Shown here: positions 1 to 64,000 of the stretch, piece by piece | Layout: each line of letters starts with the position of its first letter | How positions within the stretch are numbered: the stretch's first letter is position 1 | Assembly: GCA_023267595.1 (NCBI GenBank) | Contig: JAHFNB010000001.1 | Coordinates: 8,837 to 72,836 of the forward strand | Direction: 5' to 3' | Source of the DNA: a bacterium | Lineage (GTDB): Bacteria; Patescibacteriota; Minisyncoccia; Phycocordibacterales; UBA5272 | Length of the DNA stretch: 64,000 nucleotides | Position numbers and translations under genes: made by a program | The notes under the pieces: generated by a model | What the model saw: only the letters and a program-made list of their open reading frames with translations | Told to the model about the DNA's origin: nothing | Databases searched by the model: none

Positions 1-98
1 TGCTGTACTATGACTAATCCTCTCATATTTTGCCAGAAAAGTCAATAAAATGAGTATGATCAATTGAATACTAGATGACGGGTATTTTTTAAGCAAAA

Positions 99-123
99 AG
101 ACCTACTTACAAAGGTCTTTTTT
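99..123 (-). terminator. intrinsic terminator-like hairpin downstream of the 159..1016 minus-strand gene
   Basis: inverted repeat aaaagacc-N9-ggtctttttt followed by T-run on minus strand. Confidence 0.5.
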
Positions 124-158
124 GTATTTCTTTTGGTGTCCAACCTTAATCTTCTAAA

Positions 159-1016
159 TTATCTCAAAACGTACCTACTCCAACGCTTTTCCCCTATACG
201 CTCTATAAGGTTGTCATAAAGGAGAGCATTTAACTCTCTTTGTATTGTTTTTTCACTACATCCTCGTATTCTTGAAGCAATGTCCTTTATACTCACATCC
301 ACCCCTTTAACAAAAAGGGCTAGTATTTGCTCACGTCTTGACTGTTTCCGCATTTGAAATGAAGACGCAAGAGGAAGATTATTACTCTTCACATGCTCCA
401 TGAGGTTTGTATGTACTGAACTTATGTCTTTTATTTTATCTTGTCCTTTATTTACTAATTCTTGTCCTTTATAATCTTTTCCTTCTAATTTTGAGGTAAT
501 ACCTGCTTGACGTATAAGATCATGACTACGACGCAAGTCTTGTTCATTTGTATGCAGTCGAGCAAGATTAAGAGGTGTGAGTACATCATAGGATGTCGAA
601 GTGATTGCTGAGGTGAACGTACCTTTATCATCTAATGCTTGATCATCTACAGAAAGCATCTCTTTGGTAAGGATTGGTTGTTTCTTTTCTAAGACAAGTT
701 GTAATGAACGAAATCCTTCCATGAGTAATTCGCCGTTCATTTGAGAGACAATTCCCGTAGTGATAGCAACGTGAAGGAGTGAGACAATTTCAGTAACAGA
801 CTTAAGTGAGATTTTCATTTCTATTACTCTGTCTTTTACATCTAATTGGGAAAGGGCATTCATTGAAGACAAGAGTGCTACTGCATTTTTTCGTAAACCA
901 TGTTTTATGGGTTCAGAATTAGACATTAAATCAGTAACAAGATAGAGAGCAGTTACGAGTCGTTCTGACTTTTTTGCAACTAATGTTCCGTAGTCTTTTT
1001 TTGCTTCTTCATTCAT
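159..1016 (-). CDS. hypothetical protein with C-terminal winged-helix (DeoR-type HTH-like) segment
   Basis: 285 aa; C-terminal ...SEKTIQRELNALLYDNLIERIGEKRWSRYVL resembles wHTH; divergent from ftsK across a 290-bp AT-rich region. Confidence 0.35.
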   Translation of the reverse strand: MNEEAKKDYGTLVAKKSERLVTALYLVTDLMSNSEPIKHGLRKNAVALLSSMNALSQLDVKDRVIEMKISLKSVTEIVSLLHVAITTGIVSQMNGELLMEGFRSLQLVLEKKQPILTKEMLSVDDQALDDKGTFTSAITSTSYDVLTPLNLARLHTNEQDLRRSHDLIRQAGITSKLEGKDYKGQELVNKGQDKIKDISSVHTNLMEHVKSNNLPLASSFQMRKQSRREQILALFVKGVDVSIKDIASRIRGCSEKTIQRELNALLYDNLIERIGEKRWSRYVLR

Positions 1017-1310
1017 AATGTCTTTTATTTGTCTTTATTTATATATCTATTGTCTTATAAAATATCTGTAACTTCTGTCTCTTTTTTATTATGACTTATT
1101 AAAAGTTACTACTACTGGTACATAGTGTCTATTCTATGCCTTTTATTACAAATGTAAATACTTGTCTAATACAATTTTTATGTCCCTATGATAAACAACC
1201 TCTACCTCTACCGTTGTTCCTTTCTTAATCTCTTGTTTCTTAGTTCTCTTCTTCGTTATTCCTTATATAAACACTATGTTTTTGGTATACTTTTTATATA
1301 ATTATTCCCT

Positions 1311-3587
1311 ATGGCAAAAGAGTCTCTTCAAATAGATGTACCACGTACACGTAGACGCCGAAGTAAAGATCCTGTACTTACAGAAACTGTACTTGGTGTT
1401 CTTGCAGTGATCTTTATTATGATTGGGACACTTCTTATTTTCTCTGCTGTTGGTGCAGGTGGTGAAGGTGGGAAAAATCTTTTTGAAGGAATAAGTTCCC
1501 TTATTGGTAAGTTCACCTATCTTACTCCACTTCTCTGTTTTTATATTGCTTACTATTTATGGAAAGAAGAGATCCCTGAAATACGTTTTATGACTGCACT
1601 TGGAACTATCTGTCTTGTGCTTGGTATTGCAGGATTTGGAACTATTATAGGACCAATCAATCAACCACCTGATCAAATCTTTGGTGGATACCTTGGTTTG
1701 GTTATTGTGAATCCTCTTCTTGAATACTTTGCATACTATCCGAGTATTGCAATATTAGTTGGTATTACTCTTATTGGAGCAATTATCACTCTTGAACGAA
1801 AACCGTCTCTTACACCACTGTTACAGATACTTATGTATCCACTTAAACATATCTTTGCATTACGCCAAGCAAGAAAAGAACAGTCATTTGATGATGAAGA
1901 ACACGAACCTGCACAATATGTACCAGAAGAATCTATAGAATTGCAAGATGACAACTTAAGAAAAGAACTTTTTGGTGAACTTGCACCAATTGATGATGAT
2001 CTCCCACAACTCAAAAAAGAAATACCTATGAAGCCAGTCATACTCACACCTGAGTTTGTACCACCGCCACTTGATCTCTTAAACGTTGATAGTGGAAAAT
2101 CAGGTGCTGGAGATTCTCGTGCAAAAATGATAACTATTCAAAAAACTCTAGAGCATTTTAAAATTCATGTTGAAATGGGAGAAGTAACTGTTGGTCCTAC
2201 GGTTACACAGTTTACTTTGAAACCTGCTCAAGGAGTAAATCTTTCAAAGGTTGTTGCTCTCCATGATAATCTAGCCATGGAGTTAGGATCTGAATTTTTA
2301 CGTATTGAAGCACCAATACCTGGAAAAACTCTTGTGGGTATTGAAGTACCTAATGAGAGAAAATCTTTACTTGGTCTTCGCTCAATGCTTGAATTAGATG
2401 AATTTAAAAATGCAGGTCCACTTTTTATGGCGATTGGAAAAAGTATTATAGGAAAACCAATTTTTGGAGATCTTGAGAAAATGCCACACTTACTCGTTGC
2501 CGGGGCTACACGAACAGGTAAATCAGTAACGCTTCAAAATCTCCTTGTTTCATTACTCTATAAAAACTCACCTTATGATTTGAAACTCATTATCCTTGAT
2601 CCAAAACGGGTAGAGTTTACTGCATACACCAATCTTCCTCATCTCTATACTCCTATTATTAAAGAGCCAAAAGGTGCCATTAAAGCACTCAACTGGGCAA
2701 TACAAGAAATGGAAAGACGATATGAAATACTTGCAGAACATGGTCAAGTAAATGTACATGACTATAATAAAAAAATATTATCTCCTGCATTAGACAAAGC
2801 ACGAAAGAAAGGAAAGGTTGGTGATGAATTAACTGACATTCCTCCAAAGATGCCTTATATTGTAATTATTTTTGATGAATACAACGACTTTATGCTTTCT
2901 TATCCAAAAGAAATATCTCCACTTATTACAGCACTCACTCAAAAAGGTCGTGCTGCGGGTATTCATCTCATCTTGGCAACACAACGACCAGATGTAAAAG
3001 TAATTACAGGAACTATCAAAGCAAATATTCCTGCACGTATGGCTCTTAAAACTACATCACAAATTGATTCACGTACAATCTTAGATGCCTCTGGCGCGGA
3101 AGATCTTCTTGGAAATGGTGACATGTTATACATGGCATCAGATAACCCTCGATTACTTCGTCTTCAAGCACCTTTCATTTCTACAGAAGAAATAAAAGCA
3201 GTTGTTTCATATATTAAACACGCAAATGTTGATTTTATTCCAGAAAGTATCGATATTTCAAAAGTAAAAGTTGGAACATCAAGTGGACTCGTTTCAGATG
3301 ACGGAGTAAATAGTGGTACAGAACCAGAAGATGATGAAGACTACATGAGTGCGAAGGATTACGTAATCTCTACAGGAAAGGCATCTACCTCTTCCCTTCA
3401 AACTGCATTTCGTTGGGGTTACAATAAAGCAGCACGTATAATCAATGACCTTGAACGATTTAGCATTATCGGTCCTGCACGACAAGGAGAGCGCTATCGA
3501 GAAATTCTTGTCGGTGGATCATCTGGTGAAGAGCAATTAGAAGAAACATTACAAAAGGATTCAACAACTGATGATATTTTTAAGTAA
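1311..3587 (+). CDS. ftsK: DNA translocase FtsK/SpoIIIE
   Basis: N-terminal TM helices, Walker A VAGATRTGKS, Walker B IIFDEYND, RecA-like motor, C-terminal gamma wHTH (QTAFRWGYNKAARIINDLE). Confidence 0.9.
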   Translation: MAKESLQIDVPRTRRRRSKDPVLTETVLGVLAVIFIMIGTLLIFSAVGAGGEGGKNLFEGISSLIGKFTYLTPLLCFYIAYYLWKEEIPEIRFMTALGTICLVLGIAGFGTIIGPINQPPDQIFGGYLGLVIVNPLLEYFAYYPSIAILVGITLIGAIITLERKPSLTPLLQILMYPLKHIFALRQARKEQSFDDEEHEPAQYVPEESIELQDDNLRKELFGELAPIDDDLPQLKKEIPMKPVILTPEFVPPPLDLLNVDSGKSGAGDSRAKMITIQKTLEHFKIHVEMGEVTVGPTVTQFTLKPAQGVNLSKVVALHDNLAMELGSEFLRIEAPIPGKTLVGIEVPNERKSLLGLRSMLELDEFKNAGPLFMAIGKSIIGKPIFGDLEKMPHLLVAGATRTGKSVTLQNLLVSLLYKNSPYDLKLIILDPKRVEFTAYTNLPHLYTPIIKEPKGAIKALNWAIQEMERRYEILAEHGQVNVHDYNKKILSPALDKARKKGKVGDELTDIPPKMPYIVIIFDEYNDFMLSYPKEISPLITALTQKGRAAGIHLILATQRPDVKVITGTIKANIPARMALKTTSQIDSRTILDASGAEDLLGNGDMLYMASDNPRLLRLQAPFISTEEIKAVVSYIKHANVDFIPESIDISKVKVGTSSGLVSDDGVNSGTEPEDDEDYMSAKDYVISTGKASTSSLQTAFRWGYNKAARIINDLERFSIIGPARQGERYREILVGGSSGEEQLEETLQKDSTTDDIFK

Positions 3588-3613
3588 TGTAAAGATATCA
3601 ATCCATTATTAAT

Positions 3614-3967
3614 ATGATTGAACCTTATGATCTACGGAAAAAGATAGAACTCTATTTTGTAGGAACCCTTCTTGTTATTGCACTTATATACGGACTTTTC
3701 CGTGCATACCCTCTCATAGCAGGACCATCTATTACCATCTACAACCCGCAAGATGGTGATATTGTTGCTAGTTCTACTTTTGAAATAACTGGTCTAGTAA
3801 AACGAGCAAATGAAATAACTTTACAAGGTCGCCCCATAACTATAGATACCGAGGGTCATTTCAAAGAGGTATTGGTAGCCTACACGCCATATACTATACT
3901 GGTATTACATGCTACCGATAAATATGGGGCAACAATTACCAAGACACTTCGAGTAATACCGAAATAA
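3614..3967 (+). CDS. small membrane-anchored hypothetical protein
   Basis: 117 aa, one N-terminal TM helix then predicted beta-rich extracytoplasmic domain. Confidence 0.4.
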
Positions 3968-3983
3968 ACAATTACCACTTAAT

Positions 3984-5081
3984 ATGATGAAGAAAAAAGT
4001 TGCAAAACCGCCAAAAACAGTAGGAACACGAGAATCTAACGAAAAAGGAATGAGATCTGGTAATTCAGATGCATTGTTACGAGAAATACAAAATAAATTT
4101 GGTGAAGGATCAATGATGAAATTAGGAAGTGCACCGAAAGTTGATGTTGGTGTTGTTCCTACAGGATCACTTGGATTAGATGCTGCTCTTGGCGTTGGAG
4201 GATTACCTCGCGGAAGAATTGTAGAGATCTTTGGCCCAGAATCATCCGGTAAGACAACACTGACGCTCCACGTCATTGCAGAAGCACAAAAACTTGGGGG
4301 TATCTGTGCGTTTATTGATGCAGAACATGCAATGGACCCAGAATATGCCAAAAAACTTGGAGTAAATATAAATGAATTACTTATCTCTCAACCAGATAAT
4401 GGTGAACAAGCCCTTGAAATTGCAGAATCAATAGTACGAAGTGGAAAGGTAGATGTACTTGTTATTGACTCAGTCGCAGCACTTACACCAAAAGATGAAA
4501 TAGAAGGAGACATGGGAGCACAACATGTTGGAAAGCAAGCACGCCTCATGTCACAAGCACTTCGAAAATTAACTGCGATTGCTCATCGTTCACAAACAGT
4601 TATTATTTTTATCAATCAAATTCGTATGCAAATCGGTGTGATGTTTGGAAATCCAGAAACAACTCCAGGTGGAAAGGCACTTAAGTTCTACTCTTCTGTT
4701 CGCCTCGATATTCGTAAAATTGCTCAGATTAAAAAAGGAGATGATGTTGTTGGTGCTCGTACAAAAGTAAAAGTTGTAAAAAATAAAGTTGCAGCCCCTT
4801 TTAAAACAACTGAATTTGATATTATGTACAACGAAGGTATTTCTCGTGAGGGAGAACTTCTCGCACTTGGTGAAAAGTTTAAACTTGTGCAAAAAACAGG
4901 AAGCAGTTATACCTATGGAGATGAAAAACTAGGTCGTGGGTATGATGCTGCGCGTACATATTTACGAGAAAATAAAAAAGTTGGTGCTAAACTAACAAAA
5001 GAAATAGAAAAATTATTAGTAAGTGGTGCACTTTCATATTCTGGTTCTGTAGATCCAGAAGAAAATGAGCAACCAGAATAA
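3984..5081 (+). CDS. recA: recombinase RecA
   Basis: [36 protein letters not shown], full RecA core; ~25-aa N-terminal extension. Confidence 0.95.
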
Positions 5082-5087
5082 ATAACA

Positions 5088-5369
5088 ATGATCATGTTTA
5101 ATCCACACCTAGGAGGAGAACCTATAAACACTCAAAGAGAAATTATTGAAGGATACACAGTGCCTACAGAACAAGAGGTCATGATGTGGGATATATCGAA
5201 ATTAGAAAGTGAATTTAAAACTCTCGAAGATTTACGAATGAATCTCATACAAAAAAGTGAAAGAGAAAGTGGCATACCTGACTCTACTATTATAGGACAA
5301 GTACGAACTCTTGCAGAAATAGGACGATCTATGTTTTCCAGAATAGAGACCTTAAAGAAAGGAAACTAG
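5088..5369 (+). CDS. hypothetical protein in the position usually occupied by recX
   Basis: 93 aa ORF starting 7 nt after recA stop; no recognisable motif. Confidence 0.3.
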   Translation: MIMFNPHLGGEPINTQREIIEGYTVPTEQEVMMWDISKLESEFKTLEDLRMNLIQKSERESGIPDSTIIGQVRTLAEIGRSMFSRIETLKKGN

Positions 5370-5434
5370 TTCAAAAATAGAGAGATTTGTATTTCGGCTA
5401 TTTTTTGGTATGATAGTGCTTACTATTTGTTTAA

Positions 5435-6034
5435 TTGGAAAATCCTATGGCAAAACTTGATTATAATGAAATAAAACCTAGAAAATACATCGTTTATAAT
5501 GATGAACCTTTTGAAATACTTGAGTCTCACGTAGCACGTACCCAACAGAGAAAACCACAAAATCAGGTAAAGATGAGAAATATGCTAAATGGAAAAGTAA
5601 TTCCTGGCACTTTTTATGCATCTGACACTGCAGATGAAGCAGATATTATAAAACGTGAAGCAAAATTCATCTATGCAAGTCGTGGAGAATATTGGTTCTG
5701 TGACCCACATGATGCAAAAAATAGATATACAATACCTGAAGATATTCTAGGGAATGCAACAAAATATTTGAAGGCAGACACAATTGTCGATTTGATGATT
5801 TTTGAATATGATGACGAAGAAAAAATAATTGGTGTAACTCTTCCAATCAAAATGACTTTCACTGTAAAAGAAGCACCTCCTGCAATCAGAGGAAATACTT
5901 CTTCTGGTGGGAACAAACTAGTGACCCTTGAAACTGGTGCACAGATTACAACACCACTGTTTATTGAAACAGGAGAAAAGATTATTGTAAACACAGAAAC
6001 TGGAGAATACGTTGAACGTGCACCTAAGAACTAA
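5435..6034 (+). CDS. efp: elongation factor P
   Basis: KOW-like N-terminus, C-terminal TTPLFIETGEKIIVNTETGEYVERA matches EF-P domain III. Confidence 0.85.
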   Translation: MENPMAKLDYNEIKPRKYIVYNDEPFEILESHVARTQQRKPQNQVKMRNMLNGKVIPGTFYASDTADEADIIKREAKFIYASRGEYWFCDPHDAKNRYTIPEDILGNATKYLKADTIVDLMIFEYDDEEKIIGVTLPIKMTFTVKEAPPAIRGNTSSGGNKLVTLETGAQITTPLFIETGEKIIVNTETGEYVERAPKN

Positions 6035-6056
6035 CTCTAGTTTACTTTAATCTATA

Positions 6057-6160
6057 ATTATTCCAGATACGCGAAGTCTAGAGATTTTTGGAAGAAGACG
6101 TACATATACTAGTACGGCGACTGAGAAAAATCTCGTAGCGACAAAGTAGATGGGATGATT
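6057..6160. repeat. ~103-bp intergenic repeat element, copy 1
   Basis: ~93% identical to 19146..19248; contains nested inverted repeats gagattttt/aaaaatctc and cgtac/gtacg. Confidence 0.6.
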
Positions 6161-8900
6161 ATAGATTAAAGTTGTATTTTTTGAGTATTTCTGACTCCAC
6201 TTCTTCCTTTGGTCTTCCATACGTTAAATAACTTAATTCTTTCAGAGAATCGATTCGTGACATATCCCCTATCTTTGGTGGTAACGTAACAATATCAAAT
6301 GGTTTTCTTGGTTCACCATTAACAAGCATTTTTATATATGCATGGTAGTTTTCTATCTTCATGATATCTCCTGCAGTAAATGTAGGTGCAAATTGTTGCT
6401 CGAGATACTGTGCATCGTCTCCTCCTACACGAAATACGGCAAGTGATCCAACATTTCCAAATACTGCACCTTTTATATCTTCTGGTAATTGTGCAATGTA
6501 TTGATGTGCTACTGAAAGAGATAATCTGTACTTGCGTGCTTCAGATAAAATACTTGCGATACTTGGTGTCGTCACATTTTGGAATTCATCAATATACAAG
6601 AAAAAATCTGGTCGCTCTGTTGCGTTCACACGTGACATTGCTGCTTGAGATAATTTACCCACCAAGATAAGTCCAAGCAAATGAGAATTAATATCTCCAA
6701 GTCTTCCTTTTGAGAGATTTACTAGAAAAATCTTTTTCGTATCCATAATTTCTCTAAAATTAAAAGCAGATTTTTCCTGTGCAATAATCGGCCTCATAAT
6801 ATCATTTGACATAAACACATCAAACTTACTGTTAACATACTGTGTCCAGTTGGAGAGACCTTGCTCCCCTGTTGTTTTCTCTGCATTTTGCCAAAATTGT
6901 AAAAGAAGTGGATTTTTTGTTTTTGATAATTTGTAATCTCTGAAATCTTTATCAGAAAATACTCGTGATATTTCCAAAAGTGTATTTCCACTTTCTGGAT
7001 GTTCCATAACAAGAAGTGCTGCATTTCTAAAATATGATTCAAATCCTGGACCGCCGGAGACTTTCATATCAAATAATTTATTGAAAATGCCGAGTAATTC
7101 ATTAACCACAAATGTCTTTTGTTCGGGAAAATTCTTATCATATTCAAGCATATTTAATCCCATTGGACGCTCTATATAACTCGGATCAAAGTAAATGACA
7201 TCTTTGGTGCGCGCAGGTGGGATATGTGACAAAATATCTTGAATATCAGATCCATGAGGATCGATAAAGCAACACCCTTCCCCATTTTCAATATCTTGAA
7301 TAATCATATTTTTCAAGATAGATGTCTTTCCTGTTCCTGTTTGACCAATAACGTATAAATGTCTCATTCTATCCTCACGAGCAAAATGTATCGTTTGTTT
7401 TTGATCACGGAAATTATTTATACCAAGTACAATTCCTTCTGTTGGCATATCCATTGGGGCTTGGGCTGCTTTTTGTAACCTGACATTTGCCACATCTTTT
7501 GTCTGCATTGGAAAATGAAATACTGATGCGAGTTCAGAGATGTTAAGTGGGTAACTTTCATCTTCATTCCAAAGACGATATGAAAAGCGGTGAAGCAAGG
7601 CTTTTTGTTTTCTCCCATCTACTTCTTCCCACACAATACTATTTCCTCCAACAAGAGAAAACTGTGCGAACGCATTCTCCAAATCAGAACGTATTGCTTG
7701 TGCACGTGCAAAGTCTGCGGCTGAAGCAATAATACGAATATTTGTTTCAACAATTGTCTTTGCTAATTTTTCTTGTACATATTTCATTGCATTTTCTTCT
7801 ACCAATGATGGTTTCTTTTCTTTTTCCTTCTCTAATTGTTCTTTTGTTTTTGATGCTGAAAACATTTCACCAAGCACATGAAATGTTTCTTTAAGTGTGC
7901 TTTGTTTATCGATTACTCGTTTGAGTGTTTCTCCTTTTCGTAAATCCTCGAGCATATCACCGTATCGTTTTGCAAAGACATCTCCCGATGGACGTATGAG
8001 TAACTGTAGTGCAAGTCCTTCATTATCTTTTGCAATTTTTGTAAATGTTGAAAGAATAAGAGACATTGGATCGGCTTCCATGTTTTCATAGGTTTTTATA
8101 GGTAATGCAGGATGCGTACTTGCCTTAGCATACGAAGCAGCCGTGACTGCATGACTATGAAAAATATTATAATCATCTTTACACTCACGAACTTGTGCAG
8201 TTGGAAATACACCTAACACCACTTTTTCAAATAACGCCGCATAATCAATGTGTATTGCACAATAAAATGATGTCGTCGTAGTTCCGTTTGCTACACCCAG
8301 TTCAAGGGTATAATAATTCTTCTCTTTATTTGTTGCATCACTTGCGAGTGCCTGCATGGATGCATACCACTGTTCCATAAGTGCCATCATTTCCTTCATA
8401 CTCTTCACATTTCCCTCTGTTCCTTCTGGGAGTATCACTTCAAACAACTTCATATGAAGTGCTTTCCACTCATCTTTTGCAAGATTATTATCCATCACAT
8501 GACCAGAAAGAAGATACTGTACTAAGAATCTTTCAAAATCATCTTCCACTTCTGGATCATTTAATTCTTGCGCCATAATAAAGGCATTTTTCACCCCTTT
8601 ATCTGCCATAACTTGAGCAAGCATAGAAACTTGAGCATCAGTCTCTCGTGGAGATAACCATTCAAGCAATCTGTGTTTCTCTCCACTTGTTAATTGCACT
8701 TGTGGTGCAAGTATTTTTTCTTCTGGAACTTCTCTATAATCACGAACCACTTCACGAGCATGATCACTCTCTTTGAATCGATTTTCGAATCCTTTTGCAC
8801 GCTCAATTTTATTCGCAAGTTGCAAGCGTAAGTGTGCCACCTCTTCTTCAGGAGTAGTAAGCAGTGTATCCATACTGTACAGTTTACAGTTTACGGTCAA
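6159..8900 (-). CDS. FtsK/HerA/VirD4-superfamily P-loop ATPase (T4SS coupling-protein-like) with unknown ~450-aa N-terminal domain
   Basis: Walker A VIGQTGTGKTS, IDPHG, FDPSYIERPMGLNML, Walker B FFLYIDEFQN, RKYRLSLSVAHQYIAQL; no TM segment; starts 23 nt after map stop. Confidence 0.55.
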   Translation of the reverse strand: MTVNCKLYSMDTLLTTPEEEVAHLRLQLANKIERAKGFENRFKESDHAREVVRDYREVPEEKILAPQVQLTSGEKHRLLEWLSPRETDAQVSMLAQVMADKGVKNAFIMAQELNDPEVEDDFERFLVQYLLSGHVMDNNLAKDEWKALHMKLFEVILPEGTEGNVKSMKEMMALMEQWYASMQALASDATNKEKNYYTLELGVANGTTTTSFYCAIHIDYAALFEKVVLGVFPTAQVRECKDDYNIFHSHAVTAASYAKASTHPALPIKTYENMEADPMSLILSTFTKIAKDNEGLALQLLIRPSGDVFAKRYGDMLEDLRKGETLKRVIDKQSTLKETFHVLGEMFSASKTKEQLEKEKEKKPSLVEENAMKYVQEKLAKTIVETNIRIIASAADFARAQAIRSDLENAFAQFSLVGGNSIVWEEVDGRKQKALLHRFSYRLWNEDESYPLNISELASVFHFPMQTKDVANVRLQKAAQAPMDMPTEGIVLGINNFRDQKQTIHFAREDRMRHLYVIGQTGTGKTSILKNMIIQDIENGEGCCFIDPHGSDIQDILSHIPPARTKDVIYFDPSYIERPMGLNMLEYDKNFPEQKTFVVNELLGIFNKLFDMKVSGGPGFESYFRNAALLVMEHPESGNTLLEISRVFSDKDFRDYKLSKTKNPLLLQFWQNAEKTTGEQGLSNWTQYVNSKFDVFMSNDIMRPIIAQEKSAFNFREIMDTKKIFLVNLSKGRLGDINSHLLGLILVGKLSQAAMSRVNATERPDFFLYIDEFQNVTTPSIASILSEARKYRLSLSVAHQYIAQLPEDIKGAVFGNVGSLAVFRVGGDDAQYLEQQFAPTFTAGDIMKIENYHAYIKMLVNGEPRKPFDIVTLPPKIGDMSRIDSLKELSYLTYGRPKEEVESEILKKYNFNL

Positions 8901-8923
8901 CAGTTGCCAGTGAATACAAATGC

Positions 8924-9691
8924 CTATTGAGTGATAATTTCTGCTTTTCCGTCAGTAATCAAAATGGTATGTTCAAAATGCGCAGATTTTTTACCATCAC
9001 GAGTTTTAAAAGTATATCCATCATCTGCCAAATATACTTCATCAGTCCCTAGATTTACCATTGGTTCAAGTGCAAGTACCATTCCTTTTACAAGTTTTGG
9101 ACCCTTCACTCCATCATCAAAGTTTGGTACATAGGGTTCTTCATGTACTTTATACCCAACACCATGTCCTGATAATATTTTTACGATGCCATATTTTTTT
9201 GGAATTGCCTTTTCAATAGCACGTGATATATCATTTACATACTTTCCATTCTCTGCTGCGTGTATTCCTGCCATAAGCGCTTTCTTTGTCACTTCAATCA
9301 ATTCTTCTTCCTCTTTTGTTATTTTTCCAACAGGTACAGTTATTGCCGAGTCAGATATCATTCCTTTATGTGTCACTCCACCATCTAATCCAACAATATC
9401 CCCTTCTTTGAGCACATACTCCCCTCCTATGCCATGCACCACTTCATCATTCACTGAAATACAAATACTTCCTGGATATGGATAATCTGCCCCAAATGGT
9501 TGATAGTGTAAAAATGCAGGTTTGTCCCCCATCTCTACTATCATATCGTGAACAAAATCATTTAAATGTTGTGTGGTAACTCCAGGACGTACTTCATTTT
9601 TTACGGCCTGCAAAACACGCGCAAGTCTTTTTCCACTTTCACGTAGTATTTTTATATCATTTTCTGTTTTTATTTTTACATCATATTTCAT
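8924..9691 (-). CDS. map: methionine aminopeptidase type I
   Basis: pita-bread fold motifs HGIGG..., HFEHTILIT; start moved to MKYDVKIK (ORF-track start 9724 would overlap adk). Confidence 0.9.
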   Translation of the reverse strand: MKYDVKIKTENDIKILRESGKRLARVLQAVKNEVRPGVTTQHLNDFVHDMIVEMGDKPAFLHYQPFGADYPYPGSICISVNDEVVHGIGGEYVLKEGDIVGLDGGVTHKGMISDSAITVPVGKITKEEEELIEVTKKALMAGIHAAENGKYVNDISRAIEKAIPKKYGIVKILSGHGVGYKVHEEPYVPNFDDGVKGPKLVKGMVLALEPMVNLGTDEVYLADDGYTFKTRDGKKSAHFEHTILITDGKAEIITQ

Positions 9692-9710
9692 AACATGTAG
9701 TTTCCAGCAT

Positions 9711-10319
9711 CTATCCTCTAACATCTAACTTCTCCAGTATTTCTTTATGAACTTCTTCGATTGTTTGTTCACCGTTAATATGTAGCACCTTGTAACGTGG
9801 ATCATGTAAATACACATCAAGTGTAGGGAGTACTTCTGTCTCAAACCAAGAAAGTCTACGTTCTATATCCTCAATACTCTTATCATCATCACGTCCACGA
9901 GCAAGTAATCGTTCCTTTGACCAACCTTCAGAGACATCAACATAGACGACAATTGGTTTTTCATATCCTAAAAATGTAATAGCACTGTGTAATACATGTA
10001 CTTCAAAAGGTTTACGTGGCGCGCCATCAAGTAATATAGTTTCATCACCTTTAAGTGTGTTTATAAAAATATTTGCCCAATTATAGACAGCCAAAAACTC
10101 AGGTTGTAATGCTCCTAGTTCATTAACTTTTCTAGAGAGAGAAGAAACATAGGTATCTTGTTTTGCAAACGCACGAAAACCATCCCCTGTTGTGATATGG
10201 ACTACATTTTCTATACCTTTACCTTCCAATTCCTTTTTAAGTAATTCTGCCTGAGTCCCTTTCCCACATCCAGAACGCCCTATAAATATAAAGAATTGCT
10301 TCTGTCTTTCTCCTTGCAT
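9711..10319 (-). CDS. adk: adenylate kinase-like nucleoside monophosphate kinase
   Basis: P-loop IFIGRSGCGKGTQAE; spc-operon position between secY side and map. Confidence 0.75.
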   Translation of the reverse strand: MQGERQKQFFIFIGRSGCGKGTQAELLKKELEGKGIENVVHITTGDGFRAFAKQDTYVSSLSRKVNELGALQPEFLAVYNWANIFINTLKGDETILLDGAPRKPFEVHVLHSAITFLGYEKPIVVYVDVSEGWSKERLLARGRDDDKSIEDIERRLSWFETEVLPTLDVYLHDPRYKVLHINGEQTIEEVHKEILEKLDVRG

Positions 10320-10355
10320 TCCTGTATGCTATCACAAAATGTGAGAAAAATCTTC

Positions 10356-11009
10356 TTATACTCCGTAGACTTTCTTCAATGTTTCTTGATCACCCTTTAA
10401 TCGTCTTCCTTCTTTAATGTTTTTATATAGTTTATATCCACTGTAAGCCAAGTAACTTGCTCCTGCGACAATAGGCAACACTCCAAATGTACTAGCAGCC
10501 AATATACCAGTACCTGTAACGACTCCTGTACTACCTGTTGCTAGAGTGCTAATAAATCCTGGAACTAATGATGCATTTACTAATATATAACCCATACCGG
10601 CTACAATAACTGGTAATGTAACTGCTTCCATTGCACCAAAGGAAGAAGATGTACTGGTAGATTTTATAATAGTCTCTGCTTCTCCATAATTTTTTCCCTG
10701 AATATTTGGATATTTTTGAAGAAGTTCATTATGTGCAACATCACTTTCATTTGGTGTAATTGGTGATACTACCTCTTTTTTCTCTGGAGTATTCATTGCT
10801 ACTGGCGTAGCAATTTGTTCAGGAGGTTTTGAGAGTGTTTCAGTTAATTTTTCTACACGCATTGTATCTTCTGACTTTGGTAATTCTGGAATTGGTGTCT
10901 CGAACTTTGCATCTAGGTTTTGTAGAAGAATTGCGGGAGATTCTACTTGTGCTGCCTCTTCAACAGATACTGGCTCAAAATCAATACTATTATTTGGTTT
11001 ATTTTCCAT
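10356..11009 (-). CDS. glycine-zipper membrane protein, paralog B of tandem pair
   Basis: N-terminal MENKPNNSIDFEPVSVEEAAQVESPAI identical to paralog A; acidic middle; Gly/Ala/Ser-rich C-terminal TM segments; start set at conserved MENK. Confidence 0.55.
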   Translation of the reverse strand: MENKPNNSIDFEPVSVEEAAQVESPAILLQNLDAKFETPIPELPKSEDTMRVEKLTETLSKPPEQIATPVAMNTPEKKEVVSPITPNESDVAHNELLQKYPNIQGKNYGEAETIIKSTSTSSSFGAMEAVTLPVIVAGMGYILVNASLVPGFISTLATGSTGVVTGTGILAASTFGVLPIVAGASYLAYSGYKLYKNIKEGRRLKGDQETLKKVYGV

Positions 11010-11016
11010 ATTTTTA

Positions 11017-11667
11017 TTAAGCAAAAACTTTTCTCGCACGATTCGTATTAATCATATTTTTTATCTTACGCACACCCTGATATAAAAGATATGCTGCACC
11101 ACCTACTGCAATAACTGGGCCGACTACAGAAGTAGCCCCCAACATAGTCATTTCAATTGTACCACTTGTTAAAAGAGCAGAAACTCCAGATGACAAAACC
11201 CCTTGTCCTGCAGAATTTGCCGCCGCAAGTCCAAGAAGAGACAACATTCCACCACCAATCACTGTAACACCAGATACAGTGGATTTTTCTTTTATATCCA
11301 ACCTTTCAAAATCTAGACCAGATTTTACTGTATTTTCTGGTGTGTCAGATGGACCCATTTTTCTTCCATAATCACCATAACTACTCATAAGTGAATTCAA
11401 AACTTGATTTTCTTTTACTTGACCTTCAACTGTATTTTCTTCACTCTTAATTTCTGGAGATGTAGGTAATTTTTCTTGTAGTATAAGTGAATCTTTTATT
11501 TCTTGAGCACGAATTATATCTTCTGGTTTTTGATCTACAGACTTTGATACTTCGTATTTTGCATCTAAATCTTCCGGAGGAATTGCAGGAGATTCTACTT
11601 TTGCTGCTTCTTCAACAGATACTGGCTCAAAATCAATACTATTATTTGGTTTATTTTCCATATCCAA
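11017..11667 (-). CDS. glycine-zipper membrane protein, paralog A of tandem pair
   Basis: same N-terminal 27 aa as paralog B, ~75 nt near-identical at DNA level; C-terminal GGGMLSLLGLAAANSAGQG...GPVIAVGGAAYLLY. Confidence 0.55.
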   Translation of the reverse strand: MDMENKPNNSIDFEPVSVEEAAKVESPAIPPEDLDAKYEVSKSVDQKPEDIIRAQEIKDSLILQEKLPTSPEIKSEENTVEGQVKENQVLNSLMSSYGDYGRKMGPSDTPENTVKSGLDFERLDIKEKSTVSGVTVIGGGMLSLLGLAAANSAGQGVLSSGVSALLTSGTIEMTMLGATSVVGPVIAVGGAAYLLYQGVRKIKNMINTNRARKVFA

Positions 11668-11732
11668 ATAGTATATACCTGACTCAAAATAAAAACACTA
11701 CCTGTATCAAGGTAGTGTTTTTATGTAAAAAA

Positions 11733-12992
11733 CTAGTATTCTTTCATAGAAAGTTGAGCATCAATCTTCTTTATCAAATCAAGTACTACTGATACAACAA
11801 TTAGCAAACTCGTTCCCCCAACTTGAATTGCTGTTAATCCAGTCACTGCTTGCACAACAACAGGAAGAACAGCAACTATTCCTAAGAAAACTGCACCAAA
11901 AAGTGTCACACGAGCAAGGACATACCCAATATGTTCTGCCGTTGCGGTTCCTGGTCTATATCCTGGGATAAACGCACCATTTTTCTGAAGGTTATCTGCT
12001 GTCTTTTCTGGATCAAACATTACTGCCGTATAAAAATACGTAAATGTTACAACAAGAAGGAAATACACTCCTCCATACACCCAATGATTTGCAAGTAATG
12101 AATTAACTGTAATTGCAACTGAACGAAGCATATCTTGTGAAGATGTTGCAAGTAATTGACCTAGTAATTGTGGAAAAAGTAAAATTGAAATTGCAAAAAT
12201 TATCGGCACCACTCCTGCTTGATTAAGACGAAGTGGAAGATATGTCGAATGTCCTAATGTACTTCCTGACATACGTGTTTGACGTGCATAAGTCACTGGT
12301 ACTGGACGTTCTGCTTCTGTTACATATACAACTCCTGCAATCACAATAAGCGATAATACAAGTAGCCCTACAACCATCGGAATCTGTGATACATCAAATG
12401 TAATGAAAAATTGTCCCAAATGTTGTGGAAGTGCCGCAACAATACCTGCGAAAATAATTAAAGATACTCCATTTCCAATACCTTTTTCATTAATCTGTTC
12501 ACCTAGCCACATCATGAGCATGGTACCTGCAGTAATGATAATGAGGTTAAGTGCCATAACTTCTCCTGTTAAACCAGAAATAACATTCTGACGTGAAAGA
12601 AGGGTAAGGAGTGCAAATCCCTGAAGTACCGCCATAGGAAGAGTAAGTAAACGACCATATTGTACAAAGCGACGACGTCCTTGATCTCCCTCTTCTTGAT
12701 ACATCTCTTTAAGACGAGGTGAAAGTACCGTCGTTAACTGCATAATAATAGATGCAGTAATATATGGTCCAACACCAAGCATCACAATAGAAAATGATGC
12801 GATTCCCCCTCCTGCAAAGATATTAAGTAATCCGAAAAAACTATTGTTCTGTAAAAATTGTGCAAGATTTGATGCATCAATCCCCGGAATTGGGATAACT
12901 GCGAGTATTCGAGTAAGTACCAAAACACCAATAACAAATAAAATACGGGTACGTAGTCCGCGATCAGAAAAAATTGCCGTTAAGGTATTCAT
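11733..12992 (-). CDS. secY: preprotein translocase SecY
   Basis: 10-TM SecY architecture, conserved plug/loop motifs. Confidence 0.95.
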   Translation of the reverse strand: MNTLTAIFSDRGLRTRILFVIGVLVLTRILAVIPIPGIDASNLAQFLQNNSFFGLLNIFAGGGIASFSIVMLGVGPYITASIIMQLTTVLSPRLKEMYQEEGDQGRRRFVQYGRLLTLPMAVLQGFALLTLLSRQNVISGLTGEVMALNLIIITAGTMLMMWLGEQINEKGIGNGVSLIIFAGIVAALPQHLGQFFITFDVSQIPMVVGLLVLSLIVIAGVVYVTEAERPVPVTYARQTRMSGSTLGHSTYLPLRLNQAGVVPIIFAISILLFPQLLGQLLATSSQDMLRSVAITVNSLLANHWVYGGVYFLLVVTFTYFYTAVMFDPEKTADNLQKNGAFIPGYRPGTATAEHIGYVLARVTLFGAVFLGIVAVLPVVVQAVTGLTAIQVGGTSLLIVVSVVLDLIKKIDAQLSMKEY

Positions 12993-12994
12993 GA

Positions 12995-13507
12995 TTATTT
13001 CTTTTTCTTAGCAGACACTTTCTTTTCTTTTTTTGGTTTCACAGGAAGTGCCGGCTTCTCTGAAATTGTAACAGTTCCTCCTGCTTTTTCAATTTTTTCT
13101 TTTGCTTCTTTTGAAACAGTACATCCTGAGATAGTAAGAGCAATAGCAATCTCCCCTGTCCCTAATATTTTTACCTTTGGATGTTTACCAAAAATTTGTG
13201 CAATAAGACCTTTTGCAACAAGAGCCGTAGGTGTAACAACATCTCCTGCAGAAAATACTGAAAGAGCACGAACATTTACCACTGCTTCTGGGCCACGATA
13301 AAATACAGACTTCGCGCGATTCTTTCCATGACCTCGTAACTTTGGAAGTTTCTTGATGATATCACGCATTGCTGGACGAACTCGGTGACCAGCACGTGCA
13401 GTTTGACCCTTGCCACCTTTTCCAGATGTCTTGCCACGTGTACCTCCACGTCCTACGAGTTTTGATTTTTTAAGTGCGTGTGCACGTTTGATTTCGTGTA
13501 TTTGCAT
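12995..13507 (-). CDS. rplO: 50S ribosomal protein L15
   Basis: RGGTRGKTSGKGGKGQTARAG motif; Lys-rich C-terminal tail. Confidence 0.9.
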   Translation of the reverse strand: MQIHEIKRAHALKKSKLVGRGGTRGKTSGKGGKGQTARAGHRVRPAMRDIIKKLPKLRGHGKNRAKSVFYRGPEAVVNVRALSVFSAGDVVTPTALVAKGLIAQIFGKHPKVKILGTGEIAIALTISGCTVSKEAKEKIEKAGGTVTISEKPALPVKPKKEKKVSAKKKK

Positions 13508-13513
13508 AATAGT

Positions 13514-14176
13514 TTACTTAGTTATTTCCACTACTTCAGTAGGAATCTTTGTCACTTGTACTGGAGATTCACCATGTGCATACGCAATTTGTTCCAATGC
13601 TTTCATAGTTGCGCGGGCATTGTTTAATTTATTCTTTGTTCCAGAATAAAACTTTGCAGTTACATCAGATAATCCAGCAAGCGATAAAATAGTACGAGCA
13701 GATGATCCAGCAATGAGTCCGCGTCCACGATTTGGCATAATCATCACTGATGACGAATTATACTTTGCTTCAATATCATGTGGAAGAGATTTACTTTTTG
13801 TCATTCTAAGATGTATCATGTTTCTCTTTGCAGATTTGAGTGCCTTTTCAATAGCAACTTGTGTATCAAGTGCTTTCCCTGTTCCAAGACCAATACGTCC
13901 ATTTCTGTCTCCTGCAACGAGTGCAACAGAAAGTGTAAAACGACGTCCTCCTGAAACTACACGAGTCACACGACGAATACTAATAGTTTTACTATCAAAC
14001 TCTGGCTTCTCTCGTGGAGCACGAGGTCTACCTCCTGATCGTCCACCTTGTTTTCCTTTACTAGACTGTCCTCCGCGAGCACCACGAACAACCCGTTCAG
14101 GTTTATCTTGTGCAACTGCGACATTTCCTGTTTCTACTACGGTACCTTCTTCAATTGTTTTAATTTCTTCTGTCAT
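13514..14176 (-). CDS. rpsE: 30S ribosomal protein S5 (with ~60-aa N-terminal extension)
   Basis: RVTRVVSGGRRFTLSVALVAGDRNGRIGLGTGKA; directly abuts rplO, so no rpmD (L30) between. Confidence 0.9.
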   Translation of the reverse strand: MTEEIKTIEEGTVVETGNVAVAQDKPERVVRGARGGQSSKGKQGGRSGGRPRAPREKPEFDSKTISIRRVTRVVSGGRRFTLSVALVAGDRNGRIGLGTGKALDTQVAIEKALKSAKRNMIHLRMTKSKSLPHDIEAKYNSSSVMIMPNRGRGLIAGSSARTILSLAGLSDVTAKFYSGTKNKLNNARATMKALEQIAYAHGESPVQVTKIPTEVVEITK

Positions 14177-14181
14177 ACTAT

Positions 14182-14532
14182 TTAGAATGTTAAACCTGCT
14201 TCACGTGCGGCATCTGCTAATGCTTGTACTCGACCACGATATGAGAACCCTCCACGATCAAATACAACTGACTTTATCTTCTTTGCGAGTGCAAGTTCTG
14301 CAATCTTTTTCCCAACAGTCTTAGCGCGTTCTACTTTTGTCATTGTATCATTAAGTGAGATATCTGACGCAGATACAAGTGTTATACCTTTAACATCATC
14401 AATAAGTTGTGCGTACATATAACGATTAGAACGAAACACACAAAGACGTGGGCGAGATTCAGTTCCTGATACTCGTGTACGGATCTTTTTATGAAGTCGA
14501 ATTCTTTTTTCTGTTTTTATATTTGTTTTCAT
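14182..14532 (-). CDS. rplR: 50S ribosomal protein L18
   Basis: [18 protein letters not shown] motif. Confidence 0.9.
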
Positions 14533-14548
14533 ATAGTTATATTACAGA

Positions 14549-15082
14549 TTAAGCAGACTTCTTACCTTGCTTACGACGAATAACTTCATTACTGTAACGA
14601 ATACCCTTACCTTTGTATGGTTCTGGTTTCTTCATTTGGCGAACTCTGTTTGCAAAGAGTCCAACCATTTCTTTATCAATACCTGTAATAGTAAGAGAAC
14701 CTTTTTCTGCAACTACTGTTAACCCTTGTGGAATCTTCATAGTAACTGGATGTGAAAACCCAAGTGAAAGGTGAAGTGTGTCCCCTTTTACTTCCCATTT
14801 AAATCCAACTCCTTCTACAAGTAATTTCTTTTCAAATGGAGTAACTACACCTGCAATCATGTTTTGTACATGAGACATGTATGTTCCCCAAAGTGCACGA
14901 GAAAACTTATCATTCCGACGAGGAGTCGATGAAATAATACCGTTTTCATTTTTGAAATCGATTTCTTCACGAATCTCGCGAGATAATTCTCCCTTTGGCC
15001 CTTTGACACGTACCGCATGGGCATCAAGAGTTACCTCGACACCTGTTGGAATATGTAATTGTTGTTTTCCGATTCTGCTCAT
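14549..15082 (-). CDS. rplF: 50S ribosomal protein L6
   Basis: two L6 repeats, operon position. Confidence 0.9.
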   Translation of the reverse strand: MSRIGKQQLHIPTGVEVTLDAHAVRVKGPKGELSREIREEIDFKNENGIISSTPRRNDKFSRALWGTYMSHVQNMIAGVVTPFEKKLLVEGVGFKWEVKGDTLHLSLGFSHPVTMKIPQGLTVVAEKGSLTITGIDKEMVGLFANRVRQMKKPEPYKGKGIRYSNEVIRRKQGKKSA

Positions 15083-15092
15083 ACGTTTATGA

Positions 15093-15476
15093 TTACCAAA
15101 TTGTGAATAAAAGTTCGCCGCCGACCATTTCTTTGCGGGCTTGTTTATCTGTCATGATGCCTTTTGGTGTTGAAAGCACGAGGATTCCATGACCATACTT
15201 CACAGGAGAAATATCTTTTACACCTGTATACATACGCTTTGATGGTTTTGAAACACGCTTCACATCGTGAACACGTGGTGCTCCACCTTTATATTCAAGC
15301 ACAACTTCTACAGTTGGCTTTGTACCATCCTGCACATGATATGTCTTGATGTACCCTTCTTGTTTAAGGAGTTCAAGTATTGCCACCTTCATTTTTGATG
15401 AAGGAATAGTAATACTGGTCTTTTTTACAAGACCCGCATTTTTAATTGCGATGAGCATGTTTGCTAGTGTGTCCAT
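15093..15476 (-). CDS. rpsH: 30S ribosomal protein S8
   Basis: MDTLANMLIAIKNA..., operon position. Confidence 0.9.
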   Translation of the reverse strand: MDTLANMLIAIKNAGLVKKTSITIPSSKMKVAILELLKQEGYIKTYHVQDGTKPTVEVVLEYKGGAPRVHDVKRVSKPSKRMYTGVKDISPVKYGHGILVLSTPKGIMTDKQARKEMVGGELLFTIW

Positions 15477-15483
15477 ATATGTT

Positions 15484-15669
15484 TTACCAAGATGCCTTTT
15501 TAATACCTGGGATCATTCCCTCGTTTGCAAGTTCACGGAAACATGTTCGACATAGACCGAAATCACGCATGAATCCTCGCTTACGACCACACTTAAAACA
15601 ACGATTTACAATTCTTGAAGAAAACTTTGGTGTTTTCTTACTACGTGCAATAGTTGATGTTTTTGCCAT
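15484..15669 (-). CDS. rpsN: 30S ribosomal protein S14 type Z (zinc-binding)
   Basis: 61 aa, [25 protein letters not shown]. Confidence 0.9.
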
Positions 15670-15813
15670 TGTTGTTATTAATTACACTATCTGAATATCA
15701 CGTGATTATGTACGTAAATCTTGGGTTTTTACCAAAACTTGCGGAGATACACGGATTACAGACAGTCACCGGATTCTAGCATAAAATCCCCTCCTTAGCA
15801 AGAATAAAAGAAA

Positions 15814-15836
15814 TCCGCGCCATAGGCGCGGAGAAA
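15814..15836 (-). terminator. GC-rich hairpin followed by T-run, terminator of the 156-aa gene
   Basis: tccgcgcc-atag-gcgcgga; on minus strand followed by atttctttt. Confidence 0.5.
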
Positions 15837-15849
15837 CCGAGTTTTACTT

Positions 15850-16320
15850 TTATCCGATACGTAACACACTACTTAGTCCTCGTAACTTCTTTTTTCTCTG
15901 TTCTATGAGTTTTGCTTTTTCATCACTAGAGAGAGCGACTCTTAATGTGTCTTCGAAATCTCTCTGCTCTCTTTCTGCCATCTTTTGACTTGTAATAGCA
16001 GCAAAGAATCCCCACGCAGAGCGTGCTTGACCTTGCTTATGCAGTGCACATAATCGAAATTCTTTTTGCCTCATGATTTCAGGATCTTGTGCATCAAGAG
16101 CATCTGCTATAACAATTAAAGAGTTAGGAAATGGAGGTCGTGTATCTTGATCATCATCTCGATATATCTCGATCGCCTCAGAAATATCTTTCTTCCTATA
16201 TTCAAAACCAGGACAATTTTGGAGAGAAAAATGATATCCTCGTATGTGCTCTACTTCATCTCTTTTTTTATGACCAGCCTCTTGATAGCCACAATTTCTA
16301 CAAATAAATCCGTAAGCCAT
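15850..16320 (-). CDS. hypothetical Cys/His-containing protein (possible zinc-ribbon N-terminus) inserted in spc operon
   Basis: 156 aa; N-terminal CRNCG...H...H...C; acidic/helical remainder; no family recognised. Confidence 0.4.
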   Translation of the reverse strand: MAYGFICRNCGYQEAGHKKRDEVEHIRGYHFSLQNCPGFEYRKKDISEAIEIYRDDDQDTRPPFPNSLIVIADALDAQDPEIMRQKEFRLCALHKQGQARSAWGFFAAITSQKMAEREQRDFEDTLRVALSSDEKAKLIEQRKKKLRGLSSVLRIG

Positions 16321-16383
16321 GATTCACCTCAAAGAACAAAAGTTACTTCCTACACTACTACACCGTAAAAGTGTGTCAACATA

Positions 16384-16905
16384 ATGAATTACATTATAAA
16401 AAAGTATATACTACAGTACATGCAAATTATTTTTTACGTATTGGAAGTTATTGGACTATGGAAAATGTTTGAAAAAGCACACGTTGCAGGATGGAAAGCA
16501 CTTATTCCTGTATATAGCACATACCACAAAGTTAAAATTGCTAATCGTTCTCTTTCTTTCTTTTGGTTTATGATTTCTCCTTTTATTGGTGTATTTATTA
16601 CAGTGATATTATGGGGAATTATTGGTCTTTTTTCTTCAATACTAGGAGATACTTCCCCTCTCATTACTCTCTTCTCTGATCTAGTAAGTAGAACTGTCCC
16701 ATTTTTTGTTGGTCTCTTTGTTATCTTAGTTCTTATCGTTACACTACCACTTGGTATTATTTTGCAATATGATATTGCAAAATCATTTGGTAAAGGTGCT
16801 TGGATGACTGTAGGATTAGTCCTTGTTCCTTTTATCTGTAACTTAGTCTTAGGATACGGAAAAGCAGAATATAAAAAAATACATAGAACAAAAGAAGAAC
16901 AGTAA
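16384..16905 (+). CDS. DUF5684-like small polytopic membrane protein
   Basis: 173 aa; motif LWKMFEKAHVAGWKALIPVYSTYHKVKIA plus 3-4 TM helices; opposite strand to flanking ribosomal genes. Confidence 0.45.
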   Translation: MNYIIKKYILQYMQIIFYVLEVIGLWKMFEKAHVAGWKALIPVYSTYHKVKIANRSLSFFWFMISPFIGVFITVILWGIIGLFSSILGDTSPLITLFSDLVSRTVPFFVGLFVILVLIVTLPLGIILQYDIAKSFGKGAWMTVGLVLVPFICNLVLGYGKAEYKKIHRTKEEQ

Positions 16906-16938
16906 ATAAAAAACCAGTCCATAGGACTGGTTTTTTAT

Positions 16939-18303
16939 TTACCAAGCAATCGGCATTGCATTTCCTGTAACTGTTGTCTGTGCAGTTCCTACTACTTGTC
17001 CAGATGGATTTGTAATATTTGCAATAAATACAACATCTTGTTTATAGTACGTACTATTTGTAATCATTGCAGGAATCTCCTGTTGAGCACTATTAAGCGT
17101 AAATGGCATTGCAAACTCCTGACCACATGGAATACCTGCTACGGTTACTTGTACATTAGCAATAGGACATACTGCGTGAATACGTAATGAGTATTGACCA
17201 TAAATACTTGCATCATAGTAATTACTTGCAGGAATGTTGATGTAAAGTCTGAATAATTCACCAGAGTTTACTGGGTTCTTATTTGCAGAGATAACTACAT
17301 TACCATAGAAAGAATATGGACGTTTGATAAAGATTGGAGAAACGGCTGCGCGGAATGTAGAGGTAACACCTGCAATATCCGTAAGAGGAGTTGTGATAAC
17401 AATACGATATGAACCTTGAGCATAATTTTGTGCACATGATCCAGTACAAAGATAATCTAGAATATCTTTTGTAAGAGTAAACGTAGCAGAATTACCACTT
17501 GTTGTCATAATGTACTTACTTTGTCCAGAACTATTTTCAAGGAGAATCTGATACTGACTCGCATTAATATTATTTGTAGTCCATGTAACATTTACCGTAT
17601 CTCCTTCATTGTAATGACTGTCAGTTCCTGGTGAAGAAATAGAGAGTGTCCCTGGTTGTGGAATAAGACCATAGGTATATCCAATGTTTGGACTGTAGAC
17701 AATATTTGTACCATATACAAACGATGTATTTGTTGTTGCAGGTGTAATTACATTTGTCGTAATTGGATTGTATGAATTATATGCGGTATAGTTTGAACCT
17801 GTTGTTCCGTACGTATACGTTGGATTATTTGAGTTAGTGATGATAGTCGATGTGATATTTTTTACATATGGATCATATGTATCTACAACTGTTGTACCTG
17901 CTGAATATCCATAATCATAATTTGAATATGATGTATTGTATGTATTTGAATTGTAGGTATTTCCATTACAAAGTTGTGCATTGATTAGATCACGTGTTGA
18001 TTGTCCTACTGTACCTGTTGTAAGAAGACCACTATTTGATTGAAAAGACACAACTGCAGAATACGTAGCCGGACCAAAGTAACCATTTGGTGTTGCATAG
18101 AGATAACCACGTCCTGCTAGAAAGTTTTGAAGTGTGTATACATCTTCATTTTCAGAACCAGACTGAAGTGTACGAGTGATAGATGTACCACATCCATAAT
18201 TATTATAATCGGTAAAAATACCTGCAAAGGTAAATGTTGGAGTACTGAGGAAAAATCCCACAAATCCAAGGAGAAAAATACTGTTTTTGATTCCTGTTTT
18301 CAT
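16939..18303 (-). CDS. secreted protein: signal peptide + peptidoglycan-binding (PG_binding_1-like) domain + N/T/Y/S-rich low-complexity linker + Cys-containing C-terminal domain
   Basis: N-terminal MKTGIKNSIFLLGFVGFFLSTPTFTFA; DVYTLQNFLAGRGYL...GPATYSAVVSFQ matches PG-binding helix pattern; ~120-aa N/Y/T/S-rich repeat-like region. Confidence 0.6.
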   Translation of the reverse strand: MKTGIKNSIFLLGFVGFFLSTPTFTFAGIFTDYNNYGCGTSITRTLQSGSENEDVYTLQNFLAGRGYLYATPNGYFGPATYSAVVSFQSNSGLLTTGTVGQSTRDLINAQLCNGNTYNSNTYNTSYSNYDYGYSAGTTVVDTYDPYVKNITSTIITNSNNPTYTYGTTGSNYTAYNSYNPITTNVITPATTNTSFVYGTNIVYSPNIGYTYGLIPQPGTLSISSPGTDSHYNEGDTVNVTWTTNNINASQYQILLENSSGQSKYIMTTSGNSATFTLTKDILDYLCTGSCAQNYAQGSYRIVITTPLTDIAGVTSTFRAAVSPIFIKRPYSFYGNVVISANKNPVNSGELFRLYINIPASNYYDASIYGQYSLRIHAVCPIANVQVTVAGIPCGQEFAMPFTLNSAQQEIPAMITNSTYYKQDVVFIANITNPSGQVVGTAQTTVTGNAMPIAW

Positions 18304-18372
18304 GGCCTAACCCTACACTATATTTACTTTATTGTCAAGATTCCTCAAAAAGATGTCGGGAGAAAACAAAAA

Positions 18373-18390
18373 TTCCCCTTAAAGGGGAAC
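18373..18390. terminator. bidirectional hairpin terminator immediately downstream of rplE
   Basis: ttcccc-ttaaa-ggggaa flanked by T-runs on both strands. Confidence 0.5.
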
Positions 18391-18412
18391 TTTTGTTTCT
18401 TTTTTAACTGTT

Positions 18413-18973
18413 TTACGCCTTCTTAAACGGAATACCAATAAGTTCAAAAAATGCTGTCGCCTCCTCTTTTGTCTTTGCAGTTGTTCCAAGAGTAATTGCC
18501 ATTCCAAATATATCCTTTAATTCTTCATCTTTAATTTCTGGGAAAATAGTATGTTCTTTGATACCAAATGTCATATTTCCAATATTATCCACTGATGTCT
18601 TATTGAGTCCACGAAAGTCCTTAGTACGAGGAAGAGATACGTTTAATACCTTGTCTAAGAATCCAAACATACGTGCACCACGAAGTGTTACTGCAACACC
18701 GATTGGATCTCCGATACGTGTCTTAAATGAAGCAACGGCTTGCTTTGCTTTGCGAAGTGTTGGACGTTGTCCTGTAATCTTTGTAAGGCGATCAATTACG
18801 AGATCATTTCGCTTACGATCTTTCTTCATTGCAGTTCCTGTTGCGACAGAAACACTTACCTTTACTAAGTGAGGTGATGCAAGTTTATTTTTATATCCGA
18901 ATTGCTTTGCTAATGTTGCATACGCAAGTTCCTGCTTTTCTTTTACTCCTATAAATTCACTTTTCTTTGCCAT
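18413..18973 (-). CDS. rplE: 50S ribosomal protein L5
   Basis: ITGQRPTLRKAKQAVASFKTRIGDPIGVAVTLRG... Confidence 0.9.
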   Translation of the reverse strand: MAKKSEFIGVKEKQELAYATLAKQFGYKNKLASPHLVKVSVSVATGTAMKKDRKRNDLVIDRLTKITGQRPTLRKAKQAVASFKTRIGDPIGVAVTLRGARMFGFLDKVLNVSLPRTKDFRGLNKTSVDNIGNMTFGIKEHTIFPEIKDEELKDIFGMAITLGTTAKTKEEATAFFELIGIPFKKA

Positions 18974-19105
18974 ATATTTTTTGTGTAAGCACGATTGGTC
19001 TCTTTCGAGAACGTCGTACGCGCTTATCTTGCGGATAGATTCTATCTCGCGTTATTAATTGGTAGACCTATACTCTACTATAAAATTAATACTTTGTAAA
19101 ATAAA

Positions 19106-19130
19106 GGGCGATGCTTGTAGCATCGCCCTT
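19106..19130. terminator. palindromic hairpin (agggcgatgcttgtagcatcgccct) between rplX and rplE
   Basis: perfect 10-bp stem; near-identical core to hairpin at 57394..57422. Confidence 0.4.
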
Positions 19131-19145
19131 TATAAAAAGTAAGAA

Positions 19146-19248
19146 ATTATTCCAGATAGGCGAAGCCTGGAGATTTTTGGAAGAAGACGTACACACTAGT
19201 ACGGCGACTGAGAAAAATCTCGTAGCGACAAAATAGATGAGATGATTT
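19146..19248. repeat. ~103-bp intergenic repeat element, copy 2
   Basis: ~93% identical to 6057..6160, same orientation; lies between rplX stop and rplE start. Confidence 0.6.
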
Positions 19249-19483
19249 ATGACTTTTTAACTTTCTTTTCGGCAAGTTTCACATTTGATGCGTCCATTGG
19301 CATTGCTACATCTATAATTCCACCTTTCTCCCCTGCTTTCTTTGGGCGAGTATGCTTCTTCATAAGGTTAAGTCCTTCAAGGACTACTTTATTTTCTGCG
19401 CGTAAAACACGAGCAACAGTCCCTGACTTTCCTTTTTCTTTACCTGCAATCACTATTACTTTATCTCCTTTTTTTACTTGCAT
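19247..19483 (-). CDS. rplX: 50S ribosomal protein L24
   Basis: KOW motif MQVKKGDKVIVIAGKEKGKSGTV. Confidence 0.9.
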   Translation of the reverse strand: MQVKKGDKVIVIAGKEKGKSGTVARVLRAENKVVLEGLNLMKKHTRPKKAGEKGGIIDVAMPMDASNVKLAEKKVKKS

Positions 19484-19488
19484 ATATA

Positions 19489-19869
19489 TTAAATTACTTC
19501 TGGCGCAAGTGATGCGATTTTCTTATATCCATCAATTCCTGTTTCTGATAATTCACGAGGCACTGGTCCAAATACACGACCTGCTTTTGGTTCTTTCTTT
19601 TCTTTATCAACAATCACAACAGCATTATCATCAAAAGAAATATATGACCCGTCCGCACGACGAACTTTCTTTGTCGTACGCACAACAACACCATATACAA
19701 TATCCTTCTTCTTTGTTTGCTTTCGAGGTTCTGCAACTTTTACAGAGAGAACTACCATATCTCCAAGAGATGCATAGCGACGCTTACTTCCACCGAGCAC
19801 TTTAAACACACGGCCGAACTTTCCGCCTGAGTTATCTGTAATCTTCACATTTGTTCCTGCTTGTATCAT
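19489..19869 (-). CDS. rplN: 50S ribosomal protein L14
   Basis: MIQAGTNVKITDNSGGK... Confidence 0.9.
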   Translation of the reverse strand: MIQAGTNVKITDNSGGKFGRVFKVLGGSKRRYASLGDMVVLSVKVAEPRKQTKKKDIVYGVVVRTTKKVRRADGSYISFDDNAVVIVDKEKKEPKAGRVFGPVPRELSETGIDGYKKIASLAPEVI

Positions 19870-19894
19870 AGTGTTTGTATTAGTACTTTCGTAA

Positions 19895-20143
19895 TTATTT
19901 GCGACCGACTACCACAAAATTTTTATCCTTAGATAGTGGACGACACTCTTCAATAACCACAATATCTCCTACCTTGTATTCATTCTTTTCATCATGGGCT
20001 TTATAGTGTTTATCGATTTTGTAGAACTTCCCATATTTCTTGTGAGAAACATATCGATTCACATTAACTACAACAGTTTTATCCATCTTATCTGAGACGA
20101 CTGTACCTGTTAACTTTTTTCTTGTTGATTGAATTGTTTTCAT
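19895..20143 (-). CDS. rpsQ: 30S ribosomal protein S17
   Basis: [30 protein letters not shown]; start chosen at MKTIQ; no room for rpmC (L29) between rplP and rpsQ. Confidence 0.85.
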
Positions 20144-20153
20144 AAAATTATAT

Positions 20154-20573
20154 TTAACGTGCAACGACGCGTGTCTTTACAGGAAGTTTTGTTCCCGCCT
20201 TTCGAAGTGATTCACGAGCAATGGCTTCTGTAACACCATCTACTTCAAACAAAATTCGTCCTGGACGAACTTCAAATACATAACGTTCTGGATCTCCTTT
20301 TCCTTTTCCCATTGGTACTTCTGCTGCTTTTTGTGTTACAGGACGATCAGGGAAAATACGAACCCAAACCTTTGCAGTTTTTCCTGCTGCACGAGTCATT
20401 GCGCGTCGTGCTGCCTCGATTTGTGCTGCAGTAACGCGAGAAGGAGTTTCTGCCTTAAGACCAAATGATCCAAAAGAAACAGTAATACCTCGTGTTTCAG
20501 GACGTTCAAGTTTTGCCTTAGATAATCGGGCAGTTTGCCATTTTCGGTGTTTTACTTTCTTTGGGAATAACAT
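20154..20573 (-). CDS. rplP: 50S ribosomal protein L16
   Basis: [21 protein letters not shown]... Confidence 0.9.
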
Positions 20574-20587
20574 ATAGGTATCATTAA

Positions 20588-21292
20588 TTATTTCTGTCCT
20601 TCTTTCTTATCAAATTTCATACCACGATAAATCCACACTTTAATACCAATAACCCCATATGTCATGTATGCTTTATCACGTGCAAAGTCGATATCTGCGC
20701 GAAGTGTCTGAAGAGGAATACCTCCACGCTTGATTTGTTCACGGCGTGCCATTTCTGCTCCACCAAGACGACCAGATACTGCAATACGTGCACCAAGAAC
20801 TTCACGATTTCCCATAACCTTCTCAATGGTCATTTTAAGAACACGACGAAATGGGAGACGCTTTTCAATTCCTTCTGCAACCATTGCTGCAACAATTGCT
20901 GCATCTGCTTCTGGATTATTTACTTCGATAATGTCTAACTTCACATCTTGTGGAACAATTATCTTTAGACGGTGCATTTCTTTCTTGAGTGTTGTACGTA
21001 ATTTATCAATACCATCTCCACCACGACCAATAATCATACCTGGACGTGATGTATGAATCATAATACGATATTGCTTTTCACTTCGTTCAATTTCAATCAT
21101 TGAAATATACATACCGCGAAGTTTCTTTGTTAACCATGAACGTACAAGAACATCTGCACGAAGATGATCAACATACTGAGGTGTTGTTTTTGTAAACCAT
21201 CGTGACTTCCAATCGCGAATGATACCTAGTCTATGTGAATATGGGTGTACTACGTGTGTCATATAATTATTTCTTTGCTTCCTTAGGAGCAA
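20588..21292 (-). CDS. rpsC: 30S ribosomal protein S3
   Basis: KH domain plus S3 C-terminal domain. Confidence 0.9.
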   Translation of the reverse strand: MLLRKQRNNYMTHVVHPYSHRLGIIRDWKSRWFTKTTPQYVDHLRADVLVRSWLTKKLRGMYISMIEIERSEKQYRIMIHTSRPGMIIGRGGDGIDKLRTTLKKEMHRLKIIVPQDVKLDIIEVNNPEADAAIVAAMVAEGIEKRLPFRRVLKMTIEKVMGNREVLGARIAVSGRLGGAEMARREQIKRGGIPLQTLRADIDFARDKAYMTYGVIGIKVWIYRGMKFDKKEGQK

Positions 21293-21593
21293 GTTCTATT
21301 ACTACCTTAGATGTATGTTTGTGAATTGGAAATGCGCGACCCATTGCTCGTGGCATCCAACGCTTAATCACAACTCCTTTATCAACCGTTGCCTTCTTAA
21401 CGATCAGTGTATCCGCAGCAACTCCTGCATTTGCAATTGCAGAATCAAGAAGTTTTTTAATTGGAAGTGATCCACGTTTGATTAAATGTGATAAAATAGC
21501 CTGTGCTTGTGATGCAGTCTTTCCTTGAACAAGTGACGTAATCAAACGTACTTTTCGTGGTGCTTGGCGATAATTGTTTAAAGAGGCTTTCAT
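21267..21593 (-). CDS. rplV: 50S ribosomal protein L22
   Basis: operon position, L22 fold motifs. Confidence 0.9.
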   Translation of the reverse strand: MKASLNNYRQAPRKVRLITSLVQGKTASQAQAILSHLIKRGSLPIKKLLDSAIANAGVAADTLIVKKATVDKGVVIKRWMPRAMGRAFPIHKHTSKVVIELAPKEAKK

Positions 21594-21601
21594 ATAAAAT
21601 A

Positions 21602-21946
21602 TTATTTCTTCTTGGTCTCAACAGTTGCCTTAGCAGTCTTTGCAGCAGTGAGTTCCCCTTCCTTCTTCTTCTGATCGATTTCTTTTTGCATTTTTCCACC
21701 ATGACGAACGAATTTACGTGTTGGAGAAAATTCACCGAGTTTGTGTCCAACCATATCTTCTGTAATCAGAACTTCAATATGTGTCTTTCCATTATAAACT
21801 CCGAAAATAAAACCAACCATTTCAGGAGAAATATCTGAGCGACGAATCCATGTCTTAATCACTCCTGTTGATTCAGGACGCTTGCCGAGAACTTTTTTAA
21901 GTACTCGTTCATCAACGTATGGACCTTTGTGTAGTGATCGTGTCAT
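21602..21946 (-). CDS. rpsS: 30S ribosomal protein S19 (with Lys/Glu-rich C-terminal extension)
   Basis: [19 protein letters not shown]...GKTHIEV. Confidence 0.9.
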
Positions 21947-22008
21947 GGTTTTTCGTAATAGGGCTTAATTATATCAGTTTTTTCGTGAAAGTAAAGATAA
22001 ACCCTTTA

Positions 22009-22848
22009 TTATTTCTTCTTTCGTACAACACGACGAGATACGATGTGTACGTTTGAATACTTCTTAGGACTACGAGTCTTGTGGCCTCCTGTTGTCTTTC
22101 CTTGCTTTGTCTTTGGACGACGTGTTCCTCGTGGTTGTGCTCCTTCACCTCCTCCGTATGGGTGATCTACTGGGTTACGTGCTTTTCCACGTGTCATTGG
22201 TCTCCATCCAAGATGACGAGATGTTCCTGCCTTTCCTAGATTTCTTAGACGATATTCTTCATTTGATACTTCTCCAATAGATGCAAAACACGTGTCTACT
22301 ATTTTTCTAACTTCTGTTGAAGGAAGTTTAATAGATGTATAACCATTATCATGAGCAACTACTTGTGCATACACTCCTGCAGAACGAACAAGTTTTGCGC
22401 CACCACCACGCTTTACTTCAATATTGTATACAAATGTTCCTACAGGAATATTTTTAAGTGTTGTACGATTACCGACTTCTGTTGGAGCAGTTGTTGAAAC
22501 TATAAATGTATCCCCTACTTTCATGGTCTTTGGAATAAGCACATAACGTTTTGCTCCATCTTTGTATGCAACAAGACCAATAAATCCAGAACGGTTTGGA
22601 TCATATTCAACAGTTTGTATTTTTGCAGGAATATCTAATTTATTGTAAACAAAATCAATATCACGATATGAACGCTTGTGTCCTCCACCACGTGATTGAG
22701 ATGTGATACGACCGTATGCATTTCTTCCAGACCCACGACGAAACCCTTTTGTAAGAGGTTTATATGGATCATTAGTCGAGATAATACCTCGATATGATAC
22801 CGTGGTCATTTTACGTCGTGATGGTGTTGTTGGTTTATATGATTTCAT
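22009..22848 (-). CDS. rplB: 50S ribosomal protein L2
   Basis: conserved L2 C-terminal GGGEGAQPRG... region. Confidence 0.95.
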   Translation of the reverse strand: MKSYKPTTPSRRKMTTVSYRGIISTNDPYKPLTKGFRRGSGRNAYGRITSQSRGGGHKRSYRDIDFVYNKLDIPAKIQTVEYDPNRSGFIGLVAYKDGAKRYVLIPKTMKVGDTFIVSTTAPTEVGNRTTLKNIPVGTFVYNIEVKRGGGAKLVRSAGVYAQVVAHDNGYTSIKLPSTEVRKIVDTCFASIGEVSNEEYRLRNLGKAGTSRHLGWRPMTRGKARNPVDHPYGGGEGAQPRGTRRPKTKQGKTTGGHKTRSPKKYSNVHIVSRRVVRKKK

Positions 22849-22866
22849 ACGTGTTTTATAACCTAA

Positions 22867-23181
22867 TTATTGTGAAATAGTGATAGTATCACCCTTCTTT
22901 AAGAAAACGATTGCTTTCTTGATTCCTGATTGCACACCTTTTTTCCCACGAACAAATACATTTCGTGCAGGCATATTGGTAATATTAATTGCACGTGGTG
23001 TTACTTTGTATGTCTTTTTTATTTCATCTGCAATTGTTCCTTTTGTTGCATTTTTTGTCACAACAAAGGTAAACGCATTACTATTTGATTGCATTGATGC
23101 TTTTTCAGTAACACGTGGAGCAATAATCACACTCTTTGCTACTACCTTTACTTCTTCAGTTGTTGTTTTCTTTGTTGCCAT
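22867..23181 (-). CDS. rplW: 50S ribosomal protein L23
   Basis: operon position between rplD and rplB, size. Confidence 0.85.
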   Translation of the reverse strand: MATKKTTTEEVKVVAKSVIIAPRVTEKASMQSNSNAFTFVVTKNATKGTIADEIKKTYKVTPRAINITNMPARNVFVRGKKGVQSGIKKAIVFLKKGDTITISQ

Positions 23182-23187
23182 ATATAT

Positions 23188-23850
23188 TTATTTAACTTTA
23201 GATGAAAGGTACGCAATAGTATCTTCTGGATTTGCAATCACCAAGTATCGTGTATTTGCAATATCAAGTGGATTTAAGTCATCCATATTGTGAAGTGTCA
23301 TGTATGGAAGATTACGAAATGCTCGCTTTGTCATATCACTTCCCTTTCCGATAGTCATATATACATTATTTGGCTTCTTGTAACATAGTGTCTTGAAACC
23401 TTCGATAGTAGTAAGCCCCTGCATCATAGTGTTTGCATCTTTTGTCTTGCCAGTTTGTTCAGGAATTGCATCAACAAAGATTACCTTACCAGACTTTACT
23501 TTTGCAGATAAAAGTGAAAAGAGTGCAGCAATTTTCATTCCACGTGGAATAGTTTTTTTGTAATCCTTATCATTGCGAGGACCAAAGGTTACACCTCCAT
23601 GACGCCATAATGGAGAACGTGATGATCCGTGACGTGCACGTCCAGTTCCCTTTTGTTGCCATGGTTTAATACCTCCTCCTCGTACTTCTCCACGATTCTT
23701 TGTGTGTGCAGTACCAGCACGACGATTTGATGCTTGAGAATAAAGAACTTGTGATACAAGATCTGCATTCCATTTCGCACCAAAAATATTCTCTGGTAAT
23801 TCGAGTTCCTTCTTTACTTTTCCTTCAATTGTATATACTGGTACTTTCAT
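23188..23850 (-). CDS. rplD: 50S ribosomal protein L4
   Basis: RRAGTAHTKNRGEVRGGGIKPWQQKGTGRAR. Confidence 0.9.
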   Translation of the reverse strand: MKVPVYTIEGKVKKELELPENIFGAKWNADLVSQVLYSQASNRRAGTAHTKNRGEVRGGGIKPWQQKGTGRARHGSSRSPLWRHGGVTFGPRNDKDYKKTIPRGMKIAALFSLLSAKVKSGKVIFVDAIPEQTGKTKDANTMMQGLTTIEGFKTLCYKKPNNVYMTIGKGSDMTKRAFRNLPYMTLHNMDDLNPLDIANTRYLVIANPEDTIAYLSSKVK

Positions 23851-23863
23851 AATAATGTTCTAA

Positions 23864-24472
23864 CTAGTTCTGTGATACGAGTTCAACTAATGTGCCACGT
23901 TTTCCTGCAACTGCACCCTTAAGAAGGATAATTCCATTTTCAACATCAACATCAAGAATCGTTGCATTCTTTTGTGTAACGCGATCACTTCCCATTCTTC
24001 CTGGCATACGCTTTCCTTTGTTAACACGTTGTTGTCCTGTTGAACCAATAGAACCGACTTCACGTGCAGAGTGCTTTTGACCGTGTTGTCCCCATCCACC
24101 TTTCATACCATGACGCTTCATACCTCCTTGGAATCCTTTTCCTTTTGAAATAGAAGAAACAGTGACAATATCTCCTTTGTTGAAAATATCACATGCAATA
24201 GTTGCACCAATAGACAAGTCTCCTGATGGTGTACGAAATTCTTTCACTGTTTTATACGCATTATCTTTCAGATGTCCACGAAGTGCTTTTGAAACACGTT
24301 CTTTCTTTTGAACTCCTGACCCAACTTGAATAGCCTCATAACCATCTTTTTCTAAGGTCTTAAGAGCAGTTACTGTCATAGGAGTAGCCTTCAAGATTGT
24401 TGCAGGATGAACTCTTCCGTCTTCGGAAAAGAATTCTGTCATATGTTGTTTTGTTGCGAGTGTGAATTTCAT
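23864..24472 (-). CDS. rplC: 50S ribosomal protein L3
   Basis: operon position, L3 motifs (GKGFQGGMKRHG). Confidence 0.9.
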   Translation of the reverse strand: MKFTLATKQHMTEFFSEDGRVHPATILKATPMTVTALKTLEKDGYEAIQVGSGVQKKERVSKALRGHLKDNAYKTVKEFRTPSGDLSIGATIACDIFNKGDIVTVSSISKGKGFQGGMKRHGMKGGWGQHGQKHSAREVGSIGSTGQQRVNKGKRMPGRMGSDRVTQKNATILDVDVENGIILLKGAVAGKRGTLVELVSQN

Positions 24473-24498
24473 ACTTTTATCTGTAGATATCTATCGGG

Positions 24499-24870
24499 TT
24501 ACGCCATTTTTACATCAATATCAACACCAGAAGGTAATGATAAATTGGTAAGTGCTTCAATCAATTTTGCATTTGGATTCACAATATCGATGAGACGCTT
24601 GTGCACACGCATTTCGAATTGTTCACGAGCATCTTTGTAAACGAATGATGCGCGGTTCACAGTGTAACGCTTAATTTCCGTTGGAAGTGGAATTGGGCCG
24701 AGTATCACTGCTTCAAAACGTCGTGCTGTATCAATAATTTGTTTCACTGATGCATCAAGCACTTTACTTTCATATGCGCGTACACGTATACGTAACTTCT
24801 GAACTTCGGCAACTTTTGCTGCTTTCGTTTTTGTTGAAGCCTTCTTTGTTGCTTGTGCGGTTACTGCCAT
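24499..24870 (-). CDS. rpsJ: 30S ribosomal protein S10 (N-terminal extension)
   Basis: LRIRVRAYESKVLDASVKQI... Confidence 0.9.
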   Translation of the reverse strand: MAVTAQATKKASTKTKAAKVAEVQKLRIRVRAYESKVLDASVKQIIDTARRFEAVILGPIPLPTEIKRYTVNRASFVYKDAREQFEMRVHKRLIDIVNPNAKLIEALTNLSLPSGVDIDVKMA

Positions 24871-24907
24871 GTTTGTAATGATGAATATCTTATTAAGAAG
24901 ATATTAT

Positions 24908-26101
24908 TTATGCAATGATCTTTGTAACAACTCCTGCACCTACTGTCTTTCCTCCTTCACGGATAGCAAAACGTCCTTGTTCTTCAAGAGCAATTGGAGC
25001 GAGAAGTTTAACAGTAAACTTCACAGTATCTCCTGGCATAACCATTTCTGTTCCTGCAGCAAGCGTTACTTCTCCTGTTACGTCAGTTGTACGTACATAG
25101 AATTGTGGCTTGTAACCATTTAAGAATGGAGTGTGACGTCCACCTTCTTCTTTCTTAAGAATGTAAACTTCACATTCAAAATCAGTATGAGGCTTTACAC
25201 TCCCAGGCTTTGCTAGAACTTGTCCACGAAGAATATCTTCCTTCTTAATACCACGGATAAGAATACCTGCGTTATCTCCTGCTTGTCCTTCTGGAAGAGA
25301 TTTATTGAACATTTCAATACCAGTAACAATAGTTTTTGCAGTATCTTTAAGACCAACAATTTCAATTTCTTCGTTTAACTTGATGATTCCACGTTCAATA
25401 CGTCCTGTTACTACAGTTCCACGTCCTTCAATAGTGAAGATATCTTCTACTGGCATAAGGAATGGCTTTGCAGTATCACGTTCTGGTACTGGAATGTAGG
25501 TATCAAGTGCATTCATGAGTTCAACAATCTTTTGAGCCCAAGGATCATTGATGTCTGTTGCTTGAGATGCCTTAAGACCTGAACCACGAATAATTGGAGT
25601 ATTTGCTCCATCAAATCCTTGTTTTGTAAGGAGTTCACGGATTTCCTCTTCAACGAGTTCAATCATTTCTTGGTCATCAACCATATCACACTTGTTTAAG
25701 AATACTACGATTCGAGGCACACCAACCTGCTTGGCTAGGAGGATGTGTTCACGAGTTTGTGGCATAGGACCATCAGTTGCAGCAACTACGAGGATAGCGC
25801 CGTCCATCTGAGCCGCACCAGTAATCATGTTTTTAATATAGTCCGCGTGACCTGGAGCATCGATGTGTGCATAGTGACGAGTGTCAGTCCAATATTCACT
25901 GTGTGATAGAGAAATAGTAATACCACGGGCCTTTTCTTCAGGTGCCTTGTCAATTTCGTCTACTCCTTTTAACTTAATAGAAGCATCCTTAAGGTGAAGA
26001 ACGTTAAGAATAGCCGATGTAAGTGTAGTCTTTCCATGGTCAACGTGACCAATTGTTCCTACGTTTACGTGTGGTTTTGAGCGATCAAATGTTTCTGCCA
26101 T
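24908..26101 (-). CDS. tuf: elongation factor Tu
   Basis: [23 protein letters not shown]-motifs; full length. Confidence 0.97.
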
Positions 26102-26298
26102 ATGTTTTTGTTGGGTCTTGCCTCCCTTTTTTATAGGGGGTATTGGACTAATAAATTATATAAATAATAAAGAAACTAGTAATTTTGCTAACTCTCTCTT
26201 AGCCAAGCAAGTAAATCCGAGATAAAGTGCCAAGTGAGTGACAATGATTCTAACATATCTACCGTATTTCTGCAATGTTTATAAGTATAAAAAGAAAT

Positions 26299-26320
26299 TC
26301 CCCGCACATGTGCGGGGAAT
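26299..26320 (-). terminator. GC hairpin (ttccccgcacatgtgcggggaa) downstream of tuf
   Basis: perfect 9-bp stem; second hairpin gattcgga-tttc-tccgaatc at 26322..26341; same tccccgca hairpin motif at 45253 and 49199. Confidence 0.5.
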
Positions 26321-26352
26321 GATTCGGATTTCTCCGAATCGATCGGCTATTG

Positions 26353-26829
26353 CTAGCCGGAATTACCGAAGTCGGCGCCGACCAGTCCGGTATTGATCGC
26401 GGTGATCATCGTGTGTCCGCGATAGACATCCGGCGGTGGCGTTGCCGGACTGTTTTCGGCCATGAGGCCGGCGTTCGCGCGCGCGTCGATATAGAAATAA
26501 ATGGCACTGCCCGATCCATGGTCTCCGGCGGAGTACGTCGGAGGTGCCGCGCCCTGCGTCGGTATCGCCTCGAGATCGTGCCGGATGATCATGATTTCGC
26601 CGCGGTGGCCGAACTGGCCGGAATCGATCACAATCGGCACGCCGCCGACGATTCCCGAAACCTGGATTCGCGCGCCGGTGGCTTTCTTGTCACCTTTGAT
26701 CACCAGTGCGTTATCCTGCGCACCGAAACCCGGCGGTGCGGCTGCCGGATTGCCGGGAGGCGCCGCCATGCCGATCGAGGCTGCCATGGCAAGCACTGCG
26801 CCTGCCATGCACATCAGGAGTTTTCTCAT
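26353..26829 (-). CDS. signal-peptide protein encoded in a >60% GC island (probable foreign gene or chimeric insert)
   Basis: 158 aa, MRKLLMCMAGAVLAMAASIGMA signal sequence, Pro/Ala/Gly-rich; GGGGA-type RBS 8 nt upstream; GC content sharply different from flanks. Confidence 0.5.
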   Translation of the reverse strand: MRKLLMCMAGAVLAMAASIGMAAPPGNPAAAPPGFGAQDNALVIKGDKKATGARIQVSGIVGGVPIVIDSGQFGHRGEIMIIRHDLEAIPTQGAAPPTYSAGDHGSGSAIYFYIDARANAGLMAENSPATPPPDVYRGHTMITAINTGLVGADFGNSG

Positions 26830-27023
26830 TGCATTTCCCCTTGTAAAGAACCCTCCTCCTCCCTTCCCTCAAATGAGGGAGGGCAAGAGGGTATTTACAA
26901 ATACTACAACGTACTTTTAAAAAAGACAAGGTAATGTGGATAACATAATCTAGAGACAATATTATACTTATACTCAGATAAAGTTCTCTTTTTTATTAAC
27001 TTAAATCTAATTTTTATAATTAT

Positions 27024-27227
27024 ATGAAAGCATTACACATGATTGCGTTTATCCTTCTTGTTGTCGGAGGATTAAACTGGGGGCTAAGTGCCATTGGATA
27101 CAACGTCATTGATATGTTACTTGGTGCGGGTTCAACACTTGCACAAGTGGTATACATCCTCGTTGGCCTTTCTGCACTTCTCATTCTTGTTACTCACAAA
27201 AGTGATTGCAAGACATGCATGGCGTAA
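27024..27227 (+). CDS. DUF378-family small membrane protein
   Basis: 67 aa, two TM helices, GGLNWGL...YILVGLSAL pattern typical of DUF378. Confidence 0.6.
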   Translation: MKALHMIAFILLVVGGLNWGLSAIGYNVIDMLLGAGSTLAQVVYILVGLSALLILVTHKSDCKTCMA

Positions 27228-27249
27228 ATATTTGTTTGGTTTACATTTT

Positions 27250-27278
27250 AAAGAGCAGCATCTACGATGCTGCTCTTT
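27250..27278. terminator. bidirectional perfect palindrome terminator between DUF378 gene and fusA
   Basis: aaagagcagcatc-tac-gatgctgctcttt. Confidence 0.55.
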
Positions 27279-27357
27279 AAAATGTTTTATTATATTTTGT
27301 ATCTTAAAAAAGATAACATTGTAGCGACAAAGTAGTTCGCCAAAATATTTTTTTAAA

Positions 27358-29502
27358 TTACTTTTTATTTTCCGCAATATCCTTTGCAATGTTTGCAGGT
27401 ACTACATCATACTTTCCAAACTCCATCGTGAAACTTGCGCGTCCTTCTGTCATTGAACGAAGTGAATTCACGTACCCAAACATTTCAGATAGTGGAACCA
27501 TAGCACGAATAACTTTATCTTGTCCCCGCTCATCCATTCCTTCTATTTGTCCGCGCTTTGAAGAAATATTTCCTGTAATATCTCCATAGAATTTATCAGG
27601 TGTTACAATTTCCACTTTCATGATTGGCTCTAGAATAACTGGCTTTGCTTTTCCTACTGCATCCGCAAGCGCCATACCTGCTGCTAACTTAAAGGCAATT
27701 TCAGAAGAGTCCACTTCGTGGAATGATCCATCGTAGACTTCACAAGAAATATCTACCATCTTAAATCCAGCAAGTGTTCCTCTATCCATAGATTCACGAA
27801 GTCCCTTTTCTACTGCGGGTACGAACTCTTGTGGAATTGCACCTCCTTTGATTGAGTTTATAAACTCAAAGTTATCATATCGTTTTGTATTCTTTGGTAA
27901 ATCTTCTTTTGCAATGGTGTAATCAATAGGTCTAATATTTATTTTCACATGACCATATTGTCCACGACCACCGGATTGCTTAATATATTTTCCTTCACCA
28001 GAAGCATTACCAAGAATAGTTTCTTTATAGGCTACTTGTGGCTTTCCTGTATTTGCTTCAACGTTAAACTCTCGCTTCATACGATCCACAATAATATCTA
28101 AGTGTAATTCACCCATACCAGAAATAATTGTTTCAAGTGTTTCTGGATCAGATGAAACACGAAATGTTGGATCTTCGATAGCAAGTTTTGAAAGTGCAAT
28201 ACCCATTTTTTCCTGATCTGCTTTTGTTTTTGGTTCCACACGCATTGAAATCACAGATTCTGGAATCACAATTCTTTCAAGAATAATTGGATGCTCTTCA
28301 GTACACATTGTGTCTGAGGTAATAGTGTCTTTCAATCCTACTGCTGCAGCAATTTCCCCAGCATATACCGTTTTCACTTCTTCTCGTTCATTTGCATGCA
28401 TTCTCAAGATACGTGATACACGTTCTTTTTTATCTTTTGTAGAGTTATAAATATAACTTCCTGCTTCTAGTGTTCCTGCATACACTCGAAAGAATGTTAA
28501 CTGCCCAACGAACGGGTCTGCCATAGACTTAAATGCGAGTGCAGCAAATGGTGCAGTGTCAGATACTTCAACTGAAATAGTCTCACCCGTATTTGGATCT
28601 ATTCCTTTTGGCGCACTAATATCAAGTGGTGATGGTAGATAATCAATAACTGCATCAAGCACGAGTTGTACTCCACGATTCTTAAGGGATGATCCACAAA
28701 ATACAGGGAATAGTTCATTTGCAATGGTTGCTTTACGAACTGCGGCTTTTAATTCTTCTATTGTAAACTCTTTTCCTTCAAGATACCCTGTCATCATATT
28801 TTCATCTGTCTCCACAATCTTTTCAATCATTTCCGCACGACGCTTCTTTGCTTCATCGAGTAATTCTGCAGGAATATCAACCATAGTTACATCCTTTCCT
28901 TTGTCTCCAGAGAATTTTGCTTCCTTCATCGTAAGGAGATCGATAATACCATCAAATTTTTCTTCTTCCCCTATTGGCATTTGCATACGCACTGCCTTCT
29001 TTGAAAGGCGATCCAAGATAGACGCATAGGCTTTATCAAAGTTTGCACCCATTCGGTCTAATTTATTGATATAGCAAATACGAGGAACAAGAGCATCTGA
29101 TGCATATCTCCAATTTGTTTCTGATTGTGGTTCTACACCTGCTACTCCGTCAAACACAACAACAGCACCGTCAAGCACGCGAAGTGATCGCTTTACTTCA
29201 ATCGTAAAGTCGATGTGTCCTGGTGTGTCGATAATATTAAAACGACATTTCTTACTTGTATCTTCTTTTGTAGAATATGTAGGGTTCCAAAATGCAGTTG
29301 TCGCAGCAGAAGTAATAGTAATACCACGTTCACGCTCTTGTTCCATCCAATCCATAACTGTATCTCCTTCGTGTACTTCACCGATTTTGTGTGACACACC
29401 TGTATAGAACAAAATACGTTCTGTTGTAGTAGTCTTTCCAGCATCGATGTGAGCAATAACTCCGAAGTTTCTTGTTTTGTTTAATGGATAATCTCGAGAC
29501 AT
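27358..29502 (-). CDS. fusA: elongation factor G
   Basis: [18 protein letters not shown]-domain and domains II-V. Confidence 0.97.
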
Positions 29503-29544
29503 AAATGTTATAAATTAAATGTTATTGTAAAGAACTAATAAATA

Positions 29545-30015
29545 TTACCAAGCGAAGTGCGCAAATGCTTTATTCGACTCAGCCATTCTGTGAGTATCTT
29601 CCTTCTTCTTTACTGCAGTTCCTTCATTATTTGCTGCTTGCATGATTTCGTCTGCTAATTTGAAACGCATTGCTTTTCCTTTCTTTGCATTTGCTGCTTC
29701 AAGAATCCAACGTAATGCGAGCATGAAGCGTCGTTCCTCACGTACTTCACGAGGAACTTGGTAGTTTGCTCCACCAATACGACGTGAACGCACTTCTGTT
29801 ACTGGCCCTGCATTTCTTAGTGCTGCTTCAAATGTTTCTAGTGGATCCTCTACCTTTAATTTTTCCTTGATAATATCAAAAGCATCGTACACGATATCTC
29901 GTGCAGTATTTTTCTTTCCTCCTGTCATCACATAGTTAATAAACTTAGATACCTTAAGTGAATTATATTTCGCGTCAGGTCCTACGATATTTCGATTTTT
30001 AACTTTTCTACGCAT
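29545..30015 (-). CDS. rpsG: 30S ribosomal protein S7
   Basis: str operon position, S7 motifs. Confidence 0.95.
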
Positions 30016-30181
30016 GGTAATGAATTGTACTTGTGTGCTGTTCCCTGAAAGCGAGGTACTTCACAAGTGTTTAATTTCTGTAAGGCTTTCAATACTTGAT
30101 AAACAAGTGCTACCTATACTACAACAAAATAAGGATAAAAGCAAAAGCACGACCTTTCGGTCGTGCTTTCTTATTTACTTT

Positions 30182-30607
30182 TTACTTTGCCTTAGCAGCC
30201 TTTGGTTTCTTTGCTCCGTACAATGATCTCCCTTGGAATCGCTTATCAACTGGTGTTGCATCTAATCTTCCACGAACAATATGGTAACGCACACCTGCCA
30301 AGTCCTTTACACGACCACCACGGAGGATTACCACAGAGTGTTCTTGCAACTTGTGACCCATTCCTGGAATATATGCAGTTACTTCCATCCCATTTGTGAG
30401 GCGTACACGAGCAATCTTACGAAGCGCAGAGTTAGGCTTCTTTGGTGTTGTTGTTGTTACCTTGATACATACACCACGCTTAAAAGGAGAATTATAAAAA
30501 TTAGGACGATTTTGTATTGCATTAAAACCACGAGTCATAGCAATAGAACGCGACTTTCTTTTTGTAGTCGTGCGTGACTTCTTTACCAGTTGATTAATAG
30601 TTGGCAT
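30182..30607 (-). CDS. rpsL: 30S ribosomal protein S12 (with ~12-aa insertion near N-terminus)
   Basis: PTINQLVKK..., [12 protein letters not shown], start set at MPTINQL; insertion [19 protein letters not shown] relative to canonical S12. Confidence 0.9.
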
Positions 30608-30666
30608 AAATACTATATAGTAGTCCACATACTACCAGAGGAGACACTTTTTTGCAAGAAAGAAAA

Positions 30667-31161
30667 CTATCGTTCCGTTCTTTTTAAAGCAATAATTGTA
30701 TCGTTCCGTAAGTCATAAACAACTGCAAGAGATGGGTACATGATAATATAGTCCCCCTCTTTCACATTTTCAAAAAGAGAGTTCTGTTTCTTGAGATTTT
30801 CCCCATCTTGTACTCGAACAACTGCATCTGGCATAGTTTTTGGTAATTGTGTGTGCTTCCCTACACGTGAGAGTATTTCTGATTGAGAAACAACAACATC
30901 ATCTGCAAATGTTGTACCTATAAATGCATATCCTCCATAAAGTGCAGATCCTGTAATTAAAAACCCGATGAAAATCTTAAAAGTAGAGTGAAATGTTTTT
31001 GAGAGAAGTATGTCGCGAAGAGTTCGTTTACCATAATGCTTAGTGCTTCGTGCTATTTTTGATATAGTTCCACGCTTTGGAGAATGTTTTTTTTGTGTTG
31101 TACGAACAGAAGATTTCATTGTCTTCTCATTATAGGACAAAAAGACAATTATTAAAGACAA
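30667..31161 (-). CDS. hypothetical membrane-anchored protein with basic N-terminus
   Basis: one TM helix (IFIGFLITGSALYGGYAFIG) after Lys/Arg-rich N-terminus. Confidence 0.35.
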   Translation of the reverse strand: MSLIIVFLSYNEKTMKSSVRTTQKKHSPKRGTISKIARSTKHYGKRTLRDILLSKTFHSTFKIFIGFLITGSALYGGYAFIGTTFADDVVVSQSEILSRVGKHTQLPKTMPDAVVRVQDGENLKKQNSLFENVKEGDYIIMYPSLAVVYDLRNDTIIALKRTER

Positions 31162-31193
31162 CTTATAAAGATTCTTGTGGATAACAAGAAAAA

Positions 31194-31823
31194 CTACAAA
31201 AGTATACTTTGAACAACACCAAAAACATATGGCATAAACATCCCATAAAGGACAGATGCAAGGAGTATTGCTGCAATTAAATACAATGGGCTATACACCA
31301 ACTGTGAATTGATATGCAATCTCGGAAAAAGCCCTTGTAATATAGACATTCCATCAAATGGAGGCACTGGAATAAGGTTGAAAAATGCAAGTGATACGTT
31401 CACGATAATAATCGTAAACAATGCTTGCCCAAGAGGAATAGTGAGTAATCCTTGTGAAACAAGTACTTTAAATATAATTCCTGTAATAAGTGCAAGGAAA
31501 ATATTAGTAAGTACTCCTGCTGCTGCTACAAATGCTTCCCCAAACCTACTCCGTATATTGTGTATGTTATATGGAACGGGTTTTGCCCACCCGAAAAATG
31601 TCCCTGCAGTGAAAAACGCAAGTAACGGGACAATCACAGATCCCATCACATCTATATGGGCTAGAGGGTTTAAGGTTAATCTCCCTGCACGATATGCAGT
31701 TTCATCCCCTTGTATATAAGCAGCATACCCATGTGCTACTTCATGCAAAATGATAGAAAATACAACGATTATTATGGGAAATATACCTGAAGATAGTGCT
31801 AAAACATCATTCATATGAAACAT
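31194..31823 (-). CDS. site-2 protease family (peptidase M50) zinc metalloprotease
   Basis: HEVAHGYAA HExxH in TM helix, polytopic membrane protein. Confidence 0.7.
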   Translation of the reverse strand: MFHMNDVLALSSGIFPIIIVVFSIILHEVAHGYAAYIQGDETAYRAGRLTLNPLAHIDVMGSVIVPLLAFFTAGTFFGWAKPVPYNIHNIRSRFGEAFVAAAGVLTNIFLALITGIIFKVLVSQGLLTIPLGQALFTIIIVNVSLAFFNLIPVPPFDGMSILQGLFPRLHINSQLVYSPLYLIAAILLASVLYGMFMPYVFGVVQSILL

Positions 31824-31896
31824 AATACCATGCTTGCCAAAAAACGTTGCGAAACATGCTCTTTTATGATAGGATAGAGCAACTAACTAGAAATAT

Positions 31897-32100
31897 ATGG
31901 CAAATGTCTGTCCACTATGCGAAAAAGGTTCAAAAGTCGTAGGAAAGTATTCTAATCGTGTTCGTGCTACCAAGTTCAACCCTCGTGGTGATCGCCGTGT
32001 ATATCCAAACCTCCAGTGGGCACGTATTCCAAATGGTCCAAGAGTAAAGATTTGTACTTCTTGCATGAAGAAAGGTCTCCATCTCCAAATCAAACTATAA
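31897..32100 (+). CDS. rpmB: 50S ribosomal protein L28
   Basis: MANVCPLCEKG...RATKFNPRG...N; 67 aa. Confidence 0.8.
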   Translation: MANVCPLCEKGSKVVGKYSNRVRATKFNPRGDRRVYPNLQWARIPNGPRVKICTSCMKKGLHLQIKL

Positions 32101-32162
32101 TGTTGAAATTATCCGGAAAAGCATGCCTACGGCATGCTTTTCTTTTTGCAAAATATTCGCAA

Positions 32163-33122
32163 CTATTTCTCTGTCTCTACTTCCATTAATCTCCCATCAG
32201 TTATAAATGAAATAGTCCCATGTGTTATCGTTGAAAGAATTTCTTTGCTATATTTTTGTAATCGTTCTAATGCTTCAGGATTTGGATGCCCATATCTATT
32301 GTCTTTTCCAGCACTTATAACTGCATATTCTGGTTTACTATATTTCAATAACAATTCACCATTAGATGATTTACTTCCGTGATGACCTGCTTTATAGACA
32401 GTAATATTTTTATCTAATCCTGCTATAATTAATTTTCCTTCTTCTGTACTTGGTAAATCCCCCGTCAGTAAAAAAGTGTCGTTTCCAAATTTTATTTCCA
32501 TACTCACTGAAGCATCATTCGTATCATTCTTTTTTCCAATAAACTTTTCTGTATAATTTTTTGGTGGATACAAAATTGTTGCAATCACTCCATCATGAAA
32601 ATCTATCTCATCATTTATTTCTGCAACACGCACATCTGCACTTTCATCTTCAATATGTTTTGTTAGATCTGCAAACACTCCTGTTATACTTTCTGCTTTT
32701 GAAATTACAACTGTATGCACATTATATTTTTCTAGTACTGGGATTAATCCTGTTACATGATCTGCGTCCGGATGTGTCGCGACGATGACATCAATATCGT
32801 TATCAAAATAATTTAATTGCTTCGATAATTTTTCCAATATTTTATTTGTAGGACCACCGTCTACTAGCATTGTGTGTCCGCTTGGTGTTTGTATTAAAAT
32901 TGAATCCCCTTGTCCGATATCTAGAAATGATACGCGTAATTTTTGTGGAGTAAGTAAAATTATTATTTGATACAACATGACACCACCTATGAAAAATAAA
33001 ATACTGATAGCAATTATTTTTCCATAATTACGGAAAAACATTATAATGTTTTCTCTTATTTCGAGAATCCATTCTTTCATAATATACATACTATCATATA
33101 TGATCCTACTACCACCTCTCAC
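32163..33122 (-). CDS. ComEC/Rec2-type metallo-beta-lactamase domain protein (stand-alone, N-terminal TM anchor)
   Basis: FLDIGQGDSILIQ, ATHPDADHVTG, YKAGHHGSK, GHPNPEAL motifs. Confidence 0.75.
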   Translation of the reverse strand: MRGGSRIIYDSMYIMKEWILEIRENIIMFFRNYGKIIAISILFFIGGVMLYQIIILLTPQKLRVSFLDIGQGDSILIQTPSGHTMLVDGGPTNKILEKLSKQLNYFDNDIDVIVATHPDADHVTGLIPVLEKYNVHTVVISKAESITGVFADLTKHIEDESADVRVAEINDEIDFHDGVIATILYPPKNYTEKFIGKKNDTNDASVSMEIKFGNDTFLLTGDLPSTEEGKLIIAGLDKNITVYKAGHHGSKSSNGELLLKYSKPEYAVISAGKDNRYGHPNPEALERLQKYSKEILSTITHGTISFITDGRLMEVETEK

Positions 33123-33145
33123 CTAAAACCTGTAAACTGATCTAC

Positions 33146-33721
33146 ATGGACTTACATACACTCATTTCATCTGGCTCATATGTAGCAATATTTTTACTCA
33201 TGACTACAAACGGTATTGCAAATCTTCCGTCGTCACAATTCCTTTATATTATTTGTGGCTACTTTATTGCAACAGGAAATCTTCTTTTTATTCCAACAAT
33301 TATTGCAGGTGCACTAGGTAACACTCTTGGTAACATCATTACATTTTTACTTGTGAAAAAATATGACAAACCTTTTGCTAGAAAATTATTAATGATGAAC
33401 GAAGAAACATTTACCAAAGTTCATGCTGCACTACACTCAACATTTACACATAAAGGTATGTGGTGGATTTTCTTGGGTAAACTGACACCTTCTGTAAAAG
33501 CATTTATTCCAGTCGTCGCAGGTCTCGCTAGTACTCCAAAAAAACTCACGTATTTTATTTTTCTAATCGCGTCCTTTATCTGGGCGACAGGTATTACATT
33601 CCTCGGGTACAAGTTTGGAGAGCATATCACATTCACTTCTTTTTCAATCATTTCATTAGCAATTGGTAGTATCATCTTATTTGTTATATATAAAAATCTA
33701 AAGAAAAAATTAGACTTCTAA
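33146..33721 (+). CDS. DedA/SNARE-associated (VTT) family membrane protein
   Basis: 191 aa, 4-5 TM, PSSQF... and G-x-G motifs. Confidence 0.55.
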   Translation: MDLHTLISSGSYVAIFLLMTTNGIANLPSSQFLYIICGYFIATGNLLFIPTIIAGALGNTLGNIITFLLVKKYDKPFARKLLMMNEETFTKVHAALHSTFTHKGMWWIFLGKLTPSVKAFIPVVAGLASTPKKLTYFIFLIASFIWATGITFLGYKFGEHITFTSFSIISLAIGSIILFVIYKNLKKKLDF

Positions 33722-35238
33722 TAGGAGATGACATCTGTGAGAACTCCGTCTTCATACGTACTCTTCGTTTCATTTTTTATTTTGTGTACAAAATAAATCA
33801 TAAAGAAAAATAGTGACACATACACTAAACACATTTCTAAAAATGAAATCGTGAGTGTAAATGTTGAGAATGGTAATCTCTCAATTACTTCTGCTACATG
33901 TAACATAAATGAAATTACAAGCATATCTGCGATACCAAATACTGATGAAATCACACCTGATATATACGACATAACTACTACAATACATGATAGTAGCATT
34001 GCGAGTGGTACAAGAGGAAGTACGATAACATTCGCGATAAGTGCATACACTGATACTGTGCCGAATGTATACATAATATATGGAAGTGTCACCACATAAG
34101 CAGATAATGTTGTGATACATAATTCTTTCAAAGCACGCGTTGAAATATTTTTAAATATGTTCCCGATTGGTTCTGCAAAATATACTATCCCTGCAGTTGC
34201 GAGAAATGAAAGATGAAGTGACACATCATGCAGCAATGCATATGGTTCATACATCACAATTAAAAATAGTGAAATAATGAGTGCTTGTTTTGCTACATAT
34301 TGTCGACCAAGTAATGTTGCGAGTAATGTAATAAAAGCCATGAGTGTCGCACGTATCACACTTGCCTCCCCTCCCACCATCATCACAAATAAGATTACAG
34401 AAACACTAGCAAGTGTGATACGAACAAAAAGCGGTAAGAAAATAAACACAAATAATATAAAAGAAATCACTACTGCAATATTGAATCCTGACAAAACGAT
34501 GATGTGTGATAATCCTGCTGTGCGAAATGTTTGAATAAGTTCTTTTGATAATGAAGAGTCACCGAATAACATTCCAGTTGCAAGTGCTGATTCTGGTACA
34601 CTCACATATCTTTCAATACGTAAAATTAAATTTTCTTTCCACCTTCCTAAAATATCTTTCACTGTGTGTGCTTCAATATCTATTATTTCAATTTGTGGAT
34701 AAAATATTTCACTACCAATATTTCTTGTCGCCAAATATGATGCGTAGTCGAAACTCTTTGCACTTCCATGTGATGGTATTACATCCGGCTCCGAAACTTT
34801 CCCTGTTATCTGTAGTGTCTCTCCTATTTTATATTTTGGATACAGTGGTGTACGAAGTTGCACATCAAAAATATTTTCTTCATGAGTGATTGGATGCACA
34901 GTAAATATCTGATATGCATCTTTTGATTCAGGTGAAGAAATGATTGTTGCATCAAATGTGCAAATTTTTTCACACACAAAATTATTCTTTTCTTCTACCA
35001 ACTGCACTCGTATTATTCCAACTACTAATCCAATAGAAAATAATATTGTAACCAGAGGAATTCTGTATTTACCGTCAACTGTAAACTGTTGTCTGTTAAC
35101 TAGCAACAGTGGTGCTTGTATAAATACAAGCACCACTGTTGCTACTGCCACTTCTGTTGCAAACCTTGAAACTTCACCAACTACTATTCCCAAACATATT
35201 CCTACAATCAGAACTAATGTTTTTGAGTGTATATTCAT
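33718..35238 (-). CDS. comEC: ComEC/Rec2 DNA-uptake channel, membrane domain (no MBL domain in this ORF)
   Basis: competence domain GMLFGDSSLSKELIQTFRTAGLSHIIVLSGFNIAVV and many TM helices. Confidence 0.7.
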   Translation of the reverse strand: MNIHSKTLVLIVGICLGIVVGEVSRFATEVAVATVVLVFIQAPLLLVNRQQFTVDGKYRIPLVTILFSIGLVVGIIRVQLVEEKNNFVCEKICTFDATIISSPESKDAYQIFTVHPITHEENIFDVQLRTPLYPKYKIGETLQITGKVSEPDVIPSHGSAKSFDYASYLATRNIGSEIFYPQIEIIDIEAHTVKDILGRWKENLILRIERYVSVPESALATGMLFGDSSLSKELIQTFRTAGLSHIIVLSGFNIAVVISFILFVFIFLPLFVRITLASVSVILFVMMVGGEASVIRATLMAFITLLATLLGRQYVAKQALIISLFLIVMYEPYALLHDVSLHLSFLATAGIVYFAEPIGNIFKNISTRALKELCITTLSAYVVTLPYIMYTFGTVSVYALIANVIVLPLVPLAMLLSCIVVVMSYISGVISSVFGIADMLVISFMLHVAEVIERLPFSTFTLTISFLEMCLVYVSLFFFMIYFVHKIKNETKSTYEDGVLTDVISY

Positions 35239-35263
35239 GCTTCAAGCATCTAGCATCAAACTT

Positions 35264-35827
35264 CTAACTGAGAGTATACTCACTCCTCGGTCCCCTATAT
35301 AGTTGCAAATCGTTCGCATTATCTGCACACATTGTTGCTATCGTATCTGCTCTTTCATTCATTGTTACTCCTACATGTGCTGGTACATATTTCCAACTGA
35401 CTTTCACTCCACCTTTCTGAAGTCGTTCCTCCTCTTTTTTCAAATCTTCCCACAAATCTTGATTCAACACCGGCTTTTTCGTAGATCCTTTCCAACCCTT
35501 TGCTATCCATCCATCTATCCATTCCGTCATTCCCCTTTTCACATACTGACTATCAGTACATACCTCGACAGATTTTAGACCATAGACATTAGACATTAGT
35601 TTTTCTTGTTTAGCATTTATATGTCGCAGTCCTTCAATTGCTCCAGTCAACTCCATGCGATTGTTAGTTGTCATATCTTCTCTACCACCGAGTTCTATAA
35701 CTTCGTCTAGATTATCGTATTTACTGTTGTCTGTTGTCTGTCGTCTGTCGACTAGTATCACTGCACCCCACCCCCCTTTCCCCGGATTTCCTCTACTTGA
35801 CCCATCCGTATACATAGTGATTTTCAT
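35264..35827 (-). CDS. rnhA: ribonuclease HI
   Basis: MYTDGSSRGNPG, ELTGAIEGL, CTDSQYV, ADTIA; ~30-aa insertion. Confidence 0.85.
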   Translation of the reverse strand: MKITMYTDGSSRGNPGKGGWGAVILVDRRQTTDNSKYDNLDEVIELGGREDMTTNNRMELTGAIEGLRHINAKQEKLMSNVYGLKSVEVCTDSQYVKRGMTEWIDGWIAKGWKGSTKKPVLNQDLWEDLKKEEERLQKGGVKVSWKYVPAHVGVTMNERADTIATMCADNANDLQLYRGPRSEYTLS

Positions 35828-35850
35828 ACATTAGAGTATAACAAACTGCC

Positions 35851-38124
35851 TTATAACTTCTTTACTTTCAATAAAATTTCTTCGATATTTTTATTATGCA
35901 CCAAGAAAAAATATAGATTTCCTTTCCCTAATTTTTCCCATATTTTTGCAATTTCTTCTTTATACTGTGTATCTCCACTAGTAATACGGTCTTCTCCTTT
36001 CCACTCAAGAGCAACAATATTATTTTTCTTTGTTACTACAACAAAATCTGGGTAGAATTTATTTTTCTGCCATCCTTGAATATAAAATGGATCTTTCTTT
36101 TCACGATTACGCACCCAGTACTCAATATTAGGTAATGTATCTAAATCAAGTCTTTCAACAAGTTTCTTTTCTTCACTATTCAATTTTTCTATTTTTTTGT
36201 AGTAACTTTTATTAAAGATCTGTGGAATCTCTTGACCAAGACTGATAGTTTCTGGAAATTTTTTTATTGATTTTACTGAAATTTTTTTAGTTTTTATAAG
36301 TCCATAAAATTTTTTCTTTGTATATTTTTCAAGAATTTCAGAAATTTTATTCTCTAACTTTTCGAGAAAAAGGTACCTGTTTATTGATAATTCTGTTAAT
36401 GTTTTCTTATTAATCTTTAATTGATATTCGATTACTTTTTTAATAAACGTAATTTTTTCTTTTCTTTCAAGATAACGAAATCTCAATTTTTTATCAAGCC
36501 ATACGATAAAATCCAATTCTGTAATATTCCTATCTTGATAAATTAGATTAAGTGATTTTTGTGATTCACGAATCCACTCATTCTCATTTTTAATATCAAT
36601 AATTGCACGGCCATCATTATCATAATTAATATCAAATTCGAATTTATAATTTTGCTTAGAAAGTTTAAAATCTTCTTTGATTAGATCCTCAAAAGATAAC
36701 TTCTCTTTTTCATAACTTACCATTGGCACATATAGATCTTTCTCAAATGCGCGACGAACTTCAAATTCTTCTCCTTGATTTTTATTTCTTCCATTAATAA
36801 AATCTGATTTACTATATCCGTTATTTTCAAGCCCAGAAATGATTACTTCTGCAGCCTCATTAAAATTCTTAGCGGACGCAAAAATATAACTTCTGTTTAA
36901 ATTTTCATTTTCTTTTATTTTTGCATAAGGCATTCGTAAGATTCGTCCGATAATCTGTTCTACTGCTATTTTTGATCCCACATTAGCAAGAGAAACTAAT
37001 ACATACGCAAATGAACAATCCCAACCCTCTGCTAGAGCATTGACAGTAATAATATACTTAACCTTACACTTATTCGATAATAAATTAATCCCCTCTAATT
37101 CATTTCTTCCTGAAATTTTAATTACTATTTCTTCTTCTGGAATCTTTGATTTCAATAAATAACTCTTTACAGTATCAACAGTTACATTCTTATTTATCTT
37201 ACTTTCAGATTGTGCTTGAATAAGAGTAATAGGACGTATATATTCTTGTTTATCTTTACGTGCTTCTCTTTCAAGTTCATTTCTTTTTGCTATTCCTCGA
37301 TCGAGAGCATTCTCCCACTGTACAGAACTTTCAAGTACAATGGGGATTTTAACCATATGTTCCTCTTTTAACTCAGAAGCAGAAATATGTACAAGAATAT
37401 TACTTCCAGAACGTGGAGTTGCGGTATATTCAATGATAAAACTTGGGTTTAAATCTTTAATAAAATCTATAGAAAGTTTTGTTTGTGTCTTATGTCCTTC
37501 ATCTATTACCACAAGTGGATTATTTATCCTGATGACATTTGCAAGTGAATTAACAATCGTCCCATTTTCATCTTTTTCTAAAAAATTATTATCTTGTAAA
37601 TTTTCAAAATGACTAAGAAGTTCACCATTTTCTTTATAAACCTTGTACTTTTTCTGAGAAACTTTATCTTGACGAAATGCTTCTAGACTTGCTACTACAA
37701 TACACATATTATTATCAATATCACCTTTACGTATTTTCAATGCTTCTTCATTTGAAAAAATGGTAACTTTATTATCAAAGGCTTGATCTAAAGTTCGTCT
37801 ATGCCCATCATTGCGATCTTTAAATTTCTTCAGTGTTTGTGATTTTATAGCCTCTGAGGGCACAAACCAGAGCACAACTCCGCGTTCCATTTTATTTTTT
37901 AAGACTGTTTTAAATATTTCAGGTAAAGCATGACAACCAACGAGAGTTTTCCCTGCCCCGGTCGGTAACTTTATACATACAAATGGGACATTATCGAAAA
38001 AATCACTTTTATACGGTTGATTTGTAATCCCCATAAAAGAATAGTTATGTCCGACCCTTATAGATTCTTTTAAGAATTTTTGTAACAAGTCTATTGCTTT
38101 TTTTTGATATTTTTTAAGTTCCAT
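35851..38124 (-). CDS. res: type III restriction enzyme Res subunit (SF2 helicase-nuclease)
   Basis: LPTGAGKT motif I, VVIDEGH motif II, SF2 motif VI; immediately downstream of mod. Confidence 0.85.
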   Translation of the reverse strand: MELKKYQKKAIDLLQKFLKESIRVGHNYSFMGITNQPYKSDFFDNVPFVCIKLPTGAGKTLVGCHALPEIFKTVLKNKMERGVVLWFVPSEAIKSQTLKKFKDRNDGHRRTLDQAFDNKVTIFSNEEALKIRKGDIDNNMCIVVASLEAFRQDKVSQKKYKVYKENGELLSHFENLQDNNFLEKDENGTIVNSLANVIRINNPLVVIDEGHKTQTKLSIDFIKDLNPSFIIEYTATPRSGSNILVHISASELKEEHMVKIPIVLESSVQWENALDRGIAKRNELEREARKDKQEYIRPITLIQAQSESKINKNVTVDTVKSYLLKSKIPEEEIVIKISGRNELEGINLLSNKCKVKYIITVNALAEGWDCSFAYVLVSLANVGSKIAVEQIIGRILRMPYAKIKENENLNRSYIFASAKNFNEAAEVIISGLENNGYSKSDFINGRNKNQGEEFEVRRAFEKDLYVPMVSYEKEKLSFEDLIKEDFKLSKQNYKFEFDINYDNDGRAIIDIKNENEWIRESQKSLNLIYQDRNITELDFIVWLDKKLRFRYLERKEKITFIKKVIEYQLKINKKTLTELSINRYLFLEKLENKISEILEKYTKKKFYGLIKTKKISVKSIKKFPETISLGQEIPQIFNKSYYKKIEKLNSEEKKLVERLDLDTLPNIEYWVRNREKKDPFYIQGWQKNKFYPDFVVVTKKNNIVALEWKGEDRITSGDTQYKEEIAKIWEKLGKGNLYFFLVHNKNIEEILLKVKKL

Positions 38125-38126
38125 AA

Positions 38127-39668
38127 TTAATATACTTTTATTTCATACGGAATTTGTTTGAAAATTATCTGGTGAGAAGATAATACTTCTTCCGATATTG
38201 TACAGAAATCTGCATATACAATTTTTGTATTTGTATTTTTCTCTACCTTTTGTAAAAAAGATTTTGTTAACATATTTTTACCTTTTTCTTTAAAAAAGAG
38301 GTAAAAATCATTACCTTGAAAATTTCCAATGAAATTTCCAATGATTTGTTTCTTTTCCAAATTTGTCTGTGTTTCAGTAAAATAAATATATTTTGCCAGA
38401 TCCGTAAAAGATATTTCTTCATCAATTGAACCTTCTGGATTAAAGAGTTTATTACCTAATGTGCAATATTCAAAATTTCCACCTAGTTCTTTTGAAATCT
38501 TACGAATTCGTTCTGAAGTAACTTTTTGTGCTATATCTGGTTCAAGTTCAATTAAAACAAATTGTCTGTTTCCATTATCCTCTTTATTTAATTCTAAAAC
38601 GGCATGCCCTGTAGTCCCAGATCCCGCAAAAGAATCCAGGATAATATCGTTACTTTCTGAGTAAAGGGAAAGTAAATATTTTATAAGTTCTACAGGTTTT
38701 GAGTTCTCAAAAACCCTTCCTTCAAATAAATTTTCTAGGAATTTATTTGCACTTGTTGCAGATCCTTTTCCTTCAATAATAGAAACAGGTACCACCTCTC
38801 TCTCTTCTTTAATAAATATCTTTATAGAAGGAACCGCATCCCCGCTTTTACCCCAATAAATTCTCCCGTCTTTATTCAAAAGATCAAATTCTTCTTTATC
38901 AAAATGCCACTGACGAGTAAAAGATTTACCAGAAGGAGAAACAACAGTATAGAAATTTTTTCCATGCGCTAAAGATTTTTCTGTAGTTTTTGACATATTG
39001 CCCGCTTTATAAGAACCCCTTGGATCATTATCTGGATTACCATAAGTATTTTTAAAGTCTGGAATTGACTTAACTTTATTAAATCTGACTTTTTCTTTAT
39101 TTTTATAACCAACATATATATATTCATGTTCATTTCTGAAACGATGAGTAATTTTCATACGTCCGGCACCCGCATCTCCATCCCCAACTTTTTTCCAAAT
39201 CATTATCTCCCAAGAATCAACACCAAATATTTCTTCCATTAAAAACTTTAAGTCACAATGTTCATTATCATCAATAGAAATAAAAATAACTCCATCTTCA
39301 CGGAGGAGATCACGGAGGAGTTTCAATCTTGGATACATCATACAAAGCCACTTATCATGACGAGTTAAGTCTTCTCCTTCACCTCCGACGACTTTTCCTA
39401 TCCATTGTTTTATTTTTGGAGAATTAACATTATCGTTATATCTCCAATTCTCATTACCAGTATTATAAGGTGGATCAATATAAATACATTTCACTTTTCC
39501 AATATAGTAAGGCATTAGTGCTTTGAGTGCTTCCAAATTATCACCTTCAACTATTAAGTTGTCACTTATACCTAAAGAAAGAGACTTATTCTTTTTAAGT
39601 AATCGAAAAGGTACCTCTTTATCATGATTTATTATTTTTTCTTTTCCTATCCAATTTAAACTAGGCAT
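38127..39668 (-). CDS. mod: type III R-M DNA methyltransferase Mod subunit
   Basis: DPPY (IYIDPPYNTGN) preceding FAGSGTT: beta-class N6A/N4C MTase order typical of Mod. Confidence 0.85.
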   Translation of the reverse strand: MPSLNWIGKEKIINHDKEVPFRLLKKNKSLSLGISDNLIVEGDNLEALKALMPYYIGKVKCIYIDPPYNTGNENWRYNDNVNSPKIKQWIGKVVGGEGEDLTRHDKWLCMMYPRLKLLRDLLREDGVIFISIDDNEHCDLKFLMEEIFGVDSWEIMIWKKVGDGDAGAGRMKITHRFRNEHEYIYVGYKNKEKVRFNKVKSIPDFKNTYGNPDNDPRGSYKAGNMSKTTEKSLAHGKNFYTVVSPSGKSFTRQWHFDKEEFDLLNKDGRIYWGKSGDAVPSIKIFIKEEREVVPVSIIEGKGSATSANKFLENLFEGRVFENSKPVELIKYLLSLYSESNDIILDSFAGSGTTGHAVLELNKEDNGNRQFVLIELEPDIAQKVTSERIRKISKELGGNFEYCTLGNKLFNPEGSIDEEISFTDLAKYIYFTETQTNLEKKQIIGNFIGNFQGNDFYLFFKEKGKNMLTKSFLQKVEKNTNTKIVYADFCTISEEVLSSHQIIFKQIPYEIKVY

Positions 39669-39951
39669 TTATCACTATATTATACTCTATTTAACTTATA
39701 ATTCTTAGAGTGCTAGACTTATAGAAACTCCTGTACATTTCGTGAGGTGATCATGAGTAAACGTAAACCAAAAAAGCAACCTCTCGGCGAAGTCATCCGT
39801 GAGAAAGCAAATCGTTCGCTTGCCATACTTGGTATGTCCTTTGTATGGCGAGGAGGTGGACAATTTTTCAATATACACCCAATCGGAGATCGTCTTTCAC
39901 ACCGAAAACCATAAGAATCACACTGCCCTCCTAATAGAGGGCAGTTTAATT

Positions 39952-41775
39952 TCACACCACCTCCTTTATTCTTAACCTCAACTCTGTTTTTCCTCTAAAC
40001 ACACTCTTCTCAATATGAGCAAGCAATGTATGTTCCTTTTTTATTTTTTCCTCCAGTTCTTTTGGTGCAAAAAACATTATGGCTTTTTTATCACCATAAA
40101 AAACTTCTAAATGCTGCTCTTTCTTTCCAAACCATCTCACTGACACTGGTGCCACACCTCTAAATGCAAATAAGGGTTTCACATTCCCCACTCCAAATGG
40201 TGCGAGTACACTTATCGCGTTATGTGTGATATGGTTTACATCTTCAATATTCAAATATGCATGTGCAATTGTCTCTTCACTTCCTAAATCTTTTATCGTC
40301 ACATGCTTAATTGCAACATTTAATGCGTGTGATAATTCTCCCACTTTATCAAGTGAACATTCAAATCCCCCTGCTTGTTCATGTCCACCACTATGTGTAA
40401 TAACATCTGGAAATATTTCTTTTGCAACTGCCATTAATTCCACCACATGCACATCCCCACGCGAACGACATGATCCTTTCACAACACTTTTGTCATCGCC
40501 TTGTCCATATACGAATGTTGGCTTCCCTGTTTCATCAATTATATTCTGCGCGATTAACCCTAATATTCCAGCCCCCCAAGAAATATCTCCAACCACAACC
40601 ACATCATTCTTGTACACATCATGATCAAATGAAATAGTGCTCACTATATCCTTCACACCTGATTTTCTCTCTGTATTTAATGCTTCTAGATCTTCAACAT
40701 ATTTCTGCGCAAGAATACCATCTCGTTCATACAACATCTTATGTGCTTGTATTGGATCCCCCATTCTACTTGCTGCATTTATTCTCGGTGCAATAGTAAA
40801 AGCAATATCATCTTCTGTCAGATGTTCTTTTGATACTCCTTGCGCACGAAAAATGTGATTGAGTCCATGACGTCTAGTCTGACGTAATACTTTCAAACCA
40901 AAATGTGCGAGTGTTCTATTTTCTTTCACAAGTGGCACCATATCTGATATCGTAGATATTCCCACTAAGTCGAGTAACCACTTTTCATATCCATCTTTCA
41001 AACTTGATACTGCTTTTAATACTTTTTCAAATTTTGAATTTTTACTGTTGTCTTTTGTCTTAGGTCTATTGTCTCCATGTGCTTTGCTTTCTTCTCGCAA
41101 TCTGGAAAGCAAAGCACATGATAACTTCCACGCCACTGCACATCCACACAACATATCATCATGATACTTACATACATCTTGTTTTGAATTTATCACTGCC
41201 ACTGCGTCCGGCACCACTTGCACCATTTTCTTTTTTGTCTTTCCATTTTTTACTTCTTTATGAATAGGCAAGTGATGATCCGTCACAATCATATCCACCC
41301 CCACACTCTTCGCATATTCCACTTCCTCAATATTTGTAATTGCTAAATCCACAGTAATAATTAAACTTACTCCTTTCTTTTTTAAAATATCTATTGCATG
41401 TTTATGCACACCGTAACCTTCATTGTGACGATGAGGAATATATAACTCTACTGGATATGAAATATCGTCAAAAAATGTTCGAAGTAACACTCCCCCTGGG
41501 ACTCCATCACAATCATAATCACTATAGATAGCAATTTTCTCTCCTTTTTTCATTGCACTTATTATTCTTTCTACTGCTTTGGTCATTCCATATATGAGAA
41601 ATGGATCACCAATATCTTTTTCATATGAAGGGTTGAGAAATTGCTCGGCTTCCTTTTTGTTTTTCACCCCGCGTTGTGCAAGTAATCTCAAAGTAAGTGG
41701 ATGTACGTCCAAATCACCATACATTTTCTTTAATTTTTCCAATTCTATTTCTGGAAGTACAGAAAATTTACTCAT
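39952..41775 (-). CDS. recJ: single-stranded-DNA-specific exonuclease RecJ
   Basis: DHH motifs DYDCDG, VTDHH, DHHA1-like C-terminal domain. Confidence 0.85.
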   Translation of the reverse strand: MSKFSVLPEIELEKLKKMYGDLDVHPLTLRLLAQRGVKNKKEAEQFLNPSYEKDIGDPFLIYGMTKAVERIISAMKKGEKIAIYSDYDCDGVPGGVLLRTFFDDISYPVELYIPHRHNEGYGVHKHAIDILKKKGVSLIITVDLAITNIEEVEYAKSVGVDMIVTDHHLPIHKEVKNGKTKKKMVQVVPDAVAVINSKQDVCKYHDDMLCGCAVAWKLSCALLSRLREESKAHGDNRPKTKDNSKNSKFEKVLKAVSSLKDGYEKWLLDLVGISTISDMVPLVKENRTLAHFGLKVLRQTRRHGLNHIFRAQGVSKEHLTEDDIAFTIAPRINAASRMGDPIQAHKMLYERDGILAQKYVEDLEALNTERKSGVKDIVSTISFDHDVYKNDVVVVGDISWGAGILGLIAQNIIDETGKPTFVYGQGDDKSVVKGSCRSRGDVHVVELMAVAKEIFPDVITHSGGHEQAGGFECSLDKVGELSHALNVAIKHVTIKDLGSEETIAHAYLNIEDVNHITHNAISVLAPFGVGNVKPLFAFRGVAPVSVRWFGKKEQHLEVFYGDKKAIMFFAPKELEEKIKKEHTLLAHIEKSVFRGKTELRLRIKEVV

Positions 41776-41842
41776 GCATGCCAGTATACCAGTACTCCCC
41801 TAGTACAATTTGTCTTTTATAATTCTAATAAAAGACAAATAA

Positions 41843-43348
41843 CTATTTAACCTTAAACTGTTTCTTGATTTCTTGTATCTTCTCTATATTTTTTTCCTCC
41901 ATCCCCTTCTTCCCCTGCTCACCAAGAGATTTTAACTCATCAACTGACAACTTTACCAGTTCTATTGCACGTTTATCTAGATACTCTTCTGTATTTTTAC
42001 TTGGTTCCTCTAGTACTTCATCAAATAAAGCATGTAAAACGTAGCCAATTTTCGGACCTGCTTGTTCTTTGGTTACTTCCATGATTCTTTTTCCATCAAT
42101 CTTTAACATTTTAAGAGAAATAGGATCTTGTAGTGCCTGTTCCACCATAGATTCATACATTCTTAAGCGATATGGCTCTTCTTTTGGTCTTCCTGTTCCT
42201 ATTCTGTCACAAATACGTAAATCTATAAGATCCCAAATATTTTCTTTACCTACATTTGTAATTAAGCGACGTACTGCAGATAAAGTAATCTGCTCTGTAT
42301 CTGAGAAAAACATATGCCAACGTACAAACATAGATACTTTTTCAATCATTTCCTTTGGAAACTTAAGTCTCTCCATTATTTCACGTGTAACGCGTCCACC
42401 TACTACATCATGACCATAAAATGTGTAATCACTCTTCTCTTTTGAGAATCTACGAGTCTCTGGTTTTGAAATATCATGAAAAATAGCCGAAAGTCGCACA
42501 TGAAGTGGCCACTTTTTATCTGCTGCATGTTGAACCGTACGCAAATTATGCTCCCAAACGTCATATTTATGTGCTTGATTCTGCTCTATTCCTATTCCTC
42601 TCTCCAATTCAGGTAAAACATACTGTAATAATCCAACTTGTTCCATAATCATAAAACCTCGCATAGGAAAATCAGTCATAACCAACTTTACAATCTCATC
42701 TCTCACCCTTTCACGTGAAATGTTATTAAGTAAATGCGCATTTTTTTCTATACTTTCACGTGTAACGGCATGAATATCAAAATCAAGTTGACTTGCGAGA
42801 CGTATTGCGCGCATAAGTCGTAATGCATCTTCATTGAAACGGACATCTCCACTTCCAACAGTACGAATTATTTTGTCCTTTATATCTTCTACTCCATTAA
42901 ACGGATCTACCATCTCCCCTGTTACCGGATTGTACGCAATGGCATTAATCGTCAAATCACGACGTTTTAAATCGTCAGTGATATCTTTACTCCAAATTAC
43001 CTGATCAGGGTGTCTATTGTCAGAATATGTCGTCTCAAGACGATATGGAGTCACTTCCACAATCTTTACACTCTCATCACTGCAAACTGGTAGATTTTCC
43101 TCACCACATGTCACTACTCCTACTGTTCCAAATGAATTTTCGTAGAATGTTTTTGGAAATAGTGCAATAATCTCCTCTGGTGTAGCATTCGTTGTGATAT
43201 CAAAATCATGAGGCTTTGTCCCAATGATAAGATCTCGAACACATCCACCAACAAGAAAAGCCTCAAATCCTTCATCTTGAAGCATTGCAAGTACCATTAT
43301 CACCTCTTTTGGTACCACTGTCTTAATTATTGACTGTATTTGTGACAT
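41843..43348 (-). CDS. cca: CCA-adding tRNA nucleotidyltransferase / poly(A) polymerase family with HD domain
   Basis: LVGGCVRDLIIG...DFDITT head motif, HD region, C-terminal extension. Confidence 0.8.
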   Translation of the reverse strand: MSQIQSIIKTVVPKEVIMVLAMLQDEGFEAFLVGGCVRDLIIGTKPHDFDITTNATPEEIIALFPKTFYENSFGTVGVVTCGEENLPVCSDESVKIVEVTPYRLETTYSDNRHPDQVIWSKDITDDLKRRDLTINAIAYNPVTGEMVDPFNGVEDIKDKIIRTVGSGDVRFNEDALRLMRAIRLASQLDFDIHAVTRESIEKNAHLLNNISRERVRDEIVKLVMTDFPMRGFMIMEQVGLLQYVLPELERGIGIEQNQAHKYDVWEHNLRTVQHAADKKWPLHVRLSAIFHDISKPETRRFSKEKSDYTFYGHDVVGGRVTREIMERLKFPKEMIEKVSMFVRWHMFFSDTEQITLSAVRRLITNVGKENIWDLIDLRICDRIGTGRPKEEPYRLRMYESMVEQALQDPISLKMLKIDGKRIMEVTKEQAGPKIGYVLHALFDEVLEEPSKNTEEYLDKRAIELVKLSVDELKSLGEQGKKGMEEKNIEKIQEIKKQFKVK

Positions 43349-43391
43349 AAATTATGTTAGAATTTCCTAGTAAATAAGGCTTATTTATATT

Positions 43392-43463
43392 GCTTCTGTG
43401 GTGAAATGGATATCATTACGGTCTTCGGAACCGTCGTTCCTGGTTCGAATCCAGGCAGAAGCA
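43392..43463 (+). tRNA. tRNA-Arg (anticodon TCG)
   Basis: manual cloverleaf: acceptor GCTTCTG/CAGAAGC, anticodon loop cTTCGga, T-loop TTCGAAT; no encoded CCA. Confidence 0.7.
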
Positions 43464-43566
43464 CATTCTTCCCCATATTGTACCGTTACATGTGTAACAA
43501 ATTACATTACTATCCCCTGTTTCACTGCGTAGGATATGCTCTGCTATCTCACTCTTTACTTCGTTG

Positions 43567-43637
43567 TGCGGCGTAGGAGAATCGAACTCCTGTCTCAACC
43601 TTGGCAAGGTCGTGTTCTACCACTAAACCAACACCGC
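43567..43637 (-). tRNA. tRNA-Gly (anticodon GCC)
   Basis: manual fold of reverse complement: GCGGTGT...anticodon loop ttGCCaa...TTCGATT. Confidence 0.8.
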
Positions 43638-43897
43638 ATTGAAAGACATTGTAACATAAGACGTTTTAAGAGAGAAGATAATTTTATAATCACAAAAATT
43701 ATCAAATATGGGGATAAACCTGTGGGAACTGTGCATAAAAGACAGTAAAGTACGTATAAGGCAGACTATACAGATAGTGGCTTTAATTGCAAAATATCCT
43801 TATGTAATAAAGGTTTTAAAAAGGCAAATGGCTTTTTTATAAAGGATAATAAGACAATCGTTTCACGTGAAACAATATAATATAACTATAAATACTT

Positions 43898-44287
43898 GTG
43901 GCGGAACATAATGAAATAGGTAAAATAGGGGAAAATATAACGAGAACGTTTCTCATGAAACATGGTTTTACCGTTTCAGAAACCAATTACCGAACAAAAT
44001 ACGGGGAAATAGATATTATAGCGAGAAAAGACAATAAACTGCGGTTTATTGAAGTTAAGAGTATAAAAGTCAAAGACGTAGCAGAGAGGGGAAATCTTAC
44101 AATTAAACCAGAAGATAATCTGACAAAAGAAAAGTGGAGCAAAGTAGTAGTGAGTATTGAAATATATTTACAAAATAGGGGAGTTCCACGTGAAACTAGG
44201 TGGCAAATAGATCTTGCCTGTGTTTATATAAATACTGAAATAAGAGAGGGGAGAGTCTATCTACTAGAGAATATACATAAAGAGTGA
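43898..44287 (+). CDS. yraN: YraN-family (UPF0102) endonuclease
   Basis: YGEIDIIARKDNKLRFIEVKS PD-(D/E)xK core. Confidence 0.7.
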   Translation: MAEHNEIGKIGENITRTFLMKHGFTVSETNYRTKYGEIDIIARKDNKLRFIEVKSIKVKDVAERGNLTIKPEDNLTKEKWSKVVVSIEIYLQNRGVPRETRWQIDLACVYINTEIREGRVYLLENIHKE

Positions 44288-44300
44288 CAACTGAAATACA

Positions 44301-44327
44301 AAAAACAGGCAATTGCCTGTTTTTTGT
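44301..44327. terminator. bidirectional hairpin between yraN and tRNA-Gly
   Basis: aaaaaacaggcaattgcctgttttttg perfect palindrome with flanking A/T runs. Confidence 0.6.
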
Positions 44328-44333
44328 ATTTTG

Positions 44334-44404
44334 TGCGGCGTAAGAGAATCGAACTCTTGTCTCCTGCTTGGAAGGCAGGCATTCTACCACTAAACCAACA
44401 CCGC
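44334..44404 (-). tRNA. tRNA-Gly (anticodon TCC)
   Basis: manual fold of reverse complement: anticodon loop ctTCCaa, T-loop TTCGATT. Confidence 0.8.
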
Positions 44405-44505
44405 TTGTAGTGACTATACTACTATATTTTTTATAATATTTCCAGTAGATAATGCATGCAATTCAATAAAAATATGATAGTATACAGAGACACAAAGTTT
44501 TATAT

Positions 44506-44578
44506 CGGAATGTGGTGTAACGGCTAACATCCCTGGTTTGGGACCAGGTGACTCCGGGTTCGAATCCCGGCATTCCGA
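44506..44578 (+). tRNA. tRNA-Pro (anticodon TGG)
   Basis: CGGAATG acceptor, anticodon loop ttTGGga (G37), T-loop TTCGAAT. Confidence 0.8.
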
Positions 44579-44583
44579 CTGAA

Positions 44584-44616
44584 AAGATAAATCCGCCTTG
44601 ATGGCGGATTTATCTT
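44584..44616 (+). terminator. hairpin terminator after tRNA-Pro
   Basis: aagataaatccgcc-ttgat-ggcggatttatctt. Confidence 0.55.
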
Positions 44617-44689
44617 TGAAGGAGGAGTGCAAGAAACCAACTGCTTGGCTTCTGTCGGGATTCGAATAGGGGTCGCAGAACCTTTTGTT

Positions 44690-44739
44690 TCGAACAAAGT
44701 GAGAAACTGGTTCTGTGACCGAATATCCCGGCATTCCGA
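44690..44739 (+). other. degenerate 3' fragment of tRNA-Pro (gtgac..cgaatatcccggcattccga), 15-bp exact direct repeat of the tRNA 3' end
   Basis: atcccggcattccga present at 44564..44578 and 44725..44739; upstream gtgac also shared. Confidence 0.5.
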
Positions 44740-44747
44740 AAAAATAT

Positions 44748-44775
44748 AAAAGCACTGGCAATTGCCAGTGCTTTT
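44748..44775. terminator. palindromic terminator downstream of hup
   Basis: aaaagcactggcaattgccagtgctttt. Confidence 0.6.
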
Positions 44776-44797
44776 ATATTTTAAGAAACGTAGTTAA

Positions 44798-45070
44798 TTA
44801 CTTAACTGCATCCTTAAGTGCCTTTGCTGCAGAGAACTTAGGAACTTTTGTAGCAGAAACATGGACTGTTTCTCCTGTCTTTGGATTACGGGCTTCACGT
44901 GCTTTACGCATTTTGACCGTAAACTTTCCAAGACCTGCGATAGCAACCTCATCTCCTTTTGCAAGAGTTTTTACGATTGTACCAAATACTGTATCTACTA
45001 CTTCTTCTGCTTGTACCTTTGTTGAACCAAGTACTGCATGTACTGCTTCAACGAGACCTGCTTTGTTCAT
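44798..45070 (-). CDS. hup: DNA-binding protein HU
   Basis: MNKAGLVEAV...GFGKF..RNPKTGE signature. Confidence 0.9.
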   Translation of the reverse strand: MNKAGLVEAVHAVLGSTKVQAEEVVDTVFGTIVKTLAKGDEVAIAGLGKFTVKMRKAREARNPKTGETVHVSATKVPKFSAAKALKDAVK

Positions 45071-45293
45071 AGAGTTTGAAGTTTAAGATGTTGTATTTTT
45101 CCTAGGATTACAACATCAAAAAATAAATTTATTAATCTCCTCGCATGCGTTAGTACACACGATAGGATGAAATTATTATATACCGCAGGGCTTTTTTAGC
45201 AAGTCAAATAAACATATGATTTATTTTTGTCAAAATAGTATATAAAAGAAAATCCCCGCAATTTTCTGCGGGAATTTCGAGAAACTTCGGACA

Positions 45294-45902
45294 TTATAGT
45301 CCGTTTTGCATGCGAAGAGGGTAGGATGCGGTGAATTTTGTCGGATCTTGTTTCTTTTTTACTTGTGATTTTTTTATAACAACCTTTTTCACTACCGGTT
45401 TTGGGCAGGTTTTCGGTTTTTCACCAATAAATTCATCACAAACGAGACGAAGATTGGTGCGAAGCATCCTGATACGCCGATTTTGTACAGATACTTCTTC
45501 GCTCAGAAGACTTAACTCGTTTTTCAGATGAGGAATTGCAACGGACTTGTAGTCACGAACCTCATCTGTGAGATTTTTATTTTCTCTGTTGAGACGCAGA
45601 ATTTGTGTCATCGCATCATCAACCGTAATACTCATATGCCTATTGGTGATTTGCAGATCTTTATTGTCTTTCTGCAAATCTTTGTTAGCAACCAATAAGT
45701 AAACACTGAGCAAGAGAAAAATGCAGGAAATAATGAGAGAGAATCCCGTTACCATTCGATGATTGTGAAGTTGGTAATCGTGATTTTTTTCCTCGAAGTC
45801 TTCCTTCTTAACCACATTACCTAGCAAAGTCTGTTTTGCAGACTTTTCAATGTCGCGAACAATATCTGCCGAACTAGTCGGCACTATCTTCAATGATGGC
45901 AT
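45294..45902 (-). CDS. hypothetical single-pass membrane coiled-coil protein with Lys-rich C-terminus
   Basis: TM helix LIISCIFLLLSVYLLV, heptad-like region, KPVVKKVVIKKSQVKKK tail. Confidence 0.4.
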   Translation of the reverse strand: MPSLKIVPTSSADIVRDIEKSAKQTLLGNVVKKEDFEEKNHDYQLHNHRMVTGFSLIISCIFLLLSVYLLVANKDLQKDNKDLQITNRHMSITVDDAMTQILRLNRENKNLTDEVRDYKSVAIPHLKNELSLLSEEVSVQNRRIRMLRTNLRLVCDEFIGEKPKTCPKPVVKKVVIKKSQVKKKQDPTKFTASYPLRMQNGL

Positions 45903-46020
45903 GTCTATCTCCGTCTATTTTGTGGTGCCTCCACAGGCACATCACGTCATTGGTCTGATGAAAACACTACAAGAAAATACTACTTATGTCAATGTATTCT
46001 AATAGATAGATATTATTTTG

Positions 46021-47535
46021 CTAACGAGCAAACTCAATAACACGACTCTCACGAATAACGTGTATTTTTATTTCTCCAGGAAATCGTAACTCTTGTTCAA
46101 CACGGATCGCAATTGCACGAGCAAGATTTCTTGCTTCTAAATCATTTACAAGAGTAGGGGAGACAAATATTCGTATTTCACGTCCTGCTTGAAGTGCGTA
46201 CACCCGTTCAATACCAGTAAATGACATGGCAAGTGCTTCCAAATCTTCTAATCGTTTAATATATCTATCCACAGTATCGCGACGTGCACCAGGACGTCCT
46301 CCACTTATCGCATCTGCTACTTGAACAAGAACACTTTCGATTGTTTCGTATGGATATTCTTCGTGATGTGCTTGCATTGCGAGTATCACTCGTTCATCAA
46401 CACCATACTTCATCAAAATTTTCCTTCCAATTTCCACATGAGTCCCTTGTATTTCATGATCAACTGCTTTTCCAATATCATGAAGTAATGCTCCTGCTTT
46501 GGTAACATAGACATCTGCACCTAATTCTTGTGCGAGCACTCCACCAATGTGAGCCATCTCAATTGAATGATCCAAAACATTTTGTCCGTAACTGGTACGG
46601 AAATATAATCGTCCAATAATTGGAATAAGTTCATCTGGAATTGAAAGTAGCCCACATGCAAGCACTGCTTCTTCTCCTTTCTTTCGCATAAATACTCCAA
46701 TATCTTTTTTTGCTTTATCCAAACACTCTTCTATCTTTGCAGGTTGAATACGTCCATCTTTTATCAACATCTCAAGTGCATTTTTTGCAATGGCACGACG
46801 CACCGGATCAAAACATGAAATAACAATTGCATTTGGTGTTTCATCAACGAGTAGTTCAACACCTGAGAGGCGTTCAAATGTTTTTATATTTCTCCCTTCT
46901 TTACCTATAACTTTTCCTTTTACTTCTTCATCAGTGATTTCAACAGAAGATGTCATAAACTGCGATATAGTTCCATTTGCAATACGATAAATACTGCTTG
47001 CAAGAATATCTCGTGCCTTATCTTCCAGAATCTTTTCTCCGTCCCGTGAGATTTTCAACATACGTGACTGTAAATCTTCTTCTCCTTCACGCATTATTTT
47101 TTCTATAACAAGTGCTCGTGCTTCTTCTTGACTTAATTGTGCAACTCTTTCTAATTCATGCTGAAGGTTCTTTTCTTTTTGTTCTATAACATCTCTAAGA
47201 GAAGAGAGTTCTTTACTCTTTTCTTTGAGTGATTGTAGTTCACGAGTAATGTCACTATCACGATGTGCTAATTCTGCTTCACGTTTATCTAGACGTTCTT
47301 CTTGTTTTACAATTCTCTCTTCATCTTTTTGCAATGATTCACGAAGAGCCTTCGCTTTTCCTAATGCTTCTTCTTCAATACCATGTGCTTCTCGTTTTGC
47401 ATCAAGCAATTTTTCTTCTATGTCAGATTCTATAGACCCACGACGAGAAAGTGCCACGTAATGACGTGCTATATATCCAAGAGTTGCGCCTACACTAAGT
47501 ACGACAACTCCTTCAAGGAGAAGTGTTCCTGTCAT
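46021..47535 (-). CDS. rny: ribonuclease Y
   Basis: N-terminal TM + coiled coil, KH (VIGKEGRNIKTFE), HD (LLHDIGK). Confidence 0.9.
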   Translation of the reverse strand: MTGTLLLEGVVVLSVGATLGYIARHYVALSRRGSIESDIEEKLLDAKREAHGIEEEALGKAKALRESLQKDEERIVKQEERLDKREAELAHRDSDITRELQSLKEKSKELSSLRDVIEQKEKNLQHELERVAQLSQEEARALVIEKIMREGEEDLQSRMLKISRDGEKILEDKARDILASSIYRIANGTISQFMTSSVEITDEEVKGKVIGKEGRNIKTFERLSGVELLVDETPNAIVISCFDPVRRAIAKNALEMLIKDGRIQPAKIEECLDKAKKDIGVFMRKKGEEAVLACGLLSIPDELIPIIGRLYFRTSYGQNVLDHSIEMAHIGGVLAQELGADVYVTKAGALLHDIGKAVDHEIQGTHVEIGRKILMKYGVDERVILAMQAHHEEYPYETIESVLVQVADAISGGRPGARRDTVDRYIKRLEDLEALAMSFTGIERVYALQAGREIRIFVSPTLVNDLEARNLARAIAIRVEQELRFPGEIKIHVIRESRVIEFAR

Positions 47536-47536
47536 G

Positions 47537-48124
47537 TTACTTTGAAGTCTTTGGTTTCAAGATGTGATCTACAATCCCGTATTTCTTTGCTTCTTCTGCA
47601 GTCATCCAATAATCACGATCACTATCTTTTTCTATGGTATCTAGTTTCTGCCCAGTATTTTTTGCGAGAATCTCATTTAACATCTTCTTTAAGCGAAGCC
47701 CTTCTTTCAAATCAATTTCCATATCAGTAACTTTTCCTCGTGTTCCAGAAGATGGCTGGTGAATCATCACTGTTGCATGTGGTAAGATGCTACGCTTTCC
47801 TTTTGTACCAGAAGAAAGGAGAAATGCGCCCATAGATGCTTGTACACCAATACCAACTGTTGCAACATCACATTTAAGATGCTTCATAGTGTCATAAATA
47901 GCAAGACCATCGTAGACACTTCCACCAGGGGAGTTTATATAAAGCATTATATCTTTCTTTGAATCTTCTGCTTCTAGGAAAAGCATTTGTGCCACAATAA
48001 TAGATGCAGTATGCTCATCAACGGCGTCGCCTAAGAAAATGATTCTCTCCTTAAGAAGGCGTGAATAGATATCATATGCACGTTCACCAAACTGGCTTTT
48101 TTCAATAACTGTAGGTATTAACAT
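47537..48124 (-). CDS. clpP: ATP-dependent Clp protease proteolytic subunit
   Basis: catalytic-triad context [22 protein letters not shown]. Confidence 0.92.
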
Positions 48125-48381
48125 AATAACTAGGTGATAGGTACTAGGTGATAGGATAAATATATATATACCACCTAAAACCTAAATTAATTCAATAATA
48201 AAATTCAAAATGATTCAAAAACCCTTGTAATCAAGCATATCTATCGTGTCGTTCGCTCTTTCAATATACGCACTATACCATGATTTTTCTCTAGAGAAAC
48301 GATTGACAAATACTATATTTATGCTATAATAGTAATTAGACAGAAGTTATTTGCTTTTTGACACGTTTATAGGAGAAAAAG

Positions 48382-49113
48382 ATGTCCACACTGATTTTCG
48401 TGGGAACCATTCTCCTTCTCTTCATTGTGATAGTTCTACTATCAGACGAAGGGAAGGTAAGGAGGAATGGGGGATTTGTATTCCTCACCCTTGCAATTCC
48501 GTACATCTTCCATGATGTTCTGCAAGGTGCTGTCCTTGTGGTGATAGGAGTTCTCTTCTTCACCATAAAGTCTATCGTGAACTGGGTAAACTTCCGTTTT
48601 GCATTCAGACGGGCGGTGCGCAATGCACGAGTGCATGCTCCTGCAGCACCAGCGATTCAAGCAATACCAGTTGCAAATGCACCAATTGCAGGAAATCATG
48701 GTTTCAGAATCGAATCCATTCCGTGGTTATACATTGGAATGGCCATTACTCTTCTTTCAGCAACGTATGCCGGACACGAAGAGAAATGGGGGATACTTGC
48801 CCTCTCATTGATTGCATTCCTCATCCTTGCCATCACAGAATGGAATCAATGGGGAATAGTAAAGACTTTCACGCAAGAAAAGGTAGGACCTGTAGTAGTG
48901 AAAGGGATACTCTCTACCCTAATGGGGGTTGGGAAATGCCTGTTTCTTGGCTACGGTGTCACTGTAGCCTTCATTACATGGTTCCTCTTCTTTGTATTCT
49001 GGTGGTATGTTGCGAGAAGGCCGCCAGAATTCATCACGATAGGAATGATCCTGACAGGTGTATCAGCATTTGTCATGGTCATCGCTTCGATGAAATCGAG
49101 GAAAAGAATTTGA
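48382..49113 (+). CDS. hypothetical 7-TM membrane protein with atypically high GC (~45%)
   Basis: 243 aa, C-ending codon bias (ttc/ctc/atc) unlike flanks; strong terminator follows. Confidence 0.5.
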   Translation: MSTLIFVGTILLLFIVIVLLSDEGKVRRNGGFVFLTLAIPYIFHDVLQGAVLVVIGVLFFTIKSIVNWVNFRFAFRRAVRNARVHAPAAPAIQAIPVANAPIAGNHGFRIESIPWLYIGMAITLLSATYAGHEEKWGILALSLIAFLILAITEWNQWGIVKTFTQEKVGPVVVKGILSTLMGVGKCLFLGYGVTVAFITWFLFFVFWWYVARRPPEFITIGMILTGVSAFVMVIASMKSRKRI

Positions 49114-49147
49114 ATTAGGAAGCCGGGGGTGCCAAGGCTCCTTTGTA

Positions 49148-49178
49148 CGGGCGACTGCTAAGCAGTCGCCCGTTTTTT
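49148..49178 (+). terminator. strong rho-independent terminator
   Basis: cgggcgactgc-taa-gcagtcgcccg + tttttt. Confidence 0.7.
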
Positions 49179-49598
49179 ATTATTAAAAGACAAAAAGAAA
49201 TCCCCTGCATTCTATGTCCGAAGTTATTCGGGCACACAATGCAGGGGATTCTCAAAAGAGAGTTTATAACTACATAAGTTTTCACAACTTAAAAGTTAAT
49301 AAAAAGAGCAAAACTTTAGGGTTTTTATGGTGTGGCATCTAGTAAAAGATTTTGACGGCCACAATTAGAAGGAACTACTTGGTAAGTATTGCGTGAAGTA
49401 TTGTAATACCCATTACGCATGGGCGAGCGTACTACTGCTCCACTTACCCTGTCCCTAATAATACGTTCTATGTCTTTTATAAGCAATAGGACATATGTGG
49501 ATAACTTTATGATGTCTTTTAATACATATATCTACTCATAAAAAATTGTCCCTTCACTTGTGTTGCAATGTCTTTTTATACACTATAGTGTAATAAAC

Positions 49599-50288
49599 AT
49601 GCGATTACATCGCTTCTACGTATTACAACCCCTTGGTGAAGAAGTTGTTATAGATGATGTTTCTCTTATAAAACAGTGGACAAAAGTTTTTAGATATACA
49701 CAAGGTGACTTTGTTATTCTCTTTAATGGAGAAGGTACTGACATCACCTATAGTATTGAAGAGATATCTCCAAAAATAATTCTTCTTAATCGTAGTAGCC
49801 TTTCTCCTTCTTATACTCCTCACAAAAAGGTAACACTATACCTTTCTCTTATCAAAAAAGATAACTTTGAACTTGCAGTACAGAAAGCAACTGAACTAGG
49901 AGTAACAACCATTGTTCCTATTCTTTCTGAACGATCAGAAAAGAAAAATATAGACTTAGACAGATTGCAAAAAATCGTTATCGAGAGTTCTGAACAATCT
50001 GGCAGAGGAGATGTGCCTACAATATTACCCATCATCACATTATCTGAAATAGTAGAAACTCAACTTCCGCATGATGTGTCCTATGTACTACAAATGGGAG
50101 AATCATCCTTACGTAGGCACTATAATCAAGAAATAAGTGTTGGTCTCTTTATTGGGCCTGAAGGTGGGTGGAGTGATGAAGAAAAGAAATTATTTCAAGA
50201 AAAAAATATACTGAGTGTTTCACTAGGATCAACAACATTACGAGCAGAGACTGCAGCAATAGTTGCTACCGCATATATACTAGAATAA
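49599..50288 (+). CDS. rsmE: 16S rRNA (uracil1498-N3)-methyltransferase RsmE
   Basis: MRLHRFYV start, PUA-like N-terminus, LFIGPEGGWSDEE SPOUT motif. Confidence 0.8.
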   Translation: MRLHRFYVLQPLGEEVVIDDVSLIKQWTKVFRYTQGDFVILFNGEGTDITYSIEEISPKIILLNRSSLSPSYTPHKKVTLYLSLIKKDNFELAVQKATELGVTTIVPILSERSEKKNIDLDRLQKIVIESSEQSGRGDVPTILPIITLSEIVETQLPHDVSYVLQMGESSLRRHYNQEISVGLFIGPEGGWSDEEKKLFQEKNILSVSLGSTTLRAETAAIVATAYILE

Positions 50289-50352
50289 TTATAATTCTTC
50301 GTGATACACTAACGACAACCCGAAAGGGCATTAATTATAACTAATCATCTTT

Positions 50353-50748
50353 ATGAAGATAAATTACGCTCTTATTTCTCGTATACTCATTGCACTACTC
50401 TTTGTGGTTGCAGGAGTGCAAAAAATTATTGGTTTCCAAATGATAGTTGGATATATTGGATCTCTAGGAGTACCTCTCCCTGTTATCGCGACTGCGCTTG
50501 TCATCATTATTGAAGTTCCTGTGGCAATTGCATTCGCGTGGGGATACAGAACATGTATTATGGGTATGATACTCATTGCATTTACCCTTGTTGCAACACT
50601 TCTCGTACACCGAGACTTTGCAGTTGCACCAAATATGGTGATGGCACTTAAAAATATTGCAATTATTGGAGGTATTATGGCAGCAATTATGGCGTGCGAT
50701 TGTGGAAAGTGTCCTATGAGTATGGATAGTGATTCAAAGAAGAAATAA
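50353..50748 (+). CDS. DoxX-family membrane protein
   Basis: RILIALLFVVAGVQKI... 4-TM DoxX pattern. Confidence 0.6.
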   Translation: MKINYALISRILIALLFVVAGVQKIIGFQMIVGYIGSLGVPLPVIATALVIIIEVPVAIAFAWGYRTCIMGMILIAFTLVATLLVHRDFAVAPNMVMALKNIAIIGGIMAAIMACDCGKCPMSMDSDSKKK

Positions 50749-50810
50749 TCTTCTTTCTATTTATACAAAAATAAAACAAGCACCGAAAGGTGCTTGTTTT
50801 ATTTTTTATA

Positions 50811-51875
50811 TTACTTACTTCCTTCTAGAAACTTCAATACCTTTTCGTTGGTAAGTGCCTGATACAAATAATTCTTTGCTCTATGCTCATCTGCATCTTG
50901 AACTGTTGCAAGCAATCGTACTAGTTCTACTTCTATTTCTTCATCTGTTGCAGTTAATTTTTCTGCTTCAGCAATCTTATGTAAAATAAGTTGACTCATT
51001 GCCCGCTTTTCTGCATCTTTTCTCCAGTCAGACTTTATTTCATCTTCTGTTTTCTTTGAATGTGTTAAATATTCTTCCCATGTTCCACCAAAACGAGTGA
51101 CATCTGCTTTCATTTGAGCAAGCATACTTGTTAATTCTCCTTCTATAATTGCCTCTGGCATATCAATAGTTGTCTCTGCAATTAATTTTTCCATAATTGC
51201 TGCACGCTTTTTTTCACGAGCCTTTTGTTCTTTTTCAAGTTTGAGATTTTCTCCTACTTTATTCTTTAAATCTTCAAGATTTTTAAAATCACCACCAAAA
51301 CTTTGTGCAAACTCATCATTTAATTCTGGAAGAGTTACATTTTCATGTGTATGCTCATGCGCGTGGTCATGTCCTTCATGGTTATGATCATGTGCTTCGT
51401 GGTCATGTTGTGTAGCACGACCTTTACGTAACTCTTCTAATACATCTGCAATATCCTTATCGGTTACTTCTATCTTTTCATCATTACCACGTGCATCCTT
51501 CGCAAGTTTTGTATACGCAGGAAGTTTGACTTCAGGCATAACAGGGACCACCATAGTTAGTTCGAGCGGATTTCCTTTTGCAAGTTTTGTAATCGTAACT
51601 TTTGGATCTGTCACAGGAATAATTTTATGATCTGCAATCGCTTTAATATACGCATCACGAAGAGCAATATTAGCCATTTCTTCTAAGATAATCATATCAC
51701 CGTACTTTTTCACAATTGCTTCTTCTGTTGCATTTCCTTTACGGAAACCATCGATCTCAATGTTATTCTTTACTACTTGTAAACCTTTTGCGTGATACCC
51801 TTCGAATTCTTTTTCATCAATGATGATTTTGAATTCTACTTCACCTTTAGGAAGATTTGTTTTTTCAATTTTCAT
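50811..51875 (-). CDS. tig: trigger factor (N- and C-terminal domains; FKBP/PPIase domain absent, His-rich linker)
   Basis: ribosome-binding GFRKGN motif, C-terminal LPELNDEFA... arm; HDHEAHDHNHEGHDHAHEHTHE insert; 354 aa. Confidence 0.75.
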   Translation of the reverse strand: MKIEKTNLPKGEVEFKIIIDEKEFEGYHAKGLQVVKNNIEIDGFRKGNATEEAIVKKYGDMIILEEMANIALRDAYIKAIADHKIIPVTDPKVTITKLAKGNPLELTMVVPVMPEVKLPAYTKLAKDARGNDEKIEVTDKDIADVLEELRKGRATQHDHEAHDHNHEGHDHAHEHTHENVTLPELNDEFAQSFGGDFKNLEDLKNKVGENLKLEKEQKAREKKRAAIMEKLIAETTIDMPEAIIEGELTSMLAQMKADVTRFGGTWEEYLTHSKKTEDEIKSDWRKDAEKRAMSQLILHKIAEAEKLTATDEEIEVELVRLLATVQDADEHRAKNYLYQALTNEKVLKFLEGSK

Positions 51876-51891
51876 ACAGGATTAAAGGTAA

Positions 51892-52422
51892 CTACTTAGT
51901 AAACTCTTTTTTATAAAGTGATAAAGCCTCCTCGATAACTTTCTTTGCATATTCTGCCCCACGAACACCATCTATAGTGACCACTTTATTTTGCAATTTC
52001 TTGTAGTTTTCATAGAAATGAACAACTTCTTTGATAAAGTGAGGATTCACATCTTTAATATCTTGTACATGTGAAAAACGTGGATCACTAACTGGAACAG
52101 AGATAATCTTTGCATCACTATCACCAGAATCAATCATGTCGAGTACTCCAACAGGGCGTACATCAACTAAAACTCCTGATTGTAATGCTTCTGTCGTGAT
52201 TACGATAACATCAAGTGGGTCTCCATCATGCCAATGTGATTGTGGAACAAACCCATAATCAAAAGGAAATGTCTGTGCTGTGTGAGAAACACGATCAAGT
52301 TTAATTAATCCTGTTTCTTTGTCGAGTTCATATTTATTAAGAGATCCTTTACTGATTTCAATAACCGCAGTTATTTCATTTGGAACATTATTTCCTGCAG
52401 TTAATTCGTGAAGTAAATTCAT
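51892..52422 (-). CDS. ppa: inorganic pyrophosphatase (family I)
   Basis: DGDPLDVIVI, active-site Asp cluster. Confidence 0.9.
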   Translation of the reverse strand: MNLLHELTAGNNVPNEITAVIEISKGSLNKYELDKETGLIKLDRVSHTAQTFPFDYGFVPQSHWHDGDPLDVIVITTEALQSGVLVDVRPVGVLDMIDSGDSDAKIISVPVSDPRFSHVQDIKDVNPHFIKEVVHFYENYKKLQNKVVTIDGVRGAEYAKKVIEEALSLYKKEFTK

Positions 52423-52471
52423 AAGGGTAGTTTATAGTGAATAGTTAATAGTTACTAGTGTAATACAATGT

Positions 52472-53788
52472 TTATTTACTTTCCTCTGTAGATTCTACTT
52501 CAGGGATAGTTTCAACTGCATTTTCTATTTCTGTATTCTTCGGAGCAGTATCTTCTGTAACGGTGAGTGCTTCGATTACTTTATCTGCCTGTTCGTCAAT
52601 AGTTTCATCAGTAATACCACTTACCGTTGTAAGAGTTCCTTCTTTATCTACTTCTGCAATCATTTCACCACCAGAGATAATATCAATCTTCCATCCAGTT
52701 AATTTTGCAGCAAGACGAACATTTTGCCCACCTTTTCCAATAGCAAGAGATTGTTCTTGAGCGCTCACAGTTACAGTTGCTTTCTTTTCATCTTCTAATA
52801 ATTCAATAGAAATTACTTTTGCAGGAGAAAGCGCAGTCGCGATAAATCGACGAGCATCCGGTGACCATTCGATCACATCTATCTTTTCACCTGATAATTC
52901 ATCAGTAATAGCAGAGACACGAACACCACGTTGACCGACACATGCACCGATTGGATCAATACGTTCATCATTTGATTTTACTGCAATCTTTGAACGACTT
53001 CCTGGTTCGCGAGCAACTGCCACAATTTCTACAACACCTTGTGCAATTTCTGCACTTTCATTTTTAAAGAGTTCTATCAAGAATTTTGGATGTGTACGTG
53101 ATAGACGAATAGAAAGACCACGGAAGCCTTCTTCTATAGAAAAGAGATATCCTTTGATTCTTTCACCTGGACGAAGACGCTCTGTAGGAATCTGTTCCTC
53201 AAACGGTAAAATTGCCGTTGTACGACCAAGATCGATAAATGCAGTTCCACGTTCAATACGTTGAACAATACCAGAAACAATACTTTCTTCTTTATCTTTG
53301 AATTCACCGACAATTGATTCACGTTCCGCTTCACGAAGTTTCTGTACAATCACTTGCTTTGCAGTTTGTGCTGCGATACGTCCGAAATCATCTTTTGTAT
53401 CAAGTGGAAATACAATTTCCTCACCGAGTTCTGCATTTTTCTTGAGAAGTTTTGCAGTAGTGAGTAAGATATGACGTTCCTCATTGTAACGAGGAAGAAG
53501 TCCTTCTACTTCTTCACCTTCTTTTGATGTAGGTTCATAGACTTCTTCTTCACCTTCAACCGGCATACGTACCGTAGTTTCATCTACAACAATCTTAATC
53601 TGATCAAATGTAGTTTCTCCTGTATCAAAATTAATAGTACAACGAACTATTTGCCCGCGCTTTCCATATTCCTTTTGATAGGCTGCAGCAAGAGACTTTT
53701 CTACTGCATCAACCACTTTTTCATGGCTAATTTTCTTTTCTTGTTCTAATTGCTCAAGGGCAATTTTCAATGCTTTAATATCTAACAT
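52472..53788 (-). CDS. nusA: transcription termination/antitermination factor NusA
   Basis: NusA N-domain (MLDIKALKIALEQLEQEK), S1, two KH; start set at MLDIK because a GC hairpin (53821..53840) lies in the ORF-track extension. Confidence 0.85.
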   Translation of the reverse strand: MLDIKALKIALEQLEQEKKISHEKVVDAVEKSLAAAYQKEYGKRGQIVRCTINFDTGETTFDQIKIVVDETTVRMPVEGEEEVYEPTSKEGEEVEGLLPRYNEERHILLTTAKLLKKNAELGEEIVFPLDTKDDFGRIAAQTAKQVIVQKLREAERESIVGEFKDKEESIVSGIVQRIERGTAFIDLGRTTAILPFEEQIPTERLRPGERIKGYLFSIEEGFRGLSIRLSRTHPKFLIELFKNESAEIAQGVVEIVAVAREPGSRSKIAVKSNDERIDPIGACVGQRGVRVSAITDELSGEKIDVIEWSPDARRFIATALSPAKVISIELLEDEKKATVTVSAQEQSLAIGKGGQNVRLAAKLTGWKIDIISGGEMIAEVDKEGTLTTVSGITDETIDEQADKVIEALTVTEDTAPKNTEIENAVETIPEVESTEESK

Positions 53789-54019
53789 TTCTTTATATAA
53801 TCTAATTTTATAAAAATTCGACCGGCCTTTTGGGGCCGGTTCACAAGACACACATCCGATAACACTTACTATTATATAACATTCTAGAATTTTTGCAAGG
53901 GGTATCCAAAGATACGGTAAAACATTCTACTATATGGACCTTTACTTTCAAGTAGAGTATTTTACCTACGTGTTTACATAATCAAAAGACCAGTATGTAA
54001 GCATGATATAATTTGTACC

Positions 54020-54790
54020 ATGACAAAACGTATTACTCCTCTTATTGTGGGAAATTGGAAAGCAACACCACAAACATTAGATAAGGCTCTCAAGTTTATA
54101 AAAAATCTTGATAAACGTTATAGCAATGTAAAGAAAAAACTTCCTAAGAAGGGATACTATCTCGCGGTACCTGATGTATTTATTTCTAAACTAAGTTCAG
54201 TATCAATACATGGATACATCGGTGCAGAAAATGTATCAGGGATTTCTCTTGGACAAACCACAGGAGCAACAGTTCCTTCTCAATTACTTTCAGGAGGTGC
54301 AACATTTACCCTTATTGGTCACAGTGAAGTGCGAGCGCAAGGAGAAACAAGTGATGAGCGAGCACACAAAGTCGCACTTTCTCTACAATCAAAACTTCTT
54401 ACCATACTCTGTATCGGTGAGCACAAACGTGATAAGGAGGGAAACTATCTTGCTGAATTAGAAGACGATGTGAAGCAATCGCTCTCTCTTGTCTCAAGAA
54501 ATCTTTTTACTAATCTTGTTATTGCATATGAACCTGTATGGGCAATAGGAGGAGACACTCCTGCAACACCACAAGAGTGTTTTGAAGTAGTTATTGCAAT
54601 CAGACGTGCACTTTCATCACTCGTGGGTATTGATTATGCAAAAAAAGTACACGTGCTTTATGGTGGAACCGTTACAAAAGAAAATGCACTATCATTTATA
54701 CAAGATGGGGGGGTAGATGGTCTTCTTATAGGAAGATCTTCTCAAGATGTTTCTTCATTTCTCCATATAATTACTACGTGTCATGGATAG
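54020..54790 (+). CDS. tpiA: triosephosphate isomerase
   Basis: GNWK, IGHSEVR, AYEPVWAIGG, YGGTV. Confidence 0.85.
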   Translation: MTKRITPLIVGNWKATPQTLDKALKFIKNLDKRYSNVKKKLPKKGYYLAVPDVFISKLSSVSIHGYIGAENVSGISLGQTTGATVPSQLLSGGATFTLIGHSEVRAQGETSDERAHKVALSLQSKLLTILCIGEHKRDKEGNYLAELEDDVKQSLSLVSRNLFTNLVIAYEPVWAIGGDTPATPQECFEVVIAIRRALSSLVGIDYAKKVHVLYGGTVTKENALSFIQDGGVDGLLIGRSSQDVSSFLHIITTCHG

Positions 54791-55925
54791 TACTCTACAT
54801 ACTAAATGGAAAGAGTGCGGTGTACCAGATGTACACACTTTAAAAAACAAACATGTCATAGTGCGTGTTGATTGGAATATGCCAATTATTGATGGGGTAA
54901 TAACTGATACAAGTCGCTTTGATGTTACGGTTCCATTTCTTAAAGAATTATCTGTTGCGGGGGCTAAAATAATAATTCTTACTCATTTTGGTGAAAAAGG
55001 AGAAAGTCTACAAGTAATTGCAACTCATGTAATGCGTGCACTTCCTTTTATTTCTTTTATTCCAACACTCGTATTTGAAGATATACAGAAATCTATAAGT
55101 AAATGCAAAGAAGGGGATGGTATTTTGCTTGAAAATGTACGTATGTGGAAAGGGGAAACAGAAAATATACCATCACTTGCTAGATCATTCGCATCACTTG
55201 GAGATGTTTTTATCAATGATGCTTTCTCAGTTTCCCATAGAGAACATGCTAGTGTTGTTGGGATACCTAAATCACTCCTTTCTTATTTTGGTCCTACATT
55301 CATGCGAGAATTAGAACATTTACAAAATGCATTACACCCAGAAAAACCTGCACTTATGATAATTGGTGGCGCAAAAATTGCTACAAAATTACGTCTTATA
55401 GAAAAATATCTTAATCTCGGTGTACAAGTTTTTGTTGGAGGAGCAATGGTTCATACTATTTGGAAAGCACGAGGTATAGAAATTGGAAAAAGTTTATACG
55501 ATGAGACACAAAACCTTTCAGAAACATTTATTCATCATCCTTTATTACTCACACCATCTGATGTCATTCTTTCCAACGGAAATCGTGTACTCTACCATGC
55601 AATTCCTAAGGATGGAGTTGTTGTCGATTGTGGCAGTGAGACTACAGAAGCACTAGCAACCATCATACATAATGCTAAAACTGTTATCTTTAATGGCCCC
55701 CTTGGACTTTATGAAAAGGGATGGCTTCATGGAAGTGAACATATTCTTACAACATTAGCACATACAGAAGATATTACTTCATATATAGGTGGTGGAGATA
55801 CTGTTTCTATTGCTCATTCACTGCATCTTCTCAAAAAGTTCACCTTTGTCTCACTAGGAGGGGGAGCGATGCTTGACTTCCTCGCCTCTGGTACACTGCC
55901 TGGTATAGATGCTGTCACAAAATAA
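54783..55925 (+). CDS. pgk: phosphoglycerate kinase
   Basis: RVDWNMPI N-domain, C-terminal nucleotide-binding motifs; overlaps tpiA by 8 nt. Confidence 0.9.
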   Translation: MDSTLHTKWKECGVPDVHTLKNKHVIVRVDWNMPIIDGVITDTSRFDVTVPFLKELSVAGAKIIILTHFGEKGESLQVIATHVMRALPFISFIPTLVFEDIQKSISKCKEGDGILLENVRMWKGETENIPSLARSFASLGDVFINDAFSVSHREHASVVGIPKSLLSYFGPTFMRELEHLQNALHPEKPALMIIGGAKIATKLRLIEKYLNLGVQVFVGGAMVHTIWKARGIEIGKSLYDETQNLSETFIHHPLLLTPSDVILSNGNRVLYHAIPKDGVVVDCGSETTEALATIIHNAKTVIFNGPLGLYEKGWLHGSEHILTTLAHTEDITSYIGGGDTVSIAHSLHLLKKFTFVSLGGGAMLDFLASGTLPGIDAVTK

Positions 55926-56496
55926 CAACTCGCCTGTTATACAAGGTGTGGGGGAAGATGCAGAAACATTACAGAGGTTACTTATTTCCGCAAAACGTGG
56001 AGATACAAAAGCCTTTGGAGATGTATATACTCGTCTCTTCACTCCACTGTATCGCTACGTTCTCTCACGGTGTCATAGTAAAGAGATAACAGAAGATATA
56101 TGTCAACAGACTTTTCTTAATTTCTATGAAGCACTTGCTTCCTATAAACCAGAAAAGCATCCTCTTGCATATCTCTTTACTATAGCAAGGCGCTTACTCA
56201 TCAATCATCATCAAAAAAACAAATCAGTTTCTTTTGATGAAACTATCCTTGAAACAGTACACGATGAATCTGTTGATATTATAGAGGAAACTCATATTCA
56301 TCTCCTTGCTCATCATGTAATGACACACATAGCATCACTAACAGAAGATGAGCAAGAAGTAATTCGTCTCTACTACTTTGGAGAATTAACGTATGATGAA
56401 ATTGCTACCACTCTTACAACAAGTAATGCAAACATTCGAAAAATAAAAGAACGTGCACTCAAAAAATTACGCGTTCTTTACACACAAAATCCATGA
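55909..56496 (+). CDS. ECF-type RNA polymerase sigma factor
   Basis: sigma-70 region 2 (YRYVLSRCHSKEITEDICQQTFL) and region 4 HTH (LTYDEIATTL...IRKIKERAL). Confidence 0.75.
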   Translation: MLSQNNNSPVIQGVGEDAETLQRLLISAKRGDTKAFGDVYTRLFTPLYRYVLSRCHSKEITEDICQQTFLNFYEALASYKPEKHPLAYLFTIARRLLINHHQKNKSVSFDETILETVHDESVDIIEETHIHLLAHHVMTHIASLTEDEQEVIRLYYFGELTYDEIATTLTTSNANIRKIKERALKKLRVLYTQNP

Positions 56497-56828
56497 ACAC
56501 TATAAGTACTAACACAATAGAAAAGATTCTATCCACGTATAAGGAGACCGTGTCGCCGTCACAAGGTATGCTTATAAACATTCTTAATCAAATACCAGAG
56601 AAAGAATCCAACCGTACCCGACGTGCGATACGCTCCCCCTATATGTGGCTTGCCATCACACAATACACGGCATTATGTCTTATGCTACTTATAGTCTCAC
56701 CAACCATTACTGTATTTACAAGCAATGAAAATAGTTTTGCAACCATTGATAGAGAAGTCGATGCATTTGAAGCGGGGATAAATAGAGAAGATGCTTACAA
56801 TATGTTGGTAAACTATAATAACTTATAA
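56493..56828 (+). CDS. putative single-pass anti-sigma factor
   Basis: 4-nt overlap with sigma gene; one TM helix (MWLAITQYTALCLMLLIVSPTI). Confidence 0.4.
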   Translation: MNTISTNTIEKILSTYKETVSPSQGMLINILNQIPEKESNRTRRAIRSPYMWLAITQYTALCLMLLIVSPTITVFTSNENSFATIDREVDAFEAGINREDAYNMLVNYNNL

Positions 56829-56845
56829 AATAAAATCTAAAAACT

Positions 56846-57379
56846 ATGAACAAAAAATTACTCATTTCAACACTTGCAATTATGTCGCTTATTCCTAGTC
56901 TTACATTTGCACAAGATGTAACAACACAGGCAACAACAACTGTAAGTACTGCAACATCAACTGCTGCACAAGTATTTACAACATGTTCACAAAAAGCAAT
57001 CGAGGTACGTGATACCGCGATAGCAACTGCACGAACCGTGTACAATACAACAATGAGTGCCGCATTATCTACTCGTAAAGAAGGAGAAAAAGCAGCAATC
57101 GCATTATCTGATACTACTGCAAAGAAAGTAGCAATGAAAGCGACAATGGAAGCCTATAAAACTACTGTAAAACAAGCCCAGGAAACTCTTTCAAAGACAC
57201 GTAAAACTATCTGGGCACAATTTGAAATAGATGCAAAAGCATGTCGTGATGCTAAGAAAGCAGCACAAGATAAACTCGTAGCCGACAAAAAATTAGAAGC
57301 AGAAAAGAGAAAGAAAGAAGCAAAAACTCTTGTAGAAAAGAAGAAAATAGAGGAAAGTAGGGGAAAAAATGAAAACTAA
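56846..57379 (+). CDS. secreted Ala/Thr/Lys-rich helical protein
   Basis: signal peptide MNKKLLISTLAIMSLIPSLTFA; low-complexity helical/coiled-coil remainder. Confidence 0.4.
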   Translation: MNKKLLISTLAIMSLIPSLTFAQDVTTQATTTVSTATSTAAQVFTTCSQKAIEVRDTAIATARTVYNTTMSAALSTRKEGEKAAIALSDTTAKKVAMKATMEAYKTTVKQAQETLSKTRKTIWAQFEIDAKACRDAKKAAQDKLVADKKLEAEKRKKEAKTLVEKKKIEESRGKNEN

Positions 57380-57393
57380 CATTTTTTAAAATA

Positions 57394-57422
57394 AATAAGC
57401 GATGCTTACAGCATCGCTTATT
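57394..57422. terminator. palindromic terminator (aataagcgatgcttacagcatcgcttatt)
   Basis: perfect 12-bp stem; core gcgatgctt.c/tagcatcgc shared with 19106..19130. Confidence 0.55.
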
Positions 57423-57426
57423 TATT

Positions 57427-58194
57427 TTATATTTTAATGTCAAGTACTACAGGTGCATGATCACTTCCTAAAAAATCATCCAAGATATCTGCGTGTTTAA
57501 TATTTTTTTGCAAAGGTTTGTTGACGAAAAAATAATCTATTCTCCACCCAACATTCCTTTCACGTGAACGAGTCTTCTGATCCCACCAACTATACTTTAT
57601 CTTCTTTGGATGAAGAGTTCTAAAAGAATCCACAAATCCTGCTTCTTCTACTCTATCTACCCATGCACGCTCAATAGGTAAAAATCCTATTTGATTACTA
57701 TTTTCTTTTGGACGTGCCAAATCTATTTCATTATGTGCCACATTTAAATCCCCACAAAAGATAACTTTTCCATATTTTTTTTCAAGTTTCTTTACATGTT
57801 TGAGAAACATATCGTAGTAACGAAGTTTAAATTGAAAATGTTCTTCATCTCGTCCACCATTTGGGAAATATGCTGTTACAAATGCAAAATCCTTAAAACA
57901 AACCGTAAGACACCTTCCTTCAATATCATATTCATCTTTCCCTAGTCCATAATGAACTTCTTCGGGTTTTATTTTTGTATACACAGCAACCCCTGAGTAT
58001 CCCTTTCTTTCTTTCGAAGAATCAAAGTATGAAATATATCCCGAGGGTGCTTTTATTTCATCATTAAGTTGGTCTGGGGTAGACTTGGTCTCTTGGATAC
58101 CAATAATATCTGCATTTTCTTTAAAGATTTTTTCAAGTGCACCTTTTTTGTATGAAGCGCGGATACCATTAACATTCCAAGAAATTAATTTCAT
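57427..58194 (-). CDS. xth: exodeoxyribonuclease III (AP endonuclease, EEP family)
   Basis: MKLISWNVNG, QETK, DLNVAHNEIDL, GSDHAPV; start trimmed from ORF-track 58284. Confidence 0.85.
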   Translation of the reverse strand: MKLISWNVNGIRASYKKGALEKIFKENADIIGIQETKSTPDQLNDEIKAPSGYISYFDSSKERKGYSGVAVYTKIKPEEVHYGLGKDEYDIEGRCLTVCFKDFAFVTAYFPNGGRDEEHFQFKLRYYDMFLKHVKKLEKKYGKVIFCGDLNVAHNEIDLARPKENSNQIGFLPIERAWVDRVEEAGFVDSFRTLHPKKIKYSWWDQKTRSRERNVGWRIDYFFVNKPLQKNIKHADILDDFLGSDHAPVVLDIKI

Positions 58195-58524
58195 ATGTAC
58201 GTATAGTATCAAAATATAAAGAAGGTGTCTTGTTACACCCTCTTTCAAAAACCAGCATATAAAGATATCATTTTTTTCTTCCACAAGGATCAGTCAGACA
58301 CTTTACTCCATAAGGAACATGGCACGTACGTCTTTGACAATATCTCTGAAGAGGTACTTGAGTTAATGGATTCTTTTTGCAACCAAGAGTGGTACAAATA
58401 AGAAATTGTGGATTTTTTATACATGCTGGACAATACTCAAACGCAGACCACAACATAGTGCACCTCCAATCTTTGATTATAAACCTACACCACACATACT
58501 ATACCAACTAATCAGATAAATACA

Positions 58525-59202
58525 CTACTTACCAAAACGACGTTTACGATTTCTATATTCTTCTAGAGCATCACCAAATGATGTAGTATCAAAATCAGGA
58601 AATAATTTTTTCTCAAATATCCACTCTGCGTATGTACTTTGTAGTGGCATAAAGCCTGAGGTTCTGCATTCACCACTGGTACGAATAATAAGGTCTGGAT
58701 TTGGAATGGATAATCGTGTAGTATCCAAAAAATCTTTAAGAGATAATTCTTTGTGGACGAGTAACTGTTCTTCTGCACGTCGTAATTCATCTTCACCCCC
58801 ATAATCAATGGCTAGGGCTACACAAAAATCGGTGTAACCTTTTGTTTCTTCTTCGACAAGAGATATTTTCTGCATAAGTTCATCTCCTAATCTATCTTTT
58901 CGTCCCAAGTGAACAATACGTGTTTTTGCTTTATGTGCTTCTTTATGTATTTCATCGAAACCTTGTGTAATAAGGGATAACAATTCATCCACCTCGTCTT
59001 TTGAACGAGACCAGTTTTCTGTAGAAAAAGCCCAGATGGTAAAGTAAGAAATACCTTGTTCTTTTGCATAAGAAATGAGTTCTTTGATTCGTTCATATCC
59101 TTTAAAATGCCCGAAACTTGCAGGATTTCCATGCTCTTTTGCCCATCTACGATTCCCGTCAGGGATGATAACAACATGATTGGGAACGCTTTTTTCGTTC
59201 AT
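58525..59202 (-). CDS. uppS: isoprenyl transferase (undecaprenyl diphosphate synthase)
   Basis: IIPDGNRRWA, cis-prenyltransferase fold motifs. Confidence 0.9.
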   Translation of the reverse strand: MNEKSVPNHVVIIPDGNRRWAKEHGNPASFGHFKGYERIKELISYAKEQGISYFTIWAFSTENWSRSKDEVDELLSLITQGFDEIHKEAHKAKTRIVHLGRKDRLGDELMQKISLVEEETKGYTDFCVALAIDYGGEDELRRAEEQLLVHKELSLKDFLDTTRLSIPNPDLIIRTSGECRTSGFMPLQSTYAEWIFEKKLFPDFDTTSFGDALEEYRNRKRRFGK

Positions 59203-59249
59203 AGAAATACACTATACCATTATTCGTATACAAAAAGAAAATATATGGT

Positions 59250-60191
59250 CTACTGTTTTTTTCTCTTAGAATGAAACTTTTCAAACTGATCACGAAGAAA
59301 TTTGTTCGTTACATTGGTATATATTTGTGTCGTTGCAATTGAAGAGTGCCCAAGCATCATCTGTACCGTACGAAGATCTGCGCCATTATAAAGTAAATCA
59401 GTTGCAAATGAGTGACGAATGACGTGTGGGGTACACTTTTTTGCAATACCCGCGAGTACAGCATATTTATGTACAATACGTTCAACACTTCGTGGTGTTA
59501 ATCGTACAGACTCTTCTTTTACCATGCGCGAATGTGCACGAGGAGAGTGATCAATAAACATTGCTTCATCAACATCCACACGTGCTTGTAAATATTTTTT
59601 AACTGCATCATGCGCACCACCAGAGACAAACACAACACGTATCTTTCCTCCTTTTCCTCGCACTGAAATCTCTCCTGTATGTAAATCTGTATCTCTATCT
59701 AATGAACATAATTCTGAAACACGTAATCCTGTTGAAAAAAATAATTCTAAGATTGCTTTATCCCGTAAACCAGATACGGTACTACTATCTGGTGCTGATA
59801 GTAAATTGTGTAATTCTTTTTCAGAAATGAGATCAAGTTCACGAGAAGAAGTTTTTGCGAGTTCAATACGCTCAGGATCATAACTCTGAGTGCCACGTCT
59901 TCTCATATATTTAAGAAATGCTCGAAGTGCTATGAGATGATAATTCTGTGTACGTTTGTCTAATGTCTCTTGCGCTTGACCTTTTTTCATAGCACGTGCC
60001 GGATGACGATTCAAATACACTCTATAGTCTCGCATCATCTGTTCAGTAATATCAGTAGGGGAATCCACCTTAATAAACTCTAAGAAACGAGTAAGGTAGT
60101 GATCATAATTTCGCACCGTAAGAGCAGATCTACCTTTTTCTATCTCTATATACTGAAGAAAATCTTGTTTTAAAGAGAAAAGTGAATGCAT
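59250..60191 (-). CDS. tyrosine site-specific recombinase XerC/XerD
   Basis: R..HxxR..Y catalytic set: ...RHSFATDLL...LGHSSIATTQIYTNV. Confidence 0.85.
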   Translation of the reverse strand: MHSLFSLKQDFLQYIEIEKGRSALTVRNYDHYLTRFLEFIKVDSPTDITEQMMRDYRVYLNRHPARAMKKGQAQETLDKRTQNYHLIALRAFLKYMRRRGTQSYDPERIELAKTSSRELDLISEKELHNLLSAPDSSTVSGLRDKAILELFFSTGLRVSELCSLDRDTDLHTGEISVRGKGGKIRVVFVSGGAHDAVKKYLQARVDVDEAMFIDHSPRAHSRMVKEESVRLTPRSVERIVHKYAVLAGIAKKCTPHVIRHSFATDLLYNGADLRTVQMMLGHSSIATTQIYTNVTNKFLRDQFEKFHSKRKKQ

Positions 60192-60314
60192 ATATGTTCA
60201 GTATACATGAATGTCGTACAATATTTATCTACAGAAAACCCTTTCTAGAAAAGGGTAAAGGGGCTTGCAATATAGAATAATCTATGCTATAATATAAGAA
60301 TAGTTAACTACATT

Positions 60315-60578
60315 ATGCTTACCGCACGAAAAAAGGCAACTGCCATTAAAAATGTTCAAATTCATACTAAAGATACAGGTTCTCCTGAAGTTCAGGTCGC
60401 CCTCCTTAGTAAAAAGATCACTGAACTTACTAATCATTTAAAGGAACACAAAAAGGATAACCATTCTCGTCGTGGACTTATTCAAATGGTTGCAGATCGC
60501 CGCAATCACCTTAAATACCTAGAAACTTCTAATAAAAAGCGTTACGATGCTATCGTTAAGAAATTAGGTCTTAAATAA
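60315..60578 (+). CDS. rpsO: 30S ribosomal protein S15
   Basis: KDNHSRRGLIQMVADRRNHLKYL. Confidence 0.9.
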   Translation: MLTARKKATAIKNVQIHTKDTGSPEVQVALLSKKITELTNHLKEHKKDNHSRRGLIQMVADRRNHLKYLETSNKKRYDAIVKKLGLK

Positions 60579-60726
60579 TTCGGACAAGTAAGTGCTACCC
60601 ACAAGGTGGCACTTACTTCTAAGTAGTAAGAGGGTATACTAACTATAGTTTCTTATTTTAATAATCAAAGTTACTAGTCTTATTCTCTGTAATAAAAACT
60701 AGTAACTACCAACCAATACTATTTTC

Positions 60727-61338
60727 ATGTCAGTTATAAAACATAGCGACCAGCGCGTCGCAGTATTTATAGATACTCAAAATCTATACCATAGTGCAAA
60801 AAATTTATACAATTCAAAAGTAAACTTCGGTGCCATTATGAATATGGCGGTAGGGAAGCGTAAACTCATTCGTGCACTTGCCTATGTAATCACCACAGAA
60901 GCAGGAGACGAAACAAACTTCTTCGAAGCACTTACCAAAATCGGTATCGAAACTAAAACAAAAGATCTTCAAGTCTTTTATGGTGGTGCTAAAAAGGCTG
61001 ATTGGGATGTTGGACTTGCAGTTGATGCTATTCGTCTTGCGCCAAAAGTAGATACTATCATCTTGGCAACAGGAGATGGTGACTTTGTTCCACTCGTTAC
61101 TTTCTTAAAAGAACATTTTGGTGTTCAAGTTGAAGTTATTTCTTTCGGACGTTCATCATCAACAAAACTTCGTGAAGCATGCGAAGACTTTATAGACATG
61201 TGTGATCATCCTGAAAAATTCTTAATTGGGTATCGTACACATCGTTCTTCTAAAAAAGGAAAAGGTGGTGTGAAAAAATCAAATATTAAAGAGTATTCTG
61301 ACGAAGACTTAGGAATATTTGCAGGAGGAGATAAATAA
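60727..61338 (+). CDS. NYN-domain (LabA/DUF88-like) protein
   Basis: VAVFIDTQNLYHS...ILATGDGDFVPLV PIN-like core. Confidence 0.7.
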   Translation: MSVIKHSDQRVAVFIDTQNLYHSAKNLYNSKVNFGAIMNMAVGKRKLIRALAYVITTEAGDETNFFEALTKIGIETKTKDLQVFYGGAKKADWDVGLAVDAIRLAPKVDTIILATGDGDFVPLVTFLKEHFGVQVEVISFGRSSSTKLREACEDFIDMCDHPEKFLIGYRTHRSSKKGKGGVKKSNIKEYSDEDLGIFAGGDK

Positions 61339-61423
61339 GAACATGGATACAAAAGAAGCACGCTTAGGTGTGCTTCTTTTGTATCCACTGCATACTGGCA
61401 ACTGTTAACTGTATACTAGATAT

Positions 61424-62068
61424 ATGTCGCTTGAAACTGTTGATACATTCGAACATGATATTGCTACAGAAATAAAAGAGAAGGAAGCAACTATTGGAGA
61501 CATTGCCTCAGCATCAAATGATGTTGGAAACATTCCCGTCTCCTCACAAAACTCTTCTCTTATCTCTATTCTTATTATTACTTTTATTCTTCTCCTGACA
61601 CTTCTCGTTGCCTATTTTGGATATACGTATTACAACAATAAAGTAAACCCACCAGAGAATACTGCAGTAGTTGTTATTCCTGATACCAACGATATCTCAT
61701 TGTTAAAAACACTCTCACCACAATTTGAAGAAGCAATAGGAAGATACATACGCAATGTTTCAAAATCACCATATGGATACACACTTACCATTGCATCATC
61801 AAATGCATATTCTTCTATCTTTGCATATATGCTAAAAAATGAACCTCTCTACGCAGATGATATAGCATCTGCACTTAATCAAGCACGTGATACGAGCACA
61901 ACAACAATCCCATTTATATTTTCTGATCGTACTATAAATAATCAAAATATTCGTGTTGGAATATCTGGATCAAGCAGTATTATGTACGCATTTATAAACA
62001 CACAAGCCCTCGTTATTGCAACATCAACCGAAGCCATTATGACTCTTCGCAGTGATATACTTCACTAA
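61424..62068 (+). CDS. hypothetical single-pass membrane protein
   Basis: TM helix ISILIITFILLLTLLVAYFGY; extracytoplasmic C-terminal domain; stop overlaps comM start. Confidence 0.35.
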   Translation: MSLETVDTFEHDIATEIKEKEATIGDIASASNDVGNIPVSSQNSSLISILIITFILLLTLLVAYFGYTYYNNKVNPPENTAVVVIPDTNDISLLKTLSPQFEEAIGRYIRNVSKSPYGYTLTIASSNAYSSIFAYMLKNEPLYADDIASALNQARDTSTTTIPFIFSDRTINNQNIRVGISGSSSIMYAFINTQALVIATSTEAIMTLRSDILH

Positions 62069-63624
62069 TGAGTGTTGCAACATTAGAGAGTGCACATATC
62101 GTAGGACTTAATGCTGAAAAAGTTGTTGTTGAAGTAGATATCTCACAAGGACTCTACACCTTCGCAATTATCGGTCTTCCTGATAAAGCAATTGATGAGA
62201 GTAAAGACAGAATTATTGCTGCACTTAAAAATACAGGGTTACGTAATCCAAAAACAGAAAATCATAAAGTTACTGTATCTTTATCTCCTGCTCATATTAA
62301 AAAAGAGGGATCTCATTTTGATGTACCAATTGCACTTACATATCTTATTGCATCAAAACAATTAACAATTCCATCAGATGTTGGGTGGTTTGTAGGAGAA
62401 TTATCACTTACTGGTGATATCGTACCTATGATGGGAGTACTTGCCATTGCAGAATATGCAAAACAAAAAGGTGTAAAAGCACTTTATGTACCCTATGCCA
62501 ATAAAGAAGAGGCGGCCCTTGTTGAAGGACTCACCGTATACGGATGCACCACACTGTTAGATCTTGTTTTGCACTTGGGTGGTACCATTGATGGTATTAC
62601 AAAAATTGTATCTCTATCTCCTTCTCCACAAACAGAAATTATATATATACGACCAGACTCATTCTTAGACTTCAAAGATGTGCGCGGACAAGAAACTGCA
62701 AAGCGTGCACTTGAAATCGCAGCAGCCGGTGGTCATAACATTGCACTCTATGGACCACCAGGAACTGGGAAAACTATGCTTGCTCGTGCATTTACCTCTA
62801 TACTTCCACCTCTTACTCATGAGGAGGCATTAACAGTGACTCGTATTCATTCTGTATCACACACGCAAACATCGATCATTACTCATCCACCATTTCGAAG
62901 TCCTCATCATACATCATCCTACGTATCACTCGTAGGGGGTGGAGCACATCCACGCCCAGGAGAAGTAACGCTTGCACATTATGGTGTTTTATTCTTAGAT
63001 GAATTTCCTGAGTTTGATAAACGTGTTATAGAATCTTTACGAGAACCACTAGAAGAAGGTGTCATCACAGTATCTCGTGCAAAGGGAACATTTTCTTTTC
63101 CTGCATCATGCACACTTGTTGCTTCTATGAATCCTTGTCCTTGCGGGTATATGGGGAGTAAATTAAAACGATGTATATGTAAAGCATCTGACATTGATAG
63201 ATATGCGCGAAAATTATCAGGTCCCATCATGGATAGAATAGATATTTGGGTGCCTGTGCAACATATAGATTATGAAACTCTTACCCATAATCGTATTGGA
63301 GAAGAGAGTGAACATGTGCGAACAAGAATCATAAAAGCGCGATCTTTTGCAAAAAAACGTTTTGAAGGTATGGGGGATTTTCGTATTACGAAAAATAAAG
63401 ATATGAAGGCACGGGATATTAGTAACTATATAACTCTTTCTCCAAAAGTTGAAAATCTTATGAAAGAACTTGCAACATCACACACATTATCTCCTCGTGC
63501 GTATCACAGAGTATTACGTCTTGCACGTACTATTGCAGACCTTAAACAAGCCCAAGACATCACAGACGCAGATATTTTGGAAGCCTTTCAATATAGACCA
63601 AAATTATATCAAGATCGTATTTAA
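62068..63624 (+). CDS. comM: YifB/ComM Mg-chelatase-like AAA+ ATPase
   Basis: N-terminal Lon-like domain, Walker A YGPPGTGKT, sensor motifs, C-terminal Mg_chelatase_C. Confidence 0.85.
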   Translation: MSVATLESAHIVGLNAEKVVVEVDISQGLYTFAIIGLPDKAIDESKDRIIAALKNTGLRNPKTENHKVTVSLSPAHIKKEGSHFDVPIALTYLIASKQLTIPSDVGWFVGELSLTGDIVPMMGVLAIAEYAKQKGVKALYVPYANKEEAALVEGLTVYGCTTLLDLVLHLGGTIDGITKIVSLSPSPQTEIIYIRPDSFLDFKDVRGQETAKRALEIAAAGGHNIALYGPPGTGKTMLARAFTSILPPLTHEEALTVTRIHSVSHTQTSIITHPPFRSPHHTSSYVSLVGGGAHPRPGEVTLAHYGVLFLDEFPEFDKRVIESLREPLEEGVITVSRAKGTFSFPASCTLVASMNPCPCGYMGSKLKRCICKASDIDRYARKLSGPIMDRIDIWVPVQHIDYETLTHNRIGEESEHVRTRIIKARSFAKKRFEGMGDFRITKNKDMKARDISNYITLSPKVENLMKELATSHTLSPRAYHRVLRLARTIADLKQAQDITDADILEAFQYRPKLYQDRI

Positions 63625-63679
63625 TTTTTGTTTAAAAATGTCTTAGAGACGAGGCAAGAGAAATTTTTAAAATAAAAAC

Positions 63680-64000
63680 TAGAAGGGATTCTTTGCTCCA
63701 CGAACTTCAAAGTGCAAATGTGGCCCTGTTGATCGCCCTGTATTTCCTACTTGTCCAATAACTTGGCCCTGAGATACTGTTTGTCCTGAAACAACATTAA
63801 CCGTACGAAGATGGGCATAAATTGTTTGTATTCCACCATCATGATTAATAACAATCATATTTCCATAACCACCATTATATCCACCAATTCTTGCAACTAT
63901 GACTCTACCAGATGCTGCTGCAATAACAGGAGTTCCTGATGGAGCACCAAAATCAATACCATTATGGCCATGTAAACCTTGAGTTTTACGGCCACCATTA
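63680..64000 (-). CDS. M23 (LytM-type) peptidase, C-terminal part (gene continues beyond window end)
   Basis: HNGIDFGAPSGTPV...HLHFEV zinc-binding motifs read from reverse complement. Confidence 0.75.

Follow-up and report, generated by a model that had tools for sequence, protein, structure and literature searches.

Genes and features at the locus

The window, by which we mean the whole 64 000-nucleotide stretch of DNA that was analysed, carries on its minus strand an uninterrupted open reading frame at positions 6159-8900, which opens with a TTG codon and comprises 913 codons. The sequence-only reading took this frame, without giving its strand, as a 913-aa protein; the frame stands, but the length probably does not, because comparison of sequences makes the ATG at 8873 the likelier start, giving a coding sequence of 904 aa (6159..8873, minus strand; stop codon 6159-6161). 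Homologues begin at the methionine equivalent to this ATG, that residue (M1) is nearly invariant among them, and public assemblies hold an identical 904-aa protein (P0001). With this start the gap to the stop codon of the upstream gene, map, at 8924 is 50 nt rather than the 23 nt given before. The five motifs that had been quoted for the protein were all recovered from the translation.

No transmembrane (TM) segment was found in the 904-aa protein, the maximum Kyte–Doolittle value over 19-residue windows being 1.42, below TM-like hydrophobicity. A stop codon just after map closes the frame upstream, so that no alternative start could add a TM domain, and the possibility raised earlier of a different start revealing one is thereby excluded. 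The hydropathy scan and the upstream boundary of the frame agree with the earlier claim that the protein has no N-terminal membrane anchor. The GC content of the gene is uniform with that of its surroundings.

On the same strand upstream lie map (methionine aminopeptidase, Pfam Peptidase_M24; 8924..9724), which is a conserved neighbour, adk (adenylate kinase; 9711..10319) and secY (11733..12992), in the conserved order secY-adk-map. No promoter-like or terminator-like site was seen on the minus strand between map and the gene, which appears to be co-transcribed with these genes of the spc operon. At its other end, in the convergent spacer between the gene and efp, a nested long hairpin (6044..6172; RNA fold −38.3 kcal/mol, z = −7.0) spans the stop codon and probably marks the transcript end. 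The core of the hairpin (about 105 bp, 6056-6160) occurs again at 19145-19247 with 94-96% identity, and it is this repeat element, previously sized at 103 bp, that abuts the stop codon, as had been described. Elsewhere the window contains ComEC (33718-35238), ComM (62068-63624), RecA and RecJ; ComEC lies 25 kb from the gene, with unrelated genes between them.

The protein itself, all of whose features are encoded on the minus strand, starts with a helical extension (residues 1-135; 8469..8873), assigned from AlphaFold (AF2) secondary structure and bearing a nearly invariant P8-E-E-E...L15-R16 motif. This extension is missing from family variants of about 790-860 aa, such as those of Wolfebacteria, which match only from residue ~137. 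There follow an alpha/beta DUF8128 core (residues 136-457; 7503..8468), defined by the match of PF26449 to P0001 and by the AF2 model, with a disordered Lys/Glu-rich loop at residues 327-357; a low-confidence linker (residues 458-480; 7434..7502), in which pLDDT falls below 50 at residues 458-468; the ATPase domain (residues 481-868; 6270..7433); and a two-helix tail (residues 869-904; 6162..6269; helices H871-885 and H889-902) with ~51% identity among relatives.

The C-terminal motor

The C-terminal half is a TrwB/VirD4-type coupling-protein (T4CP) P-loop ATPase with an all-alpha insertion. Its ATPase domain, delimited by Pfam, Foldseek and BLASTP/hhalign, comprises a RecA-like nucleotide-binding domain and the insertion. 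Walker A (GQTGTGKT, residues 510-517; 7323..7346) is invariant in 70 homologues except at T514 and T517, which are conserved in at least 90%, and the Walker B region, read from the sequence (FFLYIDEFQN, residues 757-766; 6576..6605), contains D762 and E763 within a stretch, Y760 I761 D762 E763 F764, that is invariant among the same 70; both motifs are intact, as in P-loop proteins of the FtsK-HerA superfamily. The all-alpha insertion (residues 585-711; 6741..7121) occupies the position of the TrwB all-alpha domain and forms, in the AF2 model, a run of eight helices flanked by strands E559-562 and E715-719, giving the predicted structure a TrwB-like cytoplasmic fold.

Pfam matches to TrwB_AAD_bind (24.7 bits, cut-off 20.5) and TraG-D_C (23.7 bits, cut-off 22) clear their thresholds by a narrow margin and extend over short stretches only, while the best NCBIfam matches are TraD/VirD4 families at 29-42 bits against cut-offs of 250-650. 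TrwB and DotL are the best matches of the protein among PDB sequences, and TrwB is the best single-domain fold match of the predicted model (Foldseek E 4e-12, TMt 0.66, rmsd 4.7, ~410 columns). BLASTP and hhalign relate this half to plasmid 'T4SS DNA-binding domain' and DUF87 proteins, its closest plasmid relative (33% identity) being encoded among CHAT/TPR genes in Bradyrhizobium. Matches to FtsK_SpoIIIE (18.1 bits, cut-off 24; P-loop only) and DUF87 (16.9 bits, cut-off 23.2) fall short, and the Foldseek match to HerA (E 1e-9) is weaker than that to TrwB or VirB4; the flanking genes scanned included no NurA-like or defence partner. The window also encodes, at 1311-3587, an authentic FtsK complete with alpha, motor and gamma domains, and the 904-aa gene is therefore not the housekeeping FtsK, nor is its best match an FtsK paralogue. 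The complete coupling-protein-type core recognized in the sequence-only reading is borne out by the agreement of Pfam, PDB sequence and Foldseek matches; of its broader label, 'FtsK/HerA/VirD4-type', the VirD4 part stands whereas 'FtsK/HerA' takes in too much. The VirB4 profiles AAA_10 and CagE_TrbE_VirB gave no match to the full protein at E up to 1, or to the N-terminal domain at E up to 10.

The N-terminal half

The N-terminal ~450 aa, previously described as a soluble domain of unknown function, are indeed soluble but not featureless. They correspond to Pfam DUF8128 (PF26449), according to precomputed matches on the identical P0001 and on nearly all homologues; one Wolfebacteria relative is named 'DUF8128 domain-containing protein' in UniRef. 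The AlphaFold model of residues 1-475, which had been proposed as a check, has a pLDDT of 81.8, and the 14 PDB chains that it matches best all belong to TrwK/VirB4 (E 5.8e-6 to 3e-3, prob 0.99-1.0), any further matches having E >1e-2. The full-length model aligns with full-length TrwK over 851-924 columns (E 2e-14). The 457-residue chain 8rtd_h ranks third for the N-domain model but outside the top 50 in the full-length search, which fits a match of N-domain to N-domain. The TM-scores of the N-domain against VirB4 are modest (0.33-0.36), and the search output names no aligned target residues; at the sequence level no similarity was detected between the N-domain and VirB4 (hhalign against a plasmid VirB4, E 0.63). 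The N-domain is thus predicted, from its model, to fold like that of VirB4 (TrwK), and since TrwK/VirB4 are its sole significant matches the whole protein would have a VirB4-like two-domain layout.

A relative in the coupling-protein slot of a Bacillus plasmid

A conjugative plasmid of B. licheniformis (NZ_CP035190.1) encodes an 885-aa 'DUF87 domain-containing protein' (WP_128472464.1) that, like the Paceibacteria protein, has a two-part architecture and is free of TM segments. Directly after it come genes for a Replic_Relax relaxase, TcpC, TcpE and an AAA_10 VirB4, and its operon, in addition to this separate VirB4, encodes VirB8-like and VirB3-like proteins. In hhalign, the family profile aligned with the 885-aa ATPase colinearly over query residues 167-866 (prob 99.9, E 2.3e-31), and the N-domain alone aligned with the N-terminal 320 aa of the ATPase (prob 87.6, E 3.5e-6); against the VirB4 of the same plasmid, the family profile gave E 0.08, with the P-loop alone aligned. 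At the level of sequence profiles, both halves of the protein are therefore detectably homologous to a TM-less plasmid ATPase encoded directly upstream of a relaxase, that is, in the T4CP slot, and an N-terminal TM anchor is evidently not a universal feature of coupling proteins. The two differ in that the Bacillus ATPase is plasmid-borne and adjoined by relaxase, TcpC, TcpE and VirB4 genes, shares ~25-27% identity with the family, lacks the 135-aa N-terminal helical extension and has ~165 extra C-terminal residues.

Distribution and genomic context

Relatives of the gene occur in at least 595 GTDB species representatives, and most of the 80 loci kept cover the whole protein at 46-78% identity. 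Of 60 species loci, 47 carry map upstream in the same orientation, and ndk follows immediately in 43 of 64, so that secY-adk-map-gene-ndk is a common order in Paceibacteria; the placement at the tail of secY-adk-map noted from this sequence is accordingly conserved across many relatives. Synteny with core genes persists down to ~47% identity, and loci without map have housekeeping neighbours. Across diverse relatives, the motor and the all-alpha insertion are each ~68% identical, compared with 30-35% for the N-terminal half. Among 2.9 million viral contigs we found three relatives, all distant and matching in the C-terminal half only. The gene is a stable chromosomal gene of Paceibacteria, apparently vertically inherited.

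No relaxase or T4SS gene was found among the ORFs scanned in the window, in the annotated flanks of relatives or among the neighbours scanned at loci without map, and no integrase or other mobile-element marker in the flanks of the gene here or at the related loci examined; linkage to relaxase and/or mating-pair-formation genes, one criterion for a coupling protein, is thus not seen in these flanks. A survey of neighbouring genes for T4SS or pilus components, suggested at the outset, turned up one case among 86 loci: in Wolfebacteria, a short variant lies ~1 kb from comFC and a pilM-pilN-pilO-pilB-pilT-pilC-pilin-pilD cluster. The role of the gene is clearly not that of ordinary plasmid conjugation, in agreement with the sequence-only reading.

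Discussion

With TrwB, VirD4 and TraD (Pfam TrwB_AAD_bind, T4SS-DNA_transf and TraG-D_C) the protein shares a nucleotide-binding domain with an all-alpha insertion; it differs in possessing a 475-aa soluble N-region instead of an N-terminal TM anchor, and in being encoded by a widespread chromosomal gene, syntenic with housekeeping genes and unlinked to a relaxase or T4SS. With VirB4/TrwK of R388 (PDB 7O42, 8RTD) it shares a soluble N-domain, a RecA-like C-domain and the lack of a TM segment, and TrwK is both its best full-length Foldseek match and the sole significant match of its N-domain; however, sequence similarity is confined to the P-loop and the TM-scores are modest (0.33-0.42).

Coupling-protein homologues are abundant in Patescibacteria. 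Quinonero-Coronel et al. (2025; PMC12102498, cited here and below from part of its text) counted 5,713 VirD4-type homologues in 2,918 genomes, 148 of them near virB4, and reported that most are encoded far from it; the present gene is very likely one of these, and is not a wholly new kind. Homologues were present in 2,918 of 3,035 genomes compared with 2,417 for VirB4, so that at least some copies occur without a detectable T4SS, and the authors suggest that they may have been exapted (PMC12102498). The chromosomal T4SS of Patescibacteria is nested within MPF-FATA and is almost always without a relaxase, and a bona fide, monophyletic VirB4 is encoded separately, usually near dnaA (PMC12102498). 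In Ca. S. epibionticum, of a different class, the coupling-protein homologue is reported to be dispensable for epibiotic growth, unlike other T4SS genes (PMC12102498). The part of the paper used here is silent on a DUF8128/VirB4-like N-domain and a missing TM anchor, and likewise on map-gene-ndk synteny and a link to coupling-slot ATPases of Bacillus plasmids.

We propose that a coupling ATPase has here been domesticated, probably to work with the chromosomal, relaxase-less T4SS of Patescibacteria, whose ancestry is monoderm (MPF-FATA); to this reading we would give about an even chance. By analogy with TrwB, the protein would form a hexameric ring, and ATP hydrolysis by the ring would feed a substrate into a membrane channel, most likely that T4SS, encoded elsewhere and typically near dnaA. 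In R388, the VirB4 N-domain docks VirB4 to the membrane complex; the VirB4-like N-domain could similarly replace the missing TM helices here, docking the ring on VirB3/VirB6/VirB8-like membrane subunits or on VirB4. The substrate might be protein, DNA or another molecule, and transport might be export or import. Given the apparent co-transcription with spc-operon genes, the ATPase would be made constitutively. As no T4SS component lies in the window or in any flank examined, we infer, rather than observe, the partnership with a T4SS.

The alternative with most in its favour, which we nonetheless consider unlikely, is a T4SS-independent translocase for uptake of DNA or other nucleic acid, acting with ComEC and type IV pili or in the manner of the import coupling protein CedD; the ring would then pull DNA into the cytoplasm, supplying DNA or nucleotides to an organism unable to make them. 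The sequence-only reading had proposed such a link with ComEC and ComM, for which the evidence speaks neither way. The excess of genomes with coupling-protein homologues over those with VirB4 is consistent with this (PMC12102498), as are the presence of ComEC, ComM, RecA and RecJ in the window and the Wolfebacteria locus beside comFC and pil genes, but that adjacency is found at one locus in 86 and the distance to ComEC is large. The common position between two nucleotide kinase genes, adk and ndk, also fits uptake, but adk belongs to the classical spc cluster, so that this context may mean 'housekeeping operon' only. CedD supplies a precedent from crenarchaeal DNA import: this VirD4-like ATPase, whose chromosomal gene stands apart from the other ced genes, is essential for import, and some of its orthologues lack a TM domain (PMC11823120). 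Like CedD (and TedD), the present protein would be a domesticated coupling-type ATPase working without a relaxase and with its partner genes distant. CedD is, however, a functional analogue only, from another lineage: the match to NCBIfam NF053655 scores 18.1 bits against a cut-off of 600 (E 8.7e-4) and that to CedB 16 bits, likewise far below cut-off, the CedD of S. acidocaldarius is induced by UV and bound to the membrane, and descriptions of CedD mention no DUF8128-like N-domain. A more specific form of the import idea, to which we attach rather less probability, is a core T4SS-independent housekeeping translocase of Paceibacteria that has retained an ancestral two-domain layout like that of VirB4, with a VirD4-type motor, and drives from the cytoplasm the import of host-derived DNA or nucleotides, much as CedD does. 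If true, it would explain the fixation of the gene between adk/map and ndk and the strong conservation of the all-alpha substrate domain, and the protein would be a living 'intermediate' between the VirB4 and VirD4 ATPase families.

A descendant of coupling proteins turned to housekeeping without trans-envelope transport, in chromosome or nucleoid handling or in RNA or protein remodelling, would account for the conserved place among translation, secretion and nucleotide-kinase genes, the very strong conservation of motor and insertion and the lack of a membrane anchor. We regard it as improbable, because a canonical FtsK is already present, the detectable relatives with informative context are all associated with conjugation or transport, and the N-domain model resembles the domain that docks R388 VirB4 to its membrane complex. 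Slightly more doubtful still is the idea that the protein is no coupling protein but a diverged VirB4 paralogue, which would energize or assemble a T4SS or pilus. The fold matches speak for it, the best at full length being TrwK/VirB4 (E 2e-14, compared with 4e-12 for TrwB) and VirB4 alone being matched by the N-domain model, and VirB4 proteins usually lack a TM anchor. Against it, the VirB4 profiles go unmatched here and are absent from the precomputed Pfam matches among the homologues shown, the family profile favours the coupling-slot ATPase of the Bacillus plasmid over its VirB4 (E 2.3e-31 vs 0.08), and Patescibacteria have a VirB4 of their own (PMC12102498). That the gene codes for an ordinary coupling protein belonging to an integrated conjugative element, or for part of an anti-phage defence island, is very improbable despite the resemblance to plasmid coupling proteins, a weak PADLOC mad8 match (E 2.7e-12), matches to HerA and the Bradyrhizobium relative among CHAT/TPR genes, given the absence of relaxase, T4SS gene, integrase and defence partner from the flanks of all loci examined, core-gene synteny down to ~47% identity, uniform GC and the near absence of the family from viral contigs.

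Patescibacteria (CPR), to which the ultra-small Paceibacteria belong, rely on other cells, and in the single lineage open to genetic work a T4SS is indispensable. What their many 'orphan' coupling-protein homologues do was posed as a question in 2025 (PMC12102498). For Paceibacteria, the largest class, our analysis defines a family (DUF8128 with a T4CP motor) and its operon position (map-gene-ndk), predicts from structural models that a VirB4-like docking domain stands where a membrane anchor would be, and identifies an experimentally tractable relative on a conjugative plasmid of Bacillus. Confirmation of the VirB4-like N-domain would bear on the kinship of VirB4 and VirD4 and on the means by which coupling proteins without a TM segment reach their channels.

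Limits and surroundings of the ATPase gene

The reading frame proposed at 6159–8900 in the sequence-only reading is present on the minus strand, and every motif quoted from it was found in its translation, among them the Walker A sequence GQTGTGKT (7323–7346, minus strand) and FFLYIDEFQN (6576–6605, minus strand). The mechanically called frame begins with TTG (8900); because homologues start at a Met equivalent to the codon at 8873, and because an identical 904-residue protein (P0001) is recorded in public assemblies, we took the gene as 6159–8873 (904 aa), so that the gap after map is 50 nt and not the 23 nt claimed. The proposed absence of a transmembrane (TM) anchor was borne out, the maximum 19-residue hydropathy being 1.42, nowhere near TM level, and no alternative start can supply such an anchor, since the frame is closed just upstream.

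The position assigned to the gene behind secY-adk-map was also correct: the same-strand genes upstream are map, adk, two unknown paralogous membrane-protein ORFs, secY and L15. This placement makes co-transcription with the spc-operon genes probable; a scan for promoter- or terminator-like sites between map and the ATPase gene found none and was uninformative. From the opposite side, efp, recA and ftsK converge on the downstream spacer. The window contains neither ndk nor the RNase J-like gene, both of which most relatives have 3' of the ATPase gene. Between ftsK and recA, a gene at 3614–3967 (plus strand) encodes a small product that combines one TM segment with a Glucodextranase-B-like Ig domain; close relatives and a Yonathbacteria locus (L053) keep this order.

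The two paralogous ORFs inserted between secY and adk (10356–11039 and 11017–11667, minus strand; 227 and 216 aa) stand in tandem and share a 178-nt stretch, 79% identical; in each product the N-terminal part is acidic and the C-terminal end carries two glycine-rich TM helices. Neither had a Pfam match. Searches with tblastn found a similar ORF at the same position in L005 alone among the other related loci; in annotated relatives the secY-adk position holds unannotated ORFs of 176–217 aa.

The repeat of 103 bp reported at the end of the gene was recovered as a palindromic element of about 105 bp (6056–6160) abutting the ATPase stop codon. It forms the core of a nested hairpin of about 129 nt (6044–6172; fold z = −7), which overlaps that codon, and has a second copy at 19145–19247 (94–96% identity). 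The first copy sits in the convergent spacer with efp and the second inside the ribosomal-protein cluster, between rplN (L14, 19489–19869) and rplE (L5, 18413–18973). An Rfam search of the window returned four tRNAs only, with no match for the repeat, which may represent a REP/MITE-like element or else serve as a terminator module.

Two other regions of the window were noted. A gene for a 454-aa PG_binding_1 protein (16939–18303, minus strand) interrupts the spc ribosomal-protein cluster, with L5 on one side and S8 on the other, and a relative at 77% identity (L003/L004) has the same insertion; between this gene and S8 the window has two ORFs, one (16434–16922) with a weak DUF5684 match on an identical contig and one (15850–16320) with no Pfam match. 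At 35851–39668 (minus strand), a ResIII-type helicase (757 aa) adjoins an N6/N4 DNA methylase (513 aa) in what looks like a type III restriction-modification pair, lying between RecJ and an RNase H gene (35264–35827) that parts the pair from ComEC.

The C-terminal half is a coupling-type motor

By sequence, the C-terminal half (from residue 481) is the sole recognisable half of the protein. The T4SS-coupling core claimed for it was supported by Pfam matches to TrwB_AAD_bind and TraG-D_C, just over their cut-offs; the accompanying FtsK/HerA labels were not, FtsK_SpoIIIE and DUF87 both falling under theirs. The top NCBIfam matches were TraD/VirD4 families, all far under cut-offs, and the only sequence relatives in the PDB were TrwB and DotL. 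As judged from its sequence, the product is a two-domain, TM-less, catalytically intact coupling-type ATPase. Its gene, which is chromosomal, is under strong constraint and apparently passed on vertically.

A full-length AlphaFold2 model built on 70 homologues (mean pLDDT 82.6) has a helical N-terminal extension (residues 8–123), an alpha/beta domain (141–432) with one disordered Lys/Glu-rich loop, then a linker, and a RecA-like domain (481–868) carrying an eight-helix insertion at 585–711; the RecA-like domain with its helical insertion has, in the prediction, the TrwB layout. Foldseek aligned some 410 columns of the model with TrwB (E 4e-12, TMt 0.66, rmsd 4.7), and its best overall matches were full-length TrwK/VirB4 (851–924 columns, E 2e-14).

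In a set of 15 diverse members, identity is about 68% for the motor and all-alpha insertion and 30–35% for the N-terminal half. In plasmid type IV coupling proteins (T4CPs) it is the all-alpha domain that varies and is specific to the substrate; its conservation here suggests one fixed partner or substrate.

Plasmid relatives identify a coupling-slot lineage

A tblastn search of 72,556 plasmids with the C-terminal half matched 1,527 records, the top matches being annotated 'type IV secretion system DNA-binding domain-containing' or 'DUF87' proteins and coming from Alphaproteobacteria, Actinobacteria, Bacillus, haloarchaea and Sulfolobus (the TraG-like protein of pTC). The Bacillus licheniformis plasmid NZ_CP035190 encodes an 885-aa ATPase without TM segments, which we place in the coupling-protein slot because a Replic_Relax relaxase, TcpC (VirB8-like), TcpE (VirB3-like) and an 847-aa AAA_10 VirB4 come directly after it. 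With hhalign, the Paceibacteria family profile was colinear with this protein over residues 167–866 (probability 99.9, E 2.3e-31), and the N-domain profile alone matched its first 320 residues (probability 87.6, E 3.5e-6), whereas the VirB4 of the same plasmid was matched at the P-loop only (E 0.08). By sequence, therefore, the family is no VirB4; it is one lineage of coupling-slot ATPases in monoderm conjugation systems, with a soluble N-domain in the place of TM helices.

The C-terminal half is common to the Bradyrhizobium, Rhodococcus and Sulfolobus relatives, the Bradyrhizobium alignment covering that half only. The closest plasmid relative of this half (33% identity, 708 aa) lies at 8083–10209 of L087, the Bradyrhizobium plasmid p131_1, and has a different N-terminal half; the plasmid is non-mobilizable, and the gene lies among those for CHAT-domain and TPR proteins. 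This example points to the recruitment of further soluble T4CP-like ATPases by systems that are not conjugative and are possibly conflict-related.

The N-terminal half has a VirB4-like predicted fold

The N-terminal domain had been described as unknown. That description stands for our own sequence-model searches, since no consistent match came from Pfam with the whole protein, Pfam with 23 N-domains (E up to 10) or NCBIfam; it does not stand otherwise, because the half is assigned in precomputed data to Pfam DUF8128 (PF26449), a family with no mention in the literature searched, and its predicted fold resembles the VirB4 N-domain. To test the share of the N-terminal half in the TrwK/VirB4 match, we modelled residues 1–475 alone (pLDDT 81.8), which also provided the structure prediction that had been proposed. 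All 14 Foldseek matches with E ≤ 3e-3 were TrwK/VirB4 chains, the remainder being generic ferredoxin-like folds (E > 1e-2). Chain 8rtd_h (457 residues) ranked third with this model and was not in the top 50 with the full-length model, as would fit an N-domain-only chain. The predicted DUF8128 fold thus resembles the VirB4 N-terminal domain, with TM-scores of 0.33–0.36 over residue ranges that the search does not report. The link is one of predicted structure, because hhalign against the Bacillus plasmid VirB4 gave no sequence-level support (E 0.08 with the whole-protein profile and 0.63 with the N-terminal half).

Near the N-terminus, residues 7–16 (about 8826–8855, minus strand) form a nearly invariant T-P-E-E-E-x-x-x-L-R motif in a helical extension that is otherwise only about 30% conserved; the motif resembles a partner-docking peptide.

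Distribution and conserved placement

Hundreds of proteins of about 900 aa in the public collection share this architecture, at 73–87% identity in the close clade and 48–54% in wider Paceibacteria. A scan of GTDB species representatives confirmed at least 595 stretches as relatives, and most of the 80 loci kept cover the whole protein at 46–78% identity; these loci were named Nomurabacteria, Yonathbacteria, Lloydbacteria, Paceibacterota/Paceibacteria or Minisyncoccia, some being labelled 'uncultured Candidatus Saccharibacteria' or only 'bacterium'. With the N-domain alone, 835 representatives of 50% identity clusters were matched at E up to 1e-3, among them variants of about 790–860 aa, for example in Wolfebacteria, that are without residues 1–135.

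Of the 60 loci whose flanks are long enough, 47 have map upstream on the same strand (24 of these within 400 nt), and ndk stands downstream on the same strand in 43 of 64 related Paceibacteria loci (L005–L084; median gap 107 nt), examples of ndk being at 12799–13272 in L086 and 10721–11323 in L012. From these counts the common order is secY-adk-map-gene-ndk, and the ATPase gene commonly stands between the nucleotide kinase genes adk and ndk. A beta-CASP/RNase J-like gene is found downstream in 36 of the 64 loci, often following ndk together with a gene for a DUF2238 membrane protein. In the window's own clade the downstream side is rearranged to the convergent efp-recA-ftsK block and the ndk arrangement is lost; loci without adjacent map have MetRS, TatD, NDK, PBP2, RNase Y, trigger factor and similar genes beside the ATPase gene. 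The suggestion that classical conjugation is not involved agrees with our neighbour survey: neither relaxase nor T4SS genes occurred in the window or the flanks examined, where no integrase adjoined the ATPase gene either; the sole integrase-family gene of the window, a tyrosine recombinase (59250–60191), lies about 50 kb away.

Proposed role and alternatives

The product would form a TrwB-like hexamer in which ATP drives the handing of a substrate to a membrane channel; in the most economical model, the channel served would be the relaxase-less patescibacterial T4SS. The VirB4-like N-domain, standing in place of a TM anchor, may dock onto VirB3/VirB6/VirB8-like subunits or VirB4; the VirB4 N-domain docks likewise in R388. 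We regard the chances of such coupling, with docking by the N-domain, as even and no better, because T4CP homologues outnumber VirB4-bearing genomes and the Saccharibacteria homologue is reported to be non-essential. A published survey (PMC12102498) describes a monophyletic chromosomal VirB4, nested in monoderm MPF-FATA and often near dnaA, in 2,417 of 3,035 patescibacterial genomes, with relaxases almost absent. The same survey counts 5,713 VirD4-type homologues in 2,918 genomes, only 148 of them near virB4, for which its authors suggest exaptation, and reports that the Saccharibacteria T4CP homologue is non-essential, whereas other T4SS genes are essential (PMC12102498). Our gene is very likely one of the 5,713.

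The main rival, a T4SS-independent import motor, is in our view unlikely. It has a precedent in CedD of the crenarchaeal DNA-import system Ced, a VirD4-like ATPase required for the import of DNA, whose chromosomal gene lies away from other ced genes and some of whose orthologues are without a TM domain (PMC11823120). A single Wolfebacteria contig (L085, 13268–22379) hints the same way: a 792-aa short variant is followed within about 1–2 kb by comFC, beside which stands a pilM-pilN-pilO-pilB-pilT-pilC-pilin-pilD cluster. However, this adjacency is the only one in 86 loci; tblastn for comFC and type IV pilus genes on these loci and the window revealed no second case, and pilus or competence linkage was rejected as a general feature. 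The same search found a pilM-like match, 25% identical, about 6 kb upstream of the ATPase gene in L058.

It is improbable that the product is a housekeeping ATPase without a transport role. More doubtful still is a divergent VirB4, for the product, though built like VirB4, does not carry the sequence signatures of that family. That the gene is an ordinary mobile-element or defence gene is scarcely credible: viral contigs hold just three distant relatives, of the C-terminal half only, PADLOC matches were only weak (mad8, HerA), and synteny with core genes led us to reject a defence system.

Returning to the T4SS-coupling model, the product descends from T4CPs and, we infer, works as they do; since it lacks two textbook features of that class, a TM anchor and linkage to relaxase or T4SS genes, we do not count it a canonical T4CP. 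It was already known that Patescibacteria have orphan T4CP homologues (2025) and that Pfam includes the DUF8128 family. As far as we searched the literature, four features are undescribed: the resemblance of the predicted DUF8128 fold to VirB4, the homology of the N- and C-terminal halves alike to a TM-less Bacillus plasmid coupling-slot ATPase, the conserved map-gene-ndk placement and the strong conservation of the all-alpha domain. The family is thus not a categorically new system, but a solid, testable lead for the biology of the Patescibacteria (CPR) and of T4SSs.

Follow-up and report, generated by a model that had tools for sequence, protein, structure and literature searches.

The window examined here, a stretch of 64,000 nt that L5 homologues place in the Paceibacterota/Parcubacteria, contains one short element at two distant positions, and this raises the question of what the element is and why it lies where it does. 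The initial annotation described two same-orientation copies, about 93 % identical, with a 15 bp fragment near the 3′ end of fusA, and left three candidates standing: a structured small RNA, a repeat of the REP/MITE type, and a cis-regulatory element concerned with attenuation or processing. The gene context that it gave is confirmed: one copy (copy A) lies in the convergent gap between efp and an ATPase gene, the other (copy B) between rplX and rplE, and the fragment beside fusA. The features of the window are as follows.

5435-6034, + strand: efp, convergent with the ATPase gene
6044-6172, + strand: full hairpin of copy A, with its core at 6056-6160; covariance model score 127.9 bits
6044-6055 and 6161-6172: outer stem of copy A, in which ACTTTAATCTAT pairs with ATAGATTAAAGT; locus-specific (inverted repeat I9)
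6159-8900, − strand: VirD4/TraG-like ATPase gene, with its stop codon (6159-6161) within the 3′ arm of copy A
18413-18973, − strand: rplE; copy B lies between rplX and rplE
19096-19125, no strand assigned: GC-rich hairpin GGGCGATGC..GCATCGCCC, the rplX terminator adjoining copy B
19133-19259, + strand: full hairpin of copy B, with its core at 19145-19247; covariance model score 121.6 bits
19133-19140 and 19252-19259: outer stem of copy B, in which TAAAAAGT pairs with ACTTTTTA
19247-19483, − strand: rplX (L24), 78 aa, with its stop codon (19247-19249) within the 3′ arm of copy B
27321-27343, + strand: decayed third copy, 3′ part only, GTAGCGACAAAGTAGTTCGCCAA
27358-29502, − strand: fusA; the remnant lies 15-37 nt downstream of its stop codon

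The description of the two copies is borne out. Their cores have the same orientation and differ by six substitutions and a 2 nt indel in the apical loop, an identity of about 94 %; the repeat finder reported the pair as blocks D6 (53 nt, 96 %) and D7 (49 nt, 94 %). In the window, 23-mers taken from each half of the element occur in copies A and B only (chance expectation 0). The fragment near fusA is the 15-mer GTAGCGACAAAGTAG, which is found at 6135, at 27321 and, with one mismatch, at 19222. It is expected 0.07 times by chance in the window, and three matches were reached in none of 100 shuffles. A scan of the window with the covariance model described below, filters off, returned two full copies and no more, the weak matches being ordinary terminator hairpins, and the load of the window is thus two copies and one remnant. 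The nested inverted repeats that had been annotated, GAGATTTTT/AAAAATCTC and CGTAC/GTACG, are both present in the copies, but the main closing stem had been overlooked. This is an outermost stem, AATTATTCCAG/..GGGATGATT, extended by 8-12 nt of locus-specific flank. Also overlooked were the stop codon inside the element and the fact that the folding strand is antisense. At copy A the last codons of the ATPase gene (..YNFNL*) are the 3′ arm of the outer stem, and close ATPase homologues end ..KYNL* or ..KYQL*. In its folding sense copy A lies in the 3′ flank of efp and is followed by TGTATTTTTT. At copy B the end of the rplX ORF, ..AAAAAGTCATAA, falls inside the element arm. The + strand of copy A folds at −50.1 kcal/mol (z −9.5) and its reverse complement at −37.3; for copy B the values are −33.7 (z −5.8) and −23.3. 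In the window there is also a direct repeat, D1, of 178 nt and 79 % identity (10834-11011 and 11486-11663, 652 nt apart).

The element is not confined to the window. An exact 20-mer from the core was found at 11 loci in a species-representative genome collection, all in metagenome-assembled genomes labelled Gracilibacteria, Paceibacterota, Nomurabacteria, Saccharibacteria or unclassified. A second pattern, from another part of the core, retrieved 116 metagenome loci, in many of which the covariance model found a match; both patterns sit in the core, and the conservation of those two segments is partly by construction. The model was built from the first 13 sequences and then found divergent copies in the same loci, in one of which the helix GAGATTTTT/AAAAATCTC is swapped for CCCTGTTTT/AAAACAGGG. 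It gave 59 matches scoring 55 bits or more, of which 56 are distinct. Together, the two pattern scans and the covariance model yielded about 60 distinct relatives in Patescibacteria, with looser relatives elsewhere. Copies can be close together: there are three on one 15 kb contig and at least three on a 775 kb contig. The search for further copies that the initial annotation had proposed thus led to dozens of relatives in other genomes and metagenomes.

No known family accounts for these sequences. At the gathering score, Rfam 15 finds four tRNAs and nothing else in the whole window. At E values up to 10, the region 5950-6250 gives two chance matches to snoRNA models (E 1.3 and 2.3) only, and at E values up to 1, 15 loci with diverse variants give nothing on the element. 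The comparison with Rfam that had been suggested therefore returns no family for the window copy or for the 15 variant loci. BLAST of copy A against phage and plasmid collections gave no match, nor did BLAST of a human-gut variant against phage, plasmid and E. coli collections; an origin in any of these was rejected, three IMG/VR contigs alone having a looser relative. A human-gut contig (L071) with a distant variant of the element also matches the cspA thermoregulator at 166-514, below threshold (59.9 bits; gathering score 78), a hint that the host of this variant lies outside the CPR. A conserved peptide was rejected because the minus-strand reading frames differ between copies A and B. We found no relevant description of a CPR repeat or motif in the literature, one possibly pertinent 2026 preprint lying outside the scope of that search.

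The element folds as one long, imperfect, unbranched hairpin (a rod) of 115-135 nt with purine-rich internal loops. It consists of a conserved core of about 105 nt and a locus-specific closing stem of about 10 bp, and its GC content is 36-39 %. The first 13 sequences share this rod, and their MAFFT/RNAalifold structure agrees with the covariance model. In the alignment of the 59 matches, which is fitted to the model and hence biased towards the model's own structure, 96.1 % of cells form standard pairs, and both sides are altered in 30 of 37 pairs (352 cells); these values were reached in none of 500 shuffles. When the 3′ partners were slid by 1-3 columns, 37-49 % of cells paired and there were 44-89 double-change cells. 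The structure that the initial annotation had suspected is thus supported by compensatory change in 30 of 37 pairs, and the element has what is generally asked of a structured non-coding RNA, a conserved structure on one strand with covariation. The conserved unpaired positions are purine-rich (ACGCGAAG, GGAAGAAG, CGACUGA and CGACAAAGUAG) and are opposed as G.A, A.G, A.A and G.G. Opposed purine internal loops with tandem G.A geometry would be typical of protein-binding loops. Two GTAG motifs are conserved in the 3′ half, and the arms AATTATTCCAG../..GGGATGATT are terminal inverted repeats that differ among copies and covary. By eye, CGUAGCGACAAAGUAG resembles what we take to be the E. coli 5S rRNA sequence CGUAGCGCCGAUGGUAG. 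Derivation from 5S rRNA, tRNA or SRP RNA was rejected, there being no Rfam match and the fold being an unbranched rod. Hammerhead and hairpin ribozymes, K-turns, C/D boxes and SRP were set aside by eye, as their defining cores are not present and Rfam gives them no support.

This fold belongs to one strand. The given strand folds more stably than its complement in every one of the first 13 sequences, by 5-25 kcal/mol, and across the family the sense strand of the model is the more stable in 79 of 80 copies (−41.4 versus −30.3 kcal/mol). Additionally, 124 cells are of the G.U type as against 19 of the A.C type, which are G.U on the opposite strand. Deamination biases act on the gene-sense strand and would favour G.U there. 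Since deamination would give the opposite asymmetry, we read the G.U excess as selection on one strand; a mutational strand bias was rejected as its source because the known deamination biases would act on the other strand. The data show that a single strand is selected for folding and that it is the strand antisense to the abutted gene.

The geometry at gene ends is equally regular. In most of the non-redundant copies scanned, the stop of an opposite-strand ORF is no more than about 12 nt from the element 3′ end, which amounts to 56 distinct gene ends. The commonest offset is −7, where the stop codon lies on the TTA of the conserved AATTTAT. The genes abutted in this way include tuf (in four genomes), fusA, rpsL, rpsG, rpsN, rpsO, rpsR and rpsT, and also rplE, rplJ, rplK, rplX, ssb, nusG, tsf, efp, lysS, gap and typA. 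Other housekeeping genes are abutted as well, and the translation apparatus is enriched. Same-strand ORF ends near the element 5′ end are scattered like those of convergent neighbours, or are short and doubtful, and there is no convincing case of an element co-oriented with its gene among the copies scanned. Copies a few kilobases apart point in opposite directions, each following its own gene (L016, L054, L028 and L068). The orientation rule therefore follows gene polarity and not the direction of replication, and replication-coupled orientation of the IS200/IS605 kind was rejected for this reason. The left neighbour, scored at 53 copies, is co-directional with the abutted gene in 31 and convergent in 22, and in 10 copies the stop codon of the convergent left neighbour is within 40 nt.

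Pairing continues beyond the ends of the model, with a median of 5 nt compared with 1 nt in a control in which flanks were swapped. The far flank is thus an inverted copy of the last codons of the gene. The flanks of Patescibacteria-type copies are inverted and not direct repeats. These copies show no target duplication or transposase, and about 1 Mb of loci contained no autonomous partner. No recombinase or transposase gene is consistently nearby, and there is no RAYT among the abutted genes.

Comparison with close relatives shows that the element comes and goes. In three relatives, whose L5 proteins are 93 %, 91 % and 85 % identical to that of the window, the gap between rplX and rplE has no element but retains the rplX hairpin terminator and the promoter and leader of rplE. 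In the relatives rplX encodes 84-90 aa with a Lys-rich tail, compared with 78 aa in the window. At AAAAAGT the window gene ceases to follow the shared sequence, and it closes with TCA TAA within the element arm; an inverted copy, ACTTTTT, lies beyond the element, and roughly 35 nt of DNA encoding the tail is absent. As judged from these sequences, the shorter rplX tail and the stop codon in the arm coincide with the acquisition of the element. Elsewhere, a typA-like and a murF-like gene also end in ..K-S-stop on an arm AGTCAG../..TATGACT. As these genes are unrelated, the arm and the stop codon can arrive with the element. At the ATPase site, a relative whose ATPase is 83 % identical has a spacer of 32 nt between the ATPase gene and efp with an ordinary terminator alone. 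A second relative also lacks the element there, and a third has a variant copy with an outer stem, CTTTAGCT/AGCTAAAG, that matches its own last codons. Because close relatives without the element are found for both window sites, we conclude that it was acquired at each. The idea that the element had entered the loop of an older terminator or palindrome was rejected, since the empty sites (L130, L137 and L138) have no such palindrome.

The remnant at fusA matches the 3′ portion of a copy that is divergent but complete and adjoins a fragment of the fusA 3′ end in another Paceibacterota genome (L004, 5543-5659). By this comparison, 27321-27343 is a decayed copy. At the same L004 locus there are two copies (4268-4460 and 5543-5740), 1.2 kb apart, each on a fusA 3′-end fragment of 65-80 nt. 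Intact fusA is absent from that locus, which may reflect a rearrangement or co-duplication of the element and the gene end. At other loci the element appears to have stayed in place. An unusual apical hairpin and helix recur in the tuf copies of different genomes, with lineage-specific features in the core, and compensatory double changes are found among copies at the same locus, affecting 17 of 44 pairs behind tuf and 19 of 45 behind rpsN. Double changes that keep the fold behind the same gene indicate long residence at the locus under selection for the fold. The alternative is that these copies spread together with the conserved gene end.

Signals expected of an RNA expressed in the folding sense were sought around the copies of the window and the family. 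There is no sigma-70-type promoter at a fixed upstream distance in this sense in either; promoter-like pairs occur at 18 of 56 copies with scattered offsets. A U-rich tail (at least five T in the first 8 nt) follows 17 of 56 copies, and 14 of 56 on the other strand. A unidirectional terminator appears unlikely because such tails are as frequent on one strand as on the other, and a plain terminator would not need a core of about 100 nt conserved across classes. In 12 of 56 copies a separate canonical terminator comes after the element when read in the direction of the upstream gene, and in some copies, copy B included, a terminator hairpin lies directly upstream in the folding sense. Given the lack of a fixed promoter, the upstream terminators and the 31 of 53 copies with a co-directional left neighbour, the folding strand is only putatively transcribed at most copies. 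For part of the family transcription of the antisense strand is plausible, for example from the convergent efp at copy A.

These results bear on the three candidates that had been put forward at the outset. A structured repeat family is what was found. An independently transcribed small RNA is not shown, because no promoter is positionally conserved. An attenuator inside the ribosomal operon finds no support: the same rplX terminator and rplE leader are present in relatives without the element, and the operon-sense strand of the element is the weaker folder. The terminator at 19096-19125 is kept in these relatives and is separate from the element. In four of four genomes a terminator hairpin splits the spc operon between rplX and rplE, and a candidate ribosomal-protein leader of about 120 nt (18974-19095, − strand) lies between a promoter-like TTTACA-17-TAGAGT and the start of rplE. 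This leader is conserved in four related genomes (the window, L130, L132 and L134) and has no Rfam match. After rplE, in the usual place of rpsN, the window encodes a 454 aa protein with a peptidoglycan-binding domain (16939-18303, − strand), and the relatives are alike in this.

Related rods with other habits were also found. A sister family of 158 nt rods is present in dozens of near-identical copies in Ga0209429 and related metagenomes. It shares with the window element the apical module GAAGAAGNCGTA..TACGNCGACTGA and the motif GCGAAG..GAGATTTTT. Direct repeats of 3 bp (TNA) flank 19 of 23 complete copies, in several copies the duplicated trinucleotide is itself a stop codon, that of an adjacent gene in either orientation, and many contigs end within the repeat. 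This family behaves as a MITE and is clearly mobile. It was seen at L021, L025, L026, L030, L034, L039 and about 35 further loci (Ga0209429, Ga0209538 and JGI24131/24132). Its host has a higher GC content, and no autonomous partner is present in the loci examined. Three predicted viral contigs from IMG/VR (L140-L142) carry a rod of about 165 nt with the same apical module, a few nucleotides from the start of an opposite-strand gene (GGAGG..ATG). Tandem triplets with a period of 127 nt lie downstream of a KH-domain gene (L038, 4638-5006; L074, 248-616), two of the copies being identical and one diverged. In a further sub-family there is an extra hairpin between GUAGC and GACAAAGUAG (L105, 1661-1776; L028, 1009-1120; L007, 1149-1245; L139, 1005-1135).

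The data above establish the family, its fold, its strand, its geometry at gene ends, its gain and loss, and its persistence with compensatory change. The reading that we prefer, and to which we attach roughly even probability, is that the element is a structured, non-autonomous, REP/ERIC-like gene-end insertion element that is active as one strand, antisense to the gene. New copies would be rare and would most likely arise by recombination or template switching at A-rich gene ends, either of which would also account for the inverted copy of the flank; alternatively, the element may spread by transfer with the conserved gene end as a homology anchor. The rod would be retained after arrival since its single-stranded form would be useful. 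The mechanism that we tentatively favour is one in which the rod would be an RNA, made when the antisense strand is transcribed, whether within the 3′ UTR of a gene convergent with the abutted one, as with efp at copy A, or through divergent or spurious antisense transcription. A putative conserved protein may bind the rod RNA through the tandem G.A loops, and the rod RNA may end or insulate transcription entering the abutted gene; in the sense of the host gene the hairpin would be weaker and operon transcription would pass. A bolder proposal, which we regard as conceivable and hold loosely, is that the rod represents a novel class of structured nucleic acid marking the 3′ ends of core translation genes in Patescibacteria; expressed antisense and with a conserved protein partner, it would form a dispersed system that tunes or insulates translation genes in these reduced genomes, or else it would be a new single-strand-specific mobile element targeting stop codons.

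The functional form could instead be single-stranded DNA, a strand-specific site for a recombinase or HUH/Y1 transposase in the manner of attC or RAYT systems, in which case the strand-specific enzyme would set the orientation and put the element at gene ends. Folding is indeed strand-specific and tolerant of G.T-type pairs, no promoter for the folding strand was found, the 158 nt sister family is clearly mobile, and the position at ORF ends over the stop codon with an antisense folded strand matches what is described for attC (PMC2727003). Set against this, copies a few kilobases apart are opposed, so that replication direction does not set the orientation, and the folding strand is the template strand, which transcription and co-directional replication would normally leave unexposed. 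Additionally, conservation is in the centre and variation at the ends, where attC and transposon ends show the reverse; genes for a recombinase or transposase are not consistently nearby, and compensatory evolution at fixed loci is not expected of a purely selfish site. We therefore regard a single-stranded DNA site as possible and rather improbable. We think it unlikely that each copy is an independent gene for a small RNA of about 130 nt, equipped with a promoter and a terminator and acting either in trans or, as an antisense RNA, in cis on the abutted gene, so that the copies together would make up a dispersed antisense regulon of translation genes. The covariation is as good as that of real RNA families, the conserved, purine-rich internal loops have tandem G.A geometry, the rod looks like a long antisense stem-loop, and the translation apparatus is enriched among the abutted genes; but promoter-like pairs are scattered (18 of 56 copies, none at a fixed distance), the outer stem is locus-specific and overlaps coding sequence, and presence varies among close relatives. 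Very unlikely, in our view, is a hairpin acting in the 3′ UTR of the gene-sense transcript as a block to 3′-5′ exonuclease, an RNase III site or a means of coupling to translation termination. In operons such as rplX-rplE the element and the upstream gene certainly share a transcript, the stop codon lies in the stem base, and REPs are located chiefly downstream of coding regions, many of them being regarded as RNA elements (PMC3733652). The gene-sense strand is nevertheless the weaker folder in 79 of 80 copies, and on it the wobbles become A.C mismatches (19 cells of the G.U type versus 124), the opposite of what selection on an RNA would give. As deamination would favour G.U on that same strand, the asymmetry is unlikely to be mutational. 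Simple local duplication or chance similarity fits the finding of only two full copies in the 64 kb window with filters off, and the initial annotation had held duplication to be the likelier account should further copies, structure and covariation all be lacking. The dozens of relatives elsewhere, the shared words expected 0 to 0.07 times by chance and the very strong covariation exclude local duplication and leave this account with a negligible probability.

By analogy, the function would be most like that of ERIC, REP/REPIN, Correia or RPE-type small palindromic repeats, and the geometry most like that of attC. ERIC/IRU elements (127 bp imperfect palindromes) are alike in size, in forming a single long imperfect hairpin, in being present in a handful to tens of copies, in occupying transcribed intergenic space and in differing between relatives in their presence at a site. 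ERIC is known only from Enterobacteriaceae and Vibrio, and both orientations occur. The rod element, in contrast, has a core conserved over several Patescibacteria classes, a strict antisense orientation, no target duplication and a locus-specific outer stem copied from the gene end. REP/BIME and REPIN sequences are likewise extragenic palindromes, lying mainly beyond gene 3′ ends where the flanking ORFs are co-directional or convergent (PMC3733652; PMC3116915), and the REP/REPIN-RAYT (Y1/HUH) systems described there are alike in the maintained hairpin, the proposed single-strand recognition and the GTAG motif. REPs are 20-40 bp, GC-rich and species- or genus-specific, whereas the rod element has an AT-rich core of about 105 nt found across classes at low copy number.

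The attC site often overlaps the stop codon. Its ends (R′′/R′) are conserved and its centre is variable, and it occurs in cassette arrays beside an intI gene and follows accessory genes. In the rod element it is the centre that is conserved and the ends that vary, and the element lies beside core genes in their normal operon order with no array; by its defining features it is not an attC site. The likeness is in being an imperfect palindrome of similar length at the ORF 3′ end with an antisense folded strand, and in attC only the bottom strand recombines, the folded single strand being antisense to the ORF (PMC2727003). Of the MITEs (IS5/PIF-Harbinger type, with TNA duplications), the 158 nt Ga0209429 family has all the hallmarks. 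Window-type copies have terminal inverted repeats and no direct target-site duplication, and they differ from MITEs in their inverted flanks, strict orientation, low copy number and compensatory evolution in place. Rickettsia palindromic elements (RPEs) are alike as small palindromic insertions in a reduced genome that can join coding sequence. RPEs insert in frame inside genes and are genus-specific; the rod element, unlike them, touches the last few codons only. Among small structured dispersed repeats the family, which is absent from Rfam, is unusual in its cross-class core, its strict antisense abutment on stop codons of core genes and its gene-derived outer stem.

A large part of bacterial diversity belongs to the Patescibacteria (CPR), which are mostly uncultured and have tiny genomes with little non-coding DNA. 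With so little non-coding DNA, a core of about 105 nt that is conserved across classes is unexpected. The covariation is of riboswitch grade, and the geometry is fixed at the stop codons of tuf, fusA, ribosomal-protein genes, ssb, nusG and other genes. If the rod is an RNA, it would be a new and widespread class with a putative protein partner. If it is a single-stranded DNA site, it would belong to a strand-specific recombination or mobility system that reshapes gene ends, as with the shortened L24 of the window. Under either reading the covariance model would allow the element to be annotated. The element accounts for some of the contig breaks and odd C-terminal variation in CPR metagenome-assembled genomes.

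Follow-up and report, generated by a model that had tools for sequence, protein, structure and literature searches.

The window (the whole stretch of DNA that was analysed, 64 kb) comes from an uncultivated ultra-small bacterium of the Paceibacteria-type CPR; its SecY is 58-88% identical to the SecY of 80+ Paceibacteria/'Nomurabacteria'-type MAGs. Two adjacent open reading frames lie on the minus strand between secY and adk, as an earlier note on this DNA had reported with coordinates only a few bases out. They are called genes A and B here, and the locus and its neighbours are as follows.

11733-12992, minus strand: secY, the upstream flank of the locus (Pfam SecY match)
11017-11661, minus strand: gene A, 214 aa, ATG at 11661, A-type body
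11582..11663, minus strand: gene A copy of the 5' high-identity tract, from 2 nt before the ATG to codon 27
11010..11016, minus strand: spacer of 7 nt from the gene A stop to the gene B ATG, without a Shine-Dalgarno sequence
10356-11009, minus strand: gene B, 217 aa, ATG at 11009, B-type body
10930..11011, minus strand: gene B copy of the 5' high-identity tract, from 2 nt before the ATG onward
9711-10319, minus strand: adk, the downstream flank of the locus (Pfam ADK match)
8924-9724: map, beyond adk
6159-8900: DUF8128/TrwB/TraG-like (T4CP-like) ATPase, two genes downstream and 1.4 kb away, in conserved synteny
3984-5081: RecA, about 6 kb from genes A and B

The first 27 residues of the two proteins are identical except for K/Q at position 21, and 79 of 82 positions match when the 5' ends are aligned as nucleotides (blastn E 5e-36 within the window), which bears out the earlier description of a near-identical start; the 64-kb window has no third copy of this tract. 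Could the shared region be an assembly artefact such as a collapsed repeat? Other contigs rule this out. The same arrangement of A and B is found on a 57.5-kb k141 ENA contig and in a record whose longest contig is 185 kb, and a contig from an independent sample shows 100% identity along 4776 nt. The last of these ends inside the 5' tract of gene B, and an end inside a repeat is what is expected of a short-k assembler. Beyond the tract the genes are about 24-34% identical, and pS between them is 0.16 in codons 1-30 and 0.44-0.89 across the rest of the gene. To say that they diverge completely is nevertheless too strong: an end-to-end alignment of the two proteins has 34% identity (E 1e-24), and DNA similarity goes on at ~65% to roughly 178 nt. 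Genes A and B are tandem paralogues, as had been proposed.

Both proteins have the acidic, Pro/Glu-rich middle and the Gly/Ala/Ser-rich hydrophobic C-terminal region noted earlier, laid out in this way.

Gene A: N-module 1-~60, acidic linker, helices 77-129, uncharged Gly/Ala/Ser/Thr-rich block 127-197, basic tail 198-214
Gene B: N-module, acidic linker, confident helical pair 88-122, uncharged block 117-192, basic amphipathic helix to 215

Residues 1 to ~120 are hydrophilic and acidic, with Kyte-Doolittle values <0.3 throughout and a net charge of -12 in gene A, and neither sequence has a hydrophobic N-terminal segment or signal peptide. The uncharged block is 71-76 residues long, contains no K, R or D, is 54% Gly/Ala/Ser/Thr, and is followed by the basic tail.

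Relatives of these proteins are few. Word-indexed protein searches, whether started from A, from a 21-member alignment or from an N-module alignment, returned almost only known sequences, and only an exhaustive HMMER search of 1.84 billion representatives found the family: 23 proteins (about 25 relatives), nearly all of 204-231 aa, aligning end to end, and all from Paceibacteria-type CPR bacteria. When metagenomes were scanned for a degenerate DNA pattern of the N-module, 27 loci came up, about the chance expectation, and none of them encodes a family member. Profiles from Pfam, NCBIfam, PHROGs, PADLOC and the PDB gave only sub-threshold compositional matches (LysE, DUF2207_C, Holin-X, tape-measure, NheB). 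The members share a common plan. An N-module of ~47-60 aa, with the consensus PDNSIDFEPVSIEEAAKxxSPA...LDAKF...PEDxxR, is followed by an acidic, Pro/Glu-rich and weakly constrained linker, a helical segment specific to the subtype, an uncharged block (53-91 residues without K, R or D, of which about 50% are Gly/Ala/Ser/Thr) and an amphipathic, cationic tail with the motif GYKxxKN...R...FGK. Net charge ranges from -2 to -16 in the N-domain and from +2 to +8 in the tail.

Every member with visible neighbours occupies the position secY|X|adk (the window, L013, L018, L021, L082, L085-87, L088, L089, L119 and the P0014 contig), in one, two or three tandem copies. About 70 of 80 species representatives have no family gene between secY and adk; since most relatives do without it, any role must be dispensable. 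Values of dN/dS are 0.06-0.07 for secY and adk, about 0.35 for the family block plus tail, and 0.5-1.65 for the linker, which indicates genes that are functional but evolve fast. The diversifying selection on the middle that had been suggested goes too far, because omega in the linker is never significantly >1 (Fisher p >= 0.11), and alleles that differ do so over the whole body, hydrophobic block included. The best explanation as a whole, to which we give a probability of roughly 60%, takes A and B for two intact genes of a small and hitherto undescribed family confined to a subclade of Paceibacteria-type CPR bacteria, with the single chromosomal slot, the -10 box of its own and the exchange of bodies that are described here.

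The locus is polymorphic, shuffles cassettes and encodes a new, modular protein family. The nearest neighbour of an N-module is the gene next door and that of a body is another genome: the gene A body is closest to L082 genes 1 and 2 (50-56%) and the gene B body to P0004, P0005 and P0007 from other genomes (43-47%). Because each body has closer relatives elsewhere, the duplication is old and the identical 5' end is a tract homogenised later. Recent duplication, which had been offered as a source of the 5' identity, therefore fails as its sole cause; the other source offered, gene conversion, is supported (more broadly, recombination as opposed to chance). We infer that the 82-nt stretch is a gene-conversion or recombination tract, copied from A to B or from B to A. 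There are at least six body subtypes, mutually <30% identical, and their distribution does not follow the SecY phylogeny. The L085 body, for instance, is 55% identical to the L089 body although the SecY proteins are only 75% identical, and L018 is the closest SecY relative of L089 (86%), yet its body is only 24% identical.

One such exchange separates L013 from L085. Their SecY proteins are 100% identical and, as far as codon 47 of the family gene, the two DNAs agree at 99.7% of positions; ~565-627 nt beyond this point cannot be aligned, homology resumes 3 nt into adk, and identity is 97.4% from adk onwards. Behind the identical 47-codon N-module the two bodies are 25% identical. In the three-gene array of L082 there is a 612-nt repeat of 82.7% identity whose layout is exactly [body - spacer - N-module] x 2; within this repeat a 235-nt tract of about 96-100% identity (~99%) crosses a gene junction. 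The arrays hold in-frame chimeras with breakpoints at the boundary between N-module and body.

Selection on a nucleotide-level element, such as a translation initiation signal or regulatory RNA, could in principle keep the 5' ends alike in place of recombination. The tract does start 2 nt before the ATG, and the first gene is probably leaderless, so that its 5' coding sequence could affect initiation. Three findings make this very improbable: the tract sequence differs by genome (NSIDF-type in the window, MSFVDLAEG-type in L082 and L013), the L082 tract also covers the upstream spacer and reaches into the 3' end of the gene before it, and synonymous sites of the N-module diverge normally across species (pS 0.50-0.60, codons 1-45).

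In the recombination reading, the N-module coding sequence would provide the upstream homology anchor and adk the downstream one, and bodies would be duplicated by unequal crossing-over and exchanged between these anchors. It is of note that the window also carries a RecA gene, 6 kb from A and B. Variable membrane-protein genes of the vsp/vlp/vsa type in Mollicutes are similar in several respects, with clustered paralogues in small genomes, near-identical 5' DNA and diverged remainders, chimeras, and changes in copy number. There the conserved part consists of a promoter together with a lipoprotein signal peptide, internal repeats make up the variable part, and expression is phase-variable. 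The N-module here is instead hydrophilic and acidic, no repeats or phase-variation tract are seen, and the hydrophobic part is C-terminal.

Two features bear on how the genes are transcribed.

11689..11724, minus strand: terminator-like hairpin directly after the secY stop, with a 15-bp perfect stem, a 6-nt loop, an A run before and a T run after
11670..11675, minus strand: -10-like hexamer TATACT, 8 nt upstream of the gene A ATG

The hairpin folds as RNA at -18.3 kcal/mol (z = -4.72), a stability that none of 200 shuffled sequences equals; comparable long-stem hairpins stand 3' of secY in many relatives, with or without a family gene. In eight lineages (the window, L013/L085, L018, L021, L082, L084, L088 and L089) the first family gene has TATACT 8-9 nt upstream of its start codon. 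Because a hairpin follows secY and a conserved -10 box sits near the ATG, genes A and B probably head their own transcription unit. The placement of TATACT points to an mRNA that is probably leaderless or near-leaderless, and gene B is probably translated from the same transcript as gene A. Neither gene is preceded by a Shine-Dalgarno sequence, and other genes of this genome also lack one. Terminator-like hairpins are also found 3' of the family gene in L085, L088 and L089, where the single gene is monocistronic. The hairpin and T run that part secY from gene A, and the -10-like box that gene A has of its own, speak against the proposed co-expression of the pair with core translation genes.

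Is the uncharged block a membrane domain? Its Kyte-Doolittle maxima are 1.76-1.83. Uncorrected Hessa-scale sums are +2.3 for A and +3.2/+3.8 for B, compared with -2.6 to +4.0 for the SecY helices of this genome, and four soluble controls have no segment with a sum <= 4. The hydrophobic segments of A and B are accordingly marginal, at the weak end for membrane helices, and the proteins may instead be soluble or exported. Two topologies are compatible with the block, two helices and a loop (N-in/C-in) or three helices (N-out/C-in), and its pLDDT in AF2 models is 36-64.

The earlier note had read the proteins as glycine-zipper two-TM pore oligomers, co-expressed with the ribosomal/secY operon, recently duplicated, and diversifying in a surface-exposed middle. 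The uncharged block with its 54% Gly/Ala/Ser/Thr in both proteins, the linker omega near or >1 in some segments, and the near-identical 5' ends all fit this. Families such as Gly-zipper_Omp/YMGG/OmpA, Rick_17kDa_Anti and Transgly_assoc/YmgE-GlsB resemble these proteins in a short hydrophobic stretch that is rich in Gly, carries no charge and possibly folds as a helical hairpin. The family proteins, however, are much longer and modular, and the (G/A/S)xxxGxxxG spacing that defines a zipper is absent from A and B: A has no GxxxG and B has one, and both have no zipper triplets. Across the family GxxxG is depleted (23 observed vs 50 expected, z = -4.0, from non-independent sequences of a small family), and zipper triplets total 13 vs 27.9 expected from composition. 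No glycine-zipper Pfam family (PF13488, PF13441, PF13436, PF05433, or PF04226 for YmgE/GlsB) matches any of the 21 members at E<=1 or any of eight isolated C-terminal parts at E<=10, and a literature search for glycine zippers in Patescibacteria found nothing. As the hairpin and separate -10 box also part the genes from secY, the duplication is old by the affinities of the bodies, and omega is never significantly >1, the reading as a whole is quite improbable.

A divergent array of VirB2-like type IV secretion pilins would account for Gly/Ala-rich hydrophobic helices in variable tandem arrays. Pilins of the VirB2/TrbC type have an N-terminal signal or leader peptide, then about 70 aa with two hydrophobic helices. 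The family proteins are about twice as long and have no N-terminal signal peptide, their first ~120 residues being acidic and hydrophilic; no TrbC, VirB2, TraA or T4SS-pilin Pfam model matches them, even when the C-terminal parts are searched in isolation at E <= 10. Their locus is fixed at secY|adk, and no virB4 occurs among the 29 larger ORFs scanned in the window. Within the same phylum, 441 arrays of 2-11 tandem VirB2-like pilin genes with an average identity of 25% have been described in Patescibacteria (PMC12102498), and these resemble the present arrays in their short, divergent paralogues and varying copy number. The 125-aa acidic N-domain, the cationic tail and an N-module common at the DNA level nonetheless set the family apart, and a pilin function is hardly credible.

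An origin as a holin or other prophage-derived membrane protein is just as hard to believe. Hydrophobic helices followed by a charged C-terminal tail would suit a holin, and Holin-X (PF07332) appears in 4 of 21 members, but below threshold (best E 0.0079, 16.7 bits vs a cut-off of 28.4). Searches of phage genomes, IMG/VR contigs and plasmids gave no match, and PHROG matches are only compositional. The locus is flanked by secY and adk, without an endolysin or phage gene beside it, and keeps this chromosomal position in lineages whose SecY proteins are 71-88% identical to one another; a 125-aa acidic N-domain is, besides, atypical for holins.

The proteins might also be exported effectors or toxins, in which a marginal block skips the producer's membrane and inserts into that of a host or competitor, with the alleles reflecting an arms race. 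The cationic tail or the N-module would then act as export signal, and the T4CP-like ATPase or another Patescibacteria secretion machine as exporter. Hydrophobicity is indeed marginal relative to this genome's own membrane proteins, the anionic N-domain and cationic tail give a precursor-like layout, the N-terminus is conserved and the remainder hypervariable and exchangeable, and the DUF8128/TrwB/TraG-like ATPase is near and in conserved synteny. Many VirD4-like T4CP genes of Patescibacteria lie away from virB4, with their role open (PMC12102498), which counts for such an exporter. The top structural and profile matches, weak and non-significant, are alpha-pore-forming toxins (NheB, E 0.06; by Foldseek AhlB, AhlC, SmhB and MakA, E > 1). 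Against this, all structural matches are insignificant, no immunity-like partner gene is present (in L085, L088 and L089 the gene stands alone between terminator-like hairpins), a signal peptide and any known toxin or secretion-linker domain are missing, and no virB4 occurs among the annotated window ORFs (29 larger ORFs scanned). The ATPase, moreover, also follows map in many relatives that lack the family. Export as an effector is therefore unlikely. A fuller version, distinctly unlikely, has an episymbiotic CPR cell delivering a shuffled effector repertoire into its host's membrane: marginal hydrophobicity would spare the producer, the tail or N-module would be the signal for the ATPase, and balancing selection in a host-symbiont arms race would keep the deeply divergent body alleles that are shared across species.

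A strict association of the family with the ATPase was rejected, given the genomes without the family in which the ATPase follows map. The ClyA-type alpha-pore-forming toxins (NheB, AhlB, SmhB) match neither in sequence nor in fold: the NCBIfam NheB score is 12.4 bits vs a cut-off of 500 and Foldseek PDB matches have E >= 1.6 and TM-scores <= 0.26.

Polymorphic toxins and double-glycine-leader bacteriocins (CDI, Rhs, LXG, blp/pln) are comparable in combining a conserved N-module with exchangeable C-terminal cassettes in tandem arrays, and in allelic replacement at the module boundary between conspecific strains, here L013 and L085. Mature parts of bacteriocins are Gly/Ala-rich and cationic. 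The present locus differs in having no immunity gene, GG leader, C39 transporter, or known toxin or secretion-linker domain; Pfam, NCBIfam, PADLOC and PDB profile searches found no toxin, immunity or trafficking domain. Transmembrane effectors of secretion systems whose membrane segments have reduced hydrophobicity, among them those with bilobed Inc-type domains, offer another parallel in a marginally hydrophobic 'bilobed' domain of 55-90 residues, a host-dependent bacterium and fast evolution. They differ in that no signal sequence was identified in A and B, for which secretion is only putative.

As the most likely mode of action we tentatively propose the following, to which we would give clearly less than even odds. 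A marginally hydrophobic, Gly/Ala-rich helical hairpin would anchor the protein in the membrane of the cell that makes it, the cationic tail facing the cytoplasm, and the conserved N-terminal peptide would dock onto a conserved partner. A strain-specific property, for example oligomer or partner specificity, would be set by the exchangeable body, and an antagonistic interaction with a host, phage or competitor would maintain the allele classes.

Few loci of CPR/Patescibacteria inform on strain variation in these host-dependent cells, most of whose genes are unannotated. If the function were ordinary membrane housekeeping, the value of this one would be limited to a tidy case of concerted evolution. 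That said, the secY|adk locus offers a handle, with a fixed and easily found address, a clear modular plan, breakpoints that can be seen, and six or more old allele classes whose distribution departs from the organismal tree. Such patterns usually mark antagonistic or recognition molecules, so the locus could mark strain-level diversity and its protein is a candidate player in the interactions of Paceibacteria with hosts, phages or competitors.

The downstream flank has a signal of its own.

10326..10334, minus strand: extended -10-like box TGaTAGCAT, 6 nt upstream of the adk ATG

In 8 of 8 lineages compared, adk is preceded by a box of the form TGnTAG(T/C/G)AT at 6-10 nt (mostly 6-7) from its ATG, and judging by its position TGaTAGCAT would be a promoter of adk itself, of leaderless type. 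The 'ribosomal super-operon' of these bacteria thus appears cut into short, leaderless-looking units with terminator-like hairpins between them, which would explain why accessory genes gather at such junctions.

Genes A and B are adjoining paralogs between secY and adk, set among the following genes:

11733-12992, minus: secY
11017-11661, minus: gene A, 214 aa
10356-11009, minus: gene B, 217 aa, separated from gene A by a 7-nt spacer
9711-10319, minus: adk
8924-9724, minus: map
6159-8900, minus: DUF8128/TrwB-like ATPase, 913 aa, matching DUF8128 and, weakly, TrwB_AAD_bind and TraG-D_C
3984-5081: RecA gene, inside the window

The window has a G+C content of 36.7%, and its SecY is 58-88% identical to SecY from MAGs labelled Nomurabacteria, Paceibacterota or Parcubacteria. 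The near-identical 5' ends of A and B, pointed out in the earlier note, were confirmed: 11582-11663 and 10930-11011 agree at 79 of 82 nt, the tract begins 2 nt upstream of each ATG, and residues 1-27 differ solely by K/Q at position 21. A third copy of the tract was not found within the 64-kb window. The further statement that the genes diverge completely after this region was too strong, because the proteins can be aligned over their whole length (34% identity, E 1e-24). Could the repeat be an assembly artefact? This was rejected, since the same arrangement is found on a 57.5-kb k141 contig and in a record whose longest contig is 185 kb. A Logan contig from an independent sample (L118, SRR14366791) is 100% identical to the window over 4776 nt, and its position 1 lies 24 nt into gene B, within the 82-nt repeat, the expected break point for a short-k assembler. 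The repeat breaks short-k assemblies, as this contig end shows, and such arrays may stay hidden in public data.

Neither Pfam nor NCBIfam gave a match above threshold to A or B, and a word-indexed protein search returned only A and B themselves. When 1.84 billion representatives were searched exhaustively with HMMER, 23 proteins were recovered, nearly all of 204-231 aa and aligning end to end. Among 21 members tested there was no significant match to Pfam, PHROG, PADLOC or PDB profiles; Foldseek found no fold relative, and nothing resembling the family was present in phage, plasmid and IMG/VR collections. Within the databases searched, this is a new family. Its members share a conserved N-terminal part (N-module) with the consensus PDNSIDFEPVSIEEAAKxxSPA, then LDAKF/Y, then PEDxxRxxE (one variant starts MSFVDLAEGKLG), followed by the body of the protein: an acidic linker rich in Pro/Glu/Ser/Thr, a helical segment that differs by subtype (in B residues 88-122, pLDDT about 94), a block of 53-91 residues free of K, R and D in which Gly/Ala/Ser/Thr make up 46-67%, and a cationic tail, GYKxxKN...R...FGK, whose net charge is +2 to +8, that of the N-domain being -2 to -16. 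Two proteins on very short contigs, P0012 (83 aa) and P0019 (114 aa), have an N-module and then an early stop; gene decay or the ends of assemblies may explain them. In P0022 (375 aa) a B-type body stands behind a long unrelated N-terminus that lacks the N-module.

The pair had been read as glycine-zipper proteins, a type that commonly forms pores. Neither claim is supported, and the spacing that defines a zipper is absent: A and B have no zipper triplets, and GxxxG occurs 0 times in A and once in B. Family-wide, both patterns are depleted relative to composition (GxxxG, 23 observed vs 50 expected, z = -4.0; triplets, 13 vs 27.9). Kyte-Doolittle maxima of A and B are 1.76-1.83, and uncorrected 19-residue sums on the Hessa scale come to +2.3 for A and +3.2/+3.8 for B. 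The same calculation gives -2.6 to +4.0 for the ten SecY helices of this genome and no segment at or below 4 in EF-G, RecA, NusA or the ATPase. By these values the uncharged block could form membrane helices, but at the weak end of the range and with none of the strong hydrophobicity of an anchor helix. The helices that AF2 predicts for B span 126-146, 149-158, 166-174 and 177-215, with a low-confidence middle; confidence for A is only 36-43. The positive tail should be cytoplasmic; the acidic N-domain may lie either inside (two helices) or outside (three helices). In the blocks of 23 members, large hydrophobic residues recur with a period of 11 residues (z = 4.2) and are avoided at i+1, i+2 and i+4, and small residues favor i+3, i+8 and i+11, statistics that are inflated by the relatedness of the 23 sequences.

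The marginal hydrophobicity of the block also speaks for the main rival explanation, in which the protein is an exported membrane-targeting effector or toxin. The layout of an anionic pro-region with a cationic tail and the nearby T4CP-like ATPase would suit such a function; however, the ATPase also occurs without the family, and the family has neither an immunity gene nor a known secretion signal. We regard this explanation as improbable. Tandem arrays of VirB2-like pilins with high divergence, along with numerous orphan T4CP genes, are reported from Patescibacteria, the window ATPase being of the orphan VirD4-like kind noted there (PMC12102498). The A/B family differs from these pilins in its doubled length and lack of a signal peptide, and with no HMM match either, identity as a VirB2-like pilin is very unlikely.

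All members with a visible neighborhood occupy the secY-adk position (the window, L013, L018, L021, L082, L085-87, L088, L089, L119 and the P0014 contig). Most loci carry a single copy; the window has two and L082 has three. Only 3/80 species representatives with a related SecY have the family. In the remainder, secY and adk are 27 nt to 2.8 kb apart, with cargo that is unrelated between species: a toxin-antitoxin-like pair (55+90 aa) in L002; P-loop nucleotide-kinase-like genes in L044, L047, L058, L063, L064, L067 and L071; and large membrane or secreted proteins in L035 (585 aa), L033 (469 aa) and L062 (461 aa). Given this varied cargo and variable gap, the junction is a hotspot in the clade, a general landing site for accessory genes.

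Are A and B co-expressed with the translation operon, as had been proposed? The claim is not supported, in view of a terminator-like hairpin after secY and a separate promoter-like box. At 11689-11724, directly 3' of secY, lies a terminator-like hairpin (perfect 15-bp stem followed by a T run; fold -18.3 kcal/mol, z = -4.7), and hairpins with similarly long stems stand after secY in many relatives, whether or not they carry the family. In eight lineages the leading family gene has TATACT 8-9 nt upstream of its ATG (11670-11675 in the window), and none of the eight shows a Shine-Dalgarno there. From these signals we infer a separate unit that starts at the family gene and is leaderless or nearly so. 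Before adk, at 10326-10334 (minus), is an extended -10-like box with the conserved form TGnTAG(T/C/G)AT, 6-10 nt (mostly 6-7) from the ATG and at the same position in L013, L018, L021, L082, L085, L088 and L089. A terminator-like hairpin also follows the family gene in L085, L088 and L089; none was seen 3' of B in the window, so A and B may read through into adk. Shine-Dalgarno sequences were absent from every gene inspected, which suggests that leaderless or SD-independent expression is widespread in the lineage.

Nearest-neighbor analysis placed the body of A with L082 genes 1 and 2 (50-56%) and that of B with P0004, P0005 and P0007 (43-47%), whereas the N-modules of A and B are each other's nearest neighbor. 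Synonymous divergence between A and B is 0.16 in codons 1-30 against 0.44-0.89 elsewhere. The incongruence and the low 5' divergence support the gene-conversion reading of the earlier note, and we extend it to a polymorphic cassette locus: the shared 5' end appears to be a recombination tract within an old, modular family. A functional nucleotide-level element as the cause of the identity is unlikely, because the tracts differ between genomes and synonymous sites diverge normally across species.

Other loci point the same way. L082 reveals the mechanism: a 612-nt repeat (82.7% identity) consists of two units, each with the body of one gene, a spacer and the N-module of the next gene. This is a tandem-duplication product with breakpoints at the N-module/body boundary, gene 2 being an in-frame chimera. 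Inside the repeat, a 235-nt tract across the gene junction is ~96-100% identical, the remainder 56-86%, and the tract reflects homogenization later than the duplication. L013 and L085 have identical SecY and 99.7% identical DNA through codon 47 of the family gene, after which 565 nt of L013 and 627 nt of L085 cannot be aligned; from adk on they are 97.4% identical, which shows allelic exchange. Body subtypes do not track SecY: L085 and L089 bodies are 55% identical with SecY at 75%, and L018 has the SecY closest to that of L089 (86%), yet their bodies are 24% identical. Codons 46-125 of A differ from L082 gene 1 by a dS of 0.26, compared with 0.83-1.26 for flanking housekeeping genes of the same genomes; both genomes come from sample ERZ27279942, which hints that part of an A-type body was recently exchanged between co-occurring lineages.

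These comparisons show that the gene is modular, that it keeps to one operon boundary in variable copy number, and that cassettes are exchanged and junctions homogenized, with breakpoints at the N-module boundary. Other variable gene families display genetic behavior of this kind. Here it is probably generated by unequal crossing-over and gene conversion that depend on RecA, the N-module coding sequence and adk serving as homology anchors. As to function, we tentatively propose, at a probability of roughly 30%, a hairpin membrane protein anchored at its C-terminus, whose conserved N-terminal peptide would dock a conserved partner and whose exchangeable body would give strain-specific properties, with antagonistic interaction maintaining the body alleles. 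The locus is clearly delimited and lends itself to testing.

In comparisons of the window with L082, dN/dS was 0.06-0.07 for secY and adk, about 0.35 for the hydrophobic block plus tail of A-type genes, and 0.5-1.65 for the linker. The non-synonymous excess in the linker was never significant (Fisher p >= 0.11), which leaves the proposed diversifying selection on the middle unsupported, positive selection there being possible. The family genes are functional and evolve fast, in a phylum in which orphan membrane proteins that evolve rapidly are commonplace.

Several further features of the neighborhood were seen. The ATPase at 6159-8900 (minus), T4SS coupling-protein-like and placed directly after map, keeps its position in 30+ relatives, whether or not they carry the family. 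The ribosomal-protein cluster is split between rplE (18413-18973) and rpsH (15093-15476) by three non-ribosomal ORFs at 15850-18303 (minus), encoding a 454-aa secreted-looking PG_binding_1 protein and proteins of 162 and 156 aa without a Pfam match; PG_binding_1 giants also lie directly upstream of secY in L088 and the P0014 contig. A Type III restriction-modification pair (ResIII helicase, 757 aa; N6_N4 methylase, 513 aa) occupies 35851-39668 (minus), and ComEC is apparently split into two adjoining ORFs at 32163-35238 (minus), with the Competence domain in an ORF of 506 aa and the metallo-beta-lactamase domain in one of 319 aa.

Follow-up and report, generated by a model that had tools for sequence, protein, structure and literature searches.

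The window, i.e. the whole stretch of 64,000 nucleotides that was analysed, contains the rplE-rpsN junction of the spc ribosomal-protein operon, which lies on the minus strand. The two genes are separated by 2.7 kb carrying three ORFs, designated here P454, P173 and P156. The features of the junction, in the direction of the ribosomal genes, are the following:

19247..19483, minus strand: rplX (L24), which closes the upstream ribosomal-protein unit; KOW/ribosomal_L24 call on the organism's own contig
19101..19133, minus strand: terminator-like hairpin after rplX, an inverted repeat with 15-nt perfect arms, then TATTTT
19072..19100, minus strand: promoter-like site of rplE (TTTACA, 17 nt, TAGAGT)
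18974..19071, minus strand: 5' leader of rplE with conserved blocks, AAGCG(A)CGUAUAACGU, a hairpin, then CCAAUCGUGCUUAC
18413..18973, minus strand: rplE (L5; Pfam Ribosomal_L5 and L5_C), effectively a one-gene unit
18374..18389, minus strand: terminator-like hairpin behind rplE, TTCCCCTTTAAGGGGA and then a T-run
18304..18338, minus strand: putative promoter of P454, TTGACA (18338-18333), 17-nt spacer, TAGGGT (18315-18310), 6 nt, ATG at 18303
16939..18303, minus strand: P454 (454 aa), conserved PG_binding_1 protein, predicted to be secreted and peptidoglycan-anchored
16901..16943, either strand: putative bidirectional terminator hairpin of 19-20 bp with 19-nt perfect arms, common to the convergent P454 and DUF5684 genes
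16384..16905, plus strand: P173 (173 aa), small polytopic membrane protein of the DUF5684 family
15850..16320, minus strand: P156 (156 aa), predicted cytoplasmic protein with a CCHC zinc knuckle and a helical/coiled-coil part
15814..15832, minus strand: terminator-like hairpin after P156, TCCGCGCC-TAT-GGCGCGGA then TTTCTTTTAT (8 bp, 7 of them GC)
15773..15801, minus strand: promoter-like site of rpsN (TTGCTA, 17 nt with TG, TAGAAT)
15680..15772, minus strand: 5' leader of rpsN, three helices surrounding an internal loop in which AAUCC and GAUAU are invariant
15484..15669, minus strand: rpsN (zinc-type S14, 61 aa; Pfam Ribosomal_S14), which heads the unit rpsN-rpsH-rplF-rplR-rpsE-rplO-secY

In 16 outgroup genomes the gap between rplE and rpsN is only 14-214 nt, thus the distance found here is far beyond the usual state. 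The earlier note had reported 2.7 kb with three genes at a place where S14 normally adjoins L5, and all its sequence-level statements on this point were borne out. The sequences used for comparison were metagenome assemblies throughout, and the 26 relatives in which P454 is counted below are species-level, have a readable junction and share at least 76% identity in L5.

Transcription units and leaders of the ribosomal-protein genes

The promoters and terminators described in this work were assigned from consensus and from comparison between relatives. A promoter scanner run over the region returned 48 sites against 49 expected from shuffled sequence, which is no excess. Upstream of rplE a -10 element of the form TAGAGT, TAGATT or TAGAAT is found at the same site in 25 of 28 relatives, and upstream of rpsN an extended -10 (TGnTAnnAT, mostly TGGTAGTAT) together with a TTGnnA -35 is present in 24 of the 30 relatives scanned. 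Hairpins comparable to that following rplE occur in several relatives. The terminators previously placed at 15814..15836 and 18373..18390 were found there (15814-15832 and 18374-18389), and there are two more hairpins, at 16901-16943 and 19101-19133. The proposal that rplE is transcriptionally isolated and that rpsN restarts from its own promoter agrees well with an rplE bracketed by predicted terminators, with the conserved promoter-like sites of the two genes and with the covarying leader of rpsN.

In 28 loci this leader separates rpsN from its promoter; the distance from the end of its structured core to the ATG is 5-156 nt, and in the window it is 10 nt. When the 28 sequences were aligned, 91.4% of the cells were paired (29-50% in slid controls) and 18 of the 20 pairs showed compensatory changes, values not reached by any of 500 shuffles. 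The leader had no match in Rfam at the gathering threshold or at E<=10, and it is absent from a published survey of leaders (PMC7247131). For the rplE leader the support is moderate: the RNAalifold consensus has 12 pairs, 6 of them with compensatory changes, and there was no match in Rfam. Both leaders are candidates for autoregulation of ribosomal proteins in Patescibacteria.

The three genes of the gap

P454 was found between rplE and rpsN in 24 of the 26 relatives, in full length and with 40-79% identity, and also at the same junction of five further independent metagenome contigs (L070, L074-L077). By this distribution P454 is an old, lineage-typical resident of the junction. The full-length sequences form at least 120 clusters, all of about 450 aa and of common architecture. 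In two relatives (L014 and L030) neither P454 nor rpsN lies within 10 kb of rplE, hence the arrangement is not universal.

A perfect TTGACA, a spacer of exactly 17 nt, TAGGGT or TAGGAT and 6-9 nt to the ATG were found in 23 of 24 orthologous loci, the 24th having TATACT as -10 element, and within the window P454 is the only ORF with such an arrangement. In all 24 loci the position of the -10 predicts a transcription start at the start codon or not more than about 3 nt from it. As the -10 ends 6-9 nt before the ATG, there is no space for a 5' untranslated region or a Shine-Dalgarno sequence, which suggests that the P454 mRNA is leaderless. A Shine-Dalgarno-like 4-mer precedes only 4 of the 68 genes of the window. 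With a near-consensus promoter of its own, transcription of P454 is probably strong and constitutive. Leaderless mRNAs are common in Actinobacteria, Deinococcus and archaea. P454 shares with them the closeness of the -10 to the ATG, although its case is read from the DNA sequence only, and it differs from the adjoining ribosomal-protein units, which have leaders of approximately 100 nt.

The N-terminus of the P454 protein has one hydrophobic segment (residues 9-27, signal peptide), followed by a PG_binding_1 domain (PF01471, residues 52-106), a call which clears the Pfam threshold (E=2.6e-13, 50.4 bits against a cut-off of 23). The N-terminal domain (approximately residues 40-112) shows the three-helix bundle of known peptidoglycan-binding domains. 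Residues 113-200 form a linker rich in T (24%), N (18%), Y (16%) and S (10%), disordered in the AlphaFold2 model, and the C-terminal half is modelled as two beta-sandwich domains resembling Ig/FN3, at about 200-330 and 335-450. Four of the six cysteines (286, 290, 379, 393) are in the C-terminal part. The earlier note had thus described the signal peptide, the peptidoglycan-binding domain and a Cys-containing C-terminal domain correctly, but the low-complexity stretch is about 88 residues long, not about 120.

We searched P454 for a catalytic domain (lytic transglycosylase, amidase, peptidase) and did not find any. We give very little credence to a reading of P454 as an endolysin-like remnant, possibly of prophage origin, or as a peptidoglycan hydrolase. 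This idea could draw on the JGI name 'peptidoglycan hydrolase-like protein with peptidoglycan-binding domain' and on weak matches to SleB/hydrolase models (NCBIfam) and endolysin families (PHROGs), but the matches span only residues ~41-146 (the binding domain plus a short piece of the linker), they are far below the cut-offs of the models (39 bits vs 236), and there are no phage genes nearby. The N-terminal domain does match, above the HMM threshold, the PG_binding_1 modules of SleB, CtpB, endolysins and L,D-transpeptidases; these proteins couple the module to a catalytic domain, which P454 does not have. Our best guess is that P454 has a structural or adhesive role at the cell surface, anchored in the wall, and that it is no enzyme, a reading that draws on folds common to many unrelated surface proteins. 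The exported protein would bind peptidoglycan by its PG_binding_1 domain, the disordered linker would span the wall, and the two Ig-like domains, presumably containing disulfides, would face outward.

P173, described previously as a DUF5684-like polytopic membrane protein on the opposite strand, passed the HMM threshold (PF18936, E=9.1e-14, 52.3 bits against a cut-off of 27.4) and has three hydrophobic 19-mers, consistent with an integral membrane protein. Gene callers use an alternative start at 16420 (M13), which gives 161 aa. Its homologues P0124-P0128 likewise carry PF18936. At the slot of P173, and in the same orientation, 12 of 24 loci as well as L070, L074, L075 and L077 have a gene of the DUF2177 family (PF09945), and in about half of the loci the slot is empty. 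P173 was considered as an orthologue of this DUF2177 protein and rejected: there was no hit at E<=1, and an hhalign probability of 1.7% indicates unrelated families. DUF2177 is scattered over the whole P454 tree, which suggests, as far as a neighbour-joining tree without support values allows, that it was the ancestral occupant of the slot. Since the closest homologues of P173 are at most 35% identical and lie in unrelated gene contexts, the DUF5684 gene, alone of the three, looks like a lineage-specific replacement.

The Cys and His residues of P156 are C7, C10, H17, H25, H30 and C36. All 36 members of the P156 family have C7, C10 and H17, and at least 90% of them have C36, whereas H25 and H30 are not conserved; the motif is therefore CCHC. 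In place of the CxxC...H...H...C arrangement (possible zinc ribbon) proposed before, there are thus four conserved Cys/His ligands in a short N-terminal module, of the CCHC knuckle type. We found neither a described zinc-finger family (Pfam, NCBIfam) to which P156 belongs nor a structural match. P156 is most likely a small cytoplasmic factor binding nucleic acid or protein. It is very rare, being absent from most loci and present in two separate clades, and homologues with 35-65% identity occur at the rplE-rpsN junction of other lineages; by this pattern it is a sporadic accessory gene of the junction.

Variability and origin of the gap

Across the P454 clade the length of the gap varies from 1.9 kb to more than 7 kb. 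Over all loci 203 ORFs were called downstream of rplE, of which 119 are singletons, and the gap content of the relatives consists mostly of orphan and surface-type genes. Recognisable cargo is mainly of the envelope type: giant proteins with PG_binding_1, fn3 or Peptidase_S74/C1q domains, and also RTX repeats, pilin-like proteins and an SLT transglycosylase. The near-identical strains L074 and L075 have the same P454 protein and flanks of 99.8% and 99.2% identity; what sets them apart is a gene of 1.28 kb that has clean edges without repeats and ends on its right side precisely at the rpsN -10 element. The gap is thus still changing, cargo being gained or lost even between strains.

Signs of a mobile element were looked for, and none was found. 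Profile searches (Pfam, NCBIfam, PHROGs) found no integrase, transposase or recombinase in the three genes of the window, nor was there any among 48 scanned ORFs downstream of rplE in relatives (38 from P454-clade islands, 10 from more distant relatives). The gap is not flanked by direct or inverted repeats other than the terminator hairpins and short chance repeats, it has no tRNA target (the nearest tRNAs are at 43-44 kb), and the only phage or defence match was the likeness of the peptidoglycan-binding domain to endolysin PHROG families. The composition of the three genes is not deviant either: z-values of -0.6, -1.7 and +0.15 for GC, and of -0.8, -0.5 and -0.15 for GC3, are all within 2 sd of the window genes.

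These data bear on the claim that the three genes are a foreign module, recently inserted in this genome by horizontal transfer. The contrast with the short outgroup gaps would speak for it, as would the lack of a close relative of P173 (best homologue ~35% identical), the rarity of P156, and the GC content of the P173 region, the lowest of the three (0.312, z=-1.7). The comparison with relatives, proposed as the way to date the insertion, confirmed that the three genes are real and refuted a recent arrival for P454, which is already present in 24 of the 26. The genes are unlike in strand, and because their phyletic distributions, promoters and terminators are separate, they are not a module; P156 homologues at the same junction elsewhere, the normal composition and the missing mobile-element and phage signals also argue against this claim, which we consider very improbable.

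It is also unlikely, if somewhat less so, that P454 has a functional link with the ribosomal operon, with read-through from rplE scaling an abundant wall protein with the growth rate, and the membrane protein and P156 belonging to one system with it. P454 is oriented with the operon and is kept inside the cluster clade-wide, it starts about 100-250 nt from rplE in 10 of 25 loci, and a small membrane protein converges on it in approximately half of the loci. On the other hand, P454 has its own perfectly conserved promoter, a terminator-like hairpin follows rplE here and in several relatives, and elsewhere among the relatives rplE and P454 are as much as 5 kb apart, with unrelated cargo between them. 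The membrane-protein slot is empty in the other half of the loci and holds a non-homologous family here, and P156 is missing from most loci.

We think, with a probability of somewhat below 80%, that the spc cluster of this Nomurabacteria/Paceibacterota clade has long been broken at the rplE-rpsN junction, a permissive site with a variable gap, and that the gap is not the scar of a recent insertion. The cluster would be split into ...rplN-rplX with a terminator, a promoter-leader-rplE-terminator unit, and a promoter-leader-rpsN-rpsH-rplF... unit, the ribosomal units each having their own promoter and presumably an autoregulatory leader. For this reason intervening DNA would be harmless to ribosomal-protein expression, and the gap could hold other genes: the clade-fixed P454, a convergent membrane-protein slot (DUF2177 ancestrally, DUF5684 here) and variable cargo (P156 here). 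Genes in the gap most likely turn over through homologous recombination within the highly conserved ribosomal genes and leaders on either side, rather than with the help of a mobile element, as we infer only from boundaries that are clean and from the lack of mobile-element signatures.

A more far-reaching proposal, which we regard as possible but rather doubtful, is that the junction is a recombination-anchored cassette site for surface genes, that P454, made from a leaderless mRNA, is the main surface protein which the clade anchors in its wall, and that the two leaders are new autoregulatory RNAs specific to Patescibacteria. The rplE and rpsN units would serve as homology arms, and envelope genes (giant fibre-like, PG-binding, pilin-like) would be swapped via natural transformation; P454 could then be a surface-layer-like or host-attachment component.

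The S10-spc cluster is treated as a near-invariant syntenic block and is the backbone of phylogenomics and binning of CPR bacteria, and a strain-polymorphic interruption of 2 to more than 7 kb in this clade matters for quality checks based on synteny. The junction is at the same time a natural marker locus for strain typing. P454, which is probably highly expressed, is a concrete candidate for the wall-anchored surface protein of this uncultured lineage; it could serve as a target for antibodies or proteomics and help in the study of attachment. As for the leaders, no regulatory RNA of this kind was found for Patescibacteria either in Rfam or in the PMC7247131 survey, and that of rpsN is strongly covarying without having an Rfam family.

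Comparison with known systems

By prediction, P454 resembles invasin, LPXTG pilins and archaeal S-layer subunits in having tandem beta-sandwich domains beyond the wall on a spacer, although sequence identity to these domains is only 3-18%. Its anchoring would be non-covalent, via PG_binding_1, whereas Ig adhesins, pilins and S-layer proteins use LPXTG/sortase or an SLH domain. For an adhesin making contact with a host, P454 would be rather well conserved between species (45-50% identity).

The order of the genes is the same as in the E. coli spc operon, rplN-rplX-rplE-rpsN-rpsH-rplF-rplR-rpsE-(L30 gene absent)-rplO-secY, but the cluster is cut here into at least three units. In E. coli S8-mediated autoregulation acts at the start of rplE, and both systems have a structured RNA heading the unit that encodes S8; here the candidate regulatory RNA precedes rpsN instead of rplE, and rplE has a different leader. 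The internal loop of the rpsN leader (UAAUCC / GAUAUUC) resembles the core of the S8 site in helix 21 of 16S rRNA at 595/596 and 640-642, and differs from it in that the equivalents of G597-C643 would be U and U; the comparison was made with the helix 21 sequence of E. coli. One strict pattern scan, over 16S rRNA genes from outside the clade, found none with TAATCC...GATATT at the position of helix 21. The S8 site of helix 21 is characterized by an A595-(A596-U644) base triple and an invariant A642 (PMC4176348).

Chromosomes are known to have hot spots where genes come and go between conserved core genes, and the junction can be compared with these. The likeness lies in boundaries fixed in conserved core genes, in a content that varies by species and strain, in the many orphans and in that an integrase is not required. 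The junction differs from the usual hot spots by its location inside the S10-spc cluster, normally among the most syntenic regions of bacterial genomes, by the presence of one clade-fixed gene, P454, and by its edges, which are formed by the promoters and leaders of ribosomal genes.

Gene content of the rplE-rpsN junction

ORF calls and Pfam searches bear out, in all sequence-level details and with two small corrections, the earlier note's description of three genes between rplE and rpsN. The genes and hairpins are listed below; P454, P173 and P156 are the ORFs of 454, 173 and 156 aa, and downstream of rpsN the order continues with rpsH, rplF, rplR, rpsE, rplO and secY.

Genes and terminator-like hairpins around the junction (window coordinates)
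19247-19483, minus strand (the strand of the ribosomal cluster): rplX
19101-19133: terminator-like hairpin 3' of rplX
273 nt: spacer between rplX and rplE
18413-18973, minus strand: rplE, L5 confirmed by Pfam
18374-18389: terminator-like hairpin 3' of rplE
16939-18303, minus strand: P454, PG_binding_1 (Pfam)
16901-16943: terminator-like hairpin between the convergent P454 and P173 genes
16384-16905, strand opposite to the operon: P173, DUF5684 (Pfam)
15850-16320, minus strand: P156
15814-15832: terminator-like hairpin 3' of P156
15484-15669, minus strand: rpsN, S14 confirmed by Pfam

Both proposed family assignments score above the Pfam cut-offs (PG_binding_1 in P454, 50.4 bits against 23; DUF5684 in P173, 52.3 bits against 27.4), and the hairpins reported near 15814 and 18373 are present. 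That terminators are conserved in the clade is illustrated by examples only, as the perfect-stem finder used overlooked many of the relatives' hairpins. The low-complexity stretch of the secreted protein P454 is there, at a length of about 88 residues rather than about 120. In P156 the CxxC...H...H...C arrangement does contain a putative zinc-ligand motif, the conserved pattern being CCHC (C7, C10, H17, C36); the other two His residues are not conserved.

An old resident with changing neighbours

The three genes had been taken for a recently inserted foreign module. Using L5 we retrieved the region, one genome per species, from 49 Nomurabacteria/Paceibacterota MAGs and 16 outgroups, and mapped L24, L5, S14, S8, L6, P454, P173 and P156 in each locus. 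In the 16 outgroups, 14-214 nt separate rplE from rpsN. A full-length P454 orthologue (40-79% identity, operon orientation) lies between rplE and rpsN in 24 of the 26 close relatives, defined by an L5 identity of 76% or more and sufficient sequence past rplE; in the two exceptions, L014 and L030, neither P454 nor rpsN was found within 10 kb. The placement is the same in independent metagenome contigs found via protein look-ups (L070, L074-L077), and full-length members of the family form at least 120 clusters at 90% identity, every one of about 450 aa. Since P454 occupies the same junction across these relatives, it is an old, clade-typical resident and not a recent arrival; for this gene, the outcome is the one that the note had named as refuting its reading.

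P454 carries a signal peptide, the PG-binding domain, a disordered T/N/Y/S-rich linker whose length and sequence differ among species, and two confidently predicted beta-sandwich domains with invariant cysteine pairs (C286/C290 and C379/C393). No catalytic domain was detectable, and the 'hydrolase' names given to the protein by one source were set aside, as they rest on the PG-binding domain alone. From this domain make-up we read P454 as a non-enzymatic, putatively wall-anchored protein displayed on the surface and probably abundant; its role may be either structural or adhesive.

The three genes are differently distributed among the relatives, which argues against a single module. By tblastn, P173 and P156 were absent from the 24 species-level relatives, except for P156 in the sister lineage L001 (homologue 65% identical, L5 93% identical). 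Position alone connects either protein to P454. In 12 of the 24 loci the slot convergent to and directly after P454 is taken by a DUF2177 membrane protein of 135 aa, as it is in the metagenome contigs L070, L074, L075 and L077; the loci with DUF2177 are spread over the whole neighbour-joining tree of P454. P173 is predicted to be a small polytopic membrane protein of the DUF5684 family, a family without known function, and its nearest homologues share no more than 35% identity with it and stand in unrelated contexts. That DUF5684 is a diverged DUF2177 was rejected (hhalign probability 1.7%).

For P156, no model of Pfam, NCBIfam, PHROGs or PADLOC scored above threshold, and an exhaustive HMMER search of 1.84 billion proteins found only 35 representatives of its family. 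Six members were looked up. Two are at the rplE-rpsN junction: in L070 the order is rplE, P454, P156 homologue, DUF2177 (opposite strand), rpsN, and in a JGI contig the homologue is followed by a gap long enough for an uncalled rpsN and then by rpsH. A more distant member (L072) has an ordinary CPR chromosome context. The other three contigs (L069, L071, L073) are too short for called genes to show context; in L069 and L071 the rpsN leader motif and the rpsN start were found downstream of the homologue. On the P454 tree P156 falls in two separate clades. In its predicted model (pLDDT 89) a CCHC knuckle at the N-terminus leads into a long helical hairpin or coiled coil; there is no transmembrane segment, signal peptide or informative structural neighbour. 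Our best guess, held with low confidence, is a small cytoplasmic zinc-dependent binding protein. In the sister lineage (L001, 10545-15236, and L002), the expected rpsN position after P156 is taken by a giant protein, over 1564 aa long, with two PG_binding_1, six fn3 and an RGI_lyase beta domain; the contig stops before rpsN.

The simplest reading of these distributions is that the ancestral order would have been rplE, P454, DUF2177 (opposite strand), rpsN, with repeated losses afterwards, non-homologous replacement by DUF5684 in this lineage, and sporadic retention or transfer of P156.

Within the P454 clade (the Nomurabacteria-like relatives carrying P454 here) rplE and rpsN lie between 1.9 kb and more than 7 kb apart; over all loci, 203 ORFs were called 3' of rplE, and 119 of them are singletons. 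Most of the cargo is unmatched in Pfam (only 3 of 28 further ORFs gave a hit). Where domains are recognisable they are mainly envelope-related, for example in proteins of 1000-1600 aa with PG_binding_1, fn3, Peptidase_S74 or C1q domains; RTX repeats and some P-loop kinase-like proteins also occur. The junction is likewise broken in more distant Paceibacteria, by 1.3-1.9 kb with other genes including pilin-like proteins, and in some of them rplE and rpsN are more than 10 kb apart.

Change is also seen between strains. The contigs L074 and L075 have an identical P454 protein and flanks that are 99.8% and 99.2% identical; between DUF2177 and rpsN, L075 has a further segment of 1.28 kb that carries a gene for 391 aa (about 6808-8121 in L075). 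No repeats flank this segment, on the right it ends exactly at the rpsN -10 element, and its gene is similar to an AAA_28-type ORF at the same position in the relative L019. Turnover at the junction is therefore both old and recent. As to a foreign origin, a search of the window and of the relatives' cargo for integrases, transposases, flanking repeats, tRNA targets and deviant composition found none, and this part of the claim finds no backing. A phage or defence reading was dropped, since PHROGs and PADLOC returned nothing for the three proteins except the PG-binding domain.

Other junctions of the cluster, secY-adk and rplX-rplE, are likewise variable in the clade. The rplX-rplE gap, 273 nt in the window, is 2-4.3 kb in L007, L011, L014, L018, L025, L026, L027 and L029; because it is expanded in so many relatives, rplE has variable regions on both sides. 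The secY-adk gap is about 0.1-1.9 kb among close relatives, a second variable junction of the cluster. In the window it holds two tandem paralogous ORFs of 216 and 227 aa (10356-11667, minus strand) with a common N-terminus, MENKPNNSIDFEPVSVEEAA, and a hydrophobic C-terminal region; they have no Pfam match and are absent from most relatives. Directly 3' of map, a 913-aa protein (6159-8900, minus strand; DUF8128 in the contig annotation) with weak matches to type IV secretion coupling-protein/FtsK-like ATPase families (TrwB_AAD_bind, TraG-D_C) extends the series of non-ribosomal genes joined to the cluster.

Promoters and leaders on the two sides of the gap

Promoters and leaders in the window
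18974-19100, minus strand: rplE promoter and leader region, conserved in relatives
TTGACA 18338-18333, TAGGGT 18315-18310, ATG 18303, minus strand: P454 promoter and start codon
15801-15773, minus strand: rpsN promoter, TTGCTA-17-TAGAAT
15680-15772, minus strand: structured RNA leader of rpsN, also in L004-L029, L036, L037, L040, L044, L045, L047 and L069-L071

Upstream of P454, 24 of 24 orthologues have a perfect TTGACA, exactly 17 nt, TAGGGT or TAGGAT (one TATACT), and then 6-9 nt to the ATG. With the -10 element so close, transcription would start at or beside the start codon, and we infer a leaderless mRNA. That the TAGGGT is instead a ribosome-binding site (a Shine-Dalgarno sequence) we judge less likely, as a Shine-Dalgarno-like 4-mer (positions -18 to -4) occurs in only 4 of the 68 long ORFs of the window, the spacing from the TTGACA is exactly 17 nt in all 24 P454 loci, the arrangement is found at no other ORF of the window, and a TAGnnT-type -10 element also serves rplE and rpsN. 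The -10 hexamers of the three promoters examined in the window are all of the TAGnnT form. These patterns hint that translation initiation is largely independent of Shine-Dalgarno sequences, and that the lineage may have its own -10 preference.

The rplE promoter is conserved as TTTACA-17-TAGAGT, and it is followed by a conserved leader, AAGCGACGUAUAACGU ... CCAAUCGUGCUUAC, unlike that of rpsN. Covariation support for this leader is moderate, and its 3' strand lies near the start codon. The more distant L030-L035, L039 and L048 have a related motif, GUGAYGUAYA ... UCGUGC.

Upstream of rpsN the relatives have an extended -10 (TGnTAnnAT) with a TTGnnA -35. The rpsN leader forms three helices round an internal loop in which AAUCC and GAUAU are invariant. 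Over 28 sequences 91.4% of cells are paired, against 29-50% with the partners slid; 18 of 20 pairs have compensatory changes, and the observed values were reached by 0 of 500 shuffles. The leader matched no Rfam family, even at E<=10, and a survey of ribosomal leaders (PMC7247131) makes no mention of rpsN, rpsH or Patescibacteria. We regard it as a candidate for a new type of leader through which Paceibacteria autoregulate ribosomal-protein genes.

The analogous spc operon of E. coli makes S8 the obvious ligand to suspect, which we offer as a lead and not as a result. The loop would share A595/A596 and A640-U641-A642, positions of the S8 site in 16S helix 21 (PMC4176348). Set against the E. 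coli helix 21 sequence, it would depart at the G597-C643 pair. On an exact mimicry of helix 21, one strict pattern scan gave no 16S gene in which TAATCC...GATATT lies past the 515 region, and neither the window nor any compared locus has a 16S gene. S8 was kept as an analogy only.

The conserved promoters and leaders of rplE and rpsN lend comparative support to the proposed isolation of rplE at the transcriptional level and to a fresh start of transcription at a promoter belonging to rpsN. As independent transcription units, the two genes would tolerate the gap between them.

The junction among known systems

At the rplE-rpsN junction the spc cluster has an old and permissive break. A single gene, for a surface protein, is fixed there, while the accessory genes change fast; P173 and P156 are this genome's local version of the latter. 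The break is real and unusual compared with bacteria generally, yet lineage-typical. Following up the note also yielded, as by-products, a strongly covarying rpsN leader without an Rfam family, the putative leaderless P454 promoter, and strain-level polymorphism within a ribosomal-protein cluster (L074 vs. L075). The kinds of element involved are known ones, a hot spot flanked by core genes, a PG_binding_1 surface protein and ribosomal-protein leaders, and the locus is a variant of these.
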